From an uncultured Mycoplasmatota bacterium (GTDB lineage Bacteria > Bacillota_I > Bacilli_A > RF39 > UBA660): a DNA stretch of 64,000 bases. Position 1 is the first letter of the stretch. Each line of letters starts with the position of its first letter. The translations under genes were made by a program, and so were the position numbers. The stretch spans positions 3,266 through 67,265 of the forward strand of contig CAOKBR010000001.1 of the NCBI GenBank assembly GCA_948466735.1. The letters are read 5' to 3'. The notes beneath the pieces are model-generated. The model was not told the DNA's origin. It was given only the letters and a program-made list of their open reading frames with translations, and ran no database searches. Below, piece after piece: positions 1 through 64,000 of the stretch.

Positions 1-5
1 TTAAA

Positions 6-755
6 ATGTATCAAGAACAAATGATTGAAAGAAAGCGATTTATTTCTAAAAAAGTATTAGAAGAAGTCTCTTCTTTAGACAATCTTAGTGAAGAAGAGTA
101 TTTAGCCTTAGTTATAAAAAGTAATGGCTTTGGTAGTGGGTATAATGACTTTGTTGGCATATATTATGTTTTAGCCCAGATTATTCCTAAAGAGACTCTG
201 TTAAAATATCAATTTAACCCTAGAAGGATTAATCTTTTAGTTGATGCTTTAGTAGAAATTGATAGTGATATGACTCCTGAATCTAAAACAAGAGCAAGCG
301 ATGTGATAAAATCTATTAATGATTTACGTGTGATAAGACAACATGTGTATGGACAAAGTGAAAAAATATTGCCTCAGTTAGATTATTATTATCAAAAAGT
401 AAAAGGAATTAGTTTATATGATGATTTATCTTTATCCATGTCACTAATGGAGATGAAAACTAAAAATAAAAAAATAGAAAATTCCATTATCCCTTTTCTA
501 AAAGAAAATGATATTTATGGAGTAGATGCTACGATCATTGATTTTAGTAATCTTTTTTCTAAGAAAGAAGAACAGAAAGAAGAAGTTTTAAAAAATTATT
601 TTTTGTTCAATAAAACCATATTAAGTAACACAAATTTGGAAAATATTATTTATTATGATATGGATGGTAAATATCAAAAAATCGTTTTAGATGAATTTTA
701 CCAAGAAAAATATCAAGATTATTTATTAGGGGAAAATACAACAAGAAAAAAGTAG
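6..755 (+). CDS. hypothetical protein (reading frame open to window edge; may be 5'-truncated)
   Basis: 249-aa ORF, no recognisable motifs; frame open to position 1. Confidence 0.35.
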   Translation: MYQEQMIERKRFISKKVLEEVSSLDNLSEEEYLALVIKSNGFGSGYNDFVGIYYVLAQIIPKETLLKYQFNPRRINLLVDALVEIDSDMTPESKTRASDVIKSINDLRVIRQHVYGQSEKILPQLDYYYQKVKGISLYDDLSLSMSLMEMKTKNKKIENSIIPFLKENDIYGVDATIIDFSNLFSKKEEQKEEVLKNYFLFNKTILSNTNLENIIYYDMDGKYQKIVLDEFYQEKYQDYLLGENTTRKK

Positions 756-799
756 ATACTTAATTATTTGGTATCTACTTTATCTTTTTTTCTTTCATT

Positions 800-1225
800 T
801 TAGATGCATGGTACAAAAGTATCATCTAAGCATTTAATAACACCAACACAATTTAAGTTGATGGTGAAAAACGAATCTGTGGCAATATAAGTTGATTCAC
901 TTGGATCAGGATTTGGTGCTAAAATACGGCATGTACAGCAGCAATCATTGATGTCTTCTACCCTAAATACACTAGATGTTCCAGTGGTATTATTACTATT
1001 AATCATGTAAGGTAGTGTCCAAAGGGTTCCTGAACAACAAGTATAAAATGAAACAGGACGTGTATTAAAACAACTAACTGATGGACATGGTCCTAAGAAA
1101 GGTTTATCACATCCTTCAAAATTTTGTAATTGTTCTTTTTTATTTTGAAGTTTTAGAATTAGACGAATAATTTCACTTAGGCAAGCACATTCACTGTTAT
1201 TATTTTGGTTTTCATTACAACACAT
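800..1225 (-). CDS. cysteine-rich CotY/CotZ-family-like spore coat/exosporium protein
   Basis: 141 aa, about 10% Cys. The motifs 'CFNTRPVSFYTC', 'SSVFRVE..ND.C' and 'INLNC.GVIKCL' resemble Bacillus CotZ/CotY ('CFNTVFFRVE', 'DLDCFCAINCL'), recalled from memory. GGAGG RBS 7 nt upstream. Confidence 0.45.
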   Translation of the reverse strand: MCCNENQNNNSECACLSEIIRLILKLQNKKEQLQNFEGCDKPFLGPCPSVSCFNTRPVSFYTCCSGTLWTLPYMINSNNTTGTSSVFRVEDINDCCCTCRILAPNPDPSESTYIATDSFFTINLNCVGVIKCLDDTFVPCI

Positions 1226-1240
1226 AAGAACTCCTCCTTT

Positions 1241-1663
1241 CTATAAACAATCAATGATAATATCAGGTAAACATTGTAGTACACAGATACATTTTAAGTT
1301 AATGGTTGCAAATTGATTCGTTGCAATATATGCTCTAGATACTTCTTGGGTATTAGGATTAGGAATTAAAAGACGAACTTTTACACAGTTATCATTAAGA
1401 CTTTCTACACGAAATACGCTAGATGTACCTTGAGTATTAGAAGCACTATCTTGGTAGGAAATGGTTAATAAATCGTTGTTACAAGTATAAAATGTTACTG
1501 GGCGAGTATTGTAACATGAGAAATTGCTACATCCACCTAGAAAAGGTTTCGTACATCCACCATCGATATCTTCTATTTTTTCTACATTACACTGTAGTAA
1601 ATCGATTACTTTTAAGATTTCATAAAAGCAACTTGTATTACTATTAGATTCTTGATTAGACAT
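1241..1663 (-). CDS. cysteine-rich CotY/CotZ-family-like protein, tandem paralog
   Basis: Clear paralog of 800..1225 ('KPFLGGCSNFSCYNTRPVTFYTC', 'TSSVFRVE', 'INLKCICVLQCL'). Start moved to the internal Met that has an AAAGGAG RBS. Confidence 0.45.
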   Translation of the reverse strand: MSNQESNSNTSCFYEILKVIDLLQCNVEKIEDIDGGCTKPFLGGCSNFSCYNTRPVTFYTCNNDLLTISYQDSASNTQGTSSVFRVESLNDNCVKVRLLIPNPNTQEVSRAYIATNQFATINLKCICVLQCLPDIIIDCL

Positions 1664-1873
1664 AATATCCACTCCTTTATATATTATCTACTATAGAATA
1701 TTCGCTAAAAAATATTTGGTGTGTTATGAATACCTATATTTTATCTTATGATAATTGAAAGTTAATTTTCCAAAATTAGACAAATTAATACAAGTTTTTC
1801 TTGTATTTTTCATTTTCTTGTATTATAATAGCTTCACTTAAGAAATGTTCTAGCAATGAGGGGATGCTGCTTT

Positions 1874-2443
1874 ATGGTGGATGAGAAAGAATTTGATAAA
1901 CAAGATAAGATTATTTTAATAAGAAAATACTTAGAAATTATTCCTCTTCAAATTAAGTTAGAGGAACTAAAAAGAAAGGCACTCCAAAAGAAAATAGAAA
2001 AAAAGTATATACCCAAGTCTATGATTAAAATTTTATTGTTTTCTATTTTGATTATCCCAGGAATGCTTTATTTAAGTGGTAGTAATATCTTAAGTAATTA
2101 CCTTATTTTATCAGTGAACTTATCTAAAGTGTTATGTTGTTTAACGGGAAGTTTATATAGTATTGCTTTAGTGATGAGTTTGATTGATGATATAAAAAGT
2201 TTTATTGATTATAAAAGTTTGATTAGTTTAGAACAAGAAATTAGTGAAAAGATTAAAAAATTAGAAAAAAGTCTAGAAGAAAACAAGGTGTATCTAACGT
2301 CTTTATTAGAAAAAAAGAATGCAAATAAAATGCCAAGTGCTAGTTTAGAAGATGAAAAAGAAAAATTAGAACTGTTAAAAAATCAAATAAAAATATCTGA
2401 TATTACTCAAAAAGATATAGGAAAAACTTATATCAAACGATAA
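1874..2443 (+). CDS. hypothetical membrane protein with coiled-coil regions
   Basis: ORF 1856..2443; start refined to the ATG with an AGGGGA RBS. Hydrophobic central segment, K/E-rich helical tail. Confidence 0.35.
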   Translation: MVDEKEFDKQDKIILIRKYLEIIPLQIKLEELKRKALQKKIEKKYIPKSMIKILLFSILIIPGMLYLSGSNILSNYLILSVNLSKVLCCLTGSLYSIALVMSLIDDIKSFIDYKSLISLEQEISEKIKKLEKSLEENKVYLTSLLEKKNANKMPSASLEDEKEKLELLKNQIKISDITQKDIGKTYIKR

Positions 2444-2458
2444 AAGGAGAGATGAAAG

Positions 2459-3166
2459 ATGAATGTAAAATATGTAGATTTTAATGGACAAATGATTGTT
2501 ATTGATGAATTAGGAAATATTGTATCTAGTGAAGATAGAGTGAAGTTTGAAGAGATTTTATCTACTAAGAAAACAATTGATCAAATAAAAAAAGAAATAG
2601 TTTTTGAAGAAAGTAAGGTATTTTCATTAACTAAACCACAGGAAGTACCAAAAAAGAATTTTTTCAAAGTTTTTCTTAAAAATTTCTTAAAAGCGATGAT
2701 TGTGTTTTTAAGTGCTACTTTATTAGCTATACTTAGTTTTAAATATTGGCTAGGACCTATACCTTATGGTATGTCATTTATGGATCTCTTTTTGCCTCTT
2801 TGTTTAATTGATTTTATTCCTTGTATTTTGATTGCTGAAAGAGAAGCTTCTAATGAAAAAATGCGATATCAAAGGGCTATGGATCAATATCAAATAATGA
2901 TGGAAGTTTATCAATTAGAACTAGAGAAAGAAAAAAGACGTAATGAAAAATTACCACAGTTAAAAGAAAGATTAGCTAGAGAAGAAATACATCTAAACCG
3001 ATTAGTAAATGAGTGGGAAGAGAAAAATAAGTTGTCTCTAGCAAATTCAAAATTAGTAAGTGCTAAGGAACAATTAGAAGAGTTAAAACGATTAGTATTA
3101 CCAGATATTTCTACTTTTGAATATAACGTAAAAGAAAAAGAAGGTCCGGTTAAAGTCCTTAAATAA
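2459..3166 (+). CDS. hypothetical membrane protein
   Basis: 235-aa ORF, AAGGAGAG RBS, two hydrophobic segments, C-terminal coiled coil. Confidence 0.4.
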   Translation: MNVKYVDFNGQMIVIDELGNIVSSEDRVKFEEILSTKKTIDQIKKEIVFEESKVFSLTKPQEVPKKNFFKVFLKNFLKAMIVFLSATLLAILSFKYWLGPIPYGMSFMDLFLPLCLIDFIPCILIAEREASNEKMRYQRAMDQYQIMMEVYQLELEKEKRRNEKLPQLKERLAREEIHLNRLVNEWEEKNKLSLANSKLVSAKEQLEELKRLVLPDISTFEYNVKEKEGPVKVLK

Positions 3167-3193
3167 ATTTGATAAAAAAGAAAGGGGTAAAAT

Positions 3194-4162
3194 ATGAATA
3201 ATAAAAAAGAAACACCACTTGTTGGATTAGAAGATTTAATGAAAGTAGATACTTTAGGTAAAACAAAAATAAAAGCAAAACTAGAAGCATTACATCGACT
3301 ATTGGTGGATTATCATTATCATGGGATGGTATGTTCAAAAGATGAAGAAAATTTAGTACCATTTAATGATGGAACTAAGATTCGCGTGCTTTTAAAGTCA
3401 ATTAAAGATAATCGATTAAGTTTAAAGCGTCTAGACGAAGAAGATTTATCCCGTCTTTTAGAAATAAAAACAACAATAGCGTTATTGAAAGAAGAAAAAC
3501 AAGGATGGTATAGAATAATAAGCTGTCTAAATAAAATGGAAACTCTTCAAGACTTACCTTTATTAGAACAATGGAATCGCTTAACAACTTATGAAAAGAC
3601 AAACCTAAAAATATTACAAGAACATGTTCCTTTTCAATTAGAAAATAGAGAATATCTTCGTCTATTGTTAGTCGAATGGTTTACAAATATGCGCAATGAA
3701 AAATACCTAAATTACATGAGAGAATATTTGACCTATGTAAAAACTACCCATATGTGTCCTCAATATTATAATACCAGTACTCAGCAAATCGCATACTTTT
3801 CTGATGGAGTAATGATGAACTCTTTTCGTCGCGAAATACAAAACGGAAATTTAGAATACTATTTTAACGGTGAAAATAAAGAATTAGTTGCTATGGTAGT
3901 TGCATATTCTAAAGTATTATCTAATCGTAGAATGATTAATTTAAGTAAAGAATTAAAAATATGGTTATCATCAATTCAAAAATATCAGGAAAAGTCTTTA
4001 TTCTATCAAGATAAGGAATTATTAGAAGCATTAGCTAAAGAAAAAAACACTACTCAAAAACGTTTAATGGTGCTTGAATTGTTAGATAAAGCAAGTAATA
4101 CTTATATCAATAAAACAGATGATTATGATATTCATCATATATTAGTGAAAAGAAAGGGATAA
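3194..4162 (+). CDS. hypothetical protein
   Basis: 322-aa ORF with AAAGGGG RBS; no recognisable family. Confidence 0.4.
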   Translation: MNNKKETPLVGLEDLMKVDTLGKTKIKAKLEALHRLLVDYHYHGMVCSKDEENLVPFNDGTKIRVLLKSIKDNRLSLKRLDEEDLSRLLEIKTTIALLKEEKQGWYRIISCLNKMETLQDLPLLEQWNRLTTYEKTNLKILQEHVPFQLENREYLRLLLVEWFTNMRNEKYLNYMREYLTYVKTTHMCPQYYNTSTQQIAYFSDGVMMNSFRREIQNGNLEYYFNGENKELVAMVVAYSKVLSNRRMINLSKELKIWLSSIQKYQEKSLFYQDKELLEALAKEKNTTQKRLMVLELLDKASNTYINKTDDYDIHHILVKRKG

Positions 4163-4166
4163 TTTT

Positions 4167-4677
4167 ATGAATAATATGGACGATATTAAATTTTTATCGA
4201 GTCAAATCGATAATACAAAAAATAGAATTAAAAATTTAGAAATAAAAAAAGAAAGGTTAAAGAAAAAAAAGAAAGAGAGTCTATCTTCCTTTTGTTAGTG
4301 GAATTTCTACTGTTTTATTTTTCACTAGTGGTTTAAATTTAGGTATTTTATTATGGATACTTTTAGGAGAAGCTACTTTATATATTCGTTTTAAATTACA
4401 AAAAGAAGATTTAAAAGATTTAGAAAAGAAAACAGATGTTGAAGTAAAATGGTTAAAAAAGCAATTATTAGCAGACTATAATCGACTTGATCTATTAGTT
4501 GCATCAAAGAAAAAAAATAAAGTTTTAAGTAAGTCTACTGAAGGAAATACAACTAATCAGTTAAGACGTTTAAAAAGTGAAATACAATTATTAAAATATC
4601 AACAAACTCATCCAGTGAAAAAAGAAGAAACATTAACAAAACAAGAAGATGAAGGTTATTCTTATCGGAAAAGCTAA
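4167..4677 (+). pseudogene. small coiled-coil/TM protein gene apparently split by a +1 frameshift in an A8 run (about 4263-4270)
   Basis: The ATG ORF 4167-4298 (43 codons) and a 139-codon open frame 4261-4677 with no start codon read as one product only if the frame shifts inside 'agaaaaaaaag'. Confidence 0.3.
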
Positions 4678-4872
4678 AAAATAAGTTGAAAAATTTTTAT
4701 AATTTTGTATACTTAATATATAAGGATAGTGATACAAAAAGGAATAAAGGAACAAGGATAAGGTCTTGTTCTTTTTCTTGCTTTAAATTATTATTTTGAA
4801 AGGTCTTTTCTTAATTATTCTAAGTAAAAACTACTAAACATCATCAAAAATCGAGCGTTTGCAGTTAACTAT

Positions 4873-4901
4873 TTGACAACTTCCCTTTTTTGTAGTATAA
4901 T
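4873..4901 (+). promoter_or_regulatory. sigma-A type promoter TTGACA-17-TATAAT
   Basis: TTGACA at 4873-4878, a 17-nt spacer, then TATAAT at 4896-4901. It lies upstream of the ATG at 4930, which has an AAAGGGG RBS. Confidence 0.55.
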
Positions 4902-4929
4902 ATTAGCCCGTATTAAAGGGGTGTTATCC

Positions 4930-5694
4930 ATGACTAGACAATTTAGTAAAACTATGCTTTTACAACGTGCTAAAGAGTTAATTAAAGAATTAAACGAATC
5001 CATCTTTTATCTCAAAACTGAAAGAGCAATGCCATCAAGCGAACAAATCCTATCAACGGGAAAGAAAATGAATCTATTTATTAAACGCTTTATGAATCAA
5101 GAAATTACCTTATTAACATCACTAGAAGATAACCCATACTTCCTACCGTTGGAATTTGCTAATACTATTCATCAATTAGAAGAAAAATTAAATCAAGAAA
5201 TAAAAAAAGTAAATATGCCAAAAGAAGAAGCAAATTATCTAAAAATGAAAGAGAAAATTAAATATTTATTTTCCTTATCTGAAAACTCTAGCGAAGGGTT
5301 ATTTAATAGTCCTACGAAATTAAAAAAAATATACTTTCCTGATGGGTCTAATGCATACTATTTCCTAAACGCCATTCAAAAAGGAAAGTACCATATTGAT
5401 GATTGTGATGATCAAAATTTATCCATTTTAACTAGATATTTACAATTTTTTTGTAAATATCAAAAGTTAGCAAAAAGGTTTCCTAAGAGTGAAAAACAAG
5501 CAACAGGGATAAACACCACATCTTGTAATAGAGTAGACCTCCTTTTAGATTTAGCAGAACATTCCTTAATAAATTTCGATATGAAACAAATGAACTATTA
5601 CCAAAATCTTTTATATCCATTGATTAAAGAAAACTACTTAAATCCTCAAATTGAAGAAAATACTGCCAATAAAACATTAATATATGTACAATAA
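4930..5694 (+). CDS. hypothetical protein
   Basis: The track ORF 4873..5694 overlaps its own promoter. Start refined to the in-frame ATG at 4930, which follows the RBS. Confidence 0.45.
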   Translation: MTRQFSKTMLLQRAKELIKELNESIFYLKTERAMPSSEQILSTGKKMNLFIKRFMNQEITLLTSLEDNPYFLPLEFANTIHQLEEKLNQEIKKVNMPKEEANYLKMKEKIKYLFSLSENSSEGLFNSPTKLKKIYFPDGSNAYYFLNAIQKGKYHIDDCDDQNLSILTRYLQFFCKYQKLAKRFPKSEKQATGINTTSCNRVDLLLDLAEHSLINFDMKQMNYYQNLLYPLIKENYLNPQIEENTANKTLIYVQ

Positions 5695-5779
5695 AATCTA
5701 GAAATTTTTAAAAGTTATTCAAAAATTTCCATTTTTCGTGTATAATGAATGAAGAACACATAAAAGGTATGGTGAAAAA

Positions 5780-6088
5780 ATGGAATATGTGATTTTAGGA
5801 GTAATCCTATTAATTATTTTATTTGCTATTTTAAAATCGCAGAAAAAAGATGTACAGATAGATTTAAATAAATTAGTTGATTATCTTGGGGGAAAAGATA
5901 ACATTATTCATACAGAGACCAATTTATCGAGATTTAAAGTAACACTTAAAGATATTTCTTTAGCAAATAAAGATGCAATACAAAAGCTTGGTGCCAAAGG
6001 AATTGTAGAAATCGATAATCAATTAAAAATTATTTTAGGACCTGAGAGTAAACAATTAAAAAAATATATCGATGAGATAAAAAAATAA
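5780..6088 (+). CDS. membrane-anchored PTS EIIB(Glc)-like domain protein in which the phospho-cysteine is apparently replaced
   Basis: 'LVDYLGGKDNIIHTETNLSRFKVTLKDIS...KLGAKGIVEI' aligns by eye with the PtsG IIB domain '[21 protein letters not shown]...KLGAAGVV'. The Cys position reads Asn. The protein has an N-terminal TM helix. Confidence 0.45.
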   Translation: MEYVILGVILLIILFAILKSQKKDVQIDLNKLVDYLGGKDNIIHTETNLSRFKVTLKDISLANKDAIQKLGAKGIVEIDNQLKIILGPESKQLKKYIDEIKK

Positions 6089-6109
6089 AAAGCAAAGTAG
6101 GGAAGAAGA

Positions 6110-6574
6110 ATGCTTGATTTAACGAATCTGTTGAACCAGTCAATAGAGTCCTTAGAAATTGATCAATTTATTGAATATAGTAAAGAAGATATTGAAAATA
6201 CAAATTTGCTTGATTTAAAAGATATCCATTTTCATGGAGAAATTACTAAGGATTCTTTAGATAATTTAGTGATTCAAGGAATGCTTTCTGGGGTAATGAT
6301 TTTAGAAGATGATCTTACTTTAGAAGCATGTCGTTATCCATTTAGTAGTGAAATTCATGAAAATTTACAAGAATTTAATCAAAATATAGAAAATACACTT
6401 GATTTTAAAGAGTTTTTGTGGGAAAATATTGTACTAGAGATTCCCCTGAAATTTACTAAGGTAGAGGATCTCAGTGAATTTCACGGAGATGGATGGAAAG
6501 TCATTAGTGAAGAGGAAGAAAAAATTTCTTCTAATCCGTTTAGTGAGTTATTAAAAGAAAAATATAAGGAGTGA
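6110..6574 (+). CDS. YceD/DUF177-family protein (YlbN-like, large-subunit rRNA accumulation)
   Basis: Acidic 154-aa protein sitting directly upstream of rpmF, which is the conserved ylbN-rpmF arrangement. Confidence 0.55.
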
Positions 6575-6578
6575 TATT

Positions 6579-6794
6579 ATGTTAACATTAAACATCCAAT
6601 TGTTTGCTGTACCCTTTCATAGAGTAAGTAAAACAAGAAAGAGAATGAGAAGAAGTCATAATGCCCTAACAGCACCAGGAACCAATAGATGTCCTAACTG
6701 TGGAGAAATGATTAAACCCCATCGTGTTTGTAAAAAATGTGGTTACTACAAAGGACGTGAAGTAGTAGCAAATACTAAGAATGCCGAAGAATAG
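6579..6794 (+). CDS. rpmF: 50S ribosomal protein L32
   Basis: '[18 protein letters not shown]...[25 protein letters not shown]' is the L32 signature. A strong AGGAG RBS precedes the start. The true start may be a few codons downstream. Confidence 0.85.
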
Positions 6795-6861
6795 TTCGGT
6801 TTTTTTATGCTCTATTTCAATTAGTGTAAAGAGTTTGGGGTATTTTTAGAAAATCTTAACT

Positions 6862-6893
6862 GAAGAAAGATATAATTGTCTTTCTTTTTATAT
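6862..6893 (+). terminator. rho-independent terminator after rpmF
   Basis: Hairpin gaagaaaga-tataattg-tctttctt followed by a T-rich tract; coordinates approximate. Confidence 0.4.
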
Positions 6894-7136
6894 TTTATAA
6901 AAAGAATATAATTTAAATAATAAGGTGCACATAGTTTTTTCTATCAAATATCGTATGCTTTATACAAGTTGAGAAAACGAAAAATAAATCAAGAAAAGTA
7001 ATTTCCTTATTTGAAGAAATAAGAAAAAAGAAACGCTGTTATGAAAGTCATGAAAAAAGTACCCATTAATCTCTATTAGGATAACCAAAACAACAAAAGG
7101 TGTTGAAATAAGTTTTATAAGGTTCCTTATTTATAA

Positions 7137-7164
7137 AATGATGAAGAAAATCATCATTTTTTTC
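7137..7164 (+). terminator. orphan hairpin/T-tract immediately upstream of the spoIIGA promoter
   Basis: aatgatga-agaaaa-tcatcatt followed by ttttttt, with no substantial ORF upstream. Confidence 0.35.
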
Positions 7165-7176
7165 TTTGGACGTTTC

Positions 7177-7210
7177 TTCGACAAATTTCGATTACACTAG
7201 ATATTATACT
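7177..7210 (+). promoter_or_regulatory. putative Spo0A-dependent spoIIG promoter
   Basis: TTCGACA at 7177-7183, plus a second TTCGATT. The box sits about 21 nt upstream of TATACT at 7205-7210, which mirrors the long-spacer spoIIG promoter of B. subtilis. Confidence 0.4.
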
Positions 7211-7228
7211 GTTAAAAGGTGATGCGAA

Positions 7229-7996
7229 TTGATTGTATACGTTGATTTATTTATGATATTAAATTTCTTTTTTGACTTATTTCTTTTGCTAAGTACAACC
7301 TCTTTTTTTAAACGCTATATAAAATGGTATCGACTCATTTTTGGTGCTGTCCTTGGTTTACTTAGTACATTGGTATTATTTTATTCTATATCTAACATAA
7401 TGCTACTTCTATTTCAAGGTGTTATTAGCTTATTAATGATAATTGCAACCTTTGGTTTTTCAGATATTTTAACATTAGGAAAACAACTTGCTATTTTTTA
7501 TTTTCATTCTTTGATTTTAGGAGGTTTTCTTACCCTTTTAAAACAACATTTTTCCTATAGCAACGCCATATGGCTTTTTATCTTAATTTTAAGCCCCATA
7601 TTTTTATATCTTTATGTAAAAATGATGAAAAGTGAAAAAAGTAAAATAAAACTACATTACAAAATAGAATTATTTCTTAATTCAAAAACGACATTACATT
7701 TAAATGCTTACTTAGATACAGGAAACCAACTTTATGAGCCTTATCATCATCATCCAGTGGTGCTAGTAAAGGAAAAACTAATCCCCATTAAAAAAATAAA
7801 AAAAGAACACATTTTACTAATTCCCTATGAAACCATTAGTGAAACTTCATTAATTAAATGTATAAAGATAGATAAAATGAGGATTGACTCAACTAGGGAA
7901 TATTTTGATGTATTTGTAGGACTTTGTGGAAATAAAGTAAATTTAGGAAATTATGATATGTTATTACATGTCGATTATAAGGAGGAGATAAAATGA
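7229..7996 (+). CDS. spoIIGA: sporulation sigma-E processing peptidase SpoIIGA
   Basis: TTG start. The polytopic N-terminus 'MIVYVDLFMILNFFFDLFLLL' matches B. subtilis SpoIIGA 'MKIYLDVIWLLNFCFD'. The C-terminal aspartic-protease motif 'LDTGNQLYEP' is present. It overlaps sigE by 4 nt. Confidence 0.8.
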   Translation: MIVYVDLFMILNFFFDLFLLLSTTSFFKRYIKWYRLIFGAVLGLLSTLVLFYSISNIMLLLFQGVISLLMIIATFGFSDILTLGKQLAIFYFHSLILGGFLTLLKQHFSYSNAIWLFILILSPIFLYLYVKMMKSEKSKIKLHYKIELFLNSKTTLHLNAYLDTGNQLYEPYHHHPVVLVKEKLIPIKKIKKEHILLIPYETISETSLIKCIKIDKMRIDSTREYFDVFVGLCGNKVNLGNYDMLLHVDYKEEIK

Positions 7997-8682
7997 TTGC
8001 TTTATTATTAACAATTGGAGTATTAATTACCCATCAACATCAAATATTTTATGTAGGGGCAACAGATGTTTTACCTGAACCATTATCAAAGGAAATGGAA
8101 GAGTATTATCTAAATTTGGCAATGGATGGAGATACTTTTGCTAAGGACAAGTTAATTGAACATAATTTGCGATTAGTAGTGTTTCTTGCTAAGAAGTATG
8201 AAAACACAAAGATTGATTTAGAAGATTTAGTAAGTATTGGTACCATTGGTTTAATTAAAGGAATTAACACCTTTAGCATGGATAAAAACATTAAGTTAGC
8301 AACATACGCTTCAAGATGTATTGATAATGAGATTTTAATGTATTTAAGAAAAAATAAGAAAATAAAAACTGAGGTAAGCTTTGATGAGAGCCTAAGTTTT
8401 GATGCAGATGGAAATGAGTTGCATTTAGAGGATATTTTAGGAACAGAAGAAGATTTAGTAACTAAGGGATTAGAGAAAGAAACCGAGAGGAAATTATTAC
8501 TAAATGAAATTAGTAGATTAGACCCTAGAGATAGAGATATTATTGTGTTACGTTATGGACTAATGAATCACCGTGAGTTAACTCAAAAAGAGGTAGCTGA
8601 CTTATTAGGAATTAGTCAATCTTATATTTCAAGAATTGAAAAGAAGATTATTAATAGGTTAAAGGCGGTAATTAAATATTAG
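7993..8682 (+). CDS. sigE: RNA polymerase sporulation sigma factor sigma-E (pro-sigma-E)
   Basis: Near-identical blocks to B. subtilis SigE: 'LPEPLSKEME', 'NLRLVVFLAKKYENT', 'SIGTIGLIKGINTF', 'KLATYASRCIDNEILMYLR', 'GISQSYISRIEKK'. An N-terminal pro-sequence is present. Confidence 0.9.
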   Translation: MIALLLTIGVLITHQHQIFYVGATDVLPEPLSKEMEEYYLNLAMDGDTFAKDKLIEHNLRLVVFLAKKYENTKIDLEDLVSIGTIGLIKGINTFSMDKNIKLATYASRCIDNEILMYLRKNKKIKTEVSFDESLSFDADGNELHLEDILGTEEDLVTKGLEKETERKLLLNEISRLDPRDRDIIVLRYGLMNHRELTQKEVADLLGISQSYISRIEKKIINRLKAVIKY

Positions 8683-8900
8683 AAAAGGTCTTGAAAAACG
8701 ATAGAAAACTTGATAGAATTTATCTTAAAGAATAGGAATGATTACAATGAAAATTAACCAAAAATTAATTAGGGAAGGGTATATCTTAAAATAAAACCCT
8801 TGTTATATAAGGATGGGAAGAAGTTCCTGTTTTTTTGTTGCTCTAAAGTAAAAATGGTGTAGATAAGAAAATGGATAGGCAATAATAATTTTAGGAAGTA

Positions 8901-9110
8901 ATGAAAATGAAGAAAAATAAAATGATTCTAACAGTTTTAACGGGAATTATTGTATTTGGAGTTATTCTAATATATAAATCATATGCACTATTTTCTCAAA
9001 AGCAAATCAGTAAATCCGCAATAATGATAAAAATAGGATACACTACTAGTTTAGATATTCTACCAAATACAAATGGCGTATATTTAAAGGAGAAAGTAAA
9101 AAATATTTGA
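8901..9110 (+). CDS. small signal-anchored hypothetical protein; a -1 shift in an A6 run at about 9098-9103 would extend it to about 9278
   Basis: 69-aa ORF with an N-terminal TM helix. The downstream frame stays open for 57 more codons ('YLIKIENKNTNSQTIKLGALGG...'). Confidence 0.3.
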   Translation: MKMKKNKMILTVLTGIIVFGVILIYKSYALFSQKQISKSAIMIKIGYTTSLDILPNTNGVYLKEKVKNI

Positions 9111-9377
9111 TTAAAATAGAAAATAAAAATACTAATAGTCAAACAATTAAATTAGGCGCTTTAGGAGGCTTAGAAAATCAAACATTAACTCTACCAAGTG
9201 ATGGGCATTTATTTGGATTATATCAACAAACACCAACAAAAGAGGCTTCTTTTATTATTAACAAATATAAAAGTTAAATAATATGAACGATAAGTAAAAA
9301 GTCTAAAATAAAAGGAGAAAATAATTGCTTTTCTTCTTTCCTTTCGTTTATAATAATAATAAGTGTAGGAGGCGGAT

Positions 9378-9974
9378 ATGGCGAAGTTATATTTTAGATA
9401 TGGTGCGATGAATGCTGGAAAAAGTACATTACTAATGCAAGCAGCTTATAATTATGAGCAGCAAGGAATGAAAGTTTTAATTTTTAAACCAAGCGTGGAT
9501 ACTAAGGGAGATGAGTATTTAGTATCAAGAATTGGATTAAAAAGAAAAGTAGATGCCATAATAAAAAAAGAAGATTCCTTAATAGAAATCGTTAATCGAT
9601 TAAACCTGGAAGCTAGTTGCATTTTTGTAGATGAAGCACAATTTTTAACCAGCGGACAAGTAGACGAATTAATGGAAATCGTTGTATTTTTAAATATTCC
9701 AGTCATTTGTTATGGACTTCGATGTGACTTTTTAGGACAAGCTTTTGAAGGAAGTAGTCGTCTTTTATCGATAGCTCATACCATTGAAGAAATGAAAACC
9801 ATTTGCACCTGTGGAAAAAAAGCAATGTATAATGTACGACTAAAAAATGGAAAATATGTATTTTCTGGGAATCAGATTTTAATAGATGGAGATAATAATG
9901 ATATCAGCTACACTTCATTATGCCCAGTGTGCTATTACCATATAAGAAAAAAAGTAGAAGAAGGGAACGATTAA
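9378..9974 (+). CDS. tdk: thymidine kinase
   Basis: 'GAMNAGKST' P-loop, 'FVDEAQF', and a C-terminal Zn ribbon 'CTCGKKA...CPVC'. Confidence 0.9.
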   Translation: MAKLYFRYGAMNAGKSTLLMQAAYNYEQQGMKVLIFKPSVDTKGDEYLVSRIGLKRKVDAIIKKEDSLIEIVNRLNLEASCIFVDEAQFLTSGQVDELMEIVVFLNIPVICYGLRCDFLGQAFEGSSRLLSIAHTIEEMKTICTCGKKAMYNVRLKNGKYVFSGNQILIDGDNNDISYTSLCPVCYYHIRKKVEEGND

Positions 9975-9978
9975 ATAA

Positions 9979-12654
9979 ATGAAACAATACGTATATGATT
10001 TTGCTAATGGCAATAAAGAAATGAGAGAACTCTTAGGAGGAAAAGGTGCTAATTTAGCAGAAATGTTGAATTTAGGATTATCAGTCCCTCTTGGTTTTAC
10101 GATTTCTACCGAGGCGTGTCGTGATTATTACAATCAAGGAGAACAGTTAACAGAAAGTTTTATTAAAGAAGTATTGATGGGCATCGTTCGCTTAGAAGAA
10201 CAAACCCATCGCCAATTTGGAGATCCAATGCATCCATTATTGTTATCTGTTCGTAGTGGTGCTAGGGAATCGATGCCAGGAATGATGAATACTATTTTGA
10301 ATATAGGACTAAATGATGAGATTGTCGAAAAATGGGCTAGTAGAATGACAAATCCTCACTTTGCGTATGATTCTTATCGAAGATTAATTCAAATGTATGC
10401 CGATGTGGTAATGGATCTTGATGCTAGTAAATTTGAAGAAATTTTAACAGCAGTAAAACAGATAAGGGGAGTTAAATCAGATACTGAACTTAATCTTGAT
10501 GAGTTAAAACTATTAGTAGAAAGTTATAAAGTAGAATATAAAAATCAATCAAGACAAGATTTTCCACAAGATGTGCCACTTCAATTGATTGAAGCAGTAA
10601 AAGCCGTATTTCGTTCTTGGAATACCAAACGGGCGAAAGCCTACCGAGAGTTAAATCATATTCCTGATGATTGGGGTACAGCAGTTAATGTGCAACAAAT
10701 GGTCTATGGAAATATTAGTGAACAATCAGGAACTGGAGTAGTCTTTAGTCGTAATCCTAGTACTGGAGAAGATGGACTTTTTGGCGAGTTCATGATGAAT
10801 GCACAAGGAGAAGATATTGTTGCAGGTATTAGAACACCAATGGACATTGAAAAATTAGCAAAGATTGATAAAGAATGTTACCAAGAGTTAGTAAGAAATG
10901 CCAAAATTCTAGAACGTCATTATAAAGATATGCAAGATATGGAGTTTACTATTGAAAATGGTAAATTATATTTGCTTCAAACAAGAAATGGAAAAAGAAC
11001 AGCTAAAGCAGCAGTAAAAATTGCAACTGATATGGTAAAGGAGGGTTTACTTACTAAAGAAGAAGCCCTATTGAAAGTTTCTCCTAATCAGTTAGATAAT
11101 TTACTTCATCCATCGTTTGATGAAAAAGCGTTAAAGAAATTTGATTGCCTAGCAAAAGGGTTAGCAGCATCTCCAGGTGCTGCCGTTGGACAAATTTATT
11201 TTTCTACCAATGATTTAATTAAAGCAAAAGAAGATGGACATAAGGATTTAATTTTAGTAAGGATGGATACATCAGCTGAAGATATTGTGGGAATGCATCA
11301 AGCAAGAGGAGTGTTAACCTTACGCGGTGGAATGACATCTCATGCAGCAGTGGTTGCTCGTGGTATGGGAACTTGTTGTGTTTCTGGGTGTGAAGAATTA
11401 GAATTAGATGAAGAGAAGAAAATCTTAAAAAAAGGTAAAGTCATCTTAAAAGAGGGTGATGTTATCTCGATTGATGGAACAACAGGAGGGGTATATGTAG
11501 GAAGCATTCCTTTAGTAGATCCAATTTTAGATAATGATTTTAAAACATTTATGGGATATGCGAAAGAATTTGCCAAAATTAAGGTAAGAGCGAATGCCGA
11601 TACAGCAAAAGATGCCTTAATCGCATTAAGTTTTGGCGCTGAGGGTATTGGATTATGTCGAAGTGAACATATGTTTTTTGAACAGAACCGTCTTTTAGCC
11701 ATGAGAATGATGATTATTGCTAAAGATATGGAAGAGCGTCAAAGTGCCTTGGATGAGTTATTAGATTACCAAAGGGAAGACTATTTACAAATTTTTGAAG
11801 AAGCTAAAGGTGCTCCCGTTACTATTCGGTATTTAGACCCACCATTACATGAGTTTTTACCAAAAAAGACCCAAGATATTATTCACTTTGCAGAAAAACT
11901 TAAGAAAAAACCAGAAGAGGTAATGGATAGGATCAAAGAGTTACAAGAAGCTAATCCAATGATGGGACACCGAGGATGCCGTTTATCTATTACAAATCCT
12001 GAAATTACAATTATGCAAACAAGGGCAATTATAGAAGCGATGATTATTTGTCGTAGAAGAGATATTCCTGTTAATGTAGAGTTAATGATACCTCTAACTG
12101 TGGATACAAAAGAATTTGATGAGGTGAAGTCAATTATCGATCAAACGGCAAACTTTGTCATGCGAAAGGAAGTTATTGTGGTACCTTATCGTATTGGAAG
12201 CATGATTGAAACACCTAGAGCTTGTATTGTATCAAGAGAATTAGCAAAGCGTGTAGAATTTTACTCTTTTGGAACGAACGATTTAACACAATTAATGTAT
12301 GGCATTTCAAGAGACGATATGGCAAAATTTGTTCCTAAGTATATTGAGGATAAAGTGTTGTCTTTTGATCCGTTCAAACATATTGATGAACTTGGCGTAG
12401 GACGATTGATGAGAGTTGCAATAAGGGAAGCTAAGATAGTAAATCCTGATATTGAACTTGGAATATGCGGAGAACACGGAGGAGATCCTAAATCTATTTC
12501 TTTTTGTCATAAAATTGGCCTAAATTATGTATCTTGTTCTCCATACCGTGTACCAATCGCTTTAATTGCTAGTGCAAGAAGTGCGATAATGGAAGAGCAT
12601 AAGAATAGAAATAGTGACTCTAGCGAGGAAATAGAAGATTTTGAAATTATTTAA
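9979..12654 (+). CDS. ppdK: pyruvate, phosphate dikinase
   Basis: 891 aa. 'GGKGANLAEM', the phospho-His motif 'GGMTSHAAVVARGMG', and the PEP-utilising C-terminal 'GICGEHGGDP'. Confidence 0.95.
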   Translation: MKQYVYDFANGNKEMRELLGGKGANLAEMLNLGLSVPLGFTISTEACRDYYNQGEQLTESFIKEVLMGIVRLEEQTHRQFGDPMHPLLLSVRSGARESMPGMMNTILNIGLNDEIVEKWASRMTNPHFAYDSYRRLIQMYADVVMDLDASKFEEILTAVKQIRGVKSDTELNLDELKLLVESYKVEYKNQSRQDFPQDVPLQLIEAVKAVFRSWNTKRAKAYRELNHIPDDWGTAVNVQQMVYGNISEQSGTGVVFSRNPSTGEDGLFGEFMMNAQGEDIVAGIRTPMDIEKLAKIDKECYQELVRNAKILERHYKDMQDMEFTIENGKLYLLQTRNGKRTAKAAVKIATDMVKEGLLTKEEALLKVSPNQLDNLLHPSFDEKALKKFDCLAKGLAASPGAAVGQIYFSTNDLIKAKEDGHKDLILVRMDTSAEDIVGMHQARGVLTLRGGMTSHAAVVARGMGTCCVSGCEELELDEEKKILKKGKVILKEGDVISIDGTTGGVYVGSIPLVDPILDNDFKTFMGYAKEFAKIKVRANADTAKDALIALSFGAEGIGLCRSEHMFFEQNRLLAMRMMIIAKDMEERQSALDELLDYQREDYLQIFEEAKGAPVTIRYLDPPLHEFLPKKTQDIIHFAEKLKKKPEEVMDRIKELQEANPMMGHRGCRLSITNPEITIMQTRAIIEAMIICRRRDIPVNVELMIPLTVDTKEFDEVKSIIDQTANFVMRKEVIVVPYRIGSMIETPRACIVSRELAKRVEFYSFGTNDLTQLMYGISRDDMAKFVPKYIEDKVLSFDPFKHIDELGVGRLMRVAIREAKIVNPDIELGICGEHGGDPKSISFCHKIGLNYVSCSPYRVPIALIASARSAIMEEHKNRNSDSSEEIEDFEII

Positions 12655-12926
12655 GGAAAAAGCTTAGGTTTTAATTTTTTTAAAGAAAATCTAAGTTTTT
12701 TTATTGTTAAAGTGAACATTGATGATAACTACCTTAACCTTGAAGCAAAGGGGAATAATAATCTAGCCATAATAGATAATATTTGTGTAAATTAATGTTT
12801 TCAACTTATGAAAAAAGTGATATACTTTAGGCGTTGAAACTTTATTGATTTAACTAGATTATCTATAGGAAAATAAAGTAGATACAAATCAATAAAAATA
12901 GGTTAAATAAGAAATGAGGAGTAGCC

Positions 12927-13754
12927 ATGAGCGTAGTTATAATGGATGGTGTGAATCTTGCTAAAAAAATAGAAAAGAATTTAATTGATGAACATATTCA
13001 AAAAAAGAATTATTTGGTATGTGCTATTACTATAGGAAGTAGCGATGAAACAGAGTTTTTTATTCGCCAAAAAAGAAAAATGGCGACTCGTTTAGGCGTT
13101 AAGTTAGAGCATGTGCATTATGATAATATTACCACAAAAGAACTTATCAAAAAAATTACACAATTAAATCATGATGATTTAGTTCATGGAATTTTTATTC
13201 AACATCCTCTACCAAAAGAAATTGATGAAATAAAAGTCATGTCTAGTATTTCCATAAAAAAGGACATTGATGGATTAAATCCTAGACATTTTTCTTTACT
13301 TGCTACAAATCAATCTAGTGAATCTACTGCTACAGTAAGTGCTATTATGGCCTTACTAGAAGAATACCAAATTTCTCTAACAAGTAAACACGCAGTTATT
13401 ATTGGAAGAAGTACCTTAATTGGAAAACCCTTAGCTCTTTTATTATTACAAAAATCTTCTACTGTTACTATTTGTCACAAAAATACCAAAGATTTATCAA
13501 AAATTGTATCATTAGCCGATATTGTTATTGTAGCAACAGGAGTAGAGGGAACTATTTTAAGTAGTAACTTAAAACAAGGTGCTATCTTGATTGATGCAGG
13601 ATACCATTTAAAAGGATGTGGCGATGCTACTTTGGATAAAGTTGAGCATTTATCTTATTATACAAAAGTTCCAGGCGGAGTAGGTCCAGTCACTGTTGTT
13701 ATGCTTTTTTCTAATCTATTAAAAAAACAAAAAAATCCTTGCATTTTACCCTAG
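12927..13754 (+). CDS. folD: bifunctional methylenetetrahydrofolate dehydrogenase/cyclohydrolase
   Basis: 'VIIGRSTLIGKPLALLL', 'PGGVGPVTVVML', and the overall FolD layout. Confidence 0.85.
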   Translation: MSVVIMDGVNLAKKIEKNLIDEHIQKKNYLVCAITIGSSDETEFFIRQKRKMATRLGVKLEHVHYDNITTKELIKKITQLNHDDLVHGIFIQHPLPKEIDEIKVMSSISIKKDIDGLNPRHFSLLATNQSSESTATVSAIMALLEEYQISLTSKHAVIIGRSTLIGKPLALLLLQKSSTVTICHKNTKDLSKIVSLADIVIVATGVEGTILSSNLKQGAILIDAGYHLKGCGDATLDKVEHLSYYTKVPGGVGPVTVVMLFSNLLKKQKNPCILP

Positions 13755-13854
13755 TTTTATAGTATAGTAATAACAGTGCCGTTACCTAGGTAATAAAAAG
13801 CTTCGATTTATAACTTGGATAGTGGTGAATAAAATAAAAATGGAGGTGTTTTTT

Positions 13855-14124
13855 ATGGCTTTAACAAGCGAGAAAAAACAAGAAATTATCAAGAAATATG
13901 CACGTGGAGATAAGGATACAGGATCAGCAGAAGTACAAATTGCTATTTTAACAGAAGAAATTAATACTTTAACTGCTCATTTAAAAGAACATACTCATGA
14001 TTATCATTCACGTCGTGGTCTATTAAAGAAAGTAGGACAACGTAGAAGTATGTTAGCCTATTTATCAAAGAAAGATTTTACGCGTTATCGTGCATTAGTA
14101 GAACAATTAGGACTAAGAAAATAG
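13855..14124 (+). CDS. rpsO: 30S ribosomal protein S15
   Basis: '[64 protein letters not shown]'. The start is the ATG after a GGAGGTG RBS. The track ORF started 33 nt earlier. Confidence 0.9.
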
Positions 14125-14126
14125 AC

Positions 14127-14157
14127 AAAGACACGACTTTCGTGTCTTTCTTTTGTG
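14127..14157 (+). terminator. rho-independent terminator between rpsO and pnp
   Basis: aaagacacg-acttt-cgtgtcttt followed by cttttgtg. Confidence 0.5.
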
Positions 14158-14243
14158 AAAATACTTGCCAAAGTGAAAGTGGATTGATATGATAAATACA
14201 TTAGTAATCTTTAAGATTCATTAAAAATATAAAGGAGCAGAAA

Positions 14244-16394
14244 ATGGAAAAAAGAGTTTTTGAATTTGATTTTAGAGGACGTAAATTAATTGTCGAACAC
14301 GGAGAAATGGCCAAACAAGCAGATGGTGCAGTACTAATTCGGTATAATGATACAGTAGTATTATCAACAACAGTAGTAGAAAAAAAAGTAAATTTGCTTG
14401 CTGATTTTTTCCCACTTACCATTTTATATCAAGAAAAATTATATTCAGTAGGAAAAATTCCAGGCGGATTCATTAAAAGAGAGGGACGACCTACAGATAA
14501 TGCTACTTTAGCTGCTAGAATGATTGATAGACCAATGAGACCATTATTTCCTAGTGATTTTAAAAATGCTGTACAAGTAGTAAATACCGTTTTATCTGTT
14601 GATCAAGATTGTTCTCCAGAATTGATGGGACTATTTGGCTCTAGCTTAGCAACTAGTATTAGTAAAGTTCCCTTTGATGGTCCTGTTGCTGGAGTAAAAG
14701 TTGGACATATTAATGGAGAATTTATTATCAATCCTACCCCAGAAGAATTAGAAATAAGTGACATCGACTTAACGGTAGCAGGTACGATGGATGCTATTAA
14801 CATGGTAGAATCTAGCGCTAAACAAGTAAGTGAAGAAGTAATGCTAGATGCTTTAATGTATGGACATGACGCGGTAAAGGAATTAATCCAAATTCAAAAG
14901 GAAATCATTAAAGAAGTTGGCGTAGAGAAAATGGAGTATGAGCACTTAGTGATTGATGCTACATTAAAAGAACAACTAGAAAAAGAAGCGACTACGCTAA
15001 TAGATGAAGCTTTACGTATTAAGGATAAATTAGAAAAGTATCAACGGTTAGATGAGATTAAAGAAAGTATTGTTACTTTTTATCAGAAAAAAAACGAGGG
15101 TATTTTAAATCTAGAAGAGTTACAAGAATTACTTACTAAAGTTCGTTTAGTATTAGAAGAAATTGAATATAACGTATTTAGAAAAATCGTTGTTTTAGAG
15201 CACACTAGAGCTGATGGTAGAAAAATGGATGAGATTAGACCTTTATCTACAGCAATTGATATCCTACCTAGGACGCATGGTTCTGCCCTTTTCACTAGAG
15301 GACAAACACAAAGTTTAAGTATTACTACCCTAGGAGCCCTTGGAGAACATCAAATTTTAGACGGACTTAGCCTAGAAGCAGAAAAACGATTTATGTTACA
15401 TTATAATTTTCCAGCGTTTTCCGTTGGTGAAACAGGACGATATGGTGCACCAGGTCGAAGAGAAATTGGACACGGTGCCTTAGGAGAAAAGGCTCTACTT
15501 CAAGTTATTCCTACTGAAGAAGAATTCCCTTATACCATTAGAGTTGTATCAGAAATTTTAGAAAGTAATGGAAGTAGTAGTCAAGCAAGTATTTGTGCTG
15601 GATGTATGAGTTTAATGGCGGCTGGAGTTCCTATTAAAGCACCCGTTGCTGGTATTGCTATGGGTTTAATTACAGAAGGCGATCAATATACCATTTTAAC
15701 GGATATTCAAGGAATGGAAGATCATTTAGGAGATATGGATTTTAAAGTAGCAGGAACAAAAACAGGGATTTGTGCCTTACAAATGGATATTAAAATCAAA
15801 GGAATTACCAAAGAAATTTTAAAAGAAGCACTTGAGCAAGCAAAATCAGCACGTTTTAAAATTTTAGAAGTTATGGAAAAACAAATTGACAAACCTCGTG
15901 AAGAAGTAAGTAAATATGCACCAAAAACCTTAACGTTTATGATTAATCCAAGTAAAATTAAAGATGTTATTGGTAAAGGTGGAGACATGATTACTAAAAT
16001 TATTTGTACAGCAAGTAATGTTACTAGTGTTACTGATATTAATGCGGTAAAAGTCGATTTAGAAGATGACGGACGGGTAATCATATATCACTCTGATCAA
16101 GAAATTATTGATAAAACTGCTGATATGATTAAAGATATTGCTCGGGAAGTAGAAGATGGCAAAATTTATGAAGCAACAGTTGTAAAAGTGGAAGATTTCG
16201 GATGCTTTGTCCAAGTATGGCCAGGGTGTGAAGGAATGGTTCATGTATCCAAACTATCACAAGATCGAGTAGAAAAGGCAAGTGATGTGGTAAAAGTAGG
16301 AGACATCATTACTGTTAAAGCTATTGGTACTGACAAAAAAGGACGATTAAACTTTTCAAGAAAAGATTGCATTGAACCGAAAAAGGAGAAATAA
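14244..16394 (+). CDS. pnp: polynucleotide phosphorylase
   Basis: 716 aa with two RNase PH domains, KH and S1 domains ('GAPGRREIGHGAL', 'GCFVQVWPGCEGMVHVS'). Confidence 0.95.
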   Translation: MEKRVFEFDFRGRKLIVEHGEMAKQADGAVLIRYNDTVVLSTTVVEKKVNLLADFFPLTILYQEKLYSVGKIPGGFIKREGRPTDNATLAARMIDRPMRPLFPSDFKNAVQVVNTVLSVDQDCSPELMGLFGSSLATSISKVPFDGPVAGVKVGHINGEFIINPTPEELEISDIDLTVAGTMDAINMVESSAKQVSEEVMLDALMYGHDAVKELIQIQKEIIKEVGVEKMEYEHLVIDATLKEQLEKEATTLIDEALRIKDKLEKYQRLDEIKESIVTFYQKKNEGILNLEELQELLTKVRLVLEEIEYNVFRKIVVLEHTRADGRKMDEIRPLSTAIDILPRTHGSALFTRGQTQSLSITTLGALGEHQILDGLSLEAEKRFMLHYNFPAFSVGETGRYGAPGRREIGHGALGEKALLQVIPTEEEFPYTIRVVSEILESNGSSSQASICAGCMSLMAAGVPIKAPVAGIAMGLITEGDQYTILTDIQGMEDHLGDMDFKVAGTKTGICALQMDIKIKGITKEILKEALEQAKSARFKILEVMEKQIDKPREEVSKYAPKTLTFMINPSKIKDVIGKGGDMITKIICTASNVTSVTDINAVKVDLEDDGRVIIYHSDQEIIDKTADMIKDIAREVEDGKIYEATVVKVEDFGCFVQVWPGCEGMVHVSKLSQDRVEKASDVVKVGDIITVKAIGTDKKGRLNFSRKDCIEPKKEK

Positions 16395-16458
16395 ACTCTT
16401 TTTTCTTTACAAAAAAGGCGTCATCCCTTATAATAGGTAAGAAAAAAAGAGGTGTCGT

Positions 16459-17817
16459 ATGAAGTTATCTAACGAATTATTATATCAATTTGCTTTATCA
16501 CATGATTTAATTGGAATGAAACAAGCCAAAAGTCGTCAATTATTATTAAAAGAATTTTTTGCAATGATGAAAAACATGACTACAGAAGAATTTGAACGAT
16601 GCCATTCCATTACTATTCGTAACCGTGAATATCAAAAGAAGGAATTACAATATTTAGCAATTTTAGTAAAGGACATGCACCAATATAATGATTTTTGCAA
16701 TGGCGAATTTTTAACGAAAGGCGAACTACCAAGTCCAAATTTAGCATTTTTATTTGATCAAGCCATGAAATTTCCGACTTTAGAAGCATTTCTTGCCTCT
16801 TATAAAGAAAGTGAAAAAAAGAACCTTTTAGATCTTTTAGAAACCTATCGAACTTATTATGCAACACCAAAAGAAAAAGAAAAGTATGATAACTTTAGAA
16901 GACAAAGCGACTATTTATATCGAAAAACACCATTATTTGTAGGCTATGAGGCATTTAACGCCTATTTAGAAAAAAAGAACAATCCTACTGCTGTAGAACA
17001 ATTTTTAACAAGAAATCACTTACCCAAAAGTGTCCCTATCCAACGCTATATCGCTAAATACTTACCATATGCTAGCAAGATAGAACTACAAGAATATAAA
17101 AGTGTATGTTCTAATGTCTTACTAGAAAGTAGAAGCACTATTCTTTTAAAAAAATGGTATCAGTGGTTAACATCTATTGATATAAAAGAAATGCCAAATT
17201 ATGAACAACAATTTTTAGAAAATGAAAACATTTCCTCAAGATTATTTCGTATCATTATCTTATCCAATAAACAATGTGATGATGTTGCTTATCAAAAATT
17301 ATATCAAAAAGTAATAGAACTAGAAGAATTTTACCAAGATATTAATGCTAAACGAAAAGAAAAAGAGATGAAAACTTTATTATCTTATCTTACGAATAAC
17401 CAATCTTATTTATTTATAGGAGAACCTTTTAATGTATTAGACTTCTTCTCTTTAACTGTATTTCCTTATAATGAAATAAGGCAAGATGGGTATTTCCACG
17501 ATAAAATCTTTAGACATTTACCTCCTTATCGAAAATTATATGCGACTTTATTAGCCGTACAACCTAAGAGTTATCAAGAAAAAAGACCATATTTTATTAC
17601 CAAAAGGGAAGACATTAGTGATATTGATACCATTAAATTAACAAATGATGAAGACTATCTTCTTAATGATTTAGAAAAAGATGCAATATGGAATTATATT
17701 GAAGAAATTGTCTTACCACGTACCTTTAATCTTAAAACCTATTATGAAATTGCTAAGGAGTTAATTACTCATCCAAACTACTTTGAGGAGTTTAAAACAC
17801 CAATTAAGAAACGTTAA
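16459..17817 (+). CDS. hypothetical protein, paralog A of a duplicated family
   Basis: 452 aa. Shares 'YNDFC.GE.L', 'ETYRTYYATP.EKE.YD', 'LKKWY..L..IDIK..PNY' and 'EKDAI.NYIE..V.PR' with 18927..20246. Confidence 0.5.
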   Translation: MKLSNELLYQFALSHDLIGMKQAKSRQLLLKEFFAMMKNMTTEEFERCHSITIRNREYQKKELQYLAILVKDMHQYNDFCNGEFLTKGELPSPNLAFLFDQAMKFPTLEAFLASYKESEKKNLLDLLETYRTYYATPKEKEKYDNFRRQSDYLYRKTPLFVGYEAFNAYLEKKNNPTAVEQFLTRNHLPKSVPIQRYIAKYLPYASKIELQEYKSVCSNVLLESRSTILLKKWYQWLTSIDIKEMPNYEQQFLENENISSRLFRIIILSNKQCDDVAYQKLYQKVIELEEFYQDINAKRKEKEMKTLLSYLTNNQSYLFIGEPFNVLDFFSLTVFPYNEIRQDGYFHDKIFRHLPPYRKLYATLLAVQPKSYQEKRPYFITKREDISDIDTIKLTNDEDYLLNDLEKDAIWNYIEEIVLPRTFNLKTYYEIAKELITHPNYFEEFKTPIKKR

Positions 17818-17883
17818 ATAAAATCTTCTAAAAATTACTAATGTTTTAAATTGTTTCTTCATATAGTTTATTAGGTGAAGAAA

Positions 17884-18747
17884 ATGAAGAGAAAACTAGC
17901 GGAGATTTTCATGGTCATTGGAATAGTTTGCTTTAGTTTTTACTATACAGAACGTGCTGTAGATATTGTAAGAGAAAATGATCCAATGATGAAAGAGTTA
18001 ATGGAAAAAGCAAAAGATTATGAGGTATTATCAAAAGATGCTACTTTTACGGAAAAAGGAATCATCCCTGGACTTAATGGAAAGCAAGTCGATTTAAAGA
18101 AAAGTTTTGAAAATATGAAAAAGTTTGGTGGTTTTAAAGAGAGTTTACTCGTTTTTGAAGAGGTAAAACCTGGAGTATCATTAGAAGAGTATTATGACCG
18201 TTATGTAATTAGAGGAAATACTTCCAAAAATAGTGTTGCTTTAGTTTTTAAAGTGAGAGAAAGTGACGATGTTGGTCGAATTCTTGCTGTTTTAAATGAG
18301 AAAAATGCACGGGGTACTTTCTTTATTGATGGGAAATTTTTAGAGCAAAATCAAGAGATGGTTTACCAACTAGCAAGAGACGATCATGAAGTAGAAATTA
18401 TGAATTATGATAATGGATATGAAACAAAAAAAATGCAAGAGTCGTTTGATTTACTAGAAATGGTTTTAAATCAAAGAGGAGGTTTTTGCTACGCGGAGTA
18501 TGATCAAAAAGATATTTTAGAACTTTGCAGTAGGGAACAACGTCATACGATTATTCCTAATGTTTTAGTATCAGCTTATCCATTTTCAACGGTAAAAAGT
18601 TATTTAGATAAAGGAAATATCATTAGTTTTCCTATAAATACTCAAGTGGAAGAAGAACTTCCAGTAATTATTAATTATATCAATCAACGTGGATATCAAA
18701 TGACACGTTTAGATGATTTATTAAGGGAATCAACATACGAAAAATAA
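17884..18747 (+). CDS. polysaccharide deacetylase (NodB-homology) family protein, YlxY-like
   Basis: N-terminal signal anchor. 'VALVFKV...TFFIDGKFLEQN' resembles a NodB-fold sporulation deacetylase. Its position downstream of pnp matches B. subtilis ylxY. Start refined to the ATG after GGTGA. Confidence 0.45.
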   Translation: MKRKLAEIFMVIGIVCFSFYYTERAVDIVRENDPMMKELMEKAKDYEVLSKDATFTEKGIIPGLNGKQVDLKKSFENMKKFGGFKESLLVFEEVKPGVSLEEYYDRYVIRGNTSKNSVALVFKVRESDDVGRILAVLNEKNARGTFFIDGKFLEQNQEMVYQLARDDHEVEIMNYDNGYETKKMQESFDLLEMVLNQRGGFCYAEYDQKDILELCSREQRHTIIPNVLVSAYPFSTVKSYLDKGNIISFPINTQVEEELPVIINYINQRGYQMTRLDDLLRESTYEK

Positions 18748-18926
18748 TAACTTAGTAAATTCCCTTTATAATTTTAAAAAACAACAATGATAAAAATGGA
18801 ACCCTGAAAAATAGAATAAAAGGGTTCTTTTTGTACTTTCTATCACAAAATACGTTACAATTAGCGAAAATGTATTGCCATTTTCTTATTTTTGTAATAT
18901 AATAAATCCCTAGTGGGGATGAGGTT

Positions 18927-20246
18927 ATGATTAAACTATCACAGGAACAATTGTTACTTTTTGCACAAAAACATAAAATAGCAGAGCCAAGTAAGAAAAA
19001 AAATAGAGAACAATTACTATTAAATTTTGCAAAGACAATTAGAAGTATGGATAAAGAAACTTATGAAAAAGCAAAATATATTGAATTTAATGGTGAAAGA
19101 TTTACTAAAGACGAAGCAAAGATTTTAGTTGTGCTTGTAAAAAACATTAAAGAATATAATGACTTTTGTGAAGGAGAATATTTATCTAATACCAAAAGAA
19201 AACATAATGGCACTTTACGAAAACTTTTTCATGAAGCGTTATATTATAAAGATATCAATGACTTTGTATTCAATTATCCATTATTAACACAGAAAATGGA
19301 AATACTAGAAAAATTAGAAACCTTTAGAACATATTATGCTACACCAGTAGAAAAAGAACAATATGATGAATGGAAAAGAAAAGTGGAACCATGTTATCGA
19401 AAAACAAGAGCATTCATTGGATTCGAAGCACTAGATGCTTACTTAAAGAAAGATGAAGATCCTGATTTATTATTTCAATTTATGATTCAATATCAATGTA
19501 CTTCGATTATGACCGTTAAAGAATATATTAGTCAGTATTTACCATTTTGTTCTACCACGATACAACAACAATATCTAATGACTAAAGAAGAAATTCCTAT
19601 TCTTGGAATGTATGATGAACTATTAAAAAAATGGTATGTATTCTTACAACAAATAGATATTAAGAAAACACCAAATTATAAGGCACTATTTTTATTTAAC
19701 AACAATATTAAAAGTACGACTTTGGACAAAACGATGAAATACGCTAAAAATTACCGAGTAAGCATTTATGAAAAATGTATGAAGTTAATTGCTTTATATG
19801 ATCAAATTGTAATTAAACAAGCAAGAATTGAAACTGATACTCTTGCTTGCTACTATAACTTGGATCAATCTTATTTGTTTCCGTTATCATCTTTTACCAT
19901 CCTAGACTTTTTTGCACTAACATCTTTTTCACCAGAGTATATCAAACAAGAAGTTGGCTTTGATTTTTCTAATAGTAGAGCATATGATAACTTAGAAAAC
20001 GCTTTGTTTCCTAAAAAACAAGCGGCCATAAAAAAAGAAAAGTTAGCTACAACACCAGTAAAATTGGGAAGTAGAAGCGCTAAACGTATTAACAAAATAG
20101 AGAAAGATGCCATTATTAATTATATTGAACAAATGGTTTTTCCAAGAGAATTAACACTGGATTTATATCAGGTTATCATTAATGAATTATTAGCCCATCC
20201 ACAATATTTAACATCTTACCAAAAGAAGACTAAAGTCAAAAAATAA
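18927..20246 (+). CDS. hypothetical protein, paralog B of the duplicated family
   Basis: 439 aa, colinear with 16459..17817 over its full length. Confidence 0.5.
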   Translation: MIKLSQEQLLLFAQKHKIAEPSKKKNREQLLLNFAKTIRSMDKETYEKAKYIEFNGERFTKDEAKILVVLVKNIKEYNDFCEGEYLSNTKRKHNGTLRKLFHEALYYKDINDFVFNYPLLTQKMEILEKLETFRTYYATPVEKEQYDEWKRKVEPCYRKTRAFIGFEALDAYLKKDEDPDLLFQFMIQYQCTSIMTVKEYISQYLPFCSTTIQQQYLMTKEEIPILGMYDELLKKWYVFLQQIDIKKTPNYKALFLFNNNIKSTTLDKTMKYAKNYRVSIYEKCMKLIALYDQIVIKQARIETDTLACYYNLDQSYLFPLSSFTILDFFALTSFSPEYIKQEVGFDFSNSRAYDNLENALFPKKQAAIKKEKLATTPVKLGSRSAKRINKIEKDAIINYIEQMVFPRELTLDLYQVIINELLAHPQYLTSYQKKTKVKK

Positions 20247-20261
20247 ATATTTTTTACTACC

Positions 20262-20591
20262 ATGAATAAACTAGAATTATTAAGATTAAAAAAAATCTTT
20301 CGTCCTAAAGACAAAGATTGGTTGGGTTTTAAAATATCAAGCAGGAATTTTTTAACTTATCATCATTTATTTAAACAAGTATATGGCACATGGGAAGATT
20401 TTGATCCAAAATATCAATTACATAATGGAGCATTACTAACTAAAAATGCCCATAGATATATTCACTTATTAGAAAGTATTGACCGCGAAAAATTTTTAGC
20501 ACTTACCGAATTGATGCGTCAATTAAATAATTCCATGACGCCACCTAATGATGAGTATTACGAAAAAGTAAAAAAGATTAAAAATCGTTAA
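20262..20591 (+). CDS. hypothetical protein
   Basis: 109-aa basic protein, no recognised family. Confidence 0.35.
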   Translation: MNKLELLRLKKIFRPKDKDWLGFKISSRNFLTYHHLFKQVYGTWEDFDPKYQLHNGALLTKNAHRYIHLLESIDREKFLALTELMRQLNNSMTPPNDEYYEKVKKIKNR

Positions 20592-20644
20592 GGAAGAGTT
20601 GTTTCTTCTTTTTTTCTTTTATATAATAGAAAAAGAGGTATAAT

Positions 20645-21280
20645 ATGAGAAAAAAAGTTGAGATTCCTAAAAATATTGATCCTTATTTATATGAGAAAAC
20701 TTTACAAAAGGAAGGAACTACCTTAATTGCGGGAGTAGATGAAGTAGGTCGGGGTCCTCTAATTGGTCCTGTTGTAACAGCATGTGTAATTTTACCTGTT
20801 GATTTTAAATTAGAAGGATTAACAGATTCAAAAAAATTAAGCGAGAAAAAACGAGAAGAATATTATAAAATCATCAAAGAACGAGCATTAGCTATTGGAA
20901 TTGGTATAGTAGATGCAACTACAATTGATAAGATAAATATTTATGAAGCGACAAAGGTTGCTATGTTAGAAGCGATAAAAAATTGTCCAGTTAAACCAGA
21001 ATATGTATTAATTGACGCGATGAAATTACCATTACAAATTCCACATACATCGATCATTAAAGGAGATTTATTAAGTATTAGTATCTCTGCTGCTAGTGTC
21101 ATTGCCAAAGTTACTAGGGATCATATGATGTATGAATTAGATAAAAAATATCCTGAGTATGATTTGAAAAATAACAAAGGGTATCCTACCAAGAAACATA
21201 TCGATGCCATTTTAAAATATGGCATTAAAAAGGAACATCGCCAAAGCTTTGCTCCCATTAAAGATATGGTGAAAAAATAA
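20645..21280 (+). CDS. rnhB: ribonuclease HII
   Basis: '[15 protein letters not shown]' catalytic motif, 211 aa. Confidence 0.9.
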
Positions 21281-21282
21281 GG

Positions 21283-22026
21283 TTATTTGCTAAGAAAACT
21301 TCTAATTTCTTTTACACACTCATCAAAATTATCCATATAACAAAAGTGTCCAGCGTTAGCCCACGTTTTAAGGGTTGAATTTTTAATTTGTTCTTTCATG
21401 ATAATAGCATCATCTATTGGAGTAGAAGTATCTAATTCTCCCCATAATAATAACACATCTGATGATATATCCTTTAAATAATAACGTAAGTCTTCATTGA
21501 CCACTTGGACAAAAGTTTTTCTTAATGTTTTGTCTAGTTGTTGATAATCACTTGAGCCATAAAGTTTTCTTAAAACTTTTAAATATTTTTCTTGATTTTT
21601 TCGTCTTTTAAAATGCATGACGATAAATTTAAATAGTTTATATTCTAAAATTCTTTTTTTCTCTTTCCAAGTTTTTATTGGTTTGATTCCTGCTGCATCA
21701 ATTAAAATGATTTTAGAAATTTCTTGATGATAATATCCTGATAATAAAATAGATATTCTTCCGCCAAAAGAGTGACCAATGAGAATTGGATTTTTTATAT
21801 TTTCTTTTTCTAACCACTCTAAAATCGTTATTGCGTAATCGTAAATGGTTAAATCTCTAGTAGGAAAAGGACAATGATGAAAACCTGGATAGTCTATAAC
21901 ATAAATAATGTAGTCCTTTTCTAATTCGTTAATTAGTGGAAGCAAGGTGTCAAATACTTCTCCCCAGCCAGGTAGTAAGACAATCACTGATCCGTGGTTT
22001 CCATAAACGTGGTAGGTAATCGTCAT
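21283..22026 (-). CDS. alpha/beta-hydrolase fold esterase/lipase
   Basis: 'GHSFGGRISILL' nucleophile elbow (GHSxGG). Start refined to the Met preceded by AAGGAG: 'MTITYHVYGNHGSVIVLLPGWGE'. The upstream 60 codons of the track ORF look non-coding. Confidence 0.7.
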   Translation of the reverse strand: MTITYHVYGNHGSVIVLLPGWGEVFDTLLPLINELEKDYIIYVIDYPGFHHCPFPTRDLTIYDYAITILEWLEKENIKNPILIGHSFGGRISILLSGYYHQEISKIILIDAAGIKPIKTWKEKKRILEYKLFKFIVMHFKRRKNQEKYLKVLRKLYGSSDYQQLDKTLRKTFVQVVNEDLRYYLKDISSDVLLLWGELDTSTPIDDAIIMKEQIKNSTLKTWANAGHFCYMDNFDECVKEIRSFLSK

Positions 22027-22147
22027 TTTTTCTCCTTGATACATTAAATCACCTAATACTAGTGTATGAGAAAAAAGAAGAGATTGTGCTTGTATCATGA
22101 AAAAAATTTCTTCAAGAGAGAAAATCATAAAATGATTACAAAAAAAA

Positions 22148-22176
22148 TTGATAATATTTAAAAAACATGGTATACT
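22148..22176 (+). promoter_or_regulatory. strong sigma-A promoter with extended -10 (TTGATA-17-TGgTATACT)
   Basis: TTGATA at 22148-22153, a 17-nt spacer, TG at 22168-22169, TATACT at 22171-22176. Confidence 0.5.
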
Positions 22177-22185
22177 AAAAATGTC

Positions 22186-22370
22186 TAGAAGATACGTGTA
22201 ATACATCCAATAGTATAAAACCGACTAAGTTAACGATACGGGAGCATCGAGCAATCGCTGGTGTTGAATACCCATACATTTCTATGGGGATCCTAAAGGC
22301 GATGTAGATGCACCCACCTGTACAAATGCAGGTTTTATCGTTAGGATGACGGTCTTCTGGATTTTTTTGT
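22186..22370 (+). ncRNA. GC-richer structured leader or small RNA upstream of the tcdA-like gene; class not identified
   Basis: A roughly 185-nt segment with much higher GC than its surroundings. Local hairpin cccata-catttc-tatggg. 5' 'ctagaaga' can pair with 3' 'tcttctgg', followed by atttttttgtttt. The next gene's RBS follows directly. Confidence 0.3.
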
Positions 22371-22388
22371 TTTGAAGGAAGTGAAAAA

Positions 22389-23078
22389 ATGGACTTTTTA
22401 GAACGATTAAGTTTATTAATGGATAAAAATAAAATTGATGTTTTGAATAAATCAACAGTGATGGTTCTTGGTATTGGTGGAGTAGGGTCTTATTGTGTAG
22501 AAGCCTTAGTAAGAAGCGGTATTGGTAAAATCATTTTAATTGATCCAGATAGTATAGATATTAGTAATATTAATCGCCAATTAATTGCGTTACATTCTAC
22601 CATTGGACGAAAAAAAGTAGAAGTGATGAGAGATAGAATTTTAGATATTTCTCCTAACTGTGAAGTGGTAATTTATGATTTTTTCTATAACGATGAAAAT
22701 GCCACCATTCCTTTTTTAGAACAAAAGATTGATTTTGTTGTTGATGCTTGTGATAGCATCAAAAGTAAAGAAAGACTTATTTTACAGTGCCAGTCAAGAG
22801 ATGTTTCCTTTATTGTTAGTACAGGCACAGGAAATAGAATGGATCCTTCTTGTTTAGAAATTACTACCTTAGAAAAAACATCTAATGATCCTTTATCAAG
22901 AATTTTAAGAAAATGGATGAAAGAAAATCACATCAATAAAAAAATTCCTGTTTTGTGGTCTAGTGAAGTACCAATTAAAGTAAAGGATGGTATCATTGGC
23001 TCAAATAGTTTTGTTCCAGCAAGCGCAGGATTGATGATTGCTAGTTATGTTATACAACAACTCATTAAGAAAATTTGA
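22389..23078 (+). CDS. tcdA: ThiF/MoeB-family E1-like protein, probably the tRNA threonylcarbamoyladenosine dehydratase TcdA
   Basis: 'VLGIGGVGSYCVEALVRSGIGKIILIDPDSIDISNINRQL' Rossmann/ThiF motif; 229 aa, no Cys-rich C-terminus. Confidence 0.65.
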   Translation: MDFLERLSLLMDKNKIDVLNKSTVMVLGIGGVGSYCVEALVRSGIGKIILIDPDSIDISNINRQLIALHSTIGRKKVEVMRDRILDISPNCEVVIYDFFYNDENATIPFLEQKIDFVVDACDSIKSKERLILQCQSRDVSFIVSTGTGNRMDPSCLEITTLEKTSNDPLSRILRKWMKENHINKKIPVLWSSEVPIKVKDGIIGSNSFVPASAGLMIASYVIQQLIKKI

Positions 23079-23281
23079 TTTAACTAAAATTCTAAATGTT
23101 CGCTATATCCAAAAAATGTATTTCTGCTGATTGATGAAATGACTAAAGGAGAAAATGCAACTACTTTTGTCCCTAACGTCATTCAATTTGTTAGTGAAAG
23201 AACAATTATAGTTACAGTCAATAGACTATTTTCAAATAGATACATACTGTGTTATACTGATAAAGTATAGGAGTAAGTAGT

Positions 23282-23920
23282 ATGCGTAGTAAATTTATGG
23301 AATATTTAGAAAAGGATCATTCTTTTGATAAGTTGACCCTTCTAGGAATATTTTGCTTAATCATTGTTATTACAGGATGTTTTGGCTGGCTTTATGAATT
23401 TATTTTTTATTTCTTTAACGGAGGCATGAAAGAGTTTTACTGGCGTGGAGGAAATTTTCTTCCTTGGATTAATATTTATGCAACAGGGGCATTAATTGTT
23501 TACTTTTTAACTTATCGTTATCGAAAAAAGCCAGGAAAAGTATTTTTGATTGGTGTGCTTTCTTCTGGTATTTTAGAATATTTTTCAGGACTAGGGATGT
23601 ATATCATTGGAAATGGTATGCGTTGTTGGGACTATAACCAAGAGATTTTAAGCTTTGGAAGTATTCAAGGTTTTGTTTGTCTTAGAAGTGTTTTAGTCTT
23701 TGGAGTATTTAGTTTATTACTAATTTATACTGTTGTGCCTTTATGTTTTTATCTAGCCAAAAAGATTCCTAAAAAGATATTCTTAACGATTAGTTTTACT
23801 TTATGTACGATTATTTTAATTGATGAATTTTATAATTTATTATTTGCTAGAATTTTAAATACCCAAAGGGCAACTGCAATATATCGAAAGCTAGGATTCA
23901 AGTTTGTTCATTTTAAATAA
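23282..23920 (+). CDS. hypothetical polytopic membrane protein
   Basis: 212 aa with 5-6 hydrophobic segments and a 'WRGGNFLPWIN' motif. Confidence 0.4.
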   Translation: MRSKFMEYLEKDHSFDKLTLLGIFCLIIVITGCFGWLYEFIFYFFNGGMKEFYWRGGNFLPWINIYATGALIVYFLTYRYRKKPGKVFLIGVLSSGILEYFSGLGMYIIGNGMRCWDYNQEILSFGSIQGFVCLRSVLVFGVFSLLLIYTVVPLCFYLAKKIPKKIFLTISFTLCTIILIDEFYNLLFARILNTQRATAIYRKLGFKFVHFK

Positions 23921-23999
23921 ATTAAATCAAACTTCAATAAAGGATATAACATTAAAAACTCTAATTCAATAAGGATAAAGAATTAGAGTTTTCTTTTTC

Positions 24000-24608
24000 T
24001 CAAAACTTTCGATACAAAGAGATAACTTTTCCTAAAATTGTTTTATCTTCTAGAGAAAGTTCTTCTTGATTTACTTTTAACATTTCTTGATTATCACTTT
24101 TTAAATATTGTCCAACTAAAAGGTGGTTCTTACTTGTTAATACGACGATTATATCGTTAATACTTACTGCACTTTTCTCTTCAATTACTAAAATATCTTG
24201 GTTAAAAATACCAGCGTTCATCATTTCATTCCCTCGCACGATTAAGGCAAATCCATTCTTTTGATTAGAAGTGATTGCTACTGGTAATTTAATAATTTCA
24301 CTAGCTAAACTTAATAATTCTTTTATATTACCTTTTAAATTCATATCAATAAGAGGAATTGAAATAATCCCATCTTTTTTATCCTGATACTCATTAGGTA
24401 CCAATAATTCAATGGTTCTATTTTTGCCAAGTCCTTTTTTCAAATATCCTTTTTCTTCTAATAAAGTAATATGCGCATGAATCGTTGCACTAGAACGTAA
24501 ATTAATCATTGTACCAATTTCTCTTACGGTAGGAGGATACCCATTTTTTGCCATAAATATTTTAATTGCTTCTAAAACTCGCTCTTGCTTACTTGTTAAT
24601 TGTTCCAT
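24000..24608 (-). CDS. lexA: LexA-family repressor homolog; S24 catalytic Ser apparently substituted
   Basis: N-terminal wHTH 'GYPPTVREIGTMINLRSSATIHAHITLLEEKGYL' is typical LexA. The C-terminal S24-like domain reads 'VRGNEMMNAGI' where LexA has 'GDSM'. Confidence 0.65.
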   Translation of the reverse strand: MEQLTSKQERVLEAIKIFMAKNGYPPTVREIGTMINLRSSATIHAHITLLEEKGYLKKGLGKNRTIELLVPNEYQDKKDGIISIPLIDMNLKGNIKELLSLASEIIKLPVAITSNQKNGFALIVRGNEMMNAGIFNQDILVIEEKSAVSINDIIVVLTSKNHLLVGQYLKSDNQEMLKVNQEELSLEDKTILGKVISLYRKF

Positions 24609-24664
24609 TGCCTTTCTTCCACCTCATTCTTCGTTTATCATAGCATAAAAATCTTACCATTGTC

Positions 24665-24676
24665 AAACAAACGTTC
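24665..24676 (-). promoter_or_regulatory. candidate degenerate Cheo/LexA box (GAAC-N4-GTTT) in the lexA-polA divergent region
   Basis: Minus strand reads GAACGTTTGTTT. Consensus is CGAAC-N4-GTTCG; one half-site is imperfect. Confidence 0.25.
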
Positions 24677-24754
24677 ATAAAATTTTCAGTACCAAATAAA
24701 AGATTTCATGTTATAATAAACTACATAGCAAAATGGATTAAAGGAGAAGTAAGG

Positions 24755-27379
24755 ATGAAAAAAATTGTTTTAGTAGACGGAAATAATCTATTATTTAGAA
24801 GTTATTATGCAACAGCTTATAACGGAGTAATTATGCGTAATTCCAAAGGATTTCCAACGAACGCCGTTTATGGTTTTTTAAATATGATAAATAAAATTAT
24901 CGAAGAAGAAACACCTAGTTATATGATTGTTGCTTTTGATAGAGGAAAGACCTTTCGTCACGAACAATACGATTGGTATAAAGCAGGAAGACGTGAAACC
25001 CCACAGGATTTAATTGATCAATTTCCAATTGCCAAAGAATTTTTGGATTATCTTGGAATATTTCATTATGAAATTGATAACTATGAAGCAGATGATATCA
25101 TTGGAACCATAGCAAAAAAAATCGATGAGGAACCTGAGTTTTTAGGAACTATCATAAGTAGTGATAAAGACCTTTTACAATTAATTAGTCCTAAAGTCGT
25201 TGTTAAATTATTAAAGCAATCTAGTCATATTTTAATGAATGTGGACACTTTTCATGAAACTTATGGAATTGACCCCATTAACATGATTGATTTAAAGGCG
25301 TTGATGGGAGATTCATCAGATAATATTCCAGGAGTAAAAGGAATTGGCGAAAAAACAGCTCTACAATTACTACAAAAATATAAAACACTAGATGGAATTT
25401 ATGAGTGTCTTCCTTTAATTGGCGGAAAAACAGAAGATAAACTTCGTCTTGAAGAAAAACAGGCTTATATGAGTTATGATATTGCAACAATTTACCGAGA
25501 AGTGCCACTTGAATTTTCTTTAGAAGATTTAAAAATTAAACCCATTAATTATGAAGAATATCTTACCTTACTTGAAGTAATGGAGTTTAACTCCTTAATT
25601 CGTAAATTAAATCAGCAAGGAAATATTCCTCAAATTAAGCCTAAAGAATCAAAGAAAGATGTTAAAAAAGTGATATATGTTAGTTCCCTTAGTCAATTAG
25701 TATTAGATGAAGATTATGCTTTTTATTTAGATACTATCGGTAGCAATTATCATGATTGTCTAGTGCGGGGAGTAAGTTTTTATAATGAAAAGGTAAACTA
25801 TTATGTACCATTTGATCTATTAAAGGATGATTATACGATTTTTAATAGTACATTGGCAAAGTATACATATGATGTGAAAAAGGCTGTTGTGATTTTTAAT
25901 CGTTATCATATTCCTTATCAAAATTTAGTCTATGATGCAATGATTGCAACTTATTTACTAAATTATGATGTAAAAGATGATGTTGCTCATGTTGCTAAAT
26001 ATTTTGATCATGATATTCCCTATCACGAGGATGTCTTTGGAACTGAAAAAAGACCTAAGAAAGTAGAAGATTTAGTGATTTATCAAATCTCTTGTGATAA
26101 GGCAATGTTTATTTTTGAAACCAAAATAGAGATTTTACAACGACTAGAGAAAGAAGAGCAACTTCATTTATATCAAGATATTGAGTTTCCCCTTGCTTTT
26201 GTTTTAGCAAAAATGGAGATAGAAGGAATTTATGTGGATAAGGGTTATCTAGAAGAAATGGGTAAGGAATTAAAGGTTAAAATTGATGATTTAGCTAAGG
26301 ACATTTATGAATTTGCTAATATGGAATTTAATATTTTATCAACAAAGCAACTTGGAGAAATCCTATTTGAAAAAATGGCTATTCCATATCCTAAAAGGGT
26401 AAAAGATGGAACTTATTCCACTAGTAAAGACATTTTAGAAAAATTAATAGGGGTACACCCAATTATTGAGAAAATCTTGGAGTACCGTACTTTATCAAAG
26501 CTTTATGCGAATTACACTGTTGGATTGATTGATGAAATTAGGGATGATGGTAAAATTCATACCATTTATACTCAGACGTTAACTAGAACAGGAAGACTTT
26601 CTAGTGTAAGCCCAAATTTACAAAATATTCCTGCAAAACTTGAATATGGAAGACTAGTTCGAAAAGCATTTATTCCAAGAGAAAATGGTTATTTGTTATC
26701 TAGTGATTATTCACAAATTGAACTTAGAATGTTTGCTCATATGTCGCAAGCAGAAAACTTGATTTTAGCATTTAAAAGTGGAGAAGATATTCACACTAAA
26801 ACGGCAGCGGATATTTTTAAAGTCGATATTACTGATGTAACGAAAGAGATGAGAAGAGCTGCAAAAGCGGTAAATTTTGGTATTATTTATGGAATTAGTA
26901 GTTTCGGTTTAAGTGAAGACTTGAAGATTGATTTAAAAAGTGCTAAAGATTTTATCGATACCTATTTAGATACTTATCCTGGAATTAGGGAATACATGAG
27001 TGAAGAAGTAAAAGATGCTTATCGCGATGGATTTGTGAAAACGATAATGAATCGTAAGAGAAATATCGAAGAATTACACAGTAAAAATTATATGGTACGT
27101 CAGCAAGGAGAGCGAATGGCTTTAAATACGCCTGTTCAAGGAAGTGCTGCTGATATTTTGAAAAAAGCGATGTTAGAGATTGATAAAGAGTTTTCTAAAC
27201 GTCATTTAAAAAGTAAAATGCTTCTTCAAGTACACGATGAACTTGTCTTTGATTGCTTAGAAAATGAATTAGAAGAAATTAAAGAATTAGTAAGAGGAAT
27301 TATGGAGAATGTGTATCCTTTATTGGTACCATTAAAAGTAGAAATATCAATAGGAAAAAATTGGTATGAAGCGAAGTAG
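24755..27379 (+). CDS. polA: DNA polymerase I
   Basis: 874 aa. 5'-3' exonuclease N-terminus ('LVDGNNLLFRSYYA'), polymerase motif A 'LLSSDYSQIELR' and motif C 'QVHDELVFD'. Confidence 0.95.
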   Translation: MKKIVLVDGNNLLFRSYYATAYNGVIMRNSKGFPTNAVYGFLNMINKIIEEETPSYMIVAFDRGKTFRHEQYDWYKAGRRETPQDLIDQFPIAKEFLDYLGIFHYEIDNYEADDIIGTIAKKIDEEPEFLGTIISSDKDLLQLISPKVVVKLLKQSSHILMNVDTFHETYGIDPINMIDLKALMGDSSDNIPGVKGIGEKTALQLLQKYKTLDGIYECLPLIGGKTEDKLRLEEKQAYMSYDIATIYREVPLEFSLEDLKIKPINYEEYLTLLEVMEFNSLIRKLNQQGNIPQIKPKESKKDVKKVIYVSSLSQLVLDEDYAFYLDTIGSNYHDCLVRGVSFYNEKVNYYVPFDLLKDDYTIFNSTLAKYTYDVKKAVVIFNRYHIPYQNLVYDAMIATYLLNYDVKDDVAHVAKYFDHDIPYHEDVFGTEKRPKKVEDLVIYQISCDKAMFIFETKIEILQRLEKEEQLHLYQDIEFPLAFVLAKMEIEGIYVDKGYLEEMGKELKVKIDDLAKDIYEFANMEFNILSTKQLGEILFEKMAIPYPKRVKDGTYSTSKDILEKLIGVHPIIEKILEYRTLSKLYANYTVGLIDEIRDDGKIHTIYTQTLTRTGRLSSVSPNLQNIPAKLEYGRLVRKAFIPRENGYLLSSDYSQIELRMFAHMSQAENLILAFKSGEDIHTKTAADIFKVDITDVTKEMRRAAKAVNFGIIYGISSFGLSEDLKIDLKSAKDFIDTYLDTYPGIREYMSEEVKDAYRDGFVKTIMNRKRNIEELHSKNYMVRQQGERMALNTPVQGSAADILKKAMLEIDKEFSKRHLKSKMLLQVHDELVFDCLENELEEIKELVRGIMENVYPLLVPLKVEISIGKNWYEAK

Positions 27380-27387
27380 GTGATTTT

Positions 27388-28242
27388 ATGCCAGAAAAAC
27401 CAGAAGTAATTACAGTTGCTAAGACACTAGAGCGACATATTTTAGGAAAAACGATTGAAAAGGTGGATATCTATTGGGATAATATTATTGAGTATCCTTC
27501 TCTTAGTGAGTTTAAAAAGCGCATATCTAGACAAATTATTAAGAAGATTTCCACTAGAGGAAAATGGATTGTAATGGAATTATCTAATGACTATTTATTG
27601 GTTCATCTTAGAATGGAAGGAAAGTTTTTTTACCGTGGGATAAATGATTCTAGAGGAAAACATGAACACGTGGTAATTACTTTTACTGATGGACTTCAAT
27701 TACGTTTTCATGATACAAGAAAATTTGGGAAATTTCGTCTGATGAACAAAGAAGAATGGAACAAAGTCCCTCCATTATCTCTTTTAGGATATGAGTATAA
27801 CGATAAAAATTTAACTAAGGAATATTTATATCAAGCTTTAAAGTCAAGAAAGTTACCCATTAAAACGGTATTACTTGATCAAAGTATTATAGCAGGAATT
27901 GGAAATATTTATGATGATGAGATTTTATTTCTTAGTCATTTGTCACCGTTAATGAGTGCGAATAAAGTTAGTTTAGATAGTTGCCAAGAAATTATTGATA
28001 ATACTAAAAAGGTACTTGACTCTGCTATAGCACTAGGGGGGACAACGATTCGTTCATATACTTCTGATGAAGGAGTACATGGAAAGTTTCAACAAATGCT
28101 TTTAGTCCATGGCAAAGAAAATGAATTATGTCCAGTTTGTGGCAATACCATTATCAAAATCAAAGTCGGTGGTAGAGGAACGTATTATTGTAAAAAATGC
28201 CAAAAAGATAAGATAAATTCTAAAGGAGAAAGATTAAAATGA
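27388..28242 (+). CDS. mutM: formamidopyrimidine-DNA glycosylase
   Basis: N-terminal 'MPEKPEV', H2TH region, C-terminal zinc finger 'CPVCGNTIIKIKVGGRGTYYCKKCQ'. Confidence 0.9.
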   Translation: MPEKPEVITVAKTLERHILGKTIEKVDIYWDNIIEYPSLSEFKKRISRQIIKKISTRGKWIVMELSNDYLLVHLRMEGKFFYRGINDSRGKHEHVVITFTDGLQLRFHDTRKFGKFRLMNKEEWNKVPPLSLLGYEYNDKNLTKEYLYQALKSRKLPIKTVLLDQSIIAGIGNIYDDEILFLSHLSPLMSANKVSLDSCQEIIDNTKKVLDSAIALGGTTIRSYTSDEGVHGKFQQMLLVHGKENELCPVCGNTIIKIKVGGRGTYYCKKCQKDKINSKGERLK

Positions 28243-28945
28243 TAGAAAAAGTAAGAAATTTAGTAAATGAGTTGTTAGCTAAAGATAACTTTGGACATGG
28301 GATGGAACATATTGATAGAGTTTTAGCGTTATCGCTAAAATTTGCTAAAAAGAACATGGAAATGAACTTCTTGTTTCCTTAATTGCTTTACTTCATGATG
28401 TAGATGATTATAAATTATTTGGAATAGAAAGTTCAGAAAAGCTTATTAATGCTAAAAAAAATTATGGATGAATGTGGTGTGGCTCAAAATACTCAAAATC
28501 AAGTATGTTTAGCCATTAGTCACATTGGTTATAATAAGCGATTAAAAGGAATACTTCCTACAACTCTTGAAGGAAAAATTGTTTCTGATACTGATATGTG
28601 TGATGCTTTAGGGGCAAATGGTATTTTAAGAGTTTATGCTTATCAAAACAAAAAAGGAAAACCATTTTTAATAGAGAAGTATTTTCTATAGAAAAGATGA
28701 ATGCGGAGCAATATATTAAAAAAAGTTCAGATAGTGGCGTTTGTCATATGTTTGAGAAAATATTAAAACTTAAAGGTCTAATGTTAACAGAATCTAGTAG
28801 GATAGAAGCAAAGTTAAGACATAATATCGTTGTTAATTTTCTATATCACTTATTCTATGAAGAAAATGCCCTTGATTGGATTAACTATTTAAATTGCTAT
28901 TTAAAAAAGGAAGAAAAAGAAAAGACAAAGACAATTAAATTTTAA
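28239..28945 (+). pseudogene. HD-domain phosphohydrolase gene disrupted by at least 3 frameshifts
   Basis: Fragments 'GHGMEHIDRVLALSLKFAKK', 'LIALLHDVDDYKLFG', 'ISHIGYNKRLKG...DTDMCDALGANGILRVY' and 'KLKGLMLTESSRIEAKLRHNI' sit in three frames and are colinear with one HD hydrolase. Each break lies at an A5-A7 or T5 run. Confidence 0.55.
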
Positions 28946-29060
28946 AATTTAAAAATATGAGAAGTTATAACGTTGTACTCATATTTTTTTCCTTTGATTT
29001 TGTTGATTCTACTAAGCGTTTGTTGTAAATTGATTTAATTGGTGTTTACAATGGTCTTGG

Positions 29061-29858
29061 GTGATGAAAGAAATGGAAAATGAAAAAATTGGCAAGTATA
29101 TTGCTACAAAAAGAAAAGAAAATGGACTAACACAAAATGAATTAGCACAAAAACTACAAGTAACTGATCGTGCTGTTTCCAAATGGGAACGAGGTAGGAG
29201 ATGCCCTGATATTAGTTTATTAGAACTATTAGCGAATCTACTAGGAGTTAGTGTTTTAGAGCTTTTACATGGCGAAGATATTAAAAAGGATGAAAATCAA
29301 GTACTTATACACTTATTAAAAAAGGAAGAAAATAGAATCAAACGCTGGAAAATATGTTCTTATGTCATGCTAAACTTACTTCTTTTCTTCTTTTGCAGTA
29401 TCTTTTTTCTTGGTGTGATTTTTCCTTTTATCGTAGAAAATAATTCGTCTTTAAATAGCTACCAAATCATATCAGAAAGTATGGCTCCAAAATATGGTGT
29501 TTACGATATGGTTTACACAAAAAAGGTACCTTTTGATAAAGTGAAAGTAAATGATGTTATTGCTTATCAGGAAAATATTAACGGAGTAAATATGATTATC
29601 ATTCACCGAGTGTACGATAGAGAAAATAATGATTTATCTTGTTTAATTACTAAAGGGGATAACAATAACAAAATAGATGAATATTGCCTTTCTTCTAAAA
29701 ATTATTTAGGAAAAGTAGTATTTCATGTTCCACTTTTTGGAAAATTCTTAAAAGAAAATAAGAAAATTTCTCCTTTTTATAGCATAATGTTAGCACTTGG
29801 CATAGGAAGTATTCTCTATTTAGATTATCTAGCAATAAGAAAAACAAGAAGCATTTAG
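29061..29858 (+). CDS. fusion protein: XRE-family HTH domain, TM segment, then ER/archaeal-type signal peptidase I (S26B, SipW-like) domain
   Basis: HTH 'LTQNELAQKLQVTDRAVSKWERG'. Hydrophobic segment 'LLLFFFCSIFFLGVIFPFIV'. Peptidase boxes 'ISESMAP' (SGSMEP-like), 'IIHRV' and 'TKGDNN'. C-terminal TM. Confidence 0.55.
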   Translation: MMKEMENEKIGKYIATKRKENGLTQNELAQKLQVTDRAVSKWERGRRCPDISLLELLANLLGVSVLELLHGEDIKKDENQVLIHLLKKEENRIKRWKICSYVMLNLLLFFFCSIFFLGVIFPFIVENNSSLNSYQIISESMAPKYGVYDMVYTKKVPFDKVKVNDVIAYQENINGVNMIIIHRVYDRENNDLSCLITKGDNNNKIDEYCLSSKNYLGKVVFHVPLFGKFLKENKKISPFYSIMLALGIGSILYLDYLAIRKTRSI

Positions 29859-29896
29859 AAAAAAAGTCTCTACTTAACACTTGACACAAAAATTTC

Positions 29897-29925
29897 TTGA
29901 CTATTTACGTAAAGAAAGCTACAAT
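29897..29925 (+). promoter_or_regulatory. sigma-A type promoter TTGACT-17-TACAAT
   Basis: TTGACT at 29897-29902, a 17-nt spacer, then TACAAT at 29920-29925; GGAGG RBS downstream. Confidence 0.4.
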
Positions 29926-29949
29926 GATATTAGGAGGGTGATAGGCAAA

Positions 29950-30717
29950 GTGGAGAATTTAAATCAGTTGTTAGTGGAACTTGGAATTTCAAAGGTACGT
30001 TTAGCAAAATATTTAGGTGTTTCTAGACAAATGCTTTATAATTATCTTGCTAATCCTTCTTTAGATGATTGGCCAAAAGAAAAAGCAGTTCGATTACTTA
30101 GTTTACTAGGAATCAAATCTAAAGACGACTTGGGTCAATTAAAAGTGACAAACGAGTATATTCTAGAAGTAGAAAGTAAATTAAACGAGGGAGTGAAAGA
30201 TACTTCTAATCACGAAGTTTTAGCAGATTTAAAAGGATTCAATAAAAAAGAACAAGAAGTATTATCGAATCTTATTCAATTATTAAAAGAAAAACTACAA
30301 AATGATAAGACAAAAGAAACTTATTATGCTTATCGATATTTGTATCATTTCCTTCAGTCTATGGATACAACGAAGGAAATTAAATACATTTTAGGATATA
30401 TGTCTAAGGCTTTAGGATTTACTAATCCCATGGAGTTTGTGTTTAATCAAGAAAATCAATTTACTTTTGAGGGAATTATGTTTTCAGCAATGACTTTATA
30501 CACTAATGGTGGAGCATCAAGAAATAAAATTGTTGATTCACATCGACGTTTCATTCAAAAAATTGAACACAGCAAAGAAGAAACATTGAGCCGTACACAA
30601 GAGCTAACTACGGCTAAGGCACAAGCTTTAAAAGAACTGGGTTATACAGAAATCAACGAAGAAAATGCTAAAGAAGTGTTAGAAAAAATAGCGGAGATAC
30701 AATCTCGTGGAGTATAG
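29950..30717 (+). CDS. HTH-domain protein, putative transcriptional regulator
   Basis: The track ORF 29881.. overlaps the promoter. Probable GTG start at 29950 after GGAGG. N-terminal 'LLVELGISKVRLAKYLGVSRQMLYNYL' is HTH-like. Confidence 0.4.
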   Translation: MENLNQLLVELGISKVRLAKYLGVSRQMLYNYLANPSLDDWPKEKAVRLLSLLGIKSKDDLGQLKVTNEYILEVESKLNEGVKDTSNHEVLADLKGFNKKEQEVLSNLIQLLKEKLQNDKTKETYYAYRYLYHFLQSMDTTKEIKYILGYMSKALGFTNPMEFVFNQENQFTFEGIMFSAMTLYTNGGASRNKIVDSHRRFIQKIEHSKEETLSRTQELTTAKAQALKELGYTEINEENAKEVLEKIAEIQSRGV

Positions 30718-30854
30718 GAAACTATATTCTTTTTTTTGCTAACTTTTACGTAAAATTATGTCAAATTAATTGTTTGCCTTTTTTTTCAATGCTATACTGA
30801 CCTTATATTATAATTTCTCGTTATAATATAAAATATTAAGAAGGGAGGTTCATT

Positions 30855-33251
30855 ATGCAAAACAACATAGAGAAAAGAAAAATGGCTGTTGTTGTTATTG
30901 CTGTCATCATTGTTTTATTAGGTTCTTTATTCATCAATAAAGTGACACTGGATAAAAAAAGCATCAATCAAAATCGTCAAGAAAGTGAAAATCAAAATCA
31001 AGAAACACCAAAGGAAGATGATAATCACTTAGGTAATGAAGATGATTATCTAGACAATAATAAACAAGAAAACAATAATTCATCTTTAGAAGAATATTAT
31101 CCAATAAAGCCTACTATTTCTAATGGGAATTCTATTGATAAGGAAAAACCTAAGGTAGTACCTAACATTTCTTTACTTGGCAGTGACATCATTTATGTAG
31201 AAATCAATTCAAATTATGAAGATTTAGGCGCTATCGCAGAGGATTCTATCGATGGTAACATTACTGATAAAATTATAATTTATAATTCAGTAGATTTAAC
31301 CAAGTTAGGAACTTATACCATCTCATATTACGTTTCCAATACCAGTGGTCAAAGTGCTAGTGTGGAACGAACAATTGTAGTCTTTGATGATGTGAGTCCT
31401 ATTATTACGGTTAATCAAGAAATAGACAAAAAACTTGTATTTTTAGATGCTAATCGCAATTTAGAATTTATAAATCACGAAATTACGGTATGGGATAATT
31501 CTAATCATGATATAAGCTTAGAAATTAGTTATTGGTATCATCCGTTTATTGGTAATGCATTCAATCAAGAAGAAAATGATTTAACAACACTGGAATATAC
31601 TAAAGTAGAAAAACTTGATTTATCGCAACTAGGAATTTATCAATTAGATTATGTAGCAGTAGATGAAAGTGGCAATAGAAGTGATAAAGTATCCGTTTGG
31701 TATATGGTAAGGGATGTCAAAGGTCCTACGATTAAGTTATCTGTTATGGGAACTTCATATGCGATGATAAATCCTAAAACAATAATTGATGTTTTTGATG
31801 ATTTTAGTGATAAACTTAATACTTATTATGCTTGGTCAACATCAAATAAAATTGCACCAGTTGATTATCAAAACATTGCTAATCATCAAGAAGTATCACC
31901 AAGTAATGGGATACATTATCTATGGGTCAAAGCTGTAGATGAGTTTGGTAATACAACTGTATTGGTAAGTGATAAATTTGAAAAAGATGATACGTTATTA
32001 AAGATTCAAGAGTTTAAAACAAAAAAAGAAAATCATCAAAGTTTCATTCAAATTGGATTAGATTATGCTAACATTAAAAAAATAGATGAGATTAGTCAAA
32101 TTAAGCTATCGCTATACCACGATGAAAAGTTAATTGCTAGTGCGGTTAGTAATGATAAGTTATACAATCTAAGTTTAAATCAGGATAAATTATCACTTAG
32201 AACAAAGATAGTTATTCAAGGCGAAAAAGACGAGAGTAGTGTATTTGATGTAACAGAAGAAAATGGTAGATATCATCTAGAAAATCCAATAACAACCTTG
32301 GTGGTTACCTTAATAAAGGATAATGGTCAAGTATTAGAAGTAGAAAGTACATCTATAGATGAGTCAAATATTTGGTGGGAACAATTGTTTGTAGATTTTG
32401 ATTATTTAGTTGGAAAAAATAGGGGAGATTACTCTACTATTCAAGAGGCGATAAACGAAATATCAAATGATAAATTGTTATATCTTTTACCAGATACATA
32501 TATAGAGGATTTAACGATTTCTAAGAATGTGATTATTTTAGGAACGGATAAAGAAAAAACCATTATCAAGGGAACTACAAGCATAATGGGAAACATTGAT
32601 GTATCACTAGTGAACTTGACGCTTCAATCTAGTTTAGAAAGTCCTGCTGTAATCACCTTAAATGATGGTACGCTACAAATGGTTGATAGCATTATCGAAG
32701 ATGGAAAAGTAGGAATTAACGCTACAGGAAACGCAATTTTAAGATTAAATGGCGTTTTGATAAAGAATTTTGTTGATTCTGCCATAATCGCTCAAGATAA
32801 TGTTTCATGTAACATTACAGATAGTGAAATCATTGGAACAACTAAGAATGAAAATGGTATTATTTTATTGGATAATGCATCTAGTAATATATCTAATTCC
32901 ATTTTTAGCAATTTAAACTATGGTATTCGCATTCATGAAAAGTGTAAAGATAATGTAAAGTTAGGGGAGGGGATAACTTTCTCTAATTGTATAGAAGACT
33001 TACATATGGATATGGATGATGCTATAGATGAAGATATCATTAATGATGATACATTAAATCAAGTAGATACAAAAGATGAAGATTTGGAAACTAATGATGA
33101 ATTAACAAGTGAAAATTTATCTATAGAAAATCTAGATGATTCAATGAGCCTTAATGAAACTTTAGACTCTAATGAAATTTTAGAAACATCATCGATGGAT
33201 TCTATTACAACAACAGAAGATATTATAATAGATCAAGCTATTATAGAATAA
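30855..33251 (+). CDS. large secreted/surface protein with Ig-like repeats, a right-handed beta-helix region and an acidic C-terminal tail
   Basis: 798 aa with an N-terminal signal anchor. Repeated 'D(D)V.(S)P.I' Ig-like starts. The Asn/Ile-rich region 'ITDSEIIGTTKNENGIILLDNASSNISNSIFSNLNYGIRIH' is typical of pectate-lyase-fold repeats. The C-terminus is D/E-rich. Confidence 0.5.
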   Translation: MQNNIEKRKMAVVVIAVIIVLLGSLFINKVTLDKKSINQNRQESENQNQETPKEDDNHLGNEDDYLDNNKQENNNSSLEEYYPIKPTISNGNSIDKEKPKVVPNISLLGSDIIYVEINSNYEDLGAIAEDSIDGNITDKIIIYNSVDLTKLGTYTISYYVSNTSGQSASVERTIVVFDDVSPIITVNQEIDKKLVFLDANRNLEFINHEITVWDNSNHDISLEISYWYHPFIGNAFNQEENDLTTLEYTKVEKLDLSQLGIYQLDYVAVDESGNRSDKVSVWYMVRDVKGPTIKLSVMGTSYAMINPKTIIDVFDDFSDKLNTYYAWSTSNKIAPVDYQNIANHQEVSPSNGIHYLWVKAVDEFGNTTVLVSDKFEKDDTLLKIQEFKTKKENHQSFIQIGLDYANIKKIDEISQIKLSLYHDEKLIASAVSNDKLYNLSLNQDKLSLRTKIVIQGEKDESSVFDVTEENGRYHLENPITTLVVTLIKDNGQVLEVESTSIDESNIWWEQLFVDFDYLVGKNRGDYSTIQEAINEISNDKLLYLLPDTYIEDLTISKNVIILGTDKEKTIIKGTTSIMGNIDVSLVNLTLQSSLESPAVITLNDGTLQMVDSIIEDGKVGINATGNAILRLNGVLIKNFVDSAIIAQDNVSCNITDSEIIGTTKNENGIILLDNASSNISNSIFSNLNYGIRIHEKCKDNVKLGEGITFSNCIEDLHMDMDDAIDEDIINDDTLNQVDTKDEDLETNDELTSENLSIENLDDSMSLNETLDSNEILETSSMDSITTTEDIIIDQAIIE

Positions 33252-33256
33252 AAAAG

Positions 33257-33290
33257 AAACTATTTCTCAAATATGAGAAATAGTTTTTTT
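33257..33290 (+). terminator. rho-independent terminator
   Basis: aaactatttctca-aata-tgagaaatagttt followed by tttttt. Confidence 0.55.
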
Positions 33291-33565
33291 ATGGAAAAAG
33301 CACGCGTATTTTAGTGCATTGAGAATACTTAAGATGGATATTTATACAGCTTGATACAAGTAAAATATATGATTTAGTAAATAAATCATATTAATATGGT
33401 TATATGAAATAATCAAATTAATTTAAAGCCATTAATTAGTAACAAAATAATAATAAAAAGAAGTATTTAAAAAGTTTTTTCTATATATTTAATTAATATA
33501 AATAAAAAAGAAGTTTTACAACTTCCGATAATCATAATTATGTTAACTTGCTATATGGGATAAAA

Positions 33566-33609
33566 ATACATTTTAAATACATTTTAAATACATTTTAAAT
33601 ATATTTTTA
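33566..33609. repeat. 11-bp tandem repeat (atacattttaa) x3 plus a degenerate copy
   Basis: Direct reading at 33566-33598, then atatatttttac. Confidence 0.6.
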
Positions 33610-33618
33610 CTTTCTTCT

Positions 33619-34077
33619 TTATTTTACAATAATTTCAAATGAAGCGTTATTAGTAACCACACCTGAATAAAAGATAAGTGAGTATTTATCCTTTATAGGA
33701 ACCTCATAAATTAGTTCATAGGTAATTTCCTCATTTGATGGTATAGACATATTTTCGCTAGAAACAGGCGAATAAGGCTTGTTGTCTATCAATAAGGAAA
33801 AACTATTACTATTTATATTAGCACTGTTTTTGCTGGTGTTTTTAATCTTAAAAGATAAAAGCATAATCTTGTTTCCATCGCTTGCAGTTAAATGCAAATA
33901 TTCATCTTTAAAGGTTGCCTCCTTTAACATAATTTGAAAATGATCTATCTTTGCAAGTTCTTCTACTCGATAAGAAGTTTTATTTTCTTCCTTTAAAGAT
34001 AAATCCTGACATCCCGTCAAAAAGGGAATACTAATTATTCCTACAAATAAAAATTTTAATAATTTACTTTTTTTCAT
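33619..34077 (-). CDS. lipoprotein
   Basis: Signal peptide with lipobox 'FLTGC'; 152 aa, beta-rich. Confidence 0.55.
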   Translation of the reverse strand: MKKSKLLKFLFVGIISIPFLTGCQDLSLKEENKTSYRVEELAKIDHFQIMLKEATFKDEYLHLTASDGNKIMLLSFKIKNTSKNSANINSNSFSLLIDNKPYSPVSSENMSIPSNEEITYELIYEVPIKDKYSLIFYSGVVTNNASFEIIVK

Positions 34078-34188
34078 TGTCCCTACTCTTCTTTCTTAAT
34101 GTTTCAATTTTATTATAACGAAAATTTTAAAAATTATAAAGTATATTTTAATGTTTTTTCCATCATACTATAACTGGAGGTAAAAATC

Positions 34189-34371
34189 ATGGCAAAAAAG
34201 AAAGATGAAAACATCAATAAAAGCATTAAATGCGACGTAGAATCTTGTCAACATAATGACTGTGACTGTGGTTGTTGCACGTTAGATGAAATCAAAGTTA
34301 GTTGTCAATGTGCTAGCGATGAAGCAGAAGAAAAAGATGTAACCATTTGTGATAGTTTTGAATGCAAATAA
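34189..34371 (+). CDS. small cysteine-rich protein, DUF1540-like
   Basis: 60 aa with 11 Cys. The repeated 'C.VESCQHN' / 'VTICDSFEC' pattern resembles Firmicutes DUF1540 proteins. Confidence 0.4.
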   Translation: MAKKKDENINKSIKCDVESCQHNDCDCGCCTLDEIKVSCQCASDEAEEKDVTICDSFECK

Positions 34372-34470
34372 GGAACAAGGAGTACATTTTACTCCTTTTT
34401 CTTCGCGCTTTTTGATAAAAATATGCCAGTTATGTTAAAATGATCCTAATTTTGAAGGGATGGAAATAAT

Positions 34471-35037
34471 TTGAAAGATTTTATTACCAGTATCAATATA
34501 TATGAAACACTTTTATTATTTTTAATTTTAGTACGCTGGTTTATTTTAATTGTCAAAATCAATATTGTTGAAAATAAAGAGGAATAAGAAGTTTTAACAA
34601 AAAGAGAAAACTTAAAATTAAGATGGTTAATTATATGCTACTGTATTAGTATTTTCGTCTTAATTTATCTAATATATATTAACCTCCCCTATTTGCAAAA
34701 TTTAGAGTTAATTATAATGTTTTTTACTATTTTCTTTGGTATTATCTTAACTTCTCCAATGAGAATTTCTAAAATCCTACAAACAAAAACAACATCTGAT
34801 AAACAACTTGCTTCGTTATGTCTTCCAGTATCTATACTTTACTTATTTTCTCATATTTCTCATCCATTTATTAGTAAACTATTTTCGAGTTTAAAACCTT
34901 TTGATCAGGAATTATTACTGATTAGTTATCTTACCTTAAGGTTATTAATTATTTGTTATTATACTACACTAGGATTATTTTTCCTTGGAAATACTAATAA
35001 GAAATTTTTTGCAAACATAACCAAAAAAAATGGATAA
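34471..35037 (+). pseudogene. polytopic membrane protein gene with an in-frame TAA at 34585-34587 (two halves in the same frame), or two adjacent small genes
   Basis: The TTG at 34471 and the ATG ORF 34693..35037 are in the same frame. The 34588-34692 stretch between them is open and encodes a TM-like segment ('LIICYCISIFVLIYLIYI'). Confidence 0.3.
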
Positions 35038-35438
35038 CTATATTAATAGACAAGAGCATAGAAGTTATTCTATACTTTGGTATCATCATGATGATGGTAG
35101 CAAATTAGGAGGAATACTGACTTTATTCGTTATTCTTATAAGAAAATAATTTCACTCCTATTTCAATTCATAAGTTATTTACTTCATCAATATGAACATT
35201 TTTGTAATAATCCGTCAACATATTCTAATTTTCTTAAAATTTCTGTTGTAATTTCTCTATTTATAATGGAACTTACTATTTTATTAAATCCATTTCAAGA
35301 GAAGGTAGAATCAATATTTAACTTTCTAGCCCTTACGATAATTATTCCTATGATTATTAAAAACATCAAAAAAATGACAAATAAAAAATCTAGGAATAAT
35401 TACCATATGACTTTTAAAGAAGAGTTCCCTACTCTTCT

Positions 35439-36605
35439 TTATTGTAAATTAGATAAAACACTTGTACCTATTTCGGGTTCTTCTACTTGAAAATTATCAG
35501 CGATTAATGCACCTATATCCGCTAAAGTAGCAAATGGCGATAGAATACCAGGATTTTTGAAGTCCCTACTAAATAAGATAACAGGTACATTTTCCCTAGT
35601 ATGATCGCTTCCTTGAAACGTTGGATCATTACCATGATCTGCTGTAATAATAAACAAATCTTCTGTTCCTAATTTATTTAACATCAAAGGAATTTCTACA
35701 TCTAATTCTTCAATTGCTTTAGCATAACCGATAACATCTCTTTTATGGCCATATAAAGAATCAAAATCACTTAAATTAGCATAACATAATCCCGTAAAAT
35801 TTTTATCCATAATCGAAGATAATTTATTCACCACATCATGATTATCCGTTGCTTTAATCACCTTAGTAATTCCGTCTCCATCAAAAATATCATTGATTTT
35901 TCCAATAGAAATGACATTTAACCCATGATTCTTTAGCGAACATAAAATAGAGTCTTTTGGAGGTTTTACTGCATAATCACATCGTTCATTTGTCCAGTGA
36001 AAGTGTCCAATGTTTCCTGTAAAAGGTCTAGCAATGACTCTACCTACTTTCCAATCTTCTCTTAAAGTAATCTCTCTAATTTTTTCACAATATTGATGTA
36101 GTTGTCCAACGGATACAATAGCATCATGAGCAGCCACTTGTAAATTTGAATCAGAATTGGTAAATACAATCAATGAGCCATAATTTACTTGCGTTTCCCC
36201 AAGTAATGGTAACACTTCATCTTCTTCCATCCGTTTGTTTCCAATAACACTTCTTCCTGTTACTTGTTCAATCATTTCAATTAATTCTACTGGAAATCCA
36301 TTTTGGGTAAAGGTCTTAAATGGAATAGTAGATTTTATGCCCATCATTTCATAATGTCCTGATAAGGTATCTTTGCCCACATTTGTAGGACGAGCAATGG
36401 TATAATAAGCGTCTACTTGTTTATTTTCATCCATTTGAATCGTATTTAAAAAGCCTAACTTTTTTAAATTGGGAATAAACAAATCATAGTTTTCTTTAAT
36501 ATGTCCTAGGGTATTAGCACTAGTATCTTGATACTTATCAGCATCCATTGCTGCACCTACTCCTAGGGAATCTAATACAATTAAAAAAATTCTTTTAAAT
36601 CTCAT
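35439..36605 (-). CDS. deoB: phosphopentomutase
   Basis: 'IVLDSLGVGA', 'TADHGNDPT', 388 aa. Confidence 0.9.
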   Translation of the reverse strand: MRFKRIFLIVLDSLGVGAAMDADKYQDTSANTLGHIKENYDLFIPNLKKLGFLNTIQMDENKQVDAYYTIARPTNVGKDTLSGHYEMMGIKSTIPFKTFTQNGFPVELIEMIEQVTGRSVIGNKRMEEDEVLPLLGETQVNYGSLIVFTNSDSNLQVAAHDAIVSVGQLHQYCEKIREITLREDWKVGRVIARPFTGNIGHFHWTNERCDYAVKPPKDSILCSLKNHGLNVISIGKINDIFDGDGITKVIKATDNHDVVNKLSSIMDKNFTGLCYANLSDFDSLYGHKRDVIGYAKAIEELDVEIPLMLNKLGTEDLFIITADHGNDPTFQGSDHTRENVPVILFSRDFKNPGILSPFATLADIGALIADNFQVEEPEIGTSVLSNLQ

Positions 36606-37543
36606 TTTTCCTCTCCTTTTTCGTCTTTTCTTAGATGATGTTTTTTATAGTCATCGTGTACTTTTTCATTAGAAACATGAGTATATATTTTGGTTGTCGT
36701 AATATCTTCATGCCCTAGTAGTTCTTGAATTACTCGAAGATTAGCTCCACGTTTTAACATGATGGTTGCAAAGGAATGTCTTATCGTATGGGGAGACACT
36801 TCTTTTTTTATGCCTTGCTTTAATAGAAGCTTCTTTAAGTTTTTAAAAAAGCCTTGTCTAGTAATTCCATTTCCATGATTATTTAAAAATAGAATATCTG
36901 TAGCTGGTTTACCTTTTACTAGTAAAAAAGGACGAACTTCTAGGTATTTTTCTAAATAATATTTTGCGTAATCGCCAAAGGGAATCATTCTCTCTTTTCT
37001 TCCCTTTCCTTTGATTTTAACCAATTGTGTAGAAAAGTCAAGGTCAAAAATTGTTAACTTTATTAATTCGCTAACGCGCATACCTGTAGCATACATCAAT
37101 TCTAGCATAGCTTTGTTACGGTAATCAAAGGCATTATTTAAGGGAATATTTAAAAGTTGTTCCATTTCTTTAGCATTTAGCACTTGTGGTAGACTACGTC
37201 CAATTTTAGGAGGATTAATCCCTGATGTGACATCGGCTGAAATTTGTTTTTCTCTTACTAAATAAAGAGAAAATCTACGCATGGTAGTTAAGTGTCTAGC
37301 CATACTTTTAGCACTTAAAGTGCATCCTAAAAAGGTTAAATACTCTTTTACCATTTTTTTCGTTAATCGATTTACTAAAAAGTCTTTATTATCTATCTTT
37401 CCTACACGATTATTATAGTGTTCATCTAGCCATCTGATGAATAGTTTTAAATCTTCTTGATAAGAATCTGTTGTAGCTTTGGCTAATCCTTTTTCAATTT
37501 TACAGTAGTCAATAAAATCATTCTTGGCATCTTCAATTTGCAT
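36602..37543 (-). CDS. xerD: tyrosine recombinase XerD
   Basis: 'HTIRHSFATIMLKRGANLRVIQELLGHEDITTTKIYTHV'. The catalytic R..HxxR..Y is present. Overlaps deoB by 4 nt, as in B. subtilis ripX-drm. Confidence 0.85.
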   Translation of the reverse strand: MQIEDAKNDFIDYCKIEKGLAKATTDSYQEDLKLFIRWLDEHYNNRVGKIDNKDFLVNRLTKKMVKEYLTFLGCTLSAKSMARHLTTMRRFSLYLVREKQISADVTSGINPPKIGRSLPQVLNAKEMEQLLNIPLNNAFDYRNKAMLELMYATGMRVSELIKLTIFDLDFSTQLVKIKGKGRKERMIPFGDYAKYYLEKYLEVRPFLLVKGKPATDILFLNNHGNGITRQGFFKNLKKLLLKQGIKKEVSPHTIRHSFATIMLKRGANLRVIQELLGHEDITTTKIYTHVSNEKVHDDYKKHHLRKDEKGEEK

Positions 37544-37762
37544 TTTACCACCAAGTATAGTTTATCATAAAATAGAAAATTTGGATATATATTTGTTAAG
37601 GAAAATATAGCACATTAAGTCATATATATCAGCTTTCCTATTGCCATTAACCTAAAACCTACACTAATAATGTCACCCCTAAATCATTTTTTCAATAAAG
37701 CTTCTAATACAATTGTACCATAGGTTTTAAAGGAAAAATGGAAGTTTAACTAATACTTAGCT

Positions 37763-37791
37763 AGAAAACAAAAAGAACCGAAGTCCTTTTT
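37763..37791 (-). terminator. rho-independent terminator after essC (minus strand)
   Basis: Minus strand reads aaaaaggac-UUCG-gttcttttt then gtttt; the stem has one G.U pair. Confidence 0.4.
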
Positions 37792-40700
37792 ATAAAATCT
37801 CCTCGATATTATCATTACCACTTTGATTAGCCTCACTAGTCGTGTTAGAAGTAATTTTTGTAGAATCAAACTCTTCGATAAATTTAACTTGTACTGGACG
37901 ACTACGTGTTACAACAAAGCCAAAGTATGGTGGTAACTCTTCTCGATGTTCCCTAGTCACTTTGTTAATTTTTAAGGTAAATTGATCTCCTAAACCATTC
38001 CCTAAGTAAATTCCATAATTTGGATTTACCACATTTTTATACCAGGATTCTAGCTCTAGTCGTTTTGCTTTCTCCACATTTGCTACAATAATAAAGTGAA
38101 TTAATCCTAGGAATTTGCCCTTTTCTAAGACGCTTGCTAATAAGCTTCTATTTTCTTCATTTAACTTACTTCTAAAAGCATCAAATCCAATAATTGTACA
38201 AATAATCTTCTTTCTACTTGCAATAAAGTCTCTATTTTGATTTTTTTCTTGATATTCTATGAAAACGTCATCAATTGTTTTTTTCAACCATAAGAAGATT
38301 TCATCAAATTCTTTTTCATAATAGGAATATCCAGCATTAGGCTTAAATCCAACAATTTCTTCGGCATTAATCACTAAAACTTGTTCACGATTTAAATAGA
38401 CTAACTCATTGGTTAACGCCTTATAAAAACTAGAAAACTCTAAAATATCTTGTCCTAGAATTAAATTGACATACTGCTTAGTAAAATTAAATCCCAGTGG
38501 TTCTAAGTTTTCTTTTGCAATACCTAAAATAGGTAGTCCATTCTTTAAATAAGGATAAACATGTTTCGTTTCTACTCGTTTTGGTAAAATAGGAATGCTT
38601 CTAGCCTTTTCAAATTTTTCTGCCAAATGAGAAACGACCTTTCTAATATAATCAGGAATTTGATCAACTGGTGATACAAACGCGGTTTGAAATTCATATA
38701 TTTCTCCAAGATTTACTAAACCTCGACCTAGTATTTTTGACGGATACATTTTTTGAACATTTCCTAAAATATTACTATAATCCATGACATTCGTTTGTTG
38801 AAGTACGTACTCCATCGCAAAATTTTGTCTTACTTTAAAGCGAATGCCATTTAAATTGTTGATGGTTAACACAAAATAAATCCCATATTTTGGGGCTTCC
38901 CTTGTTAACTGGAAGAACTCATCTTCATACTTACTAAATGACTCTTGATAAGCTTCATAATTATTAATAACAACCACAATTTGAGGAATTTCCTTTCCAC
39001 TTTGCTGTAAAAAACCTTGAATAGTTCCATTAAATGGTGCAAACAATTGTTTTCTTTTTTCAATAATATCATCCATCATTTTATAAAAGTTATCCATTTT
39101 CTCATCTTCAGTCACTGTGATAATATCACCTACTTGTGGAGCATTTTCAAAACTTTTTAGCGTCTCTGATCCAAAGTCTAGTAAATAAATATTTACTTCA
39201 TTCGTTGTATATGTAGTAATTAACGAGTAAAATAATGTCGTTAAAAAGTTTTCTTTACCGCTACCAGTCATTCCATAGATAATTGCATTACCATTTTCAC
39301 TAAAAGGAATAGTTAACAAAGATTGACTTTGCTTATTTGGCATATCATATTCTCCAACAATGGGATTGATTATATGTTTTACTTTTTGGTATTGATACTT
39401 TTGAATTAAGCCTTGAACAGCAATATAACTAGGAAGTTTCTCTAACCATAAAGGACGCACCTTAATATTTATCTGTTTTGCCGCTTGAATTAAATAAGTA
39501 ACAATATTACTTAACTCTTCCCCGTGAGCTTCTATTTTTTCTTTTTTATGTTCAACATCCACTTCATGATAAATCACACCAATGTCATCAATAAATTCCA
39601 GCTTAGTATCCACTTCTTTTCTTGGCTTATCAACAGGTAAATAAGTTGCACCGCACCATGCTGCTTGACCTAAGACAAAAATTTCATTATATCCTACTTG
39701 TAAATAAAATCTTCCTGTTTGCGTTAATAATGCAGCTTCAGGAGATTTAATTACCTCGGTACTATCAGATTTTTCTTGAACACGTAAACATACCCTAAAT
39801 CTTGTATTACTCCAAATTTGATTATCCACGATACCTGATGGTTTTTGTGTTGCTAAGATCAAGTGAACGCCTAGGCTTCTACCAATTCTAGCAGTAGAGA
39901 TCAACTGTTGCATAAATTCTGGTTGTTGTGTTTTTAACTCTGCAAATTCATCGGTAATGATAAATAAATGGGAAATGGCCTCATCAACCACCCCTGCTCG
40001 ATATAATTGTTGGTACTTATAAATATCAATCGTATTTTCTTTTGATTTAGCACGCGCTTCATTAAACATTCTCTGCCGACGCTTTAACTCACTATCAATT
40101 GATGCAAACGAACGTTTAATCTCAGTTGCATCCAAGTTAGTAATGGTTCCTACTAAATGTGGTAATCTCTCACCTGTTAAATGATTTTCTAAACTTCCAC
40201 TTAATCCTCCACCTTTATAGTCAATCAAAATAAATTGAACTTCTTCTGGATGATAATTAACTGCCATTGATAAAATGTAAGTAATTAAAAGTTCACTTTT
40301 ACCACTACCTGTCATTCCAGCAACTAAACCATGAGGTCCAGCGTATTTTTCATGTAAATCCAAGCGAATTAACTCTTGATTTTTTCCAACGCCAATAGGT
40401 GCTTGTAATGATTGAATCGGGTTATTTTTCTGCCATCTAGAAATCGCATTTAACTGTTCCACAGTACCAATTTGATACATATTTAAAAAGCTTAACTTAC
40501 TTGGTAGTTTTCCTTCCACATTTAAAGTAATATCTAAAGGAATATTGGCTAAGACTCTAGCGCATTCTTCTAATTCTAAAGGGGTTGTAAAATCAATTTG
40601 AAATCTAGTTGTATTTGCGTTTAGTACATTGGCAAACAAATCAGAGTTTTTACTATTCGCATGAATAAACGTTTGACAAGATGTTGGAAGTGTTGATACA

Positions 40701-42439
40701 TTATCATTTAAGATAATCACACTAAAGCCCATATTCTTCTTACTTTCTAAAATGTGATTAATAAAATCAAAGTGTCGAACAGCTTTAAAATCGTCAATAA
40801 TTAATAAATAATGAAAAGGTATTGTATCCTCTTCTATTCTTTTTGATAAGTCGTGTTCTAGAAAATAACAAACTTCTTTTATATCGTCAGTATTAGAAGC
40901 AAAAAAACGCATTTTTTTATCATCACGGAAACAGTGAGGTAGAAATTTACTAAACTTCCAATCTTCCTTTTGACATTCATTAGTAAAAATTACAATTTTT
41001 AAATCATCATAAGAATGAAATGCCACAAGTTGTAAAATAATATTTTCAATCAATCTTTGGTTGACCTTTCTATTACCGATGATAGCGACAATATATTGTT
41101 CAACTAATGATAACGTAATAGGAACATCTACTAAATTTTTAGGTTCACTCCCTAGCGAATTTAGCATTTCTCGTAAATTATCTTCTTCTAAAGTAAAATG
41201 TTCTACTGGATAGTCAATACTAATTTTCATTGGAATAGTACCCATTCCAAGGCTTACCGTTAAAAAGTCTTGCTCTTCCTTTTTTCGCTCCCACAAATTA
41301 AATTTTTGATGAAGAATTACTTGTTTACATTCTTCTAGTGATAAATTATTTTCTAATAAAATATGTCTTTGCTGACGAATGGTATCAATAATTACTTGAC
41401 GTTTTTCTTCGATATATTCTCTATATTTCTTTTGACGTTTGGCTTCTTGCTTTTTTTGTTTTCTCTTATCAAAACGATTTGTTACAATAGGCCATAAAAT
41501 AACCGATGACATCATCGCTACACACATGACAATCGATGGTAAGACATTAATTAACTTAGCATTATTGTTTACTACATTATTAACAGCAACTAATCCCATC
41601 ATAGCAGATGACATTCCCATGGTAACCATTGGTCCTATAATAAGTAATAAAGGTCGATCATCTTCATTTACCTTGCTAGGAGGAGGGTCAATCACCATTT
41701 TTAATTCAGTTAAAATCGCCCGAAATCTAGGTTTTTTATGAAAATATGATGAGTCTTGATAAAGTTCTAACTCAATAAGTTCGTCACTTTCATTAACTGG
41801 AGCGATATATTCTTTTATTTGTTCTAAGATTAAAGGCGTTTTACACACCACTTTTTGAAAAGGCGAATTCACATTTAATAAAATTCCATCTTTTTTGATG
41901 ATAAAAACAATCTTTAATCCCATAAAAAATAAAATATCACCCGATGTTAATGCTTTAGGTTCAATTAATAATTGATGATTTAAATATACATTTTGATCAT
42001 GCATAAGATTACTAAGAATATATGATCCATTTTGATAAGTAATCTTTGCTTGAGTTGGCTTTAAGTATTCACTAGGATAGCAAATTGTATCTTCTTTGCT
42101 ACTACCAATAGTAATTTCACTTAGTAGCTCTACACGATAAAAACGATTACTAGAATCTAATAAAGGAGCCATGTATAAATACATTAACTCATGTGTCGAT
42201 ACATTTTCTAACGTATAAAAATGATACTCCTCTAAAACAACACTAGGAATCGTCATTCCCTGTTGTTTTATTGCCACTTCATAATTACTTAGTAAAACCC
42301 AATGATTTTCTTGTGCTACTACATTAATTAAGTTATCTTCACTATTAGCAAATAAATCTTTTATCCAGTAATTACCAAAAACTTGACGAGGAAGGGCAAA
42401 ATTTTTCATTTTTCCATTTTTTATGATGGACCCTTGCAT
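37790..42439 (-). CDS. essC: type VII secretion system FtsK/SpoIIIE-family ATPase EssC (YukB-like)
   Basis: 1549 aa. N-terminal FHA-like region, two TM helices, and three FtsK-type ATPase domains ('GMTGSGKSE', 'GMTGSGKEN', plus a third degenerate one). Confidence 0.9.
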   Translation of the reverse strand: MQGSIIKNGKMKNFALPRQVFGNYWIKDLFANSEDNLINVVAQENHWVLLSNYEVAIKQQGMTIPSVVLEEYHFYTLENVSTHELMYLYMAPLLDSSNRFYRVELLSEITIGSSKEDTICYPSEYLKPTQAKITYQNGSYILSNLMHDQNVYLNHQLLIEPKALTSGDILFFMGLKIVFIIKKDGILLNVNSPFQKVVCKTPLILEQIKEYIAPVNESDELIELELYQDSSYFHKKPRFRAILTELKMVIDPPPSKVNEDDRPLLLIIGPMVTMGMSSAMMGLVAVNNVVNNNAKLINVLPSIVMCVAMMSSVILWPIVTNRFDKRKQKKQEAKRQKKYREYIEEKRQVIIDTIRQQRHILLENNLSLEECKQVILHQKFNLWERKKEEQDFLTVSLGMGTIPMKISIDYPVEHFTLEEDNLREMLNSLGSEPKNLVDVPITLSLVEQYIVAIIGNRKVNQRLIENIILQLVAFHSYDDLKIVIFTNECQKEDWKFSKFLPHCFRDDKKMRFFASNTDDIKEVCYFLEHDLSKRIEEDTIPFHYLLIIDDFKAVRHFDFINHILESKKNMGFSVIILNDNVSTLPTSCQTFIHANSKNSDLFANVLNANTTRFQIDFTTPLELEECARVLANIPLDITLNVEGKLPSKLSFLNMYQIGTVEQLNAISRWQKNNPIQSLQAPIGVGKNQELIRLDLHEKYAGPHGLVAGMTGSGKSELLITYILSMAVNYHPEEVQFILIDYKGGGLSGSLENHLTGERLPHLVGTITNLDATEIKRSFASIDSELKRRQRMFNEARAKSKENTIDIYKYQQLYRAGVVDEAISHLFIITDEFAELKTQQPEFMQQLISTARIGRSLGVHLILATQKPSGIVDNQIWSNTRFRVCLRVQEKSDSTEVIKSPEAALLTQTGRFYLQVGYNEIFVLGQAAWCGATYLPVDKPRKEVDTKLEFIDDIGVIYHEVDVEHKKEKIEAHGEELSNIVTYLIQAAKQINIKVRPLWLEKLPSYIAVQGLIQKYQYQKVKHIINPIVGEYDMPNKQSQSLLTIPFSENGNAIIYGMTGSGKENFLTTLFYSLITTYTTNEVNIYLLDFGSETLKSFENAPQVGDIITVTEDEKMDNFYKMMDDIIEKRKQLFAPFNGTIQGFLQQSGKEIPQIVVVINNYEAYQESFSKYEDEFFQLTREAPKYGIYFVLTINNLNGIRFKVRQNFAMEYVLQQTNVMDYSNILGNVQKMYPSKILGRGLVNLGEIYEFQTAFVSPVDQIPDYIRKVVSHLAEKFEKARSIPILPKRVETKHVYPYLKNGLPILGIAKENLEPLGFNFTKQYVNLILGQDILEFSSFYKALTNELVYLNREQVLVINAEEIVGFKPNAGYSYYEKEFDEIFLWLKKTIDDVFIEYQEKNQNRDFIASRKKIICTIIGFDAFRSKLNEENRSLLASVLEKGKFLGLIHFIIVANVEKAKRLELESWYKNVVNPNYGIYLGNGLGDQFTLKINKVTREHREELPPYFGFVVTRSRPVQVKFIEEFDSTKITSNTTSEANQSGNDNIEEIL

Positions 42440-42539
42440 AACGTTTCCCCTTTTCTCTTTTAAAATTTCATTTTCTTATCCAAAAGATGAACCCAATTAC
42501 TTTTGGATAAAAAAACTTAGTGTTTTTAATTAAGTTTTT

Positions 42540-42839
42540 TTAATTTGAATTTCCAATAACAGATTGATCGACACTGCGATAATTTTCAACAACTTTCATT
42601 AAGTAGCGATGACAATCATCAATTGCTTGGACAAATTGTGGAAATTTTGCGCTTAACGTATCAAATTGTTCTCTAGTGTGACTAGCAGAAACTCCAGCCC
42701 AAATTTCTTCTGTTCCAATTAAACGAAACAAAGATTGGATATCATTATTTAATAATGCATCCATTTGATTAGCAGCAGATTTTAACTGTTCTGCCAAAGA
42801 CATTATTTGTTCATAAGTTAATTTTGAACCACCTAGCAT
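42540..42839 (-). CDS. WXG100-family protein
   Basis: 99 aa, helical, central 'EEIWAGVSA' (W-x-G). Confidence 0.55.
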   Translation of the reverse strand: MLGGSKLTYEQIMSLAEQLKSAANQMDALLNNDIQSLFRLIGTEEIWAGVSASHTREQFDTLSAKFPQFVQAIDDCHRYLMKVVENYRSVDQSVIGNSN

Positions 42840-42853
42840 TTTTTTTCTCCTTT

Positions 42854-43141
42854 CTATAAGTTAATTGCCCCTTCATTATCTTGACATGCTTGTTCGTATG
42901 CAGTTGCTACTCTTACCACCGTTTGTCCTAACTCTTCAATAGTATCAGACAATTTTTGCATGTACTGAGATTGTTCGGTGATTGCATTAGAATACTTCAT
43001 GGCATCACTTCCTTGCCATGCATCTTTTAACTGATTATTAATATTCATAATCTTGTTTAAAAGTTCACGAAATTCTTGACCTTTATTAGCGATTTGATTT
43101 CCTGTAGTTCTAGTTTCTTCGTAATTGATGTTTAAATCCAT
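42854..43141 (-). CDS. esxA: WXG100-family protein, EsxA/ESAT-6-like
   Basis: 95 aa with 'LKDAWQGSDAMKY' placed centrally. Confidence 0.65.
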   Translation of the reverse strand: MDLNINYEETRTTGNQIANKGQEFRELLNKIMNINNQLKDAWQGSDAMKYSNAITEQSQYMQKLSDTIEELGQTVVRVATAYEQACQDNEGAINL

Positions 43142-43243
43142 ATTGCCACCCCCTTTCCATCCTTAGCCTCTTTACTAATTCTATAATCTTATATAAATTA
43201 TATCATAAAAAAGTAAATTCAAGCAACCATTCTTTTTTGATGA

Positions 43244-44968
43244 TTATTTGTTTTTGATAAAATTAAGATATTTATCATAAGAACTATCTTTCATGTTATC
43301 AACGTATTTATACCACCAATCGTATTCTGTTCCTTGACTATCTTTATAATGGTTTGGATTTTGTACCCAGTTATTATCGTAAATATTACTTCCCTTTGCT
43401 GGTACCCATTCTGCATTAGCTCCATTATATAAAGGGTTCATGTTATAGGCTAAACTTTTTTCAGGATCATAGTAACTTTGTTCTTTTACCCAATCTAAGT
43501 AAGATTCCATTAACTTGGCTTGGGCATCTGTTCCATTTTCAATACTAGCAATAATATCGACATTACCATTTTCATCTAATACAGAAAAATCTTTATAATC
43601 TCCATTAGCACGCAAACCACCATAATTAAATTTATTTTGGGCAAGATTACTAGCGCCTAATCCACCTTCGAAATCCATAATCGCAAGAATTGTTGCTACG
43701 GTATCTTTATCTTCTATTCCATGACTAGCTAATGCATCAACCATTTTCATGCGAACTATATCAGGATTAATAATTTGCTTGCCCTTATATTCAGTGTAAA
43801 ACATATCATCGGTAACATTGATTTCTACCTTTGGCACTTTTTCACTACTTTCCTTTTCGTTTGTATTTTTATGATCAACTTTTTTCTCTTCCTTAAGGAC
43901 TGTTACTATTTTAGCAGGTTCAGTAAATAAGGAAGCTTTAGCATCGGTAGTAACACCTTCTGATTCCTTTAAACGATTAACATCCATCGCTCCAGCAAAA
44001 ATATTTTTAAATTCTTCTAGTTGAATATCTGCTAAATGATAAGTAGCATAAGCACGTATTCCTGTTTCTAGACCACTGGCCATTTTATGTTCAGATAAAG
44101 CATCTTCCAGCGCTTCAATGTTTTCAATGTAAGCATTCCACCACGAATGAATATTGCTATAACCTTGATTTACTGCTTCATAAAACTCTTTTAATTCTCC
44201 TGCTACTCGGTTGTTATTAGCATCTTCACCATTAATAGCTCCACAGCTTAAATATTCCTGATAACTATTTGCATACTCATTCATTCGTTCATTAAATGTT
44301 GCAAAGGTATCTTTTAATCCTTGCATATTGACCAAAAATTCATTTTCATTAAATGAATTAAAATAATCAATCGTATCAGCGCTTTTATAAGAAGACATAC
44401 TAGATTTGATAGAAAAATTTTCAATTACTATTAATTGTGCGTTTAATTTTTCTAAAACAATCGTTAATGCAGCGTTAGCTTTTTCAATTTCTTGCTCTAG
44501 CCTTGAAATTTCTGCTGCTACTTCTGGGACAATCACTTGTTTTGTTACAGTATTTCCGTTTTCATCAGTTACAGTGATGGTACGATATAGTTTAGGTAGT
44601 AGTGAAGATATTTCAGCTTGCATAGCATCAATACTTCCTTGAATGGTTTTTGCCTCTGCTTCATAACTTTTATAAGTATCTACATGATCTAAAAACTCAT
44701 TATATGACATTAATCCTGCCACTAAATCTTGATAACGATTTCCAAGTTGTCCCATTAAGCTAGATAATTTACTAGCACTTTCACACCTTGCTACGCTAGG
44801 AGTAGAAATTTGATGAGCCATCTCTTTTGTTTTTGCACGTGATGCTGTTGCTATAGCGTTTGAAGTCATTGTTCTAGTGACATTAGAATCAAAAGAAACT
44901 TTCCCTACTACTCTTGATGCTGCAAGCCTTTGAGCATCAACTTGGTTGTTTAACTGATAATTTCTCAT
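43244..44968 (-). CDS. T7SS-associated large helical protein with a C-terminal GH73 glucosaminidase-like (FlgJ/AcmA-type) domain
   Basis: 574 aa with no TM segment. The long N-terminal region is helical and coiled-coil. The C-terminus 'MDFEGGLGASNLAQNKFNYGGLRA' matches the GH73 core 'ILESGSGTSALAQNHNNLFGIK'. Confidence 0.5.
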   Translation of the reverse strand: MRNYQLNNQVDAQRLAASRVVGKVSFDSNVTRTMTSNAIATASRAKTKEMAHQISTPSVARCESASKLSSLMGQLGNRYQDLVAGLMSYNEFLDHVDTYKSYEAEAKTIQGSIDAMQAEISSLLPKLYRTITVTDENGNTVTKQVIVPEVAAEISRLEQEIEKANAALTIVLEKLNAQLIVIENFSIKSSMSSYKSADTIDYFNSFNENEFLVNMQGLKDTFATFNERMNEYANSYQEYLSCGAINGEDANNNRVAGELKEFYEAVNQGYSNIHSWWNAYIENIEALEDALSEHKMASGLETGIRAYATYHLADIQLEEFKNIFAGAMDVNRLKESEGVTTDAKASLFTEPAKIVTVLKEEKKVDHKNTNEKESSEKVPKVEINVTDDMFYTEYKGKQIINPDIVRMKMVDALASHGIEDKDTVATILAIMDFEGGLGASNLAQNKFNYGGLRANGDYKDFSVLDENGNVDIIASIENGTDAQAKLMESYLDWVKEQSYYDPEKSLAYNMNPLYNGANAEWVPAKGSNIYDNNWVQNPNHYKDSQGTEYDWWYKYVDNMKDSSYDKYLNFIKNK

Positions 44969-44980
44969 TACTGTACACCT

Positions 44981-45289
44981 CTATTCAATATAAAAACTAT
45001 CGTCCATAGTAGACATAATTTTTTTATCTAATTGTTGATAATTTTCTTTCGTTTTTTGTAAAACACTAATACATTTTCTTAATTCAACATCTACACTTTC
45101 TATACTATTTACAAAATTTGTTAAACGATTAGCATAGAAATCAGCAGCCCTACCTTGCCATAGACTTTTTTGATTTATTGTATTTGATACTTGTTTTACT
45201 TGTTCTAGCGTATGATTGATATCTTCTACAATGGAAGTAAATTCCACAATACAAGAATCAACTTTTTCATAAGACATTTTCTCTTTCAT
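44981..45289 (-). CDS. small WXG100-like helical protein
   Basis: Start refined to 'MKEKMSYEKV' after GGAG. Central 'SLWQGRAADFY' W-x-G motif. Confidence 0.45.
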   Translation of the reverse strand: MKEKMSYEKVDSCIVEFTSIVEDINHTLEQVKQVSNTINQKSLWQGRAADFYANRLTNFVNSIESVDVELRKCISVLQKTKENYQQLDKKIMSTMDDSFYIE

Positions 45290-45299
45290 GATTATCTCC

Positions 45300-45593
45300 T
45301 TATATGTTGATGTTTCTTTGGGCAAATGTTTTATCTAATAGTTCATATGCTCCTGGTACTTTATTTAAATATGTTCCATAGTGATTAATTTGTTTGGCTA
45401 ACTCTTGTAATCCAATGATATATTTGCTACGGATAGCATCTTGGTAAATATTAGCATCTTCCCCACTCCATGCTTCTTGTAACTGCTCCAGCAATTGATT
45501 TAATTGTTGGATTTTTTGATTAATTTGATTTGAACACTCCATTAATTCTAATCCCAAATGACGAATTTCTTCTTTTTTAATTTCAGTAATCAT
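45300..45593 (-). CDS. small WXG100-like helical protein
   Basis: Start refined to 'MITEIKKEE' after AAAGGA. Central 'QEAWSGEDANIY' W-x-G motif. Confidence 0.5.
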   Translation of the reverse strand: MITEIKKEEIRHLGLELMECSNQINQKIQQLNQLLEQLQEAWSGEDANIYQDAIRSKYIIGLQELAKQINHYGTYLNKVPGAYELLDKTFAQRNINI

Positions 45594-45606
45594 AAATATA
45601 TCCTTT

Positions 45607-45861
45607 CTATAACAATATGAGTTTAGTACCATTCCGAATATCTGTTTGTTCTAAAAGCATTTGATCTAAATATTCTTCATGAGTAATTTGATTGAGTAGA
45701 GTATAGGCATATGTCGAGATATACCTTCCATCAGATAATTCGCCAACGGCCTTTTTTAATAATTTTTTAATCGAACCTATGGTTAATTGAATAGGTAAAA
45801 ATATATCGTATTCTTCTTCAATCAAAGGGACAAATAGACGCACCAATACTTTGTTTTTCAA
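45607..45861 (-). CDS. esaB: EsaB/YukD-like small ubiquitin-fold T7SS protein
   Basis: 84 aa, GGAGG RBS, first gene of the cluster. Size and position match YukD/EsaB. The sequence match itself is weak. Confidence 0.45.
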   Translation of the reverse strand: MKNKVLVRLFVPLIEEEYDIFLPIQLTIGSIKKLLKKAVGELSDGRYISTYAYTLLNQITHEEYLDQMLLEQTDIRNGTKLILL

Positions 45862-45923
45862 AATCTATCCTCCTATTTCATCTTTATTAATCGTATCATA
45901 ACTTTCTAATTTTGTAAATTTAT

Positions 45924-45952
45924 TTGCAATAAAAATGTGAATCCGCTATAAT
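45924..45952 (+). promoter_or_regulatory. sigma-A type promoter TTGCAA-17-TATAAT for rarA
   Basis: Direct reading of the sequence. Confidence 0.4.
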
Positions 45953-45969
45953 AGGAAACGGTGATAAAT

Positions 45970-47202
45970 ATGTGTAGTCTTTTAGCGCAAAAATTAGCAC
46001 CTAAGACAATTAATGGGGTCATTGGACAAAAGCATTTACTAGGAGAAAATAAAATTTTAAGAAATTTGGTGGAAAATAAAAAGTTGTTTTCGATGATTTT
46101 ATATGGAAAACCAGGAATTGGAAAAACATCTATTGCCCTTGCTATGGTAAATGATTTGGGTGTTCGATATCGTATGCTTAATGCGACGATTAATAATAAA
46201 AAAGATTTTGATGTTGTTGTTGAAGAAGCTAAGGTGTATGATGATGGTATTGTGTTAATTATGGATGAAATTCATCGAATGAATAAGGATAAACAAGATT
46301 TACTTCTTCCACAGTTAGAAAGTGGTAGAATCACTTTAATTGGAATGACGACAAGTAATCCGTATCACGCGATTAATCCAGCGATAAGAAGTAGATGTCA
46401 TTTATTTGAGTTACATGAGTTATCAAGTGATGAAATTATCGAGGGCTTGGAAAAAGCGTGTATTTCTGAATATTTAAAAGGAATTGAAATAGATAAGGAT
46501 GCTATTTTACAAATTGCCAGTTTATCAGGAAGAGATTTACGATATGCTTATAATTTATTAGAGATGGCCTACTTTTCAACAAAAGATCAAAAAGTAACGC
46601 TTGATGTGATTAAGTCGATTAATAGTAAACCAGTAATTTTTCATGATAAAGATGGTGATGGATATTATGATGTGCTAAGTGCTTTGCAAAAGTCGATTCG
46701 AGGAAGCGATGTTAATGCTAGCCTACATTATTTAGCAAGATTAATTGAAGCGGAAGATTTGGATAGTATTTTTAGAAGGTTAAGTGTTATCGCTTATGAA
46801 GATATTGGATTAGCTAACCCTAATATTGGATCTCATGTGATGGCAGCAATTCACGCAGCTAATTTAGTAGGACTTCCTGAAGCTAGGATTCCATTAGGTA
46901 CCTTAGTAGCAGAAATGGCTCTATCTCCAAAATCAAATACAGCACACCTTGCCTTAGATAGAGCCCTAAGTGATTTAGAAACAGGGAAATGTGGAAATGT
47001 GCCTGATCACATAAAAACAACATCTACTACTTATTTATATCCGCATGACTTTCCTAATCACTGGATAAGTCAGCAGTACTTACCAGATAACATGGTCAAT
47101 AAGAAGTATTATCATCCATCTAGTATGGGTATGGAAAAAAGTTTTAAGCAAGTTTATGAAAATATTGAAAAACAAAAGAAAGACACCAAACAGCAAAAAT
47201 AG
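45970..47202 (+). CDS. rarA: replication-associated recombination protein A (AAA+ ATPase)
   Basis: 'GKPGIGKTS' Walker A, 'IMDEIHR', and a MgsA C-terminal domain. Start refined to the ATG after GGTGA. Confidence 0.85.
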   Translation: MCSLLAQKLAPKTINGVIGQKHLLGENKILRNLVENKKLFSMILYGKPGIGKTSIALAMVNDLGVRYRMLNATINNKKDFDVVVEEAKVYDDGIVLIMDEIHRMNKDKQDLLLPQLESGRITLIGMTTSNPYHAINPAIRSRCHLFELHELSSDEIIEGLEKACISEYLKGIEIDKDAILQIASLSGRDLRYAYNLLEMAYFSTKDQKVTLDVIKSINSKPVIFHDKDGDGYYDVLSALQKSIRGSDVNASLHYLARLIEAEDLDSIFRRLSVIAYEDIGLANPNIGSHVMAAIHAANLVGLPEARIPLGTLVAEMALSPKSNTAHLALDRALSDLETGKCGNVPDHIKTTSTTYLYPHDFPNHWISQQYLPDNMVNKKYYHPSSMGMEKSFKQVYENIEKQKKDTKQQK

Positions 47203-47380
47203 TACAAAAGAAAAACGTTGAGGGAACCTTAGCGTTTTTTGTTGATTAAATTATATAAATATTTTAAAATTCATCAAAACTTCCAACAAATTCATTCATT
47301 TTCATATTAATTATAGTATACCGCAGATACTAAAAATACAAACAGATATCAAAAAAATAAGTAAAATAGCATTTTCATAC

Positions 47381-47402
47381 AAAAAAACGTACATTTTGTA
47401 CG
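47381..47402 (-). terminator. terminator after dnaJ
   Basis: Minus strand reads cgtaca-aaa-tgtacg followed by ttttttt. Confidence 0.45.
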
Positions 47403-47426
47403 AATTTTTAAAAATCATTTTAGAAT

Positions 47427-48545
47427 TTATCCATTTCTATCAACGAATTTTTTGAATTTACCAATTTCATTGTCTTCCAACTCAGTCTTTTCTAATTGCT
47501 CGAATAACTTCTTTTGATCGCGTGATAACTTCTTAGGCGTAATCACTTTCATGATAAAGTACATATCTCCTTTATGATGATCAGATACATTGTTAACACC
47601 TTTTCCTTTAATTCGTTGACGATCCCCATAGTCTGTTCCTGATGGAATAGTAAGTTTAACATTTCCATATAACGTTGGTACTTCTTTTTTACATCCAAGA
47701 ACTGCTTCAGTAATGGTTAGAGGAACTTCTAGGTAAATATCATCCCCTTCACGAACAAAGTAATCATGAGTTGCTACTTGAAACTCTAAATATAAGTCCC
47801 CATTACTTCCTCCGTTAGTTCCTGCTTCTCCTTTTCCTGCTACACGAAGACGATCGTTAGTTGCAACTCCAGCTGGAATGGTTACTGAAATCGTTTTATG
47901 GGCGCGAACTTTACCTTTTCCCTTACAATTAGAACAAGCTCGCTCATAAGATTTACCCTTTCCTTTACACTTTGGACAAGTTGTTTTCGTTAAGAAAGAT
48001 CCTAAGATGGTGTGTTGCTCACTAGTAATGGTACCTGATCCGTGACACTCATCACAAGTTTTCTCTCCAAAACCACCTTTTCCGTCACATTCCTTACAGT
48101 TTTCAGTAACATCTAATTCAATATCACGATTTGTTCCAAAGATAGCTTCCTCAAAGGATAATTTGATGCGCATTAAGGTATCTGCTCCACGACTAGCGCG
48201 ACTTGCTCTAGAACCACCGCCGAAACCAAATCCTGCTCCACCGAAGATATTATCAAAGATGTCTCCAAAATCAAATCCTGATGCATCAAATCCACCGAAG
48301 CCTCCAGCACCACCTGATGCTTGATCAAACGCTGCATGACCAAATTGATCATATTGACGGCGTTTAGCATCATCCGATAACACCGCGTACGCTTCTTGTA
48401 TTTCTTTAAATTTTTCTTCAGAACCAGCTTCTTTATTAATATCAGGGTGATATTGTTTTGCTAATTTTCTAAAAGCAGATTTGATTTCATCACTTGATGC
48501 ACTCTTAGAGACACCTAAGACTTCATAATAATCTTTTTTTCCCAT
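47427..48545 (-). CDS. dnaJ: molecular chaperone DnaJ
   Basis: J-domain 'YHPDINKE', a G/F-rich linker, and four CxxCxGxG zinc-finger repeats. Confidence 0.95.
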
Positions 48546-48556
48546 TGTTTCACATC

Positions 48557-50359
48557 CTAACTTTTGTTTACTTCAATAAATTGATTGATAACATCTTGAA
48601 ATAACTCTAAGGCACTTTCAATATATTTAGAGTCTTCTATATCAATATCAATGGTTTTTAATAAGGCAATTGGATAATCTTTACCACCGGATTTTAAGAA
48701 GTTAATGTATTTTTCTACATAAGTACTACCTTGTTCATTAATATTTTTTATAATTTGGCTAGCAATCGATAATCCTGTTGCATACTGATAAACATAAAAT
48801 GGTGTATAAAAGTGAGGAATTCTCTCCCATTCATAGCGAATTAAATCATCAACCACAACGTCTTTTCCAAAATATTCTTGGTTTAGTTGATAATAGTAAT
48901 CACTTAAATAATCGTTAGTAAGTACCTTACCTTCTTCTACACTTTTATGAGCAAACATTTCAAACTCAGCAAACATCGTTTGACGATAGATGGTACTTTT
49001 AAATAAGTCCATCATAGCACTTAATATTTCTAACTTTTCTTGTTTACTACTAGAGTGCTTTAACATATGTTGATAAAACAATAACTCATTTACAGTACTT
49101 GCAATCTCAGCCGTAAAAATAACGTAGCTATGATCTTCGTATGTATTATATTTTCTTGAATAGTAACTGTGCATAGAATGACCTAGTTCGTGGGCAATTG
49201 TGGACACATCATCAATATTTCCATTATAGTTTAATAAAACATATGGTAAGCTATCGTAACATCCCCAAGAGTATGCACCTGTTCTTTTTCCAATATTCGG
49301 ATACTTATCAATCCAACGGTCAGTAAAAGCATGATTTAGTTGTTCTTGATACTCATTTCCTAAGACACTTAAGGCACTTAACACAAGATTTTTTGCTTCA
49401 TCAAAAGAATACTTTCTACTTTCTCCTTCAATTAAAGGAACATAAGCATCATATAAATGAAACTCATCTAAATTTAAGACTTCTTTTTTTAGTTTAAAAT
49501 ATTGGTATAGTGGCTTAAAATTCTTTTTTACGGTATCAATTAAGGTTTGATAGACGCTTATTTCTAAATTATCATCATATAATGCTTCACTTAATGAACT
49601 ATCGTACCCTCTTACTTTAGCATTCGTACAAGCTAATTTCACTTCTGCTTCATAAGTAGAGGCAAAAGTATTTTTATAACTAGCATACGCTTGATATAAA
49701 GTAGTAAATGCTTCCTTTCGAACACTACGATTTTTAGATTCAATAAGCCCACTATAGGTACTTTCTCTTAAAGTGATTTCTTCATCTTTTTCATTATGTA
49801 CTTTTCCAAGAAGCATATCCGCATTTCGTAGAAGCGATGAAGTTTTGCTACTAGCGTTAAAGATAGAGCGAAAAGAGGATAAAAGTTGCTCTTCTTTTTC
49901 AGATAAGGTGTGCTTTTGATAACGAAATAATTGCTCAAGTACGCGCCTAAATTGGGATAATCCAGTTTCTTCATTAATGTACTTTGTTATTACTTCTTTA
50001 TCCATTTTTAATAAACTAGGTTGAAAGAAAGCCATCGCTTCTTGATATTTTGATGATAATTGCTCTACTTTTCCACTTAACGCTAAATAAGTAGCATCTC
50101 CTTTATCTTGATCACTTTTCATTGATGAGTAGACAATTAATTTATCTAGTTTTCTACTAATCATACTATCTAAGAGTAAGAAAGATAAAAGATTTTTACT
50201 AGAACTTAGACAAGTATCTTGTTGCTCTTTTATTTTTGCAATCATTTCTTCTACAGTCTTAAATTCTTGTTCTACTTCTAAATTACTAGGATAAATTTTC
50301 TCTAAATCCCAAGTATCTTCTTTTACTACTTCACTACGTTTTGGCATCGTTTTATTCAT
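48557..50359 (-). CDS. pepF: oligoendopeptidase F (M3B)
   Basis: 600 aa with the 'HELGHSMH' zinc motif. Confidence 0.85.
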
Positions 50360-50416
50360 TTAAAGTTTTCCTTCCTATATACACTTGAAAGTTCTAGTTA
50401 CCTAGAACTTTTATCA

Positions 50417-52856
<2,440 letters not shown>

Positions 52857-52865
52857 TTTATCTCC

Positions 52866-53852
52866 TTATCGCTCAATATTTTCTTTAATAAACTCTAGCA
52901 TACTAACTACACGATCATATTCCATTCGCTTAGGTCCAATGATAGCAATCGTTCCTTCATCGTTTGCTGTTTTAAATTTTGTTTTAATCACAGTCATATC
53001 ATCGTCTATGTGTGATTCCCTACCAATATAAATATTGATATTGTTATCATCATCCTCACTAATTTGTTCTAGCGTTTCATGATCTTCTAATTTATTAAAG
53101 ATATCGCGGATTTTATCGACATTGCTAAATTCTGGTTGCTTTAAGATATTATTCTTTCCTACAATATTGATATTTTGATTTTGAAAATCGGTAAATACAG
53201 TATAGAAAGCATTATAAATTTGTTCATGTTGATTAACGTATTGTCCGATGATGGGTTTAATTTCATATTCAAGTTTGGTACTAATTTCATCAATTGGTGT
53301 TCCAATAATTAGTTTGTTAATTAAGTTTACGGTTTTTTTAACTTCATCAAGGGATACATCTTCTAGTTTTAAGTTTTTATGTTCCACATGGCCTTTATCG
53401 GTAACTACTAAGACGATTAGTTGTGACTCATCTAGTGGCACAACGTCAATTTGTTTTAGCAAGTTTTCATGGGATGATGTTCCTAAAACGATAGAAGTGT
53501 AACTTGTCATATCAGAGATTAATTGTAAACTTTTGCTAATACAATCAGATAATACCAATTCGTGATTTTTGAAGATAATTTGTAACTTTCGCATATCTTC
53601 TAAATCCATTTTTTTAAACTCCATCAAATGATCTACATAATATCGATAACCATTTTCACTTGGAATGCGTCCGCTGGAAGTGTGTGTTTTTTCTAGTAGC
53701 CCTAACTCTTCTAAAGATGCCATCTCACTACGAATGGTCGCACTAGAACACTTAAAATGTTTGCATAATAGTTTGGAACTTACTGGTTTTGCTAATTTAA
53801 TATATTGTTCGACAATCATTTTTAAAATGTTATTTTGTCGCTTTGTTAGCAA
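52866..53852 (-). CDS. hrcA: heat-inducible transcription repressor HrcA
   Basis: The refined TTG start after GGAGG gives 'MLTKRQNNILKMIVEQYI', matching B. subtilis 'MLTNRQLLIL'. A CIRCE lies upstream. Confidence 0.85.
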   Translation of the reverse strand: MLTKRQNNILKMIVEQYIKLAKPVSSKLLCKHFKCSSATIRSEMASLEELGLLEKTHTSSGRIPSENGYRYYVDHLMEFKKMDLEDMRKLQIIFKNHELVLSDCISKSLQLISDMTSYTSIVLGTSSHENLLKQIDVVPLDESQLIVLVVTDKGHVEHKNLKLEDVSLDEVKKTVNLINKLIIGTPIDEISTKLEYEIKPIIGQYVNQHEQIYNAFYTVFTDFQNQNINIVGKNNILKQPEFSNVDKIRDIFNKLEDHETLEQISEDDDNNINIYIGRESHIDDDMTVIKTKFKTANDEGTIAIIGPKRMEYDRVVSMLEFIKENIER

Positions 53853-53877
53853 GTGTAACACCTCCAATTTAGCACTA

Positions 53878-53904
53878 ATATTTCTTAAGTGCTAATACCA
53901 TTAT
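53878..53904 (-). promoter_or_regulatory. CIRCE operator (TTAGCACT-N11-AGTGCTAA)
   Basis: ttagcactaatatttcttaagtgctaa, between the -10 and the RBS of hrcA. Confidence 0.75.
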
Positions 53905-53907
53905 ATG

Positions 53908-53937
53908 CACCTTTTTAGCACTTGTCAACATTTTTTG
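53908..53937 (-). promoter_or_regulatory. sigma-A promoter TTGACA-17-TATAAT for the hrcA operon
   Basis: Minus strand reads ttgaca agtgctaaaaaggtgca tataat. Confidence 0.5.
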
Positions 53938-54119
53938 CTAACAAATTTCGCCATTTATTTTTTAACAAACAAAAAAAGGCTAAGGATACTCTTAACACTT
54001 TTTCTTAGATTATAATTATTTTTATTCTGAAGTAACAATAATATTGCCATATGAAAGAGCAACTGTTCCTGTTACAAAAGTTGCTTGGACAGTAAAATCA
54101 AAAACGTTGTTTTCACCTA

Positions 54120-54320
54120 CTAAAACTTTTTCCTTTTTATCAGAGGCTGATAAGCTTCACTTAAAGTAATTCTTGTTTTTCCTTCCGTGTACGTTAATAT
54201 GATTGTTGGCGTCTCTAGTGTGTTTTCTACTTTTCCTTCTTTTGCAAAAGTGACTCCTATTGTTACTATCACTAATAAAAGTAACATCACTATAGGTAAA
54301 ATGACTTTTTTATTTTTCAT
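54120..54320 (-). CDS. small secreted protein; its frame appears to continue to about 54015 after a shift in A-runs
   Basis: 66-aa ORF with a signal peptide. The adjacent frame encodes a further 34 residues before a stop ('LVGENNVFDFTVQATFVTGTVALSYGNIIVTSE'). Confidence 0.3.
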   Translation of the reverse strand: MKNKKVILPIVMLLLLVIVTIGVTFAKEGKVENTLETPTIILTYTEGKTRITLSEAYQPLIKRKKF

Positions 54321-54401
54321 GTTTGGTAACTCCTATTCTTAATTATTCATTTATCACAGTCTACATAAAATACTTAAACGTGAATTAAAAAATATTTTTT
54401 C

Positions 54402-54581
54402 CTAGCAAGAACCATCTAACACACAAGTGTTTAAATCATCTTCAATTTGAGTGACAAAGTCATCATTTGTTTTTTTGTTTCCTGATAAATTAGCAAAAAG
54501 AAGTAATAAAATCATACTCGCTAAAAGAAGTAGGCTATATAAGATTGTTGAAATAGCAAATCCTTTATTATTTAATTTCAT
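54402..54581 (-). CDS. 59-aa pseudopilin-like small protein
   Basis: 'MKLNNKGFAISTILYSLLLLASMILLL' has a prepilin-like G-F-x leader followed by a hydrophobic helix. There is no Glu at +5. It falls below the ORF-track length cutoff. Confidence 0.25.
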   Translation of the reverse strand: MKLNNKGFAISTILYSLLLLASMILLLLFANLSGNKKTNDDFVTQIEDDLNTCVLDGSC

Positions 54582-54623
54582 CTATCTTCACCATTATTAG
54601 TATAAACAAAAATTCTAAAGAAG

Positions 54624-55181
54624 TCAAAATTCTTTAGAATAAGAATAAATATAGATGTATTTATCACCATATTTTTTAGATTTTTCTAAGTGATAGGAAA
54701 GTTTATCTACCTTGAACTCACCAAAAGAAGTTTCTACAATTATAGTAGCGTCTTTTGTTAAAAGGTCTAATTCATCTAGTAAGTGCAAACTTTTAATGGC
54801 GTAGTCACTTTTATACGGTGGGTCAATAAAGACAATATCAAATTGAATATTCGCTTGATGAAAATAGTTTAAGGCTTTTTCGTAATCTAGTAGAAATATT
54901 TCTGTTTCATCTTCGATATGGCATTTAGATACATTTTCTTCGATGACTCTAACAGCGGCCTTTTCTTTATCTATCAAATAGGCTTTTTCTGCTCCTTGGC
55001 TAATGGCTTCAATTCCTAAATTACCACTTCCAGAGAACAAATCTAGTACGATGCTACTTGGTAATTTGTTTTGAATCATGGCAAAACAAGATTCTTTTAC
55101 TCTCTCCATCGTTGGACGAGTCCCCTCTAAATCATATCCCTTAAGTACTCTACCTTTTAATTTTCCACTAATAATCTTCAT
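54624..55181 (-). CDS. rsmD: 16S rRNA (guanine966-N2)-methyltransferase RsmD (YlbH-like)
   Basis: 'MKIISGKLKGRVL', 'DLFSGSGNLGIEAISQGA', 'DPPY'. Confidence 0.8.
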   Translation of the reverse strand: MKIISGKLKGRVLKGYDLEGTRPTMERVKESCFAMIQNKLPSSIVLDLFSGSGNLGIEAISQGAEKAYLIDKEKAAVRVIEENVSKCHIEDETEIFLLDYEKALNYFHQANIQFDIVFIDPPYKSDYAIKSLHLLDELDLLTKDATIIVETSFGEFKVDKLSYHLEKSKKYGDKYIYIYSYSKEF

Positions 55182-55182
55182 C

Positions 55183-55476
55183 TTATTTCGCATCCTTTAT
55201 TGCTTTTATTCTATCGGTTAAAGTAAACGTTAAATGCATAAGTTCTCTCTCTTGCTTTTTATACTTAATGAACATTTCATTTTCTTCTAACTCTTGACGT
55301 AGGGCATCTTTTTCTTCACAATGGTTTTCCTTAATTTGATGAAACTTTTTTAATTTTTCTAAAAAGTTCTCATCTTGTTTTAGACTTTCTAAGGTATGAT
55401 TTATCTCTTTTAATAAAGGTAATTCTTCTAATAAATGAGTTACTATATTTAATTGTTCTTCTACTAATTCATTCAT
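55183..55476 (-). CDS. small helical protein, possibly of the YlbF/YmcA family
   Basis: 97 aa, E/K-rich, helical. Its position beside rsmD matches ylbF-ylbG-ylbH. Confidence 0.3.
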   Translation of the reverse strand: MNELVEEQLNIVTHLLEELPLLKEINHTLESLKQDENFLEKLKKFHQIKENHCEEKDALRQELEENEMFIKYKKQERELMHLTFTLTDRIKAIKDAK

Positions 55477-55603
55477 ATTGTCCCATTCCTCGTATATTCA
55501 ATCTTATAGAATATATCAAACTATTTGATTGTTTTTTTTCTATTGATATTTTTCTAAATGATACTAATGCTTATGACAAATCGCCTCATCATTTTAGCAA
55601 TAT

Positions 55604-57940
55604 TTAAAACTTAAAGTTTAATACTTCGTCCATATCTTTACCATAGTCCCTAATATATTTATGATGCTTTTTTAACATATTTCTACAATATGTACTTAAT
55701 TGTTTAGCCTCATCACTATGGTTTATCTCATCTAGGTATTTAAGAGCATCAAGAATAAGATTGTAGCGATCAATTTTATTTTGTACCCTCATATCAAATG
55801 GAGTAGTAATGGTGCCTTCTTCTAAATAACCATGAACATGTAAATTTTTGTTTTCTCTTTTATATACTAATTGATGGATTAAAGGGGCATAACCGTGAAA
55901 AGCAAAAATAATTGGCTTATCTTTGGTAAATAATTGATTGTACTCGCTATCTTTTAATCCATGAGGATGTGTTTGATTAGATTCTAATTTCATTAAATCA
56001 ACAACATTTACAACGCGAACTTTTAATTTTGGCAAATACTCTTTCATGATTTTTACAGCAGCAATAACTTCTAGTGTTGGGGTATCTCCAGCACACGCCA
56101 TAACTAAATCAGGATTTTTATCCTTAGAACTAATAAAATCTAAAGTCCCAATTCCCTTTTGACAATGTAGTGTTGCTTCACTCATCGTTAGCCACTGTGG
56201 ACGTAAGTGTTTTGATGCAACGATAACATTGATATAATTCTTTGTGGTAATACAATGATTGAAACAAGAGATTAAACAATTCGCATCAAATGGTAAATAA
56301 ATTCTTACTGTATCTGCTTTCTTGGTAACTAAGTGATTAAGAAATCCTGGGTCTTGATGCGTAAAACCGTTATGATCTTGTTGCCAAATATGAGAGGTTA
56401 AAATATAATTCAAACTTGGTATATCATAACGAAAATCAAGTTCTTTTGCCATTTTCAACCATTTTGCATGTTGACTTGCCATCGAATCAACGATTCTAAC
56501 AAAGGCTTCATAAGTATGGAAAAAGCCAGATCTTCCTGTTAACAAATACCCTTCAAGCATTCCTTCTAGAGCATGCTCTGATAACATCGAGTCAATTACT
56601 CTACCATCACTTGCTAAAAATTCATCCGTTTTTAAGGTAGTCCCATTCCACTTACGATTAGTTTTCTCAAACACATGATTCAAACGATTCGATAGGGCTT
56701 CATCTGGTCCAAAGATACGAAAATTATCAGGATTTAATTCTACAATATCGCGAATAAACTTTCCTAATTCTAGCATATCGCTTGCTTCTATGCTTCCTGG
56801 GTTTTTGAATTTTAATTGATAATTTTTATAATTTGGCATGTTCAATTTTTTCGTTAACATTCCACCATTTGCATGCGGATTAAGACTCATCGTTTTATCT
56901 ACTTTGGGTAAAATGCTCTTAATTTCTTTTAATAATTTTCCGTTTTCATCAAATAATTCTTCAGGATGATAGCTTCTAAGCCAGTTTTCTAGCACTTCAA
57001 GATTATCCATTTTATCATAGTTAACGACAACTGGTACTTGATGTGAGCGAAATGACCCTTCAATCACTTTTCCTTCCAATTTCTTAGGCCCCGTCCATCC
57101 TTTTGGTGTTTTTAAAATGATCATCGGCCAAATAATATTGGTGGTTTTCTTCCCTGTTTTAATTTTTTTAATATCCTTTATTACCGATTCTAACACACGC
57201 GCCATATCTTCATGTAAAGTATAAGGATCATCTCCACTAACTAAATAAGGCTTATAACTGCATCCTGTGAAAAAGTGATATAACTCATCATTACTCATTC
57301 TACCTAATATCGTAGGATTAGCTATTTTATAACCGTTCAAGTGTAAAATAGGAAGTACTACTCCGTCTTTTTTGGGATGAATAAATTTATTTAAATGCCA
57401 ACTTGTTGCTAAAGGTCCAGTTTCTGCTTCCCCATCTCCTATAGCACAAGCAGCAATCAAATCTTTGTTATCTAAAACGGCACCATAGGCATGAGCTAAG
57501 CTATAACCGAGTTCTCCTCCTTCATGAATCGAACCAGGAACCTCAGGAGATACATGAGATGATACTCCTCCTGGAAAAGAAAATTGGCGACAAAGTTTTT
57601 TAAGTCCTTCTAAATCTTCCGTAAACTCTGGATAGATCTTACGATAAGAACCATCTAAATAACTATTAGCAATCATTGCTTGTCCACCGTGCCCTGGCCC
57701 AGAGATATAAATCATATTTAAATCATATTTTTTAATGATTCGATTTAAATGCGTATAAATAAAATTTTGACCTGGTGCTGTTCCAAAGTGTCCTACCACA
57801 TTAGGTTTAATATCTTTAATATCAAGGGGTCTAGTAAGTAGCGGATTATCTAGCAAATAAAGTTGAGCAACAGATAAATAATTGACTGCTCTAAAATATT
57901 TATTGATTAATTCTAACTCCTGTTTTTTTAATATTTTCAT
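55604..57940 (-). CDS. xfp: xylulose-5-phosphate/fructose-6-phosphate phosphoketolase
   Basis: 778 aa. XFP signature regions ('GHGG', 'EGGELGYSLAHAYG') and a TPP-binding fold. Confidence 0.9.
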   Translation of the reverse strand: MKILKKQELELINKYFRAVNYLSVAQLYLLDNPLLTRPLDIKDIKPNVVGHFGTAPGQNFIYTHLNRIIKKYDLNMIYISGPGHGGQAMIANSYLDGSYRKIYPEFTEDLEGLKKLCRQFSFPGGVSSHVSPEVPGSIHEGGELGYSLAHAYGAVLDNKDLIAACAIGDGEAETGPLATSWHLNKFIHPKKDGVVLPILHLNGYKIANPTILGRMSNDELYHFFTGCSYKPYLVSGDDPYTLHEDMARVLESVIKDIKKIKTGKKTTNIIWPMIILKTPKGWTGPKKLEGKVIEGSFRSHQVPVVVNYDKMDNLEVLENWLRSYHPEELFDENGKLLKEIKSILPKVDKTMSLNPHANGGMLTKKLNMPNYKNYQLKFKNPGSIEASDMLELGKFIRDIVELNPDNFRIFGPDEALSNRLNHVFEKTNRKWNGTTLKTDEFLASDGRVIDSMLSEHALEGMLEGYLLTGRSGFFHTYEAFVRIVDSMASQHAKWLKMAKELDFRYDIPSLNYILTSHIWQQDHNGFTHQDPGFLNHLVTKKADTVRIYLPFDANCLISCFNHCITTKNYINVIVASKHLRPQWLTMSEATLHCQKGIGTLDFISSKDKNPDLVMACAGDTPTLEVIAAVKIMKEYLPKLKVRVVNVVDLMKLESNQTHPHGLKDSEYNQLFTKDKPIIFAFHGYAPLIHQLVYKRENKNLHVHGYLEEGTITTPFDMRVQNKIDRYNLILDALKYLDEINHSDEAKQLSTYCRNMLKKHHKYIRDYGKDMDEVLNFKF

Positions 57941-58108
57941 CTTTTTTTCCTTTCTATTTTCTTTATTTATTAATATTATTGTACCAAGTTTCTTTTAAAA
58001 AGTCATTAGAATCTTAAAGGCTATTTTTATTTAAAAGAATTTTACCAAGAAAAAAGATAATTCAATCGATAACATATTGATTATCTTCCATTTATCTTTG
58101 TATATTTT

Positions 58109-58330
58109 TTATCTAATCACATCAATTAATGTACGAATCATTTCAATTCCTTGGGAAATTTGATTTACTTTATCTTCCATTGTCAATTTATAACGTTGTT
58201 TCATTTCTTTTTCCATCTCTTTAATGGCTAATGGATTTCGATTCAATTTTTTATACCAGTAAGAATACTCTCGTAAATAACGATATAAATTGGGATTAGA
58301 TCTAATTTGCATTTGTAAATCGATACTCAT
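58109..58330 (-). CDS. YlbE-like small protein
   Basis: 'YRYLREYSYWYKKLNRNPLAIKEMEKEMKQRY' resembles B. subtilis YlbE 'WRYIEHHPDWYRRLSRNP...' as recalled. Confidence 0.4.
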   Translation of the reverse strand: MSIDLQMQIRSNPNLYRYLREYSYWYKKLNRNPLAIKEMEKEMKQRYKLTMEDKVNQISQGIEMIRTLIDVIR

Positions 58331-58680
58331 TAATCATCAAACCTTTGGTAACGATTTCTAGGCTCATAACTTCTTGGGTTTTGATTATTTCCTGTTAAAT
58401 GCAAATCTTGGACTAAAGTAATCGCTTTTTGTAGTCCTGCTACCCCTTTTCTTACCGTTTCTAAATCTACTTTTTTAATCATGTTAAATAATTCTTGTAA
58501 AGAACCATCGTCCTTTGTTGTAGTAGGATTACTATTTAAATAAGGTTTCCAAACTTCATGATCTTCGCCATACATTTCATACATCTCATAATATTTTTGC
58601 CATGTTCCTTGATTGTTTAATACCGCTTTTGCTAATTCAGGGTGAACCTTGGCAAATTGTTTAAAACTTTCCTTCGACAT
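58330..58680 (-). CDS. YlbD-like putative spore coat protein
   Basis: 'FKQFAKVHPELAKAVLNNQGTWQKYYEMYEMYGED' resembles the YlbD family. Start refined to the ATG after GGTGA. Confidence 0.4.
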   Translation of the reverse strand: MSKESFKQFAKVHPELAKAVLNNQGTWQKYYEMYEMYGEDHEVWKPYLNSNPTTTKDDGSLQELFNMIKKVDLETVRKGVAGLQKAITLVQDLHLTGNNQNPRSYEPRNRYQRFDD

Positions 58681-58744
58681 ACATATCACCTATTAAAAGT
58701 GTATGCGATAAAATCAAATTGTTGATGTGAATTAGACGAATTTC

Positions 58745-61270
58745 CTAATTTAGAAAGTCATCTATTGTCATTAAGCGATCATCGATATCTTTTAAAAAGG
58801 CTTCTTCGTCTTTAACTATCGGAGTATCTTTTTCTTCTATATTACTATTTTCTTGATTGTTTTTCCCTTTTTCCACTAATTCTTGGACAATAAATGCATC
58901 TAGTATTTCTTGTTTGGCGATGGTTGAGCCTGTTGAATAACGATCTAATATTGGAAACTCACTATTTTTATAAATGATGATATCATCTTGTTTTGTTCCA
59001 ATGGCATCATGGATATTGGTAACAAAAGCTTTTAATACATGGTATGGATTACTTTTGATTTCTTTAAATAAAATTAATCCACGTCTAGCTCTTGATGTTT
59101 TTTCAAAATCACTTAATCTTACGCGTTTAGCTGTTTTCTTATCGGAAATGATAGTAACAAAATCATGATTTTCTAAAGTGAAGCTACTAGCACTTATCAA
59201 GTAATCTTCTTTTAAATTCATCGCTTTTACTCCACTAGCACGTAATCCAACAACAGGAACATCCCCTTCATCAAACCATAGCCCATAACCATGATAACTA
59301 CTTAAGAATATTTCACTTCCTTGAATAACACTAGCATAAATTAGTTTATCATCATCTTTTAATTTCATACAAATAATCGGCTTAGTGTATCTTGATGCCT
59401 TAAATTCTTTTAAGGTAGTTTTTTTGATTAATCCATTTTTACTAACTAAAATGATGTTGACATCCTTATCAAAACTCTCTACAGGAATTGCTCCAATTAA
59501 TTCTTCATCTTGTTCTAGTTTAATGATATTACTAATGTGTTTTCCTAAATCTTTCCATTTTAAATCAGGAAGTAAATGAACTGAAACATATAAATAATTT
59601 CCTAAATTGGTAAATAATAGTAATGTATCTAGGGTATTTAATTCAAATAATCCTAAAACATAATCACCATCTTTAAGTTGAGCGTCATCCACCGATGAAG
59701 AATAACTTCTCTTACTGGTTCGTTTTACATAACCATCTTTTGTTACCATTACCACAACATCTTCTTTTGGAATCATTTCTGTTGTATCAATCTTAATTTC
59801 GGTAATAAAATCTTTAATTTCGGTAAGTCGTGGAATATTATATTCTTCTTTAATTTGTTTTAACTCACGTTTCATGACTTCTTTTAATAATTTTTCATCA
59901 CTCAAAATTTTCTCTAAGGCTCCTACTTCTTTTTCTAGTTTTGCTAATTCTTCTTCTAATAGTTGAACATCGGTATTGGTTAGACGATATAGTTGTAATG
60001 TTACAATCGCTTCTGCTTGATCCATGGTAAACTCAAATTCTTTGACTAAGTTTTCTTTAGCATCTGCTTTATTTTTACTATGACGAATTAAGTGTACTAC
60101 TTCATCTAAAATGGATAAACAACGAATAAAACCAGACACGATATGTAGACGAAATTTTTTATTTGCTAAGTCAAACTCGCATCTTTTGGTAATTACTTCT
60201 TTTTGATGGTTGATGTATGCATTTAAAATATCGATAAGCCCCATTAACTTAGGTCTACGATTTACTATGGCAATCATATTGAAGTTATAATTTACTTGTA
60301 ATTCGGTATTTTTTAGTAAATAATTTAATACCAGTTCACTATTGGCTTCTTTTTTTAAATCAATAGCAATTCTAAGACCGTCTTTATCAGATTCATCACG
60401 AACTTCTATGATACCATCAATTTTTTTATCAATGCGAATTTCATCGATTTTTCTTACTAGTTGGGCTTTATTCACTTCATAAGGAATTTCAGTTACAATG
60501 ATGGCTTTTTCTTTTTTGCCTTCTTCAATTTTGGTTTTACTTTTAACGACAATTTTTCCACGCCCTGTCGTGTAAGCTTGGCGAATACCATCTTTTCCTT
60601 CAACAATTCCTCCCGTTGGAAAATCAGGCCCCAAAACGTGCTTCATCAGCTCATCTAAACTAGCACTAGGATTACTGATTAATTCAATCGTTGCATCAAT
60701 TACTTCTCCTAAATTATGTGGTGGAATATTAGTTGCATACCCTGCTGAAATACCATTAGTACCATTGACAATCAAGTTAGGAAATCTAGCAGGTAGAACC
60801 GTTGGTTCCATAAGACTATCATCAAAGTTGGGGGCAAAAATAACGGTATCTTTATCTAAATCTTTTAATAATTCATTACTAATTTTAGATAGTCGTGCTT
60901 CTGTATAACGGTATGCAGCAGGACTATCTCCATCGATACTACCATTATTACCATGCATATCGATATAAGGATTCTTTACTTTCCAACTTTGGCTCATTCG
61001 AACCATCGCATCATAAATACTACTATCACCATGAGGATGAAGTGTTCCAATAACATCTCCTACAGTTTTTGCTGATTTCTTATAAGGTTTATCATAGGTA
61101 TTTTTCTCTTTATACATGGAATATAAAATACGTCGTTGAACTGGTTTTAGTCCATCTCTTGCATCAGGAATAGCTCTATCTTGAATAATATATTTTGAAT
61201 ATCTTCCAAAACGCTGACCCATGATTTCTTCTAGGGCGTATTCTTTAATTTTTTCTAATTGTTCTTTCAT
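58745..61270 (-). CDS. parC: DNA topoisomerase IV subunit A
   Basis: 'DRFGRYSKYIIQDRAIPDARDGLKPVQRRILY' and 'MVRMSQSW' read as ParC rather than GyrA (VHRRILY). No GyrA-box QRRGGKG is present. Confidence 0.85.
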   Translation of the reverse strand: MKEQLEKIKEYALEEIMGQRFGRYSKYIIQDRAIPDARDGLKPVQRRILYSMYKEKNTYDKPYKKSAKTVGDVIGTLHPHGDSSIYDAMVRMSQSWKVKNPYIDMHGNNGSIDGDSPAAYRYTEARLSKISNELLKDLDKDTVIFAPNFDDSLMEPTVLPARFPNLIVNGTNGISAGYATNIPPHNLGEVIDATIELISNPSASLDELMKHVLGPDFPTGGIVEGKDGIRQAYTTGRGKIVVKSKTKIEEGKKEKAIIVTEIPYEVNKAQLVRKIDEIRIDKKIDGIIEVRDESDKDGLRIAIDLKKEANSELVLNYLLKNTELQVNYNFNMIAIVNRRPKLMGLIDILNAYINHQKEVITKRCEFDLANKKFRLHIVSGFIRCLSILDEVVHLIRHSKNKADAKENLVKEFEFTMDQAEAIVTLQLYRLTNTDVQLLEEELAKLEKEVGALEKILSDEKLLKEVMKRELKQIKEEYNIPRLTEIKDFITEIKIDTTEMIPKEDVVVMVTKDGYVKRTSKRSYSSSVDDAQLKDGDYVLGLFELNTLDTLLLFTNLGNYLYVSVHLLPDLKWKDLGKHISNIIKLEQDEELIGAIPVESFDKDVNIILVSKNGLIKKTTLKEFKASRYTKPIICMKLKDDDKLIYASVIQGSEIFLSSYHGYGLWFDEGDVPVVGLRASGVKAMNLKEDYLISASSFTLENHDFVTIISDKKTAKRVRLSDFEKTSRARRGLILFKEIKSNPYHVLKAFVTNIHDAIGTKQDDIIIYKNSEFPILDRYSTGSTIAKQEILDAFIVQELVEKGKNNQENSNIEEKDTPIVKDEEAFLKDIDDRLMTIDDFLN

Positions 61271-61284
61271 GTTCCACCTCGTCT

Positions 61285-61722
61285 TTAAGCATTACAACAA
61301 ATACTTGCTTTCATTTGTTTAAGGAGTTGATCAATATATTGATAGTAGAAATTAACCTTTCTTTTATAGGTTGCTTGAGATAGTAAATCAATCATTTTTC
61401 TTGTATAAATGTAATTTAAAATGGTATCATATTTGTCTTCTTTAAAGTGTAGGGCCCCTTTAGGTAATCCGATCCACTTTTGAAACACCTCATCTTCTGG
61501 ATAAGAAATAGTAGCTTCCTTAAAGGATTCTTCCATTACTTCATTAGATAGGAGACTAAGAAATTTTTGAAAACGTAGTTCAGCTTGCTCCTTGGAAGAC
61601 TTTAAAAAAAGGCTAGTAATATCATTTAAGCTAAGATCACCTTTTTGATATAAATAGTAAAAGGCATACCCAAATCCTGCATATTTGTTGATGATTTCAA
61701 TTAATGTACTTTCATTTATCAT
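61285..61722 (-). CDS. hypothetical protein encoded between parE and parC
   Basis: 145 aa with an AAGGAG RBS 7 nt upstream. It starts 12 nt after the parE stop and ends 15 nt before parC. Confidence 0.5.
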   Translation of the reverse strand: MINESTLIEIINKYAGFGYAFYYLYQKGDLSLNDITSLFLKSSKEQAELRFQKFLSLLSNEVMEESFKEATISYPEDEVFQKWIGLPKGALHFKEDKYDTILNYIYTRKMIDLLSQATYKRKVNFYYQYIDQLLKQMKASICCNA

Positions 61723-61733
61723 AGCAAAACTCC

Positions 61734-63638
61734 TTATACTCCATAATACTCATCTTCTAATGAGAATTCAACGTTTTCTTCAATCCATTCTTTTCTAGGT
61801 TCTACACTATCGCCCATTAAGACGCTAACTCGTTTTTCAGCAAGGAATGCATCATCGATATTTACTCTAATTAAGGTTCTAGTTTCAGGATTCATGGTCG
61901 TACTTGCTAATTGATCAGCATTCATTTCACCAAGTCCTTTGTAACGTTGGATTTCGCATTTTTTATTTCCTACAATTTCTTTCATTTCTTCGACACTATA
62001 GGCATACTTCACTTCTTTACCACTGGTAATTTTAAATAACGGTGGTAAGGCAATATATAACCTACCATCTTCAATTAAAGGACGCATGTAACGATAGAAA
62101 AAGGTAAGTAGTAAACACTGAATATGAGCTCCATCATCATCAGCATCGGTCATGATAATTACTTTACTATATTCTGCATCGTTAATATCAAAATTACTTC
62201 CCATTCCAGCCCCGATGGTATAGATCATCGTGTTAATTTCTTCATTTTTCATCATCTCATCAATTCGGGCTTTTTCGGTATTTAATACTTTACCTCGAAG
62301 TGGTAGAATCGCTTGGAATTTTCGGTCACGTCCTTGTTTAGCACTACCACCTGCTGAATCTCCTTCGACAATAAATAATTCTTTTTTGGTTTTATCTTTA
62401 GATTGTGCAGGAGTTAATTTTCCTGATAAAGCTCGCTCTTTTGGGTTTTTGCTTTTTCCTTTTCTTGCTTCTTCTCGTGCCTTTCTAGCTGCTTCTCGAG
62501 CCATTTTGCTACGTAGTGATTTCTCAACGATATCAGATGCTGTTTTTTTGTTTTCTTCTAGAAAAAATTGTAACTTTTCTCCCATGATGGCTTCTACGGC
62601 AGTTCTTGCTTGAGGAGTACCTAATTTGCCTTTAGTTTGTCCTTCAAATTGTAGTAAATTCTCTGGAATTTTTAAACTAATAATCGCCGTTAGTCCTTCT
62701 CTAACATCGCTTCCTTCAAAAGTTTTTTCTTTGCCCTTAATATAACCATTATTTTTAGCATAATCGTTAAATGCTCTAGTTAAAGCCGTTTTAAAACCTA
62801 CTTCATGACTTCCTCCATCAATCGTTTTTACATTATTCACGAAAGAGACAATGTTTTCTTGATAAGTATCGGTATACTGCATTGCAATATCTACTTGAAT
62901 TTTATCTTTCATCCCAGAAAAAGTTATCACTTTATGAAATGGTGTTTTTTCTTCGTTTAAGTATTCAACAAAAGCAACTAGTCCGTTCTCATAATAAAAT
63001 AAAGATTTTCTATCATCGGCTTCATCTACTACTTCGATGGTTAATCCTTGAATTAAGAAAGCTGACTCTTGCATTCGCTCACAAATGGTTGTATAAGAAA
63101 AATTAGTCGATGAGAAAATTTCAGGATCAGGCATAAAATGCACCGTTGTTCCTGTTTCTCTAGTTGAACCTATTTTCTTTAGGGGAATAGCAACGTGTCC
63201 TCCATTTTCAAAACGAATAAAGTACTCTTCCTTATCTTTTTTAATGGTTACTTCTACCCATTTACTTAAGGCATTAACTACACTTGCACCAACACCGTGT
63301 AGTCCTCCTGATACTTTATAACCAGACTCTTCAAATTTACCTCCAGCATGCAAAACCGTAAAAATAACTTCTGGCGTACTCTTACCAGAAGCATGCATTC
63401 CAACGGGAAGCCCGCGTCCTTTATCCATAACCGAGATACTTTTATCATGATGAATGGTAACTTTAATATAATCTCCAAAACCATTAATGGCTTCATCTAT
63501 TGAATTATCTACTATCTCCCACACTAGATGGTGTAATCCTCTTTTATCAGTAGATCCTATATACATACCAGGTCGTTTTCTAACGGCCTCTAGCCCTTCT
63601 AAAATCTTAATAGAATTTTCATCATATTTTAATGCCAT
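61734..63638 (-). CDS. parE: DNA topoisomerase IV subunit B
   Basis: The refined start gives 'MALKYDENSIKILEGLEAVRKRPGMYIG' after GGAG. GHKL ATPase and TOPRIM motifs are present ('EGDSAGG'). Confidence 0.85.
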   Translation of the reverse strand: MALKYDENSIKILEGLEAVRKRPGMYIGSTDKRGLHHLVWEIVDNSIDEAINGFGDYIKVTIHHDKSISVMDKGRGLPVGMHASGKSTPEVIFTVLHAGGKFEESGYKVSGGLHGVGASVVNALSKWVEVTIKKDKEEYFIRFENGGHVAIPLKKIGSTRETGTTVHFMPDPEIFSSTNFSYTTICERMQESAFLIQGLTIEVVDEADDRKSLFYYENGLVAFVEYLNEEKTPFHKVITFSGMKDKIQVDIAMQYTDTYQENIVSFVNNVKTIDGGSHEVGFKTALTRAFNDYAKNNGYIKGKEKTFEGSDVREGLTAIISLKIPENLLQFEGQTKGKLGTPQARTAVEAIMGEKLQFFLEENKKTASDIVEKSLRSKMAREAARKAREEARKGKSKNPKERALSGKLTPAQSKDKTKKELFIVEGDSAGGSAKQGRDRKFQAILPLRGKVLNTEKARIDEMMKNEEINTMIYTIGAGMGSNFDINDAEYSKVIIMTDADDDGAHIQCLLLTFFYRYMRPLIEDGRLYIALPPLFKITSGKEVKYAYSVEEMKEIVGNKKCEIQRYKGLGEMNADQLASTTMNPETRTLIRVNIDDAFLAEKRVSVLMGDSVEPRKEWIEENVEFSLEDEYYGV

Positions 63639-63945
63639 GCTATCAACTCCTACATCTTCTATAAGTATTATTATAACGAAAATTAAAAAAGCTTTCAATT
63701 AAAAGATGAAATATTTTTTTAATCTTTCCTGCTATTTTCCGTATCTACTTATATTATAGATAGAAAAAAAATATTTTTACATCAAAATTAAAAATATTTT
63801 TCACTTTTTTCATTTGTAAAAGTTTTTAATTTTAGATGAATATTATCTAAAAAGCAATCTATATTTCCTATTTTTTTTTAACCTTTTATCTACAAAATGA
63901 AAAATATTTGATAAAATAAAATAGAAGGAATGGAGGATAACAACA

Positions 63946-64000
63946 TGAAGACAATTTTAAATCATACCATGGCTAAATTAGAAGTAAAACACTCTATTTT
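63946..64000 (+). CDS. 5' end of an ORF running off the window
   Basis: The GGAGG RBS is followed by an ATG and the sequence 'MKTILNHTMAKLEVKHSI'. Confidence 0.3.

Follow-up and report, generated by a model that had tools for sequence, protein, structure and literature searches.

A structured intergenic segment upstream of a tcdA-like gene in an uncultured member of the Bacilli is very probably a 6S-1-type 6S RNA gene

Introduction

The locus considered here raises a simple question, namely, whether the structured segment of about 185 nt that lies between a divergent hydrolase gene and a TcdA-like gene is a leader of the gene that follows it, or an RNA gene in its own right. The original prediction, made by reading the sequence, left the choice between a riboswitch, an attenuator and a small RNA, and proposed an Rfam scan and a covariation analysis of homologous regions as checks, the absence of any family match or conserved structure being named as a reason to give the element up. 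We examined the segment within a stretch of DNA of 64 kb, referred to as the window, whose coordinates are used throughout.

6S RNA, the class to which our analysis leads, is a well-known small RNA of most bacteria that mimics an open promoter and thereby sequesters RNA polymerase. The family is defined by a rod of about 200 nt, in which closing and apical stems flank a central, largely open bubble. As an open-promoter mimic the RNA binds the housekeeping holoenzyme, and it serves as the template for short pRNAs, which leads to its refolding and to the release of the enzyme.

Results

The segment matches the 6S RNA family

The whole window was scanned with Rfam 15 at gathering thresholds, and a single match above its gathering score was obtained, RF00013 (6S/SsrS), at 22179-22367 on the plus strand, with 71.7 bits against a gathering score of 46.4 and an E-value of 3.6e-12. 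This match runs from end to end, covering model positions 1-187 of 187. The statement that the segment could not be matched by eye to 6S motifs was wrong, as was its framing as an unclassified leader; the proposed scan gave the opposite of an empty result. In a permissive local scan (22050-22450, E≤10), 6S was again the only significant match, at an E-value of 2.3e-14, and no riboswitch or leader family matched even at this cut-off. The other matches of the permissive scan, snoZ40, OmrA-B, S774 and NsiR1, reached 14-21 bits against gathering scores of 39-50, and these identities were dismissed as sub-threshold chance matches. A tRNA and tmRNA scan of the window gave no match.

Promoter, borders and composition of the 6S gene

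The features of the locus are as follows.

21283-22026, minus strand: divergent alpha/beta-hydrolase gene, assigned with Pfam; a neighbour, not part of the RNA
22148-22176, plus strand: sigma-A/sigma-70-type housekeeping promoter of the 6S gene (10/12 match, extended -10 TG)
22179-22367, plus strand: very probable 6S RNA (SsrS) gene of the 6S-1/bsrA type (RF00013, fold z-score, covariation)
22349-22368, plus strand: 3' strand of the closing stem (22349-22362) with a T7 tract (22362-22368), from sequence, fold and the T-tracts of homologues
22374-22381 and 22389-23078, plus strand: RBS GAAGGAAG and ORF of a ThiF-family gene, TcdA/YrvM-like (PF00899, 120 bits)

A near-consensus extended -10 promoter had been claimed between the divergent hydrolase and the tcdA-like genes, and it is indeed found there. 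Its -35 is TTGATA (22148-22153) and its -10 is TATACT (22171-22176), with a spacer of 17 nt and a TG at 22168-22169, the extended form being TGgTATACT (22168-22176). Only some 6-7 nt separate the -10 from the first paired base of the closing stem. Among homologues, all of the 90 distinct upstream regions have a -10 hexamer with 5-6 matches out of 6 at the corresponding site, equally spaced from the closing stem, and 56 of them also carry the TG extension. A start of the transcript around 22181-22183 is probable, with its end in the T-tract.

At the other border, the 3' strand of the closing stem and the T7 tract likely form the 3' end or terminator of the RNA, and a T-tract of at least four residues follows the closing stem at the equivalent position in 113 of 120 homologues. 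A simple terminator scan flagged only the internal 3'-CB hairpin, and not the closing stem with its T-tract, because the 'loop' at this site is the whole RNA. Promoter and stem with T-tract are thus both present, and both are conserved among homologues.

The GC content had been described as far above the local background. It is clearly raised, being 0.407 for 22179-22367 and 0.43 for the core at 22183-22361, compared with 0.303 for the window and 0.29 for each of the 1-kb flanks, and it ranks in the top 1.35% among all windows of 189 nt; 'far above' was somewhat generous. The highest GC peak of the window, up to 0.476, is found elsewhere, around 48121-48400, within a DnaJ gene (47427-48545, minus strand). 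This peak was rejected as an RNA element, as it lies inside that gene and is unrelated to 6S.

The predicted fold is the rod of the 6S family

The existence of a structured segment of about 185 nt was borne out by its folding energy. The MFE of the 6S segment is -62.7 kcal/mol, compared with -41.3 ± 4.0 kcal/mol in 200 dinucleotide shuffles (z = -5.35), and none of the 200 shuffles folds as well. The architecture is that of a rod, in which a central bubble separates the closing stem from an interrupted apical stem, as in the 6S family. Its parts are listed below.

22183-22197, plus strand: 5' strand of the closing (terminal) stem, pairing with 22349-22362 (MFE; helix 1)
22212-22225, plus strand: predicted pRNA template, placed by position and by analogy with Bacillus subtilis 6S-1; overlaps the 5' strand of helix P2
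22215-22222 (AUAAAACC) with 22331-22338 (GGUUUUAU), plus strand: helix P2, in the fold with the 5' bubble held open
22223-22239, plus strand: 5' side of the central bubble (5'-CB), containing UAACGAUA (22231-22238)
22240-22315, plus strand: internal (apical) stem with small loops, capped by CCCAUA/UAUGGG at 22271-22288 (MFE; helices 2-6)
22316-22333, plus strand: 3' side of the central bubble, with the 3'-CB hairpin ACCUGUA/UGCAGGU (helix 7, 95.1% paired)

Two elements of this fold had been noticed by eye, and both are where they were said to be. The hairpin read as cccata...tatggg is the apical hairpin, in which CCCAUA (22271-22276) pairs with UAUGGG (22283-22288). The pairing of the two ends corresponds to GUCUAGAAGAU (22183-22193) with GUCUUCUGGAU (22352-22362), followed by the U-tract and, right after it, by the RBS. 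In addition, a conserved ACCCACCUG block is found on the 3' bubble side, within 22316-22333.

Homologues and covariation support the fold

Homologues were collected in two ways. First, 34 loci were fetched from species-representative genomes by means of the downstream protein, and 20 of them were scanned with Rfam. Second, 120 further 6S copies were obtained from a metagenome scan with the conserved 5'-bubble motif. For covariation we used 65 sequences of less than 93% identity, aligned by sequence only, and the Rfam model and this alignment agree. Distant Bacillaceae and Gemella copies, aligned with the window by MAFFT, were dropped for covariation, their 5' ends being misaligned, and the metagenome copies, which are closer to the window, took their place.

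RNAalifold recovered from the 65 homologues the closing stem, the long interrupted apical stem and the small 3'-bubble hairpin, amounting to 30 pairs, 18 of which show compensatory double changes. Paired cells make up 97.7%, compared with 30-51% when the partners are slid by 1-3 columns; double-change cells number 235, compared with 60 ± 10 in column shuffles; and the observed covariation score was reached by none of 500 shuffles. By helix, the closing stem (helix 1) is 95.6% paired with changes on both sides in four of six pairs, and the apical stem (helices 2-6) is 97-100% paired with changes on both sides in 12 of 18. The blocks AAAACCGACTAA and GATAnGGGA constitute the metagenome search pattern, and their invariance, which is by construction, was not taken as evidence; covariation was read only from helices outside these blocks. 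Helix P2 is 99.5% paired but invariant and without covariation, its 5' strand being fixed by the search pattern. The covariation check that had been proposed for this element has accordingly returned a conserved structure.

These data leave a negligible probability to the notion that the segment is a GC-rich intergenic palindrome formed by chance, or the remnant of a 6S gene that has decayed and lost its function. It can be said in favour of this notion that expression of the window 6S is something we only infer. Nevertheless, the failure of any shuffle to fold as well, the promoter and T-tract conserved in about 90-113 homologues, and a sequence that is identical in six independent assemblies, those with an identical TcdA-like protein, all stand against it, and the widespread compensatory changes effectively refute it.

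It counts against the 6S assignment that the gene of the window, at 72 bits, scores well below the 6S genes of Bacillaceae (about 110 bits), and that some relatives with tcdA gave no 6S upstream of it. Elsewhere in the sample, a syntenic 6S copy at L004:2793-2968 scores 34 bits, under the gathering score of 46.4. In nine tcdA-bearing relatives no 6S was found within 3 kb upstream of tcdA; one of them, L001, has only 14 nt upstream of the match, and the other eight (L007, L008, L009, L011, L012, L013, L015 and L018) gave none in this range even at E≤1. For these eight, either the gene has moved or the Rfam model misses it. Two further loci, L002 and L003, are labelled 'uncultured Muribaculaceae' (Bacteroidota) and have a 6S-tcdA locus of the Bacilli type, whose TcdA is 55% identical to the one in the window; this points to faulty binning or labelling of the two MAGs. 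Other regulatory RNAs were encountered further upstream in the relatives, unrelated to 6S, namely, a T-box leader (128.5 bits, L004:1089-1322) and a SAM riboswitch (84.6 bits, L010:134-245).

The genomic neighbourhood is that of 6S-1

The gene downstream of the RNA begins with an ATG at 22389, 21 nt past the T-tract. The best NCBIfam match of its ThiF protein is TcdA, at 151.9 bits; we refer to it as TcdA-like because this score is below the equivalog cut-off of 304. The name yrvM appears with tcdA in the ct6A literature (PMC5389704), and adjacency to tcdA/yrvM is given as the classical position of 6S-1 (bsrA) in 2002 work, as cited in later literature. The window agrees with such a location, the aspS - yrvM/tcdA neighbourhood, in that the TcdA-like gene is directly downstream. 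aspS itself is not adjacent, and RNase HII and the divergent hydrolase are found upstream of the 6S gene instead. The order in one relative, L005, is aspS, an alpha/beta-hydrolase on the minus strand, 6S, a 277-aa ORF and tcdA, which is the B. subtilis neighbourhood with two insertions; the divergent hydrolase is common to this locus and the window. By its position, the gene is the orthologue of B. subtilis 6S-1 (bsrA) in an uncultured, low-GC member of the Bacilli of gut-type metagenomes.

Some observations concern the neighbouring genes. Read from 22206, the longest ORF of the hydrolase (21283-22206, minus strand) would extend over the 6S promoter; on sister contigs a 281-aa hydrolase is given by gene callers, and the Pfam domain together with a strong AGGAG RBS fits a start at 22026 (247 aa). 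Two adjacent plus-strand ORFs, 18927-20246 (439 aa) and 20262-20591 (109 aa), lie upstream of RNase HII; they have no Pfam match at E≤0.01, and are likewise called as genes without Pfam matches in the independent contigs L155-L160.

The association with tcdA extends to other genomes. Nine of the 20 loci scanned have a 6S RNA above the gathering score that precedes the tcdA homologue and shares its strand. Among these nine are three Alkalihalobacterium species (109-112 bits), MAGs of Gemella and of Erysipelotrichaceae, one each, and several uncultured Bacilli. Among the 98 metagenome homologues with at least 600 nt of downstream sequence, 67 have a tcdA homologue on the same strand. It is directly adjacent to 6S, the arrangement of the window, in ten of these 67, and separated from it by one ORF of about 270 aa in the other 57. 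In the 31 remaining loci, several of which have too short a downstream sequence, no tcdA was seen within 1.5 kb. The intervening ORF is conserved in most close relatives, with about 265-285 aa in some 57 metagenome loci (for instance L035, L041 and L048) and at L005:2166-2999; it gave no match in Pfam, and the window lacks it.

This arrangement bears on whether the segment acts in cis, as a riboswitch, T-box-like element or attenuator controlling the transcription or translation of the TcdA-like gene. Such a leader would suit the window itself, where the element lies on the same strand just 21 nt from the gene, with a stem and T-tract next to the RBS, and where no separate promoter-like site was found for the TcdA-like gene. 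It would not suit the relatives: the RNA travels with its neighbourhood, and tcdA is mostly not the immediate downstream gene, with the ORF of about 270 aa in between in 57 of 67 homologues and others without tcdA in reach, which argues against a cis-regulatory leader. Neither does the RNA look like one, as it is a single rod with a central bubble and not an aptamer with an expression platform, and in none of the folds did an antiterminator compete with the closing stem. Together with the lack of any riboswitch or leader family at E≤10, in the same scan in which 6S reached 2.3e-14, this makes a cis-acting leader very improbable. Of the options that the original prediction had kept side by side, the small RNA stands, with its own promoter, its stem and T-tract and its RF00013 match, and the riboswitch and the attenuator do not. 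The segment is very probably a stand-alone RNA gene, real but of an ordinary and already-known kind.

As for the expression of tcdA, the promoter scan found no other plus-strand promoter-like site in 21900-22600. As no site of its own was detected and its start codon is just 21 nt away from the T-tract, read-through from the 6S promoter is the probable source of tcdA expression. A weak tcdA promoter may also be present inside the 6S gene, and a TATAAT-like sequence is found between 6S and the next ORF in some relatives. A stronger version, in which 6S and the TcdA-like gene are always transcribed as a single unit, with tcdA made only by read-through and the adjacency reflecting functional coupling, seems to us unlikely, though deserving of mention.

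Comparison with known 6S RNAs

The window RNA shares with B. subtilis 6S-1 (bsrA, originally BS190) the Rfam family and the rod architecture, a small 3'-bubble hairpin, a 5' bubble strand complementary to the strand 3' of P2, as a collapse helix would need, a predicted template C, about as far from the 5' end, opposite which a pRNA would start with GTP, and the neighbourhood next to yrvM/tcdA. It differs from it in four respects. First, its sequence is divergent, as reflected in 72 bits compared with about 110 bits for the Bacillaceae copies. Second, B. subtilis pre-6S-1 has a 5' leader of 11 nt that is removed by RNase J1, whereas the window has little room for such a leader because its -10 is so close to the first paired base. 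Third, aspS is not adjacent, RNase HII and the divergent hydrolase being upstream. Fourth, tcdA follows only 21 nt after the T-tract.

E. coli 6S (ssrS) belongs to the same family, and its promoter-mimic mechanism would be shared by the window RNA. In both cases a protein gene lies close behind the RNA gene, co-transcription being known for ygfA and predicted for the tcdA of the window. However, ygfA encodes a folate enzyme, and the gene of the window a ThiF protein resembling the tRNA ct6A dehydratase. Moreover, a 9-bp 3'-CB hairpin, which appears only once pRNA has been made, takes part in the release of E. coli 6S, whose pRNA starts with ATP; the features of the window RNA are of the B. subtilis type, not of the E. 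coli type.

B. subtilis 6S-2 (bsrB) and the 6S RNAs of lactic acid bacteria likewise have the family, the overall fold, a promoter of their own and a terminator-like 3' end in common with the window RNA. Their contexts are different from that of the window, as bsrB, whose pRNA starts with ATP, is located in yocI-yocJ, and the genes of lactic acid bacteria are flanked by rarA and uspA. We therefore weighed whether the RNA could be 6S-2-like or an otherwise divergent paralogue, able to bind polymerase but a poor template for pRNA, with a physiological role unlike that of 6S-1. The Rfam score is moderate, the free RNA is predicted to fold with a closed bubble, and our view is limited to 64 kb of the genome, so that a second 6S gene may be present elsewhere. 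On the other side, the neighbourhood is that of 6S-1/bsrA (aspS ... 6S ... yrvM/tcdA) and not the yocI-yocJ location of bsrB, and the predicted template start is a C, so that pRNA would be initiated with GTP, as B. subtilis RNA polymerase requires in order to make it efficiently. On balance, we regard a paralogue of this sort as distinctly unlikely, and the 6S-1 type is retained in what follows.

A proposed mechanism for the window RNA

In B. subtilis, the 6S-1 pRNA starts with GTP opposite C40, and the polymerase of this organism depends on GTP initiation to make pRNA efficiently. The free 6S-1 RNA contains the small 3'-bubble hairpin; once pRNA has been made, the distal 5' bubble strand pairs with the 3' strand of P2 in a 'central bubble collapse helix'.

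By analogy with this system, we infer holoenzyme sequestration and pRNA-driven release for the window RNA, as follows. The RNA would mimic an open promoter, bind in the active site of the housekeeping (sigma-A) holoenzyme and so damp transcription under nutrient scarcity. Once NTPs are back, the polymerase would use 6S as a template, starting with GTP opposite C22225 and producing a short pRNA, 5'-GUCGGUUUUAUAC..., which would unwind P2 (22215-22222/22331-22338). [quoted passage not shown]

The putative template C22225, part of an invariant ACCGAC block, is 43-45 nt away from the probable 5' end, the pRNA start having been placed by position and by the GTP rule and not by direct alignment to 6S-1. 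The predicted 14-mer pRNA, 5'-GUCGGUUUUAUACU, would form a duplex with a ΔG of -18.6 kcal/mol. As for the refolding, UAACGAUA (22231-22238) is able to pair with UAUCGUUA (22336-22343) in a helix of 8 bp that resembles the central bubble collapse helix. This collapse-like helix is 91.5% paired across homologues, and its pair 66-201 is found as AU in 35, GU in 17, UA in 5, UG in 2 and GC in 1. It is mutually exclusive with P2. The P2 form appears when the 5' bubble is held open, at -57.7 kcal/mol, and only the collapsed-bubble fold is left when the template (22212-22225) is masked. In these models, the two alternative conformations of the bubble and the switch on masking match the published 6S-1 model.

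The free RNA is predicted in the collapsed form, with the CBCH-like helix and the 3'-CB hairpin, at -62.7 kcal/mol; the P2 form is 5 kcal/mol less stable, and the P2 pair probabilities given by the energy model for the free RNA are below 0.01. This preference may simply be due to the limitations of energy models and to polymerase being absent, and it is no evidence against membership in the family.

Discussion

Every computable mark of a 6S RNA is found in this segment, that is, the model score, the architecture, the covariation, the promoter and 3' end, and a synteny of the 6S-1 type. Of a riboswitch or leader, the two marks that can be looked for, a family match and a steady downstream gene, are both missing. 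We conclude, with high confidence, that the segment of about 185 nt is a gene for 6S RNA (SsrS). It should be annotated as ssrS/6S RNA of the 6S-1 type, not as an unknown leader or riboswitch, and a standard Rfam annotation pass would assign this label.

Beyond the right annotation, the significance of the finding is small. It does indicate that coverage of the 6S family is marginal in this clade of uncultured gut Bacilli, where scores are near, and sometimes under, the Rfam threshold. In addition, the adjacency of 6S and tcdA persists over large evolutionary distances, and here almost no spacer (21 nt) is left between the two. If the two genes did form an obligatory unit, which we consider unlikely, this would parallel the unexplained linkage of ssrS and ygfA in proteobacteria, and it would mean that the global sequestration of RNA polymerase is coupled to the ct6A modification of tRNA, a coupling kept from Bacillus to a distant lineage.

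Follow-up and report, generated by a model that had tools for sequence, protein, structure and literature searches.

A LexA ortholog of uncultured gut Bacilli in which all three self-cleavage determinants are replaced

The lexA gene in the window (the whole 64,000-nucleotide stretch of DNA that we analyzed) encodes a protein that we interpret, at a probability of roughly 0.64, as a LexA-derived, dimeric, and autoregulated repressor that has lost RecA-induced self-cleavage. The bacterial SOS response, universally triggered by self-cleavage of LexA, is a driver of DNA repair and mutagenesis as well as of prophage induction and antibiotic-induced evolution. In the window protein, the scissile Ala-Gly bond, the nucleophilic Ser, and the general-base Lys have all been replaced, so that RecA*-stimulated self-cleavage would be ruled out under the mechanism we propose, and the protein probably no longer works as a classic damage-triggered switch.

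Under this mechanism, a chromosomal lexA ortholog would have become a non-proteolytic 'pseudo-peptidase' repressor. Its intact winged helix-turn-helix (wHTH) would bind the GAAC-N4-GTTT operator of the lineage, and since this operator overlaps the -35 element of lexA's own promoter, binding would result in negative autoregulation. The residual S24-fold C-terminal domain would act mainly as a dimerisation scaffold, and DNA damage would no longer turn the repressor off via the classical SOS route. The regulon also appears to be shrinking, the box found in the polA-fpg promoter of canonical relatives having been lost here. Dimerisation, autoregulation, and the loss of cleavage are features that we infer, and 'constitutive repressor' would be a label of the same kind.

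Cleavage determinants of the window LexA

The lexA open reading frame (Table 1) starts with ATG, ends with TGA, and spans 202 codons. A preliminary description of this DNA had recognized a canonical LexA wHTH at the N-terminus of the product, and this assignment is borne out by a full-length match to the LexA_DNA_bind family (PF01726; residues 1–65, E = 4e-19, covering model positions 1–65 of 65). The Peptidase_S24 family (PF00717) matches residues 103–195 at 4.8e-9 (36.4 bits against a gathering cutoff of 23.3), and the best solved relatives found by phmmer are the LexA proteins of T. maritima (2.8e-19) and E. coli. The protein scores 115.7 bits against the NCBIfam lexA equivalog model TIGR00498, barely over the cutoff of 110.95, which means that automated annotation calls the gene an ordinary 'transcriptional repressor LexA'. 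Judged by descent and architecture as read from its sequence, the protein is a member of the LexA family in which the three catalytic features of membership are missing, and it should not be regarded as a functional S24 peptidase.

We placed the cleavage residues by four concurring alignments made with phmmer (against the solved LexA structures of T. maritima and E. coli in the PDB), with MAFFT (E. coli and B. subtilis LexA together with the closest database homologs), and with an HMM derived from 120 canonical sequences, to which the window protein aligns without gaps over residues 1–183, the posterior probability being maximal at each of the three positions. Where canonical proteins have the cleavage loop V-T-A-G-x-P ('vtaGeP'), the window LexA has N-L-K92-G93-N-I, with L91 preceding K92; the G-[ED]-S-M motif is represented by G-N-E128-M ('VRGNEMM') and the T-V-K-x-F motif by L-V-G166-Q-Y ('LLVGQYL'). 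The 'RLQPEN' segment of canonical LexA is unrecognisable in the window protein. Among 130 aligned LexA sequences (128 database homologs plus the E. coli and B. subtilis references), 120 carry A-G, S, and K at the three columns, indicating that the replacements in the window protein are not normal variation.

These alignments agree with the earlier reading that the catalytic Ser was replaced and that the Lys position was doubtful, as E128 and G166 occupy the two positions in all of them. That reading had been made by eye, with the reservations that the alignment might be shifted or that an intact Ala-Gly site might exist; the HMM alignment restores no Ser/Lys dyad, and K92-G93 was found where an Ala-Gly site was looked for. 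The loss of Ala-Gly had been overlooked in the preliminary description.

An AF2 model of the window LexA (mean pLDDT 85.5) has LexA structures as its top structural matches. In Foldseek comparisons, target-normalised TM-scores were 0.85 (rmsd 1.7 Å) for the C-terminal domain against that of M. tuberculosis LexA and 0.89 for the N-terminal domain against 1lea. The model is weak evidence that the LexA fold may be retained in the window protein, since its input alignment consisted mostly of canonical LexAs and the retention of the fold is therefore partly imposed. A weak structural match was also found to Streptococcus pyogenes SipA, a signal-peptidase-like protein (clan SF) in which the Ser/Lys-peptidase fold is kept for a non-catalytic role. 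SipA is no transcription factor but an extracellular protein of an S26-like family that functions in pilus assembly.

Canonical LexA proteins (B. subtilis LexA/DinR and E. coli LexA) share the two-domain wHTH and S24 architecture with the window protein, and their palindromic GAAC-N4-GTTC-like operator over their own promoter is of the same type as that in the window, but they have Ala-Gly, Ser, and Lys where the window protein has K92-G93, E128, and G166. The matches included crystal structures (1jhh, 1jhf, and 1jhe) for which the non-cleavable E. coli LexA mutants S119A, G85D, and K156A were used, and these identify single changes at the Ala-Gly, Ser, and Lys sites as the classic Ind- lesions. 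The same three positions are hit in the window LexA; whereas the E. coli mutants are single laboratory changes in an intact domain, the window protein combines three natural changes in a domain that has diverged.

A natural precedent is found in Synechocystis sp. PCC 6803, whose LexA (sll1626) carries Gly-Gly at the Ala-Gly site and Asp at the Ser site, keeps the Lys, and is a working repressor of non-SOS genes that is not damage-inducible (PMC3091678, PMC1524924, PMC7567884). This protein is seemingly tuned by post-translational modification, possibly phosphorylation (PMC7567884), and no SOS-like box was found upstream of its gene (PMC1524924). The window protein resembles it in being a chromosomal LexA without the Ala-Gly site and the catalytic Ser. 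Unlike Synechocystis LexA, it lacks the Lys as well, has the ancestral autoregulatory box upstream of its gene, shows a C-terminal domain that is visibly still decaying, and comes from a different phylum, with an independent origin. The arrangement had previously been called unusual for an SOS system; a non-cleavable LexA does appear to be present here, but the Synechocystis protein shows that such an arrangement has a precedent. Our literature search returned no report of degenerate LexA in Erysipelotrichia, Mollicutes, or RF39-type Bacilli. We discarded the 'LexA homologue' gp6 of phage GIL01 as a further precedent, the paper on it containing nothing relevant to the loss of catalytic residues. 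Naturally non-cleavable LexA is already known, and the window protein is, by its aligned residues, another case, in Bacilli.

Table 1 Features of the lexA region, with coordinates as positions in the window.
Feature	Coordinates	Strand	Basis or remark
lexA ortholog, 202 aa	24000..24608	(-)	LexA wHTH plus degenerate Peptidase_S24-fold domain; Pfam, NCBIfam, synteny
N-terminal LexA wHTH DNA-binding domain, residues 1–65	24414..24608	(-)	PF01726
C-terminal S24-fold domain, residues 103–195, without catalytic residues	24024..24302	(-)	PF00717
K92-G93 at scissile Ala-Gly position	24330..24335	(-)	Alignments; codons AAA GGT
E128 at nucleophilic Ser position (E. coli S119)	24225..24227	(-)	Alignments; codon GAA
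G166 at general-base Lys position (E. coli K156)	24111..24113	(-)	Alignments; codon GGA
Last beta-strand TILGKVISLYRKF, residues 190–202	24003..24041	(-)	Best conserved C-terminal segment; presumed dimer contact
lexA promoter: TTGACA, 18-nt spacer, TATGAT, TG before -10	24637..24666	(-)	11/12 consensus positions
Putative LexA box (box 1): lexA strand TGAACGTTTGTTTG, plus strand CAAACAAACGTTCA	24664..24677	(-)	Overlaps lexA -35
polA promoter, extended -10 TGTTATAAT, without LexA box	24709..24717	(+)	Sequence; comparison with L038 and L021
Divergent polA-fpg operon	24755..28242	(+)	ORFs; fpg by TIGR00577; synteny
AT-rich hairpin, AACTCTAATTC...GAATTAGAGTT, between cmpB-like gene and lexA	23957..23990	(.)	By eye

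Operators and constraint on the two domains

The TTGACA/TATGAT promoter of lexA is the best promoter match in the region, and the partial Cheo-like box mentioned in the preliminary description can be located as box 1, a partial box of the Cheo type. An (A/G)AAC-N4-GTTTG box occurs at the equivalent position (approximately -55 to -69) in at least 20 related lexA loci, including that of a sister species (locus L008). When the intergenic regions of the window, L008, and two loci with canonical LexA (L038 and L021) are aligned, the GAAC-N4-GTTT of box 1 is conserved. The presence of box 1 at the same place in L008 and in canonical relatives suggests that the autoregulatory site has been retained, with the qualification that the right half of the box overlaps TTGACA, so that conservation of the box is partly conservation of the promoter.

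In both canonical loci, the divergent promoter on the polA side contains in its spacer a second box (box 2) with the consensus GAAC-N4-GTTC (AGAACAAGTGTTCG and CGAACACTTGTTCA for L038 and L021). Box 2 is absent from the window and L008, and a second degenerate lineage (L040, encoding the LexA P0141) has neither a clean box 1 nor box 2. Across the few loci compared, this distribution suggests that the operators may have eroded after inducibility was lost.

Elsewhere in the 64-kb window, we found no intergenic GAAC-N4-GTT[CT] besides box 1. LexA-box-like matches in the window were in total no more numerous than in shuffled sequences. Two candidate boxes were rejected, one (6785–6798) being the stem of the rpmF terminator and the other (45635–45648) apparently lying inside a minus-strand coding sequence, as judged by eye only; the remaining matches lie inside genes. 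A search with default seeds recovered no inverted repeats in the lexA-polA intergenic region, where the operator half-sites are 4 bases long.

The two domains of the protein differ sharply in how they have evolved. Between the window and L008, LexA residues 1–73 are 90% identical (dN 0.062, dS 0.58, dN/dS 0.11) and residues 74 to the end are 43% identical (dN 0.46, dS 0.93, dN/dS 0.49), with values of 89% identity and dN/dS 0.067 for polA and 89% and 0.073 for the cmpB-like gene; all of these ratios are rough, as dS of ~0.6–1.0 is near saturation. On these estimates, dN/dS of the C-terminal domain is ~4–7 times that of the DNA-binding domain or the neighboring genes. The DNA-binding domain is strongly constrained and the C-terminal domain is relaxed. 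Pairs of canonical LexAs retain 65–73% C-terminal identity at a PolA identity of just 50–60%, whereas C-terminal identity falls to 29–43% in every pair with a degenerate member, the N-terminal identity (60–90%) being unaffected. The recognition-helix segment SSATIHAHI is identical in the window LexA and in P0004, the closest canonical LexA.

The last strand of the C-terminal domain (TI[LV]GKVI[SG]LYRKF) is near-invariant in the degenerate clade to which the window protein belongs, and 'GKVIGLYRKF' is retained in all degenerate LexA groups aligned. From LexA structures, we take this strand to be a dimer contact. The two nearest relatives of the window protein (P0002 and P0121, the latter from L008) lack ~16 C-terminal residues. 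Constraint on the protease core thus seems to have collapsed, with the scaffold apparently retained as a presumed dimer contact. At the population level, lexA differs by a single synonymous change across six further contigs with at least 99.9% DNA identity to the window.

These patterns bear on whether the repressor might still be inducible by some other route, which we regard as rather unlikely. It could be cleaved or degraded by a different protease (a partner peptidase, Lon, or ClpXP), or its diverged C-terminal domain could respond to a ligand, to an anti-repressor protein, or to post-translational modification. The domain has been kept and is not neutral (dN/dS 0.49), its fast change could be an adaptation to a new partner, and the apparent tuning of Synechocystis LexA by modification (PMC7567884) is in line with such control. 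However, no candidate partner gene adjoins lexA, and a C-terminal identity of 43% between sister species is more readily explained by relaxed constraint than by a new interface that is conserved. Cleavage by a partner protease had been put forward in the preliminary description; for a partner of the S24 type, such as LexA or UmuD, this proposal is weakened, since the Ala-Gly bond is now K92-G93 and its loss argues against trans-cleavage by an enzyme of that type.

The same decay could mean that the SOS circuit has been abandoned in a reduced-genome gut lineage and that lexA is a relic drifting to loss with no regulatory role left. The C-terminal dN/dS of 0.49, the 43% C-terminal identity with L008 against 89% for PolA, the C-terminal deletions in the sister lineages, and the missing polA-side operator are all compatible with drift of this kind. 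So is the small size of the clade, as an exhaustive HMMER search of 1.84 billion representatives found one cluster below 1e-30 (a single 50%-identity cluster). A word-index search of 5.8 billion proteins with the degenerate C-terminal profile found just three 90%-identity clusters of this clade. We nevertheless consider a relic unlikely: the DNA-binding domain is as constrained as its housekeeping neighbors (dN/dS 0.11, 90% identity), the open reading frame is intact in three diverged lineages and on nine contigs, the window and L008 share a conserved promoter and operator, and even the C-terminal domain has a dN/dS that is still below 1, with a near-invariant last strand.

The lexA locus and its setting

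The preliminary description had placed lexA divergent from polA, and the reading frames confirm this, with polA at 24755–27379 on the plus strand and lexA on the minus strand. The order polA-fpg, lexA, and ThiF is common to the window, L008, and the canonical loci L038 and L021. L008 shares its gene order with the window at protein identities of 89% (PolA), 89% (CmpB-like), 81% (Fpg), and 76% (ThiF). The nearest canonical LexA (the P0004/P0122 cluster, 52% identical to the window protein) is encoded at L038, where polA-fpg is again divergent from lexA and where ThiF and an alpha/beta-hydrolase lie downstream; the polA-fpg and lexA arrangement of L021, also with a canonical LexA, is that of the window. 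Since this locus is the same as that of the canonical lexA of related gut Bacilli, the window gene is best read as an ortholog and not a spare paralog: on the evidence of gene order, the degenerate gene is one that has taken the place of canonical lexA at the same locus.

This shared position bears directly on the possibility that the gene is an extra, specialised paralog, leaving the SOS response to a canonical, cleavable LexA encoded at another place in the genome. Some bacteria have two lexA genes, and the genome beyond the 64-kb window may hold another. In related MAGs, however, it is the canonical lexA that occupies the polA-fpg, lexA, and ThiF locus, pointing to orthologous replacement in place, and a tblastn search with B. 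subtilis LexA found only the gene described here in the 64-kb window, making a paralog very unlikely. An artefact, or a shifted alignment that hides an intact dyad, can be rejected with near certainty, given the four concurring alignments and the identical 202-aa protein on nine independently assembled metagenome contigs (from Logan and ENA samples), which argues that the degeneracy of lexA is not an assembly error.

The hairpin between the cmpB-like gene and lexA is likely a bidirectional terminator, which would leave lexA monocistronic; a terminator scan missed it because it contains fewer than three G-C pairs. The window has a GC content of 30%. The MAGs that contain the related loci bear the labels 'uncultured Bacilli bacterium', 'Clostridium sp. 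CAG:524', and 'uncultured Erysipelotrichaceae bacterium' and were sampled from the guts of humans, rabbits, deer, and other hosts. In the window, a spoIIGA-like gene precedes a sigma-factor gene, a pair that fits a spore-former lineage, as in the earlier description of the host as a spore-forming Firmicute, without being proof of one. No recA or uvr genes were found within the 64-kb window. A gene at 29061–29858 that encodes a fusion of an HTH with a SipW-like peptidase was considered as a partner protease and rejected, being of the S26/SEC11 type, apparently membrane-anchored, and without a link to LexA.

Degenerate LexAs in other gut Bacilli

Further degenerate LexAs of uncultured gut Bacilli (P0002, P0121, P0141, P0092, P0123–P0126, and others) have the same architecture as the window protein and are missing Ala-Gly, Ser, and/or Lys, though which residues are lost, and which deletions accompany the losses, varies from case to case. 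The HMMER and word-index searches also turned up many degenerate LexAs outside the clade of the window protein. P0123–P0126 are 170 aa long, have the cleavage loop deleted, and adjoin tkt. P0092 has Asp-Thr for Ala-Gly and Asn for Ser in a sequence that is otherwise near-canonical, and P0141 has Val-Lys for Ala-Gly and Asp for Ser at a polA, lexA, and ThiF locus like that of the window. Around 20 more 50%-identity representatives are without Ser and/or Lys, and the combination of LexA_DNA_bind with Peptidase_S24 was present in all of the further degenerate LexAs examined (10/10).

PolA identities indicate that these losses did not share a single origin. The PolA of the window is 64% identical to that of the canonical locus L038 and 59% identical to that of the degenerate locus L040, whose own PolA is closest to that of the canonical locus L021 (63%). 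That L038 is nearer to the window than L040 is, and that L040 is nearest to L021, points to at least two independent losses. A neighbor-joining tree placed all degenerate LexAs in one group (169/200 bootstraps), a monophyly that we distrust: the tree has likely been affected by long-branch attraction, and a common origin of the window clade and L040 is contradicted by the PolA identities.

It is conceivable, though we put this forward tentatively and think it somewhat less probable than not, that the RecA-LexA self-cleavage switch has been dismantled repeatedly and independently across a radiation of uncultured, AT-rich gut Bacilli, with LexA surviving in each case as a simple repressor that is autoregulated but non-proteolytic, as SOS operators, such as that of polA, erode. 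If so, these commensals would have no SOS response of the classical, damage-inducible kind, and the label 'LexA' in their annotations would be misleading as to function.

For the lineage in the window, a LexA ortholog that binds DNA and does not cleave itself would imply that the damage-inducible SOS response is either absent or rewired, which would affect predictions on prophage induction and antibiotic-driven mutagenesis in the microbiome. The pair formed by the window and its sister species offers, in addition, a clean natural example of what becomes of a dual-function domain after catalysis is lost.

LexA boxes upstream of polA in canonical relatives

The lexA-polA intergenic regions of two related loci with canonical LexA (L038 and L021) each carry a consensus GAAC-N4-GTTC LexA box in the polA-side promoter spacer, which implies that polA-fpg would be under SOS regulation in the group to which these relatives belong. 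Comparison of the lexA-polA intergenic regions showed this polA-side box to be absent from genomes with degenerate LexA.

LexA-type proteins lacking cleavage residues

Many further metagenomic proteins combine LexA_DNA_bind and Peptidase_S24 domains and lack the Ala-Gly site, the Ser and/or the Lys; they come from L040, L037 and L035 (coordinates in the table) and from proteins P0133-P0252. One of these, P0141, lies in a polA / lexA / ThiF locus (L040), as in the window, and appears to represent an independent loss. In P0123-126, the entire cleavage loop is deleted.

Coordinates of features in the window and in related loci
Feature	Locus	Position	Strand	Evidence
LexA box, polA-side	L038	~9890-9910		lexA-polA intergenic region
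LexA box, polA-side	L021	~9905-9925		lexA-polA intergenic region
Degenerate LexA-type gene	L040	9113-9721		
Degenerate LexA-type gene	L037	136-753		
Degenerate LexA-type gene	L035	10001-10513		
rpmF (L32) with hairpin at gene end	window	6580-6810	+	CCGAAGAATAGTTCGG, then T-run
Overlapping spoIIGA-like and sigma-70-family genes	window	7229-8682	+	
6S RNA	window	22179-22367	+	Rfam RF00013, 71.7 bits
HTH_3 + signal peptidase I fusion, 265 aa	window	29061-29858	+	domain matches
Second HTH_3 protein, adjacent to and after the fusion	window	29881-30717	+	
EssC type VII secretion ATPase, Firmicutes-type, 1549 aa	window	37790-42439	-	TIGR03928, 1011.7 bits

Other features of the window

With one mismatch, the hairpin that ends rpmF mimics a Cheo box, and SOS-box scans would pick it up falsely. 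The 6S RNA is flanked by an alpha/beta-hydrolase gene and the ThiF-family gene. Several unannotated ORFs surround the EssC gene and may be type VII secretion substrates or accessory genes.

In the fusion protein, a SipW/SEC11-type signal peptidase I domain (TIGR02228, 4.2e-22; PDB SEC11C, 4.6e-5) with the 'SESMAP' Ser motif is joined to a hydrophobic segment and an XRE-type HTH_3 domain (residues 14-68). This architecture, apparently an HTH-peptidase tethered to the membrane, looks unusual. The spoIIGA-like gene (TIGR02854, 111.8 bits, below the 209 cutoff) and its sigma-70-family partner, a pair also present in L038, look like the sporulation module for pro-sigma-E processing.

Follow-up and report, generated by a model that had tools for sequence, protein, structure and literature searches.

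To our knowledge, every characterised T7SS depends on membrane partners: S. aureus requires EssB, EsaA and EssA, and B. subtilis requires YukC and YueB. Two questions are at stake here: which subunits build the channel, and why T7SSa, T7SSb and the variants c-j surround one ATPase with different membrane partners. TsxA, TsxB and TsxC are near-universal T7SS parts, to which each of the variants c-j adds further components (PMC11217815). In canonical T7SSb, YukD bridges YukB and YukC (PMC12637312). EssH, a CHAP amidase/peptidase of S. aureus, is a wall hydrolase dedicated to T7SSb and acts together with EsaA (PMC13059805). T7SSg, found in Acetivibrio and Paenibacillus, is relatively simple, with two WXG100 proteins, a ubiquitin-like protein and an ATPase (PMC11217815).

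The window, by which we mean the whole stretch of 64,000 nucleotides analysed here, contains a seven-gene minus-strand operon at 37790-45861, located between rarA and xerD (Table 1). An earlier note on this DNA had delineated the same block, and its ORFs and coordinates matched those that we recomputed. The first gene of the operon encodes an 84-aa YukD/EsaB-like protein, and TM segments were found in only one of the locus ORFs, EssC. A promoter and terminator scan gave results at chance level. The locus resembles canonical T7SSb in having an FHA-containing EssC devoid of phosphothreonine-binding residues, a separate YukD/EsaB-like protein, WXG100 substrates and small helical partner genes placed before an effector. 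Unlike the S. aureus ess locus and B. subtilis yukE-yukD-yukC-yukB-yueB, it has no EssB/YukC, EsaA/YueB or EssA, and it carries two core WXG100 genes where the canonical systems have one. It also differs from T7SSg: TsgC is devoid of FHA domains whereas the window EssC has an FHA region, and neither the DUF5050 beta-propeller protein TsgL nor the adjacent Tad pilus genes of T7SSg are present in the window locus, where DUF5050 matched none of the ORFs.

Table 1 Features of the operon and its flanks, with positions in the window
Feature	Position	Strand	Evidence
XerD-type recombinase (flank)	36602-37543	-	profile match
EssC/TsxC, 1549 aa	37790-42439	-	TIGR03928, FtsK_SpoIIIE and FHA matches
WXG100 protein, 99 aa, proposed EsxB-like partner (TsxA2)	42540-42839	-	Pfam WXG100, 31.7 bits
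WXG100 protein, 95 aa, best EsxA counterpart (TsxA1)	42854-43141	-	Pfam WXG100, 49.5 bits
p574 residues 385-574, GH73-fold peptidoglycan glycosidase domain	43247-43816	-	GH73 fold
p574 residues 210-334, helical A5 domain with GYxNIxxWW motif	43967-44341	-	homologue search
p574 residues 1-209, helical hairpin with beta-hairpin tip	44342-44968	-	AF2, phmmer
WXG100-like small helical protein, 114-aa ORF	44981-45325	-	WXG100, 26.6 bits; DUF3130, E=0.019
WXG100-like small helical protein, 110-aa ORF	45300-45632	-	WXG100, 26.3 bits
YukD/EsaB-like ubiquitin-like protein (TsxB), 84 aa	45607-45861	-	family membership, hhalign
rarA/MgsA (flank)	45961-47202	+	profile match

The full-length EssC product matched the NCBIfam model TIGR03928 (T7_EssCb_Firm) over residues 229-1519 with a score of 1011.7 bits (cutoff 778.4), against 49.8 bits for the FtsK match. 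Pfam models for FtsK_SpoIIIE (1.5e-44) and FHA (1.2e-5) were also matched. An N-terminal FHA region (approximately residues 1-230) precedes two TM helices (approximately 266-314), followed by a DUF/D0 domain and the FtsK-like ATPase domains D1-D3; D1 has an intact Walker A motif (GMTGSGKS at residue 708). The earlier note had assigned the locus to T7SSb. The equivalog cutoff of TIGR03928 was indeed passed, but the window EssC was 37-41% identical to the EssCs of kinase-associated, non-b loci (clade I) and only 28-29% identical to the canonical T7SSb EssCs of Listeria and B. mycoides (16-18% in the FHA region), and the label is therefore imprecise. In a neighbour-joining tree, built like all our EssC trees without support values, the canonical pair formed a long branch outside the group holding the window EssC. 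Since EssC is closer to the kinase-linked type, the missing partners may belong to that type, instead of being EssB, EsaA and EssA.

Clade I represents the T7SSd/e/j-like loci (Garrett, Higginson and Palmer 2024, PMC11217815), and its EssCs are the closest relatives for which the kind of partner set is known. These loci (e.g. L007, L013 and L025) encode membrane Ser/Thr kinases, VWA-FHA, PP2C and Ig-like (Big_2) proteins. They share with the window locus an FHA-containing EssC, a YukD-like gene and WXG100 genes; their kinases, VWA-FHA, PP2C and Ig-like proteins, in contrast, have no equivalent in the window clade, and neither does their FHA signature. The phosphothreonine signature R-S-H-S-N-G reads S-K-Q-H-Q-N in the window EssC. 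The full signature was missing from all 26 EssCs of clades II and III. By contrast, it is kept in 13 of the 14 EssCs of the kinase-linked clade I that cover the FHA region. A 798-aa Ig-like surface protein is encoded in the window on the opposite strand, past xerD and deoB (30855-33251, +); it fell outside the clusters formed by the clade I Ig-like proteins.

All four WXG100 or WXG100-like proteins of the operon contain a WxG motif, and two of them score just under the Pfam gathering score for WXG100 (27.3 bits), which the 95-aa and 99-aa proteins exceed. The 95-aa protein, with a WQG motif, passed the cutoff of TIGR03930 (48.7 bits; cutoff 44.85) and was the best phmmer match to Listeria EsxA in the window (5.8e-5). 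The 99-aa protein has a WAG motif and ends in YRSVD, an instance of the YxxxD export motif; genes for the two proteins are paired in loci of clade III, the clade of the window EssC. Public gene calls shorten the remaining two ORFs, the 114-aa ORF to 102 aa (probable start 45289) and the 110-aa ORF to 97 aa (probable start 45593). The former carries WQG and YQQLD motifs and belongs to a family (c30) also found in L002 and L032, where it adjoins the effector gene; the latter carries WSG, and YELLD near its C-terminus, and has a homologue directly upstream of an A5-domain protein in L032. As with LXG toxins and their Lap1/Lap2 partners, two small WXG100-like helical genes lie directly upstream of a larger protein. 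We propose, on the grounds of weak homology and synteny, that the 110-aa and 114-aa proteins are Lap-like targeting partners 1 and 2 of the 574-aa protein.

The YukD-like assignment of the 84-aa protein likewise draws on weak homology and synteny. The protein had no direct Pfam match and ends in ...KLILL, without a C-terminal Gly-Gly. Its family has 33 members, every one of which adjoins EssC; nine of the 33 matched Pfam YukD (best E=1.3e-4), and hhalign aligned the 84-aa protein with Listeria EsaB over the full length (E=0.012). A PDB profile search with the family returned nothing significant. Taken together, these results suggest a YukD/EsaB-like protein.

The 574-aa protein (p574) had been described in the earlier note as a GH73-domain protein. 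This description held for the C-terminal domain, which has the lysozyme-like fold of GH73 and in which the catalytic Glu is conserved, but it was incomplete: p574 also appears to be a substrate of the T7SS that carries an LXG-like domain for targeting. No match of p574 to Pfam Glucosaminidase (PF01832) was obtained at E<=0.1; its relatives P0007 and a 391-aa protein of L004 matched this model at 21-22 bits, under the cutoff of 30.2, and TM-anchored versions of the GH73-fold domain occur in sister T7SS loci. A word-index homologue search returned only p574 itself for the full protein and one fragment for the C-terminus; an exhaustive search of representatives and a profile query had to take its place. 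The wall hydrolases used for comparison include a P. protegens T6SS glycoside hydrolase effector (PDB 4kt3). EssH differs from the window enzyme in that it is a CHAP enzyme working with EsaA, whereas p574 has a GH73 fold, is apparently a T7SS substrate itself and is encoded where EsaA is absent.

The central A5 domain of p574 matched the N-termini (approximately residues 5-125) of 39 proteins among 1.84 billion representatives, most of them large (up to 1594 aa). It also heads a 1916-aa protein within the L032 T7SS locus (E=3.9e-22), where it co-occurs with 110-aa-like and 114-aa-like genes. A5 had no Pfam or PDB match; the PDB profile search returned bromodomains only, at E of at least 0.002, which were judged spurious. 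LXG (PF04740) matched neither p574 nor the members of the A5 family. A5 is thus a helical domain common to differing large proteins, found in a T7SS locus downstream of two genes for small helical partners, and we propose that it represents an uncatalogued LXG-like T7SS targeting domain. It differs from the domain of LXG toxins in not being Pfam LXG and in being internal, behind a fused 209-residue module, and no immunity gene follows p574. The fused residues 1-209 are probably an accessory module: phmmer matched them to separate 151-aa proteins of T7SS loci L024 (E=3.6e-5) and L033 (E=1.3e-3), and BLASTP to a 168-aa protein of L032 (E=0.017). Single-sequence AF2 modelling of full-length p574 (pLDDT 42.6) was usable only for residues 110-170 or thereabouts, where pLDDT exceeded 90 and a helix / beta-hairpin / helix was predicted.

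The earlier note had seen no EssB or EsaA layout in or next to the block, and profile searches, phmmer and a TM survey bore this out. Pfam and NCBIfam models for EssB/YukC, EssA and EsaA matched none of the locus ORFs and none of ten membrane-type ORFs elsewhere in the 64-kb window. Specifically, EssB models (PF10140, TIGR03926) had no match in locus ORFs or scanned window ORFs, the EsaA model TIGR03929 had none and no polytopic ORF was present in or beside the block, and the EssA models PF10661 and TIGR03927 had none in the locus. Searches by phmmer with canonical EsaA (two queries), EssA and EssB (from Listeria and B. mycoides) returned nothing at E<=10 from all six-frame ORFs of the window and from 43 related loci (about 0.8 Mb). 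The gap between EssC and xerD contained no ORF of at least 20 aa with TM-like sequence. The Listeria and B. mycoides loci (L044 and L045), included as controls, were detected by the partner searches, and Pfam found Listeria EssA (2e-37), EsaB and EssB (4.7e-141); these canonical loci have esaA-essA-esaB-essB-essC in one uninterrupted series, in which esaB separates essA from essB. Components of the kinase-associated type were also absent from the locus ORFs, among which no membrane Ser/Thr kinase (TsxD), Ig-like TsxI, FHA protein TsxJ or PPM phosphatase was found. The possibility raised in the earlier note that one of the ORFs is a divergent EssB was considered for p574 and rejected, as this protein has no TM segment, its helical N-terminus is not kinase-like and its other domains are explained.

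Comparison with related genomes, also suggested in that note, revealed the same absence: EssB, EsaA and EssA were missing from all 25 loci, which come from MAGs of uncultured gut Bacilli and are spread over two EssC clades and many species. Clade III comprises 12 loci, and within 7 kb of EssC no families recur other than EssC itself (12/12), the YukD-like gene (10/12) and WXG100 genes (9/12); EssC is the sole recurrent family with TM segments. Clade II loci encode EssC, a YukD-like gene, a lipoprotein of roughly 560 aa and six to seven small proteins, and have no conserved integral membrane protein besides EssC. Among 128 TM proteins of the clade II and III loci, Pfam recognised only housekeeping families. 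Several candidates for a hidden partner in the related loci were rejected: a 678-aa protein with 8 TM segments is FeoB, a 531-aa C-terminally anchored protein (L003-5) is a phosphoglycerate-mutase paralogue, and a 746-aa protein of L018 is an LPXTG 5'-nucleotidase. A family of 304-312 aa found beside some EssC genes was also dismissed, being Cys-rich, soluble-looking and absent from the window.

The earlier note had left two readings side by side: either the genes for the membrane partners lie outside the locus, or the T7SS is a reduced variant. The first of these, a split organisation with EssB, EsaA and EssA, or kinase, Ig-like and small TM proteins of the T7SSe/j type, at another place in the genome, would agree with the fact that every experimentally studied T7SS needs additional membrane components (PMC12637312). 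We nevertheless regard it as unlikely. The esaB and essC genes stand here without their canonical contiguous neighbours, as they do in the 25 loci, and the phosphothreonine site of FHA was lost in exactly those clades whose loci carry no kinase, which fits real loss better than relocation. Moreover, no partner was matched in the part of the source genome covered by the search, which amounts to about 71 kb (the window and about 7 kb past its end, where no T7SS genes were found), with 5-25 kb covered per related locus, all from MAGs. The comparative evidence, namely 25 loci without partners and the recurrent clade III core, together with purifying selection on the operon, favours the reduced variant.

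Two MAGs carry loci of both clades. In Lapin-032 bin82, a clade III EssC gene and a clade II one stand in tandem (L004), and a third locus (L023) is present as well; Lapin-020 bin90 combines L001, of clade III, with L040, of clade II. Functions could therefore be provided in trans by a second system. By extension, the window locus might be an auxiliary cassette of EssC and effector that relies on a second, clade II-type T7SS. This seems a rather poor fit, because a YukD-like gene and a WXG100 pair are already present in the window locus, which is thus a complete A/B/C set, and because no second T7SS locus lies in the 71 kb covered. Clade II loci themselves have no EssB, EsaA or EssA and, besides EssC, no integral membrane protein that is conserved, so that even the combined system would still be reduced.

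The nearest relative of the window locus, L002, also carries these seven genes between rarA and xerD and is 85% identical. Between the two, dN/dS was 0.02-0.13 for all seven genes (dS 0.5-1.3), in the same range as for the housekeeping flanks rarA, xerD and deoB; values were 0.084 for EssC, 0.063 for the YukD-like protein, 0.050 for the 99-aa WXG100 protein and 0.019 for the 95-aa one, whose counterpart is 97% identical. The seven operon genes are under purifying selection. The absence of components deemed essential in model T7SSb could also indicate a decaying, non-functional remnant left after loss of the membrane components, but this reading is largely refuted and very improbable given seven intact ORFs, dN/dS values like those of the flanks, an intact D1 Walker A and a gene arrangement kept across many species. 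That EssC is instead an FtsK/SpoIIIE-like ATPase for DNA translocation in a mobile element, as the XerD-type recombinase gene 246 bp downstream might hint and as FtsK-family ATPases also drive conjugative DNA transfer, is hardly credible in view of its end-to-end match to the T7 EssC equivalog far above the FtsK score, the four WXG100 genes and YukD-like gene co-oriented with it, and a rarA-locus-xerD-deoB synteny that is shared with L002, looks chromosomal and shows no GC shift across the operon block.

Collectively, the data indicate that the window probably encodes a functional streamlined T7SS operon with a core of EssC/TsxC, TsxB and TsxA, belonging to an undescribed subtype of uncultured gut Bacilli. 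In such a streamlined system, EssC hexamers, with two TM helices per subunit, would alone form the membrane channel, and the YukD-like protein would bind the DUF/FHA region of EssC, as YukD does in B. subtilis. The 95-aa and 99-aa WXG100 proteins may pair as an EsxA/EsxB-like heterodimer, with the YxxxD tail of the 99-aa protein engaging EssC. The two upstream WXG-like proteins would act as Lap-like targeting factors for p574, which would be exported via its internal LXG-like A5 domain, and the exported GH73-fold domain would then cut peptidoglycan. It may open the wall of the producer for secretion, an EssH-like role without a wall-spanning EsaA; alternatively, its target may be competitors. 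We tentatively hypothesize that in a lineage of gut Bacilli EssC is the sole T7SS membrane component, accompanied by YukD-like and WXG100 proteins, and that exported or linked GH73-fold hydrolases replace EsaA; this wider proposal is possible but far from secure.

The arrangement described here is common in uncultured gut bacteria and is missed by the RefSeq-based catalogue of T7SS variants; the A5 family of effector-targeting domains is a further uncatalogued element. As the same pattern is found in relatives, the locus may be a natural minimal T7SS, which, if true, would show that EssC alone can form a translocation channel. If only EssC, the ubiquitin-like protein and WXG100 proteins have been kept by a lineage under purifying selection, the locus offers a system in which to test the sufficiency of EssC for export. 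It could also reveal what a YukD-like protein and a phosphothreonine-blind FHA domain do without EssB or a kinase, and how substrates pass the wall without EsaA.

The block (37790-45861) contained seven ORFs, all co-oriented on the minus strand with short gaps or overlaps between them, and GC content was about 30% across the window with no shift at the block. The 1549-aa ORF matched TIGR03928, the NCBIfam equivalog for EssC, from end to end at 1011.7 bits (cutoff 778.4), and also gave Pfam hits to FtsK_SpoIIIE and FHA. The 95- and 99-aa proteins scored above the Pfam WXG100 threshold and the 110- and 114-aa proteins 1 bit below it. All four carried a WxG motif, and in those of 99, 110 and 114 aa a YxxxD motif lay close to the C-terminus. 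Identical metagenomic contigs have public gene calls in which the 110- and 114-aa ORFs are 97 and 102 aa long. The gene content and the rarA and xerD bounds described in an earlier note were thus confirmed. Elsewhere in the window, a pepF-like oligoendopeptidase gene separated dnaK from dnaJ in an otherwise standard hrcA-grpE-dnaK-dnaJ cluster, and a 6S RNA lay between a 307-aa minus-strand ORF, which it slightly overlapped, and a ThiF-family gene.

Coordinates of the T7SS block, its flanks and other window features
Feature	Position	Strand	Remark
rarA/MgsA	45961-47202	+	flank
84-aa ORF	45607-45861	-	1st in transcription order
110-aa ORF	45300-45632	-	2nd
114-aa ORF	44981-45325	-	3rd
574-aa ORF (p574)	43244-44968	-	4th
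p574 residues 210-334	43967-44341		A5 domain
95-aa ORF	42854-43141	-	5th
99-aa ORF	42540-42839	-	6th
1549-aa ORF (EssC)	37790-42439	-	7th, last
EssC residues 109-170	about 41930-42115		FHA signature positions
XerD-type recombinase	36602-37543	-	flank; then phosphopentomutase-like gene, also -
798-aa Ig-like protein	30855-33251	+	
6S RNA	22179-22367	+	Rfam RF00013, 71.7 bits
dnaK	50417-52243		
pepF-like gene	48557-50359		
dnaJ	47427-48545		
66-aa ORF	54120-54320		
CotZ-like ORF	1241-1672	-	
141-aa ORF	800-1225		beside CotZ-like ORF

Among the ORFs of the block, EssC alone had hydrophobic segments as strong as those of transmembrane helices, and Pfam and NCBIfam models for EssB/YukC, EssA and EsaA had no matches among the locus ORFs; EsaA is outside Pfam coverage, and its absence is based on NCBIfam and phmmer. 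Two canonical loci with the order esxA-esaA-essA-esaB-essB-essC, from Listeria monocytogenes and Bacillus mycoides, were used as controls. Pfam detected Listeria EssA (2e-37), EsaB (1.6e-14) and EssB (4.7e-141), and with phmmer the EsaA, EssA and EssB of each control recovered those of the other (E 1e-23 to 1e-236). The same queries found nothing (E<=10) in six-frame ORFs of the window and 43 related loci, about 0.8 Mb in total. These searches bore out the earlier claim that EssA, EssB and EsaA are missing in and beside the block. A search of about 7 kb past the right end of the window, where a T2SSE-type ATPase gene lies just beyond the edge, was also negative. Outside the block, ten window ORFs of membrane type coded for proteins with housekeeping or surface roles (GyrA, GyrB, thymidine kinase, RNase HII, FolD, CotZ-like, DUF4352 and an Ig-like surface protein). 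The CotZ-like spore-coat gene, together with YlbD_coat and YlbE genes (L046:12261-12832), suggests that the host is a spore-former within Bacilli.

Scanning species-representative genomes with the window EssC returned 41 loci, mostly from gut MAGs titled "uncultured Bacilli bacterium" or Clostridia, of which 5-25 kb each was examined. Distance-based neighbour-joining trees without support values divided the EssC sequences into three clades. Clade I (Clostridia MAGs and Ectobacillus) had loci with membrane Ser/Thr kinases, VWA-FHA proteins, PP2C, TPR and Big_2 proteins, corresponding to the T7SSd/e/j-type arrangements of Garrett, Higginson and Palmer 2024 (PMC11217815). The window also encodes a 798-aa protein with a hydrophobic segment at its N-terminus and a bacterial surface Ig-like domain; its gene is 4.5 kb away from EssC, on the opposite strand, and is syntenic in the nearest relative, L002. 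By BLAST clustering this protein was unrelated to the Ig-like proteins of clade I T7SS loci.

Clade II comprised 13 Bacilli MAG loci (L008, L011, L012, L019, L021, L023, L026-L028, L031, L037, L038 and L040; for example L021:9992-20393) with a fixed order: EssC, a YukD-like gene, a lipoprotein of about 560 aa bearing an HExxH motif, then genes for four small helical proteins, one WXG100 protein and one further small protein, and finally one or two DUF4176-like genes. The six small proteins, WXG100 included, were soluble, and these loci held no EssB, EsaA, EssA or kinase. This arrangement is not among the published T7SSa-j arrangements. Clade III comprised 12 loci, including that of the window. 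The recurrent families within 7 kb of EssC were EssC itself (12/12), the YukD-like gene (10/12) and WXG100 genes (9/12), with transmembrane segments in EssC alone. A Pfam census of the 128 TM-containing proteins of clade II and III loci returned housekeeping families only (M50 and M23 peptidases, FtsW/RodA, FeoB, FemAB, P-type ATPases and MurJ). In three related loci (L003:6037-7632, L004:6471-8063 and L005:5808-7409) the YukD-like gene was immediately preceded by a paralogue resembling phosphoglycerate mutase, with a membrane anchor at its C-terminus; a normal iPGM copy was a few genes away.

L002, whose EssC was 85% identical to that of the window, had the identical seven-gene set in the identical rarA / xerD-deoB slot. 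It also carried two extra genes for proteins of 450-456 aa with N-terminal hydrophobic segments (L002:11488-12858 and L002:143-1495), one of which sits between EssC and xerD; these are not in the window, where a 66-aa ORF shares only their leader. The locus is maintained by selection: dN/dS against L002 was 0.019-0.126 for the seven genes (dS 0.5-1.3) and 0.04-0.15 for the flanking rarA, xerD and deoB, and the Walker A motif of EssC D1 was intact.

The 84-aa protein had no direct match in Pfam or PDB. It aligned well with 32 proteins that always adjoined EssC, across all three clades; 9 of the 33 family members matched Pfam YukD, and hhalign gave a full-length alignment with Listeria EsaB (E=0.012). 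On transitive homology and synteny it is probably YukD/EsaB-like. The 95-aa protein exceeded the TIGR03930 cutoff and matched Listeria EsxA by phmmer (5.8e-5), making it the best EsxA counterpart. Because the 95- and 99-aa genes were paired in clade III loci, their products may form an EsxA/EsxB-type heterodimer, as also found in T7SSa, T7SSe and T7SSg.

The earlier assignment to T7SSb is imprecise. The window EssC passes the EssC equivalog, yet it appears not to group with canonical T7SSb sequences: identity to the Listeria and B. mycoides proteins was 28-29% over the whole protein and 16-18% within the FHA region, against 37-41% to clades I and II and 43-51% to clade III members, except L016 (40%) and L002. 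In a neighbour-joining tree rooted on the canonical pair (no support values), the long branch of that pair fell outside all three clades. Each of the published variants c-j has extra components (PMC11217815), which are missing from the window locus; T7SSg, the simplest, has no FHA domains but has a DUF5050 propeller. That survey drew on RefSeq (PMC11217815), and the related loci retrieved here were MAGs throughout, L018 being the sole exception. We found no later literature extending the subtype list.

Other readings of the missing partners were considered. The membrane partners may possibly be encoded elsewhere in the genome, as a split locus. The FHA phosphothreonine-binding positions (R, S-x-x-H, S-x-N-G) bear on this: of the 14 clade I EssCs that span the region, from kinase-containing loci, 13 retained R-S-H-S-N-G, and the full signature occurred in 0/26 EssCs of the kinase-less clades II and III. 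The window EssC reads S-K-Q-H-Q-N, and canonical T7SSb EssCs also lack the signature. Loss of the phospho-recognition site exactly in the kinase-less clades is predicted by real partner loss, and would be less expected from a mere relocation of the kinase. Cooperation between clade III and clade II loci is likewise possible, since two MAGs hold both, but the canonical partners are missing from clade II loci too. We consider it more likely than not that the locus is a streamlined variant whose conserved core is TsxA (WXG100), TsxB (YukD-like) and TsxC (EssC) only.

The 574-aa protein (p574) was made of three parts. Residues 1-209, a helical hairpin tipped by a beta-hairpin, resembled small proteins encoded separately in other clade III loci (E=3.6e-5, 1.3e-3 and 0.017) and are probably a fused accessory module. 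The helical A5 domain, with a conserved GYxNIxxWW motif and no match in Pfam or PDB, matched the N-termini of 39 proteins, most of them large (up to 1594 aa), when 1.84 billion representatives were searched exhaustively. It was also found at the N-terminus of a 1916-aa protein in the T7SS locus L032 (L032:3697-4074), preceded by homologues of the 110- and 114-aa genes. This layout is that of LXG toxins with Lap partners, although A5 is not Pfam LXG; A5 probably represents a new family of T7SS domains for effector targeting, analogous to LXG. Membrane-anchored versions of the third part, a GH73-like domain, lay beside EssC in three clade II loci (L019:8117-9298, L021:8120-9310 and L031:8542-9894), and another such protein at the edge of L004 (L004:22504-23679), suggesting that this T7SS group is repeatedly associated with a wall glycosidase. 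Other clade III loci encoded proteins with a helical N-terminus and a cell-wall-related C-terminus, such as a LysM domain in L010. No immunity gene followed p574.

Under the most probable mechanism for the streamlined system, EssC oligomers would form the channel without EssB, EsaA or EssA. In the B. subtilis core unit, YukD binds the EssC DUF/FHA region and bridges YukC (PMC12637312); here the YukD-like protein would bind the same region with no YukC to bridge. The 95/99-aa pair would be the obligatory core substrate, and the 110- and 114-aa proteins would guide p574 to EssC. The GH73-fold domain of p574 would cleave peptidoglycan, either as an antibacterial effector or to open the producer's own wall, the latter a role comparable to that of EssH, which S. 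aureus needs to bring EsaA across the wall (PMC13059805).

Follow-up and report, generated by a model that had tools for sequence, protein, structure and literature searches.

The window (the whole 64,000-nucleotide stretch analysed here, 30% G+C) contains a minus-strand operon that opens with a gene for an 84-aa protein (45607..45861, TTG start) and closes with essC (37790..42439). Between these lie two small genes with ATG starts, ORF A (45300..45593; 97 aa) and ORF B (44981..45289; 102 aa), followed by a gene for a 574-aa protein (44968..43244) and two canonical WXG100 genes, esx1 (42854..43141; 95 aa) and esx2 (42540..42839; 99 aa). The initial annotation had described two ORFs of ~100 aa, each with a central WxG, set shortly ahead of the 574-aa protein, and this description held: W42-S-G44 is encoded at 45462..45470 in ORF A and W44-Q-G46 at 45152..45160 in ORF B, with 10 nt between A and B and 12 nt between B and the 574-aa gene. 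A search for a terminator-like site on the minus strand between A, B and the 574-aa gene found none, and a promoter scan returned a number of sites no higher than that in shuffled sequence.

ORFs A and B are genuine genes under purifying selection. Each start is preceded by a ribosome-binding site (GAAAGGA for A, AAGGAG for B), independent gene callers recorded the same 97- and 102-aa products, and comparison with the orthologous operon of a second species gave dN/dS values of 0.13 (A) and 0.08 (B) at dS 0.67-0.96. The A family comprises 52 proteins in public data, all with WxG and 41 with a length of exactly 97 aa. Chance open frames might be suspected in DNA as AT-rich as this, where alternative, overlapping starts are present, but dN/dS this low at dS near 0.7-1.0, the near-constant length of 52 family members and the ribosome-binding sites leave practically no room for that explanation, which the conservation data rule out.

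EssC (1549 aa) is an FtsK/SpoIIIE-type T7SSb ATPase and scored 1011.7 bits against TIGR03928 (T7_EssCb_Firm; cut-off 778.4 bits). Esx1 is EsxA-like (49.5 bits against Pfam WXG100, 48.7 bits against TIGR03930) and Esx2 is EsxB-like (31.7 bits, Pfam), each being 96% identical to its orthologue; a separate canonical WXG100 pair beside essC, as originally proposed, is therefore present. Every related cassette opens with the 84-aa gene: wherever the contig covers that position, an orthologue of 84-85 aa stands there (in one locus, L011, it is partial), and the dN/dS of the gene is 0.06. The protein matched no Pfam or NCBIfam family, PF08817 included, and a profile of nine orthologues did not match YukD in the PDB; by size and position only, it is possibly an EsaB/YukD-like protein.

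Relationship of ORFs A and B to known small T7SS proteins

Both proteins matched the Pfam WXG100 profile (PF06013) over its full length, at scores just below the curated cut-off of 27.3 bits (A: E 6.1e-6, 26.9 bits; B: E 5.1e-6, 27.1 bits), and from this match they are predicted to be helical, with the WxG between two helices. Scores against TIGR03930 were 25.1 bits for A and 32.1 bits for B (cut-off 44.85 bits). Profile-profile alignment with hhalign paired A with Esx1 (98.3% probability, E 1.8e-14) and B with Esx2 (98.7%, E 3e-16), whereas A against B, and likewise Esx1 against Esx2, reached only ~92%. The best PDB matches of the A-family profile were EsxB and EsxA (EsxB 4iyh at E 6e-4), and that of B was S. 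aureus EsxA (2vs0, E 8e-5). These comparisons identify A and B, at the level of sequence, as WXG100 proteins that form a diverged second copy of the operon's own EsxA/EsxB-like pair. By hmmsearch, each family reached 117-155 bits on itself and 18-62 bits on the canonical genes. An FtsK-SpoIIIE ATPase, the expected companion of WXG100 proteins, is encoded in the same operon (EssC).

The initial annotation had likened the arrangement to that of the Lap-type DUF3130/DUF3958 pair, but membership of these families did not survive. DUF3130 (PF11328) gave only a sub-threshold score with ORF B (E 0.015, 16 bits; cut-off 25 bits) and no match to ORF A; TIGR04197 (Lap1) matched neither; DUF3958 (Lap2) was without a match at E up to 1 for A, B or their homologues in the related locus L010; and families named DUF5344 or DUF5082 (Lap3/Lap4) were absent from the matches of A and B up to E 1. 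PDB profile searches with A and B did not recover the Lap chains of 8gmh, and a match of ORF A to the YwqH-like family PF16888 spanned 27 residues only (E 0.063, 14 bits; cut-off 33.7 bits). Membership of A and B in Lap1/Lap2 is rejected on these grounds. It had also been anticipated that they might group with the generic EsxA/EsxB families, which was to count against the proposal as a whole; by sequence they do so, a result that touches family membership only and not role.

A and B each carry a C-terminal YxxxD/E motif: Y83-E-L-L-D87 in A and Y84-Q-Q-L-D88-x-x-I-x-x-x-M in B. Of the 52 A proteins 50 have it, as do all eight aligned B proteins. Esx2 has the corresponding Y-R-S-V-D, while Esx1, unlike its paralogue A, has no D/E at position +4 of its C-terminal Tyr. 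The motif is analogous to FxxxD of Lap1, but with Tyr in place of Phe, and the Lap1-type DxxTxxxGN motif was not seen in A or B. The motifs FxxxD of Lap1 and YxxxE of EsxD are export signals, whether required or proposed as such (PMC9600955, PMC10653861). As A and B both retain a motif of this secretion type, they are probably co-exported rather than kept in the cell.

Architecture of the 574-aa protein

The N-terminal module of the 574-aa protein (residues 1-197; 44378..44968, minus strand) is homologous to a free-standing helical protein of 156-169 aa, here called C, which related loci encode between B and the toxin. BLASTP against the 157-aa C of L010 gave 29% identity at E 9e-12, the C family scored 189.5 bits on the 574-aa protein by hmmsearch, and free-standing C aligned end to end with residues ~21-197 (family alignment A6). 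AlphaFold2 (AF2) placed helices at 63-126 and 148-191 around a beta hairpin at 128-146, with pLDDT values of 79-96 at about 90-180 and below 55 at 63-89; the module is thus predicted to fold into a long coiled coil that includes a beta hairpin.

A second helical domain follows at residues 205-335 (43964..44356, minus strand). Elsewhere it forms the extreme N-terminus of many polymorphic toxins of 400-1600 aa: in representative hits (P0011-P0050), residues ~5-125 align to ~210-330 of the 574-aa protein (alignment A1), on which the domain family scored 108.7 bits. In the window it is internal, behind the fused C module. The domain matched neither Pfam LXG nor WXG100 nor any PDB entry, PF04740 (LXG) was without a match in the 574-aa protein and in 35 members of the domain family, and the family profile did not match the solved LXG domain of TelA. 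Its conserved turn reads S-Y-L-x-x-C-S-D, not LxG. The 574-aa protein is accordingly not a Pfam LXG protein, and its targeting domain is internal rather than N-terminal. The domain is LXG-like by genomic context instead, since small helical partners, DUF4176, immunity genes and EssC accompany it in eight loci (L010, L012-L015, L017, L019 and L020).

Residues 336-390 (43799..43963, minus strand) form a Lys/Glu-rich, poorly conserved linker, the least conserved stretch between two orthologues (dN 0.32; pLDDT below 50). Beyond it lies the cargo domain (residues 391-574; 43244..43798, minus strand), which is probably a lysozyme-like or GH73-like peptidoglycan glycosidase. This assignment draws on remote similarity. 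Two cargo homologues, P0010 and P0015, each with an N-terminal run of hydrophobic residues, are 40% and 36% identical to it over ~110 residues; P0010 gave a weak match to Pfam Glucosaminidase (PF01832, E 4e-4, 21.4 bits; cut-off 30.2 bits), whereas the 574-aa protein itself was not matched by this GH73 family. Four cargo homologues keep the motif E-x-G-x-G-x-S...N-N-x-x-G, and the candidate catalytic residue, E434, lies within DFEGGLGAS...NYGG. The top PDB match of the cargo profile, a phage cell wall hydrolase, was weak (E 0.075) and covered ETGxGxS...NNxxG. An AF2 model of the cargo had a pLDDT of 46.7, and Foldseek listed GH73 Auto and FlgJ only at E above 1. The cargo has no Sec signal, the effector has no long hydrophobic middle domain, and the operon's ORFs include no candidate immunity gene other than A and B.

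Searches with the protein as a whole were less informative. A word-index homology search, a method that performs weakly on low-complexity AT-rich proteins, returned only the query and missed an orthologue in the sequence collection that is 78% identical; with the domain alignment A1 it gave three fragments only. A genome scan with alignment A2 found a match in a single MAG ('uncultured Bacilli bacterium'). The AF2 model of all 574 residues (pLDDT 58, pTM 0.33) was confident only in the coiled coil at ~90-185. Foldseek found nothing significant with this model or that of the C-terminal domain, its prefoldin and V-ATPase stalk matches being dismissed as generic coiled coil. Sequence and profile searches of the PDB gave no match for the 574-aa protein, the 205-335 domain family or the C family; bromodomain hits of the 205-335 family were spurious.

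Conservation, fusion and movement of the A-B-effector block

We compared the window with related cassettes, nine of which (L010, L012-L017, L019 and L020, from uncultured low-GC Bacilli) have C as a separate gene. All nine run from esx1 and esx2 through A, B and C, usually DUF4176, and at least one polymorphic toxin to EssC. In eleven distinct loci C and an effector come directly after the A-B pair, and each locus that bears A, B and C has exactly one of each, in that order, directly upstream of at least one protein with the 205-335 domain (established by hmmsearch in the window, L004, L010 and L012-L017, and from the order and lengths of the genes in L019 and L020). B orthologues always lie directly downstream of A. 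The chromosomal contexts of the cassettes differ.

Two rearrangements stand out. Its gene order, shared with L004, is the 84-aa gene, [A, B, C-effector], esx1, esx2, essC; elsewhere the order is the 84-aa gene, esx1, esx2, [A, B, C, DUF4176, toxin, immunity], essC. The A-B-effector block has therefore shifted as one unit to a position ahead of esx1 and esx2. In addition, C is fused to the effector in the window and is a separate gene elsewhere, a Rosetta-stone fusion which implies that the targeting domain and its set of partners work together as a single physical unit. All of these genes belong to one operon with EssC, and, as a counterpoint to a partner role, adjacency could be mere operon membership.

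The toxin family has polymorphic C-terminal domains, and relatives carry DUF4176 (94.6 bits) and an immunity-type ADP-ribosylglycohydrolase gene. DUF4176 is absent from the window operon. It is lacking with the short, extracellularly acting TelC and present with toxins that have a long middle domain (PMC10801868); by analogy, its absence here would fit the TelC case, that is, a short middle region and an effector acting outside the cell. Two further loci bear on how general the partners are. In L016 a single A-B-C set precedes three effectors, so the partners are generic to the family rather than specific to one effector. In L011 two wall hydrolases, both fused to T7 targeting domains, are all the cargo encoded from the 84-aa gene to EssC, and a B-like domain forms the N-terminal module of a CHAP hydrolase. 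The initial annotation had proposed a dedicated effector-export module; conservation in eleven loci, movement as a unit and the fusion of C to the effector uphold this, although the module has three partners and not two.

Proposed role of ORFs A and B

Comparative genomics gives good support to a role for A and B in effector export, and we consider it probable that they are a diverged duplicate of the EsxA/EsxB-like pair, specialised as export partners (targeting factors) of the adjacent effector. As helix-turn-helix hairpins, A and B would bind along residues 1-335 of the 574-aa protein, a helical region that already includes the fused partner C (1-197) and the targeting domain (205-335). The assembly would be a long, thin helical shaft with WxG turns and C-terminal YxxxD/E arms on display, which EssC, encoded at the end of the operon, could recognise. 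Export of the shaft would then pull the cargo, the probable GH73-like hydrolase without a Sec signal, to the cell wall. By analogy, a pre-secretion shaft recognised by EssC, closest to that of S. aureus EsxB/C/D-EsaD, is the most likely form of this arrangement.

Could A and B instead be a second WXG100 heterodimer that is secreted to serve a separate function, a generic T7SS substrate dispensable for export of the 574-aa protein? Their sequences are ordinary for WXG100 proteins, nearest to EsxB and EsxA; they are paralogues of Esx1 and Esx2, both have WxG and YxxxD/E as autonomous substrates do, and neither falls into a Lap family. Such independence is nevertheless unlikely, given that A-B-C is never parted from its effector(s) in eleven loci and shifts with the effector when gene order changes, that the neighbouring partner C is fused to the effector in the window, and that in S. 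aureus a WXG100 protein, EsxB, has been proven to act as partner of an effector (PMC10653861).

Partners of the effector might also remain inside the cell, as cytoplasmic chaperones or targeting factors that deliver it to EssC, the behaviour initially described for Lap1/Lap2. Lap1 and Lap2, whose genes have the same genomic arrangement, were undetected in supernatants (PMC9600955). We regard retention of A and B as improbable: both keep the full WXG100-type secretion features (WxG, YxxxD/E), Lap3/Lap4 and EsxB/C/D are co-exported (PMC10801868, PMC10653861), and the B-like domain of L011 heads a CHAP hydrolase that presumably must exit the cell. That A or B (or both) neutralises the hydrolase domain as an immunity protein is suggested by the want of any other candidate in the operon, but is very hard to credit when A and B are homologous to WXG100 secretion substrates, when the same families stand beside toxins with unrelated C-terminal domains and immunity-type genes of their own, and when a cell-wall hydrolase has no cytoplasmic target that would need protection.

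Our preferred reading, A and B as export partners, can be taken further, although the extension is rather doubtful. The seven-gene cassette (the 84-aa protein, two WXG100 pairs, the effector and EssC) might be a self-sufficient minimal T7SSb that operates without EssA, EssB and EsaA in a clade of uncultured small-genome gut Bacilli; A/B/C and the non-LXG N-terminal domain would then represent a new class of composite export signal, and the conserved cargo of this lineage would be, rather than an interbacterial toxin, a T7SS-exported, FlgJ-like hydrolase that makes an opening for the apparatus in the wall of the producing cell. An own-wall hydrolase would fit both the absence of an immunity gene from the window and L011, whose only cargo is two T7-targeted wall hydrolases.

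Comparison with known systems

The toxin family that carries the 205-335 domain, a targeting domain which current HMMs miss, is unannotated in public data and apparently abundant in gut metagenomes. Fusion of C to the effector fixes which end of C adjoins the N-terminus of the targeting domain, and leaves a simpler, three-chain complex for structural study. Among T7SS substrates a wall hydrolase, if that is what the cargo is, would be uncommon, and it could act either as an antibacterial enzyme or as a wall-opening factor for a minimal cassette.

A and B resemble the canonical pairs EsxA/EsxB and ESAT-6/CFP-10 in their length of ~100 aa, central WxG and co-encoded FtsK/SpoIIIE ATPase; they are clear paralogues of the canonical pair, and YxxxD/E occurs on Esx2 as it does on B. 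They differ from it in that each falls into an orthologous group of its own, invariably linked to the effector block. The S. intermedius Lap1/Lap2 and Lap3/Lap4 proteins, which work with Tel toxins, are likewise small alpha-helical WXG100-like partners encoded directly upstream, with an aromatic-xxx-acidic export motif on one partner (PMC9600955, PMC10801868). By HMM, however, A and B lie outside all four Lap families, and the partners described here keep WxG and number three, not two; the domain on the toxin falls outside Pfam LXG and has no conserved LxG turn.

The S. aureus EsaD-EsxB/C/D complex shares several features with the window: three small helical partners directly upstream of a T7SSb effector, a helical N-terminal domain on that effector (a divergent LXG in EsaD), at least one true WXG100 partner (EsxB), one partner with a C-terminal YxxxE arm, and a long helical shaft, here proposed, joined to a globular cargo (PMC10653861). 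In the window, in contrast, WXG100 paralogues of the core pair make up two of the three partners, both with YxxxD/E, the third is fused to the effector, and neither an EsaE-type chaperone nor an immunity gene is present. The cargo of EsaD is a nuclease, that of the window protein probably a cell-wall hydrolase; the window partners are not homologous in sequence to EsxC or EsxD, and PF04740 does not detect the targeting domain.

Other hydrolases offer a parallel for the cargo. The S. aureus cell-wall hydrolase EssH carries a Sec signal peptide, and the GH73 domain of the flagellar protein FlgJ is exported by its own secretion machine. EssH, a CHAP enzyme dedicated to the T7SS, is similar to the window protein in that a hydrolase is encoded with, and possibly serves, a secretion apparatus that has to cross a thick wall (PMC13059805), whereas the window hydrolase bears T7SS targeting modules and no Sec signal; that it might serve assembly of the apparatus is speculative. 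Recognition of type VIIb effectors has so far been explained by few partner families, namely Lap1-4 and EsxB/C/D. The cassettes described here point to a further solution, in which the core WXG100 pair would have been duplicated and recruited, with a third helical protein, as the escort of a toxin family.

Organization of the operon

The two small genes lie on the minus strand in an operon that opens with an 84-aa gene (45861..45607) and continues with ORF A (45593..45300, 97 aa), ORF B (45289..44981, 102 aa), the gene for the 574-aa protein (44968..43244), the WXG100 genes esx1 (43141..42854, 95 aa) and esx2 (42839..42540, 99 aa), and EssC (42439..37790, 1549 aa; TIGR03928, 1011.7 bits). The gaps flanking A and B measure 13, 10 and 12 nt, a Shine-Dalgarno-like sequence precedes every start, and no terminator-like sites were found on the minus strand between operon genes. 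Independent gene callers recorded identical 97- and 102-aa products, and, measured against their orthologues in the operon of a second species (L004-L007, among them MAG GCA_949440065.1), the two genes have dN/dS values of 0.13 (A) and 0.08 (B), at dS 0.67-0.96. The WxG residues are W42-S-G44 in A and W44-Q-G46 in B. Coordinates, gaps, motifs, gene calls and dN/dS thus fully bear out the initial annotation of two small WxG ORFs closely preceding the 574-aa gene. The first gene (45607..45861) is conserved, with the size and position of EsaB/YukD, and showed no detectable similarity to that family in Pfam, NCBIfam and PDB profile searches.

Apart from the cassette, the content of the 64-kb window is housekeeping. 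The sole Rfam family at gathering score is a full-length 6S RNA (RF00013, 22179..22367, plus strand, 71.7 bits). SpoIIGA (7229..7996) and a YlbD-type coat protein (58330..58689), in DNA of 30% G+C, indicate a spore-forming, wall-bearing Firmicute. An ORF at 30855..33251 encodes a protein of 798 aa, secreted or surface-located, that has repeated domains and an N-terminal region rich in Glu, Asp and Asn, and a DUF4352-type lipoprotein gene (33619..34077) lies close by; at the matching position, L004 has an 803-aa product listed with Bact_surface_Ig-like.

A and B as a diverged WXG100 pair

Judged by their sequences, A and B belong to the WXG100 superfamily. Both match the Pfam WXG100 profile over their full length (A, E 6.1e-6, 26.9 bits; B, E 5.1e-6, 27.1 bits; cut-off 27.3 bits). 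The initial annotation had instead likened their arrangement to that of the Lap-type DUF3130/DUF3958 pair, and membership of those families fails: in Pfam and NCBIfam profile searches DUF3130 matched B alone and weakly (E 0.015), and DUF3958 and TIGR04197 matched neither protein. Seven or eight orthologues went into each family profile; the best PDB matches of these profiles were solved EsxB (E 6e-4) and EsxA (E 8e-5), and no Lap chain was matched.

Local profile-profile comparison linked A to esx1 (98.3%, E 1.8e-14) and B to esx2 (98.7%, E 3e-16) more strongly than A to B (91.6%, E 8.3e-7) or esx1 to esx2 (92.7%, E 4.3e-7). A and B thus arose by duplication of the core heterodimer-type pair and have since diverged from it. 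The two families form their own orthologous groups, scoring 117-155 bits against their own family versus 18-62 bits against the canonical genes (hmmsearch). In a large protein collection the A family has 52 members, 41 of them exactly 97 aa long and none of them named.

WxG is present in all 52 A proteins, and 50 carry Y-x-x-x-[D/E]-x-x-hydrophobic near the C-terminus; Y-x-x-x-[D/E] occurs in all eight aligned B proteins. Within the canonical pair it is found in esx2 only, esx1 having no acidic residue at +4. By analogy, the motif of A and B may correspond to the T7SS export arm: Lap1 has an FxxxD needed for TelD export (PMC9600955), and EsxD a YxxxE motif (PMC10653861).

Composite architecture of the 574-aa protein

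The 574-aa protein has no sequence match in Pfam, NCBIfam or PDB. An exhaustive HMMER search against 1.84 billion representatives resolved three parts. Residues 1-205 matched nothing in that search. Residues ~210-330 align with the first ~125 residues of ~40 proteins of 87-1594 aa, whose C-termini are polymorphic and toxin-like; read by eye, some resemble ADP-ribosyltransferases, HExxH peptidases or transglutaminases. Residues 407-523 align with two proteins, P0010 and P0015, sharing the motif E-x-G-x-G-x-S...N-N-x-G-G. P0010 has a below-threshold Pfam match to Glucosaminidase, and the family profile weakly matches a phage cell wall hydrolase (E 0.075).

The N-terminal part was placed through related loci, where a free-standing helical protein, C, follows B. 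The 157-aa protein of metagenomic loci L009 and L010 aligns with residues 46-163 (29% identity, E 9e-12), and the C family alignment spans residues ~21-197 end to end. On this basis the 574-aa protein is a natural fusion that joins the third partner C, a toxin-family targeting domain, a linker and a putative hydrolase domain. It is no assembly artefact: the fusion recurs across several independently made assemblies from two species, and purifying selection acts on every part. Searches with Pfam HMMs do not recognise the targeting domain as LXG. AF2 placed helices at 63-126, 148-191, 215-241, 250-293 and 301-334 and a beta hairpin at 128-146, with confidence only at ~90-185; both single-chain models (full protein and C-terminal domain) were too poor for fold comparison.

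The putative hydrolase cargo has no Sec signal, whereas P0010 and P0015 each have a hydrophobic N-terminal stretch, probably a membrane anchor. This difference suggests that, for an extracellular enzyme, the T7 module takes the place of Sec targeting.

Conservation of the module and role of the cargo

In L009 and L010 the order is 84-aa gene, esx1, esx2, A (32% identity, E 3e-21), B (30%, E 7e-16), C, DUF4176 (94.6 bits) and a toxin of 883 or 911 aa; an ADP-ribosylglycohydrolase gene follows the toxin in L009, and the L010 contig stops shortly past it. Look-ups around other family members added L012-L017, L019 and L020, each with single A, B and C genes in that sequence (by hmmsearch for L012-L017, by gene order and length for L019 and L020). 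DUF4176 usually comes next, and then come one to three toxins that carry this N-terminal targeting domain, small immunity-type genes and finally EssC. In each genome the flanking housekeeping genes are unrelated; the cassettes occupy different chromosomal sites. The block of A, B and fused C-effector precedes esx1/esx2 in the window and L004 and follows them elsewhere; it behaves as a unit. The complete 1.49-Mb genome OW818670.1 (L016; cassette at 9030..20294) has a single A-B-C set ahead of three short effectors (442, 424 and 460 aa) sharing the N-terminal domain, each followed by a small gene or EssC, with no DUF4176. A single set ahead of three effectors suggests partners common to the whole domain family. 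Genes for Ser/Thr protein-kinase domains (251-256 aa) adjoin toxin genes in L013 (3370..4125), L020 (14625..15395) and L009 (6922..7692).

No immunity gene was found in the window operon. In L011 (1..4557), which has no free A or C gene, nothing separates the 84-aa gene from EssC except two wall-hydrolase genes, directly upstream of EssC, each with a fused T7 targeting module: P0037 (377 aa), with a toxin-type N-terminal domain and a C-terminal region that looks SLT-like from its motif, with no Pfam hit on record, and a 315-aa protein joining a B-like WXG domain to a CHAP hydrolase. Together these observations leave two readings of the cargo: it could be an antibacterial effector that degrades cell walls, or a hydrolase with which the producer remodels its own wall for secretion, similar to EssH (PMC13059805).

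Possible machinery in the cassettes (window 37790..45861; L010, L012-L017, L019, L020) comprises only EssC, the 84-85 aa protein and WXG100-like genes; EssA, EssB and EsaA families had no matches in cassettes or flanks. The cassette could represent a minimal T7SSb; alternatively, the remaining components could lie elsewhere. Just downstream of its essC, L004 additionally encodes a 456-aa signal-peptide protein (11511..12881) that the window lacks.

Proposed export and comparison with known systems

We infer that A and B would bind the effector's helical N-terminal 335 residues, in which C is already present in cis, building a rod-like pre-secretion complex that EssC would recognise; A and B would be co-exported with the effector, whose cargo presumably acts enzymatically. 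DUF4176 is absent from the window cassette, which fits the idea that only toxins with a long middle domain need it (PMC10801868). The earlier proposal that A and B are partners of the effector is partly supported: it fits a WXG100-paralogue pair tied to the effector block, and fails for the Lap families and Pfam LXG.

The picture that emerges is of a WXG100-paralogue pair and a third, fused partner that would together escort an LXG-like effector outside Pfam LXG, in uncultured low-GC Bacilli. The proposed mechanism most resembles that of S. aureus EsxB/EsxC/EsxD-EsaD, another three-partner complex, in which one partner is a WXG100 protein. It resembles streptococcal Lap-LXG complexes as well; A and B belong to none of the Lap families, and the targeting domain lies outside recognisable Pfam LXG.
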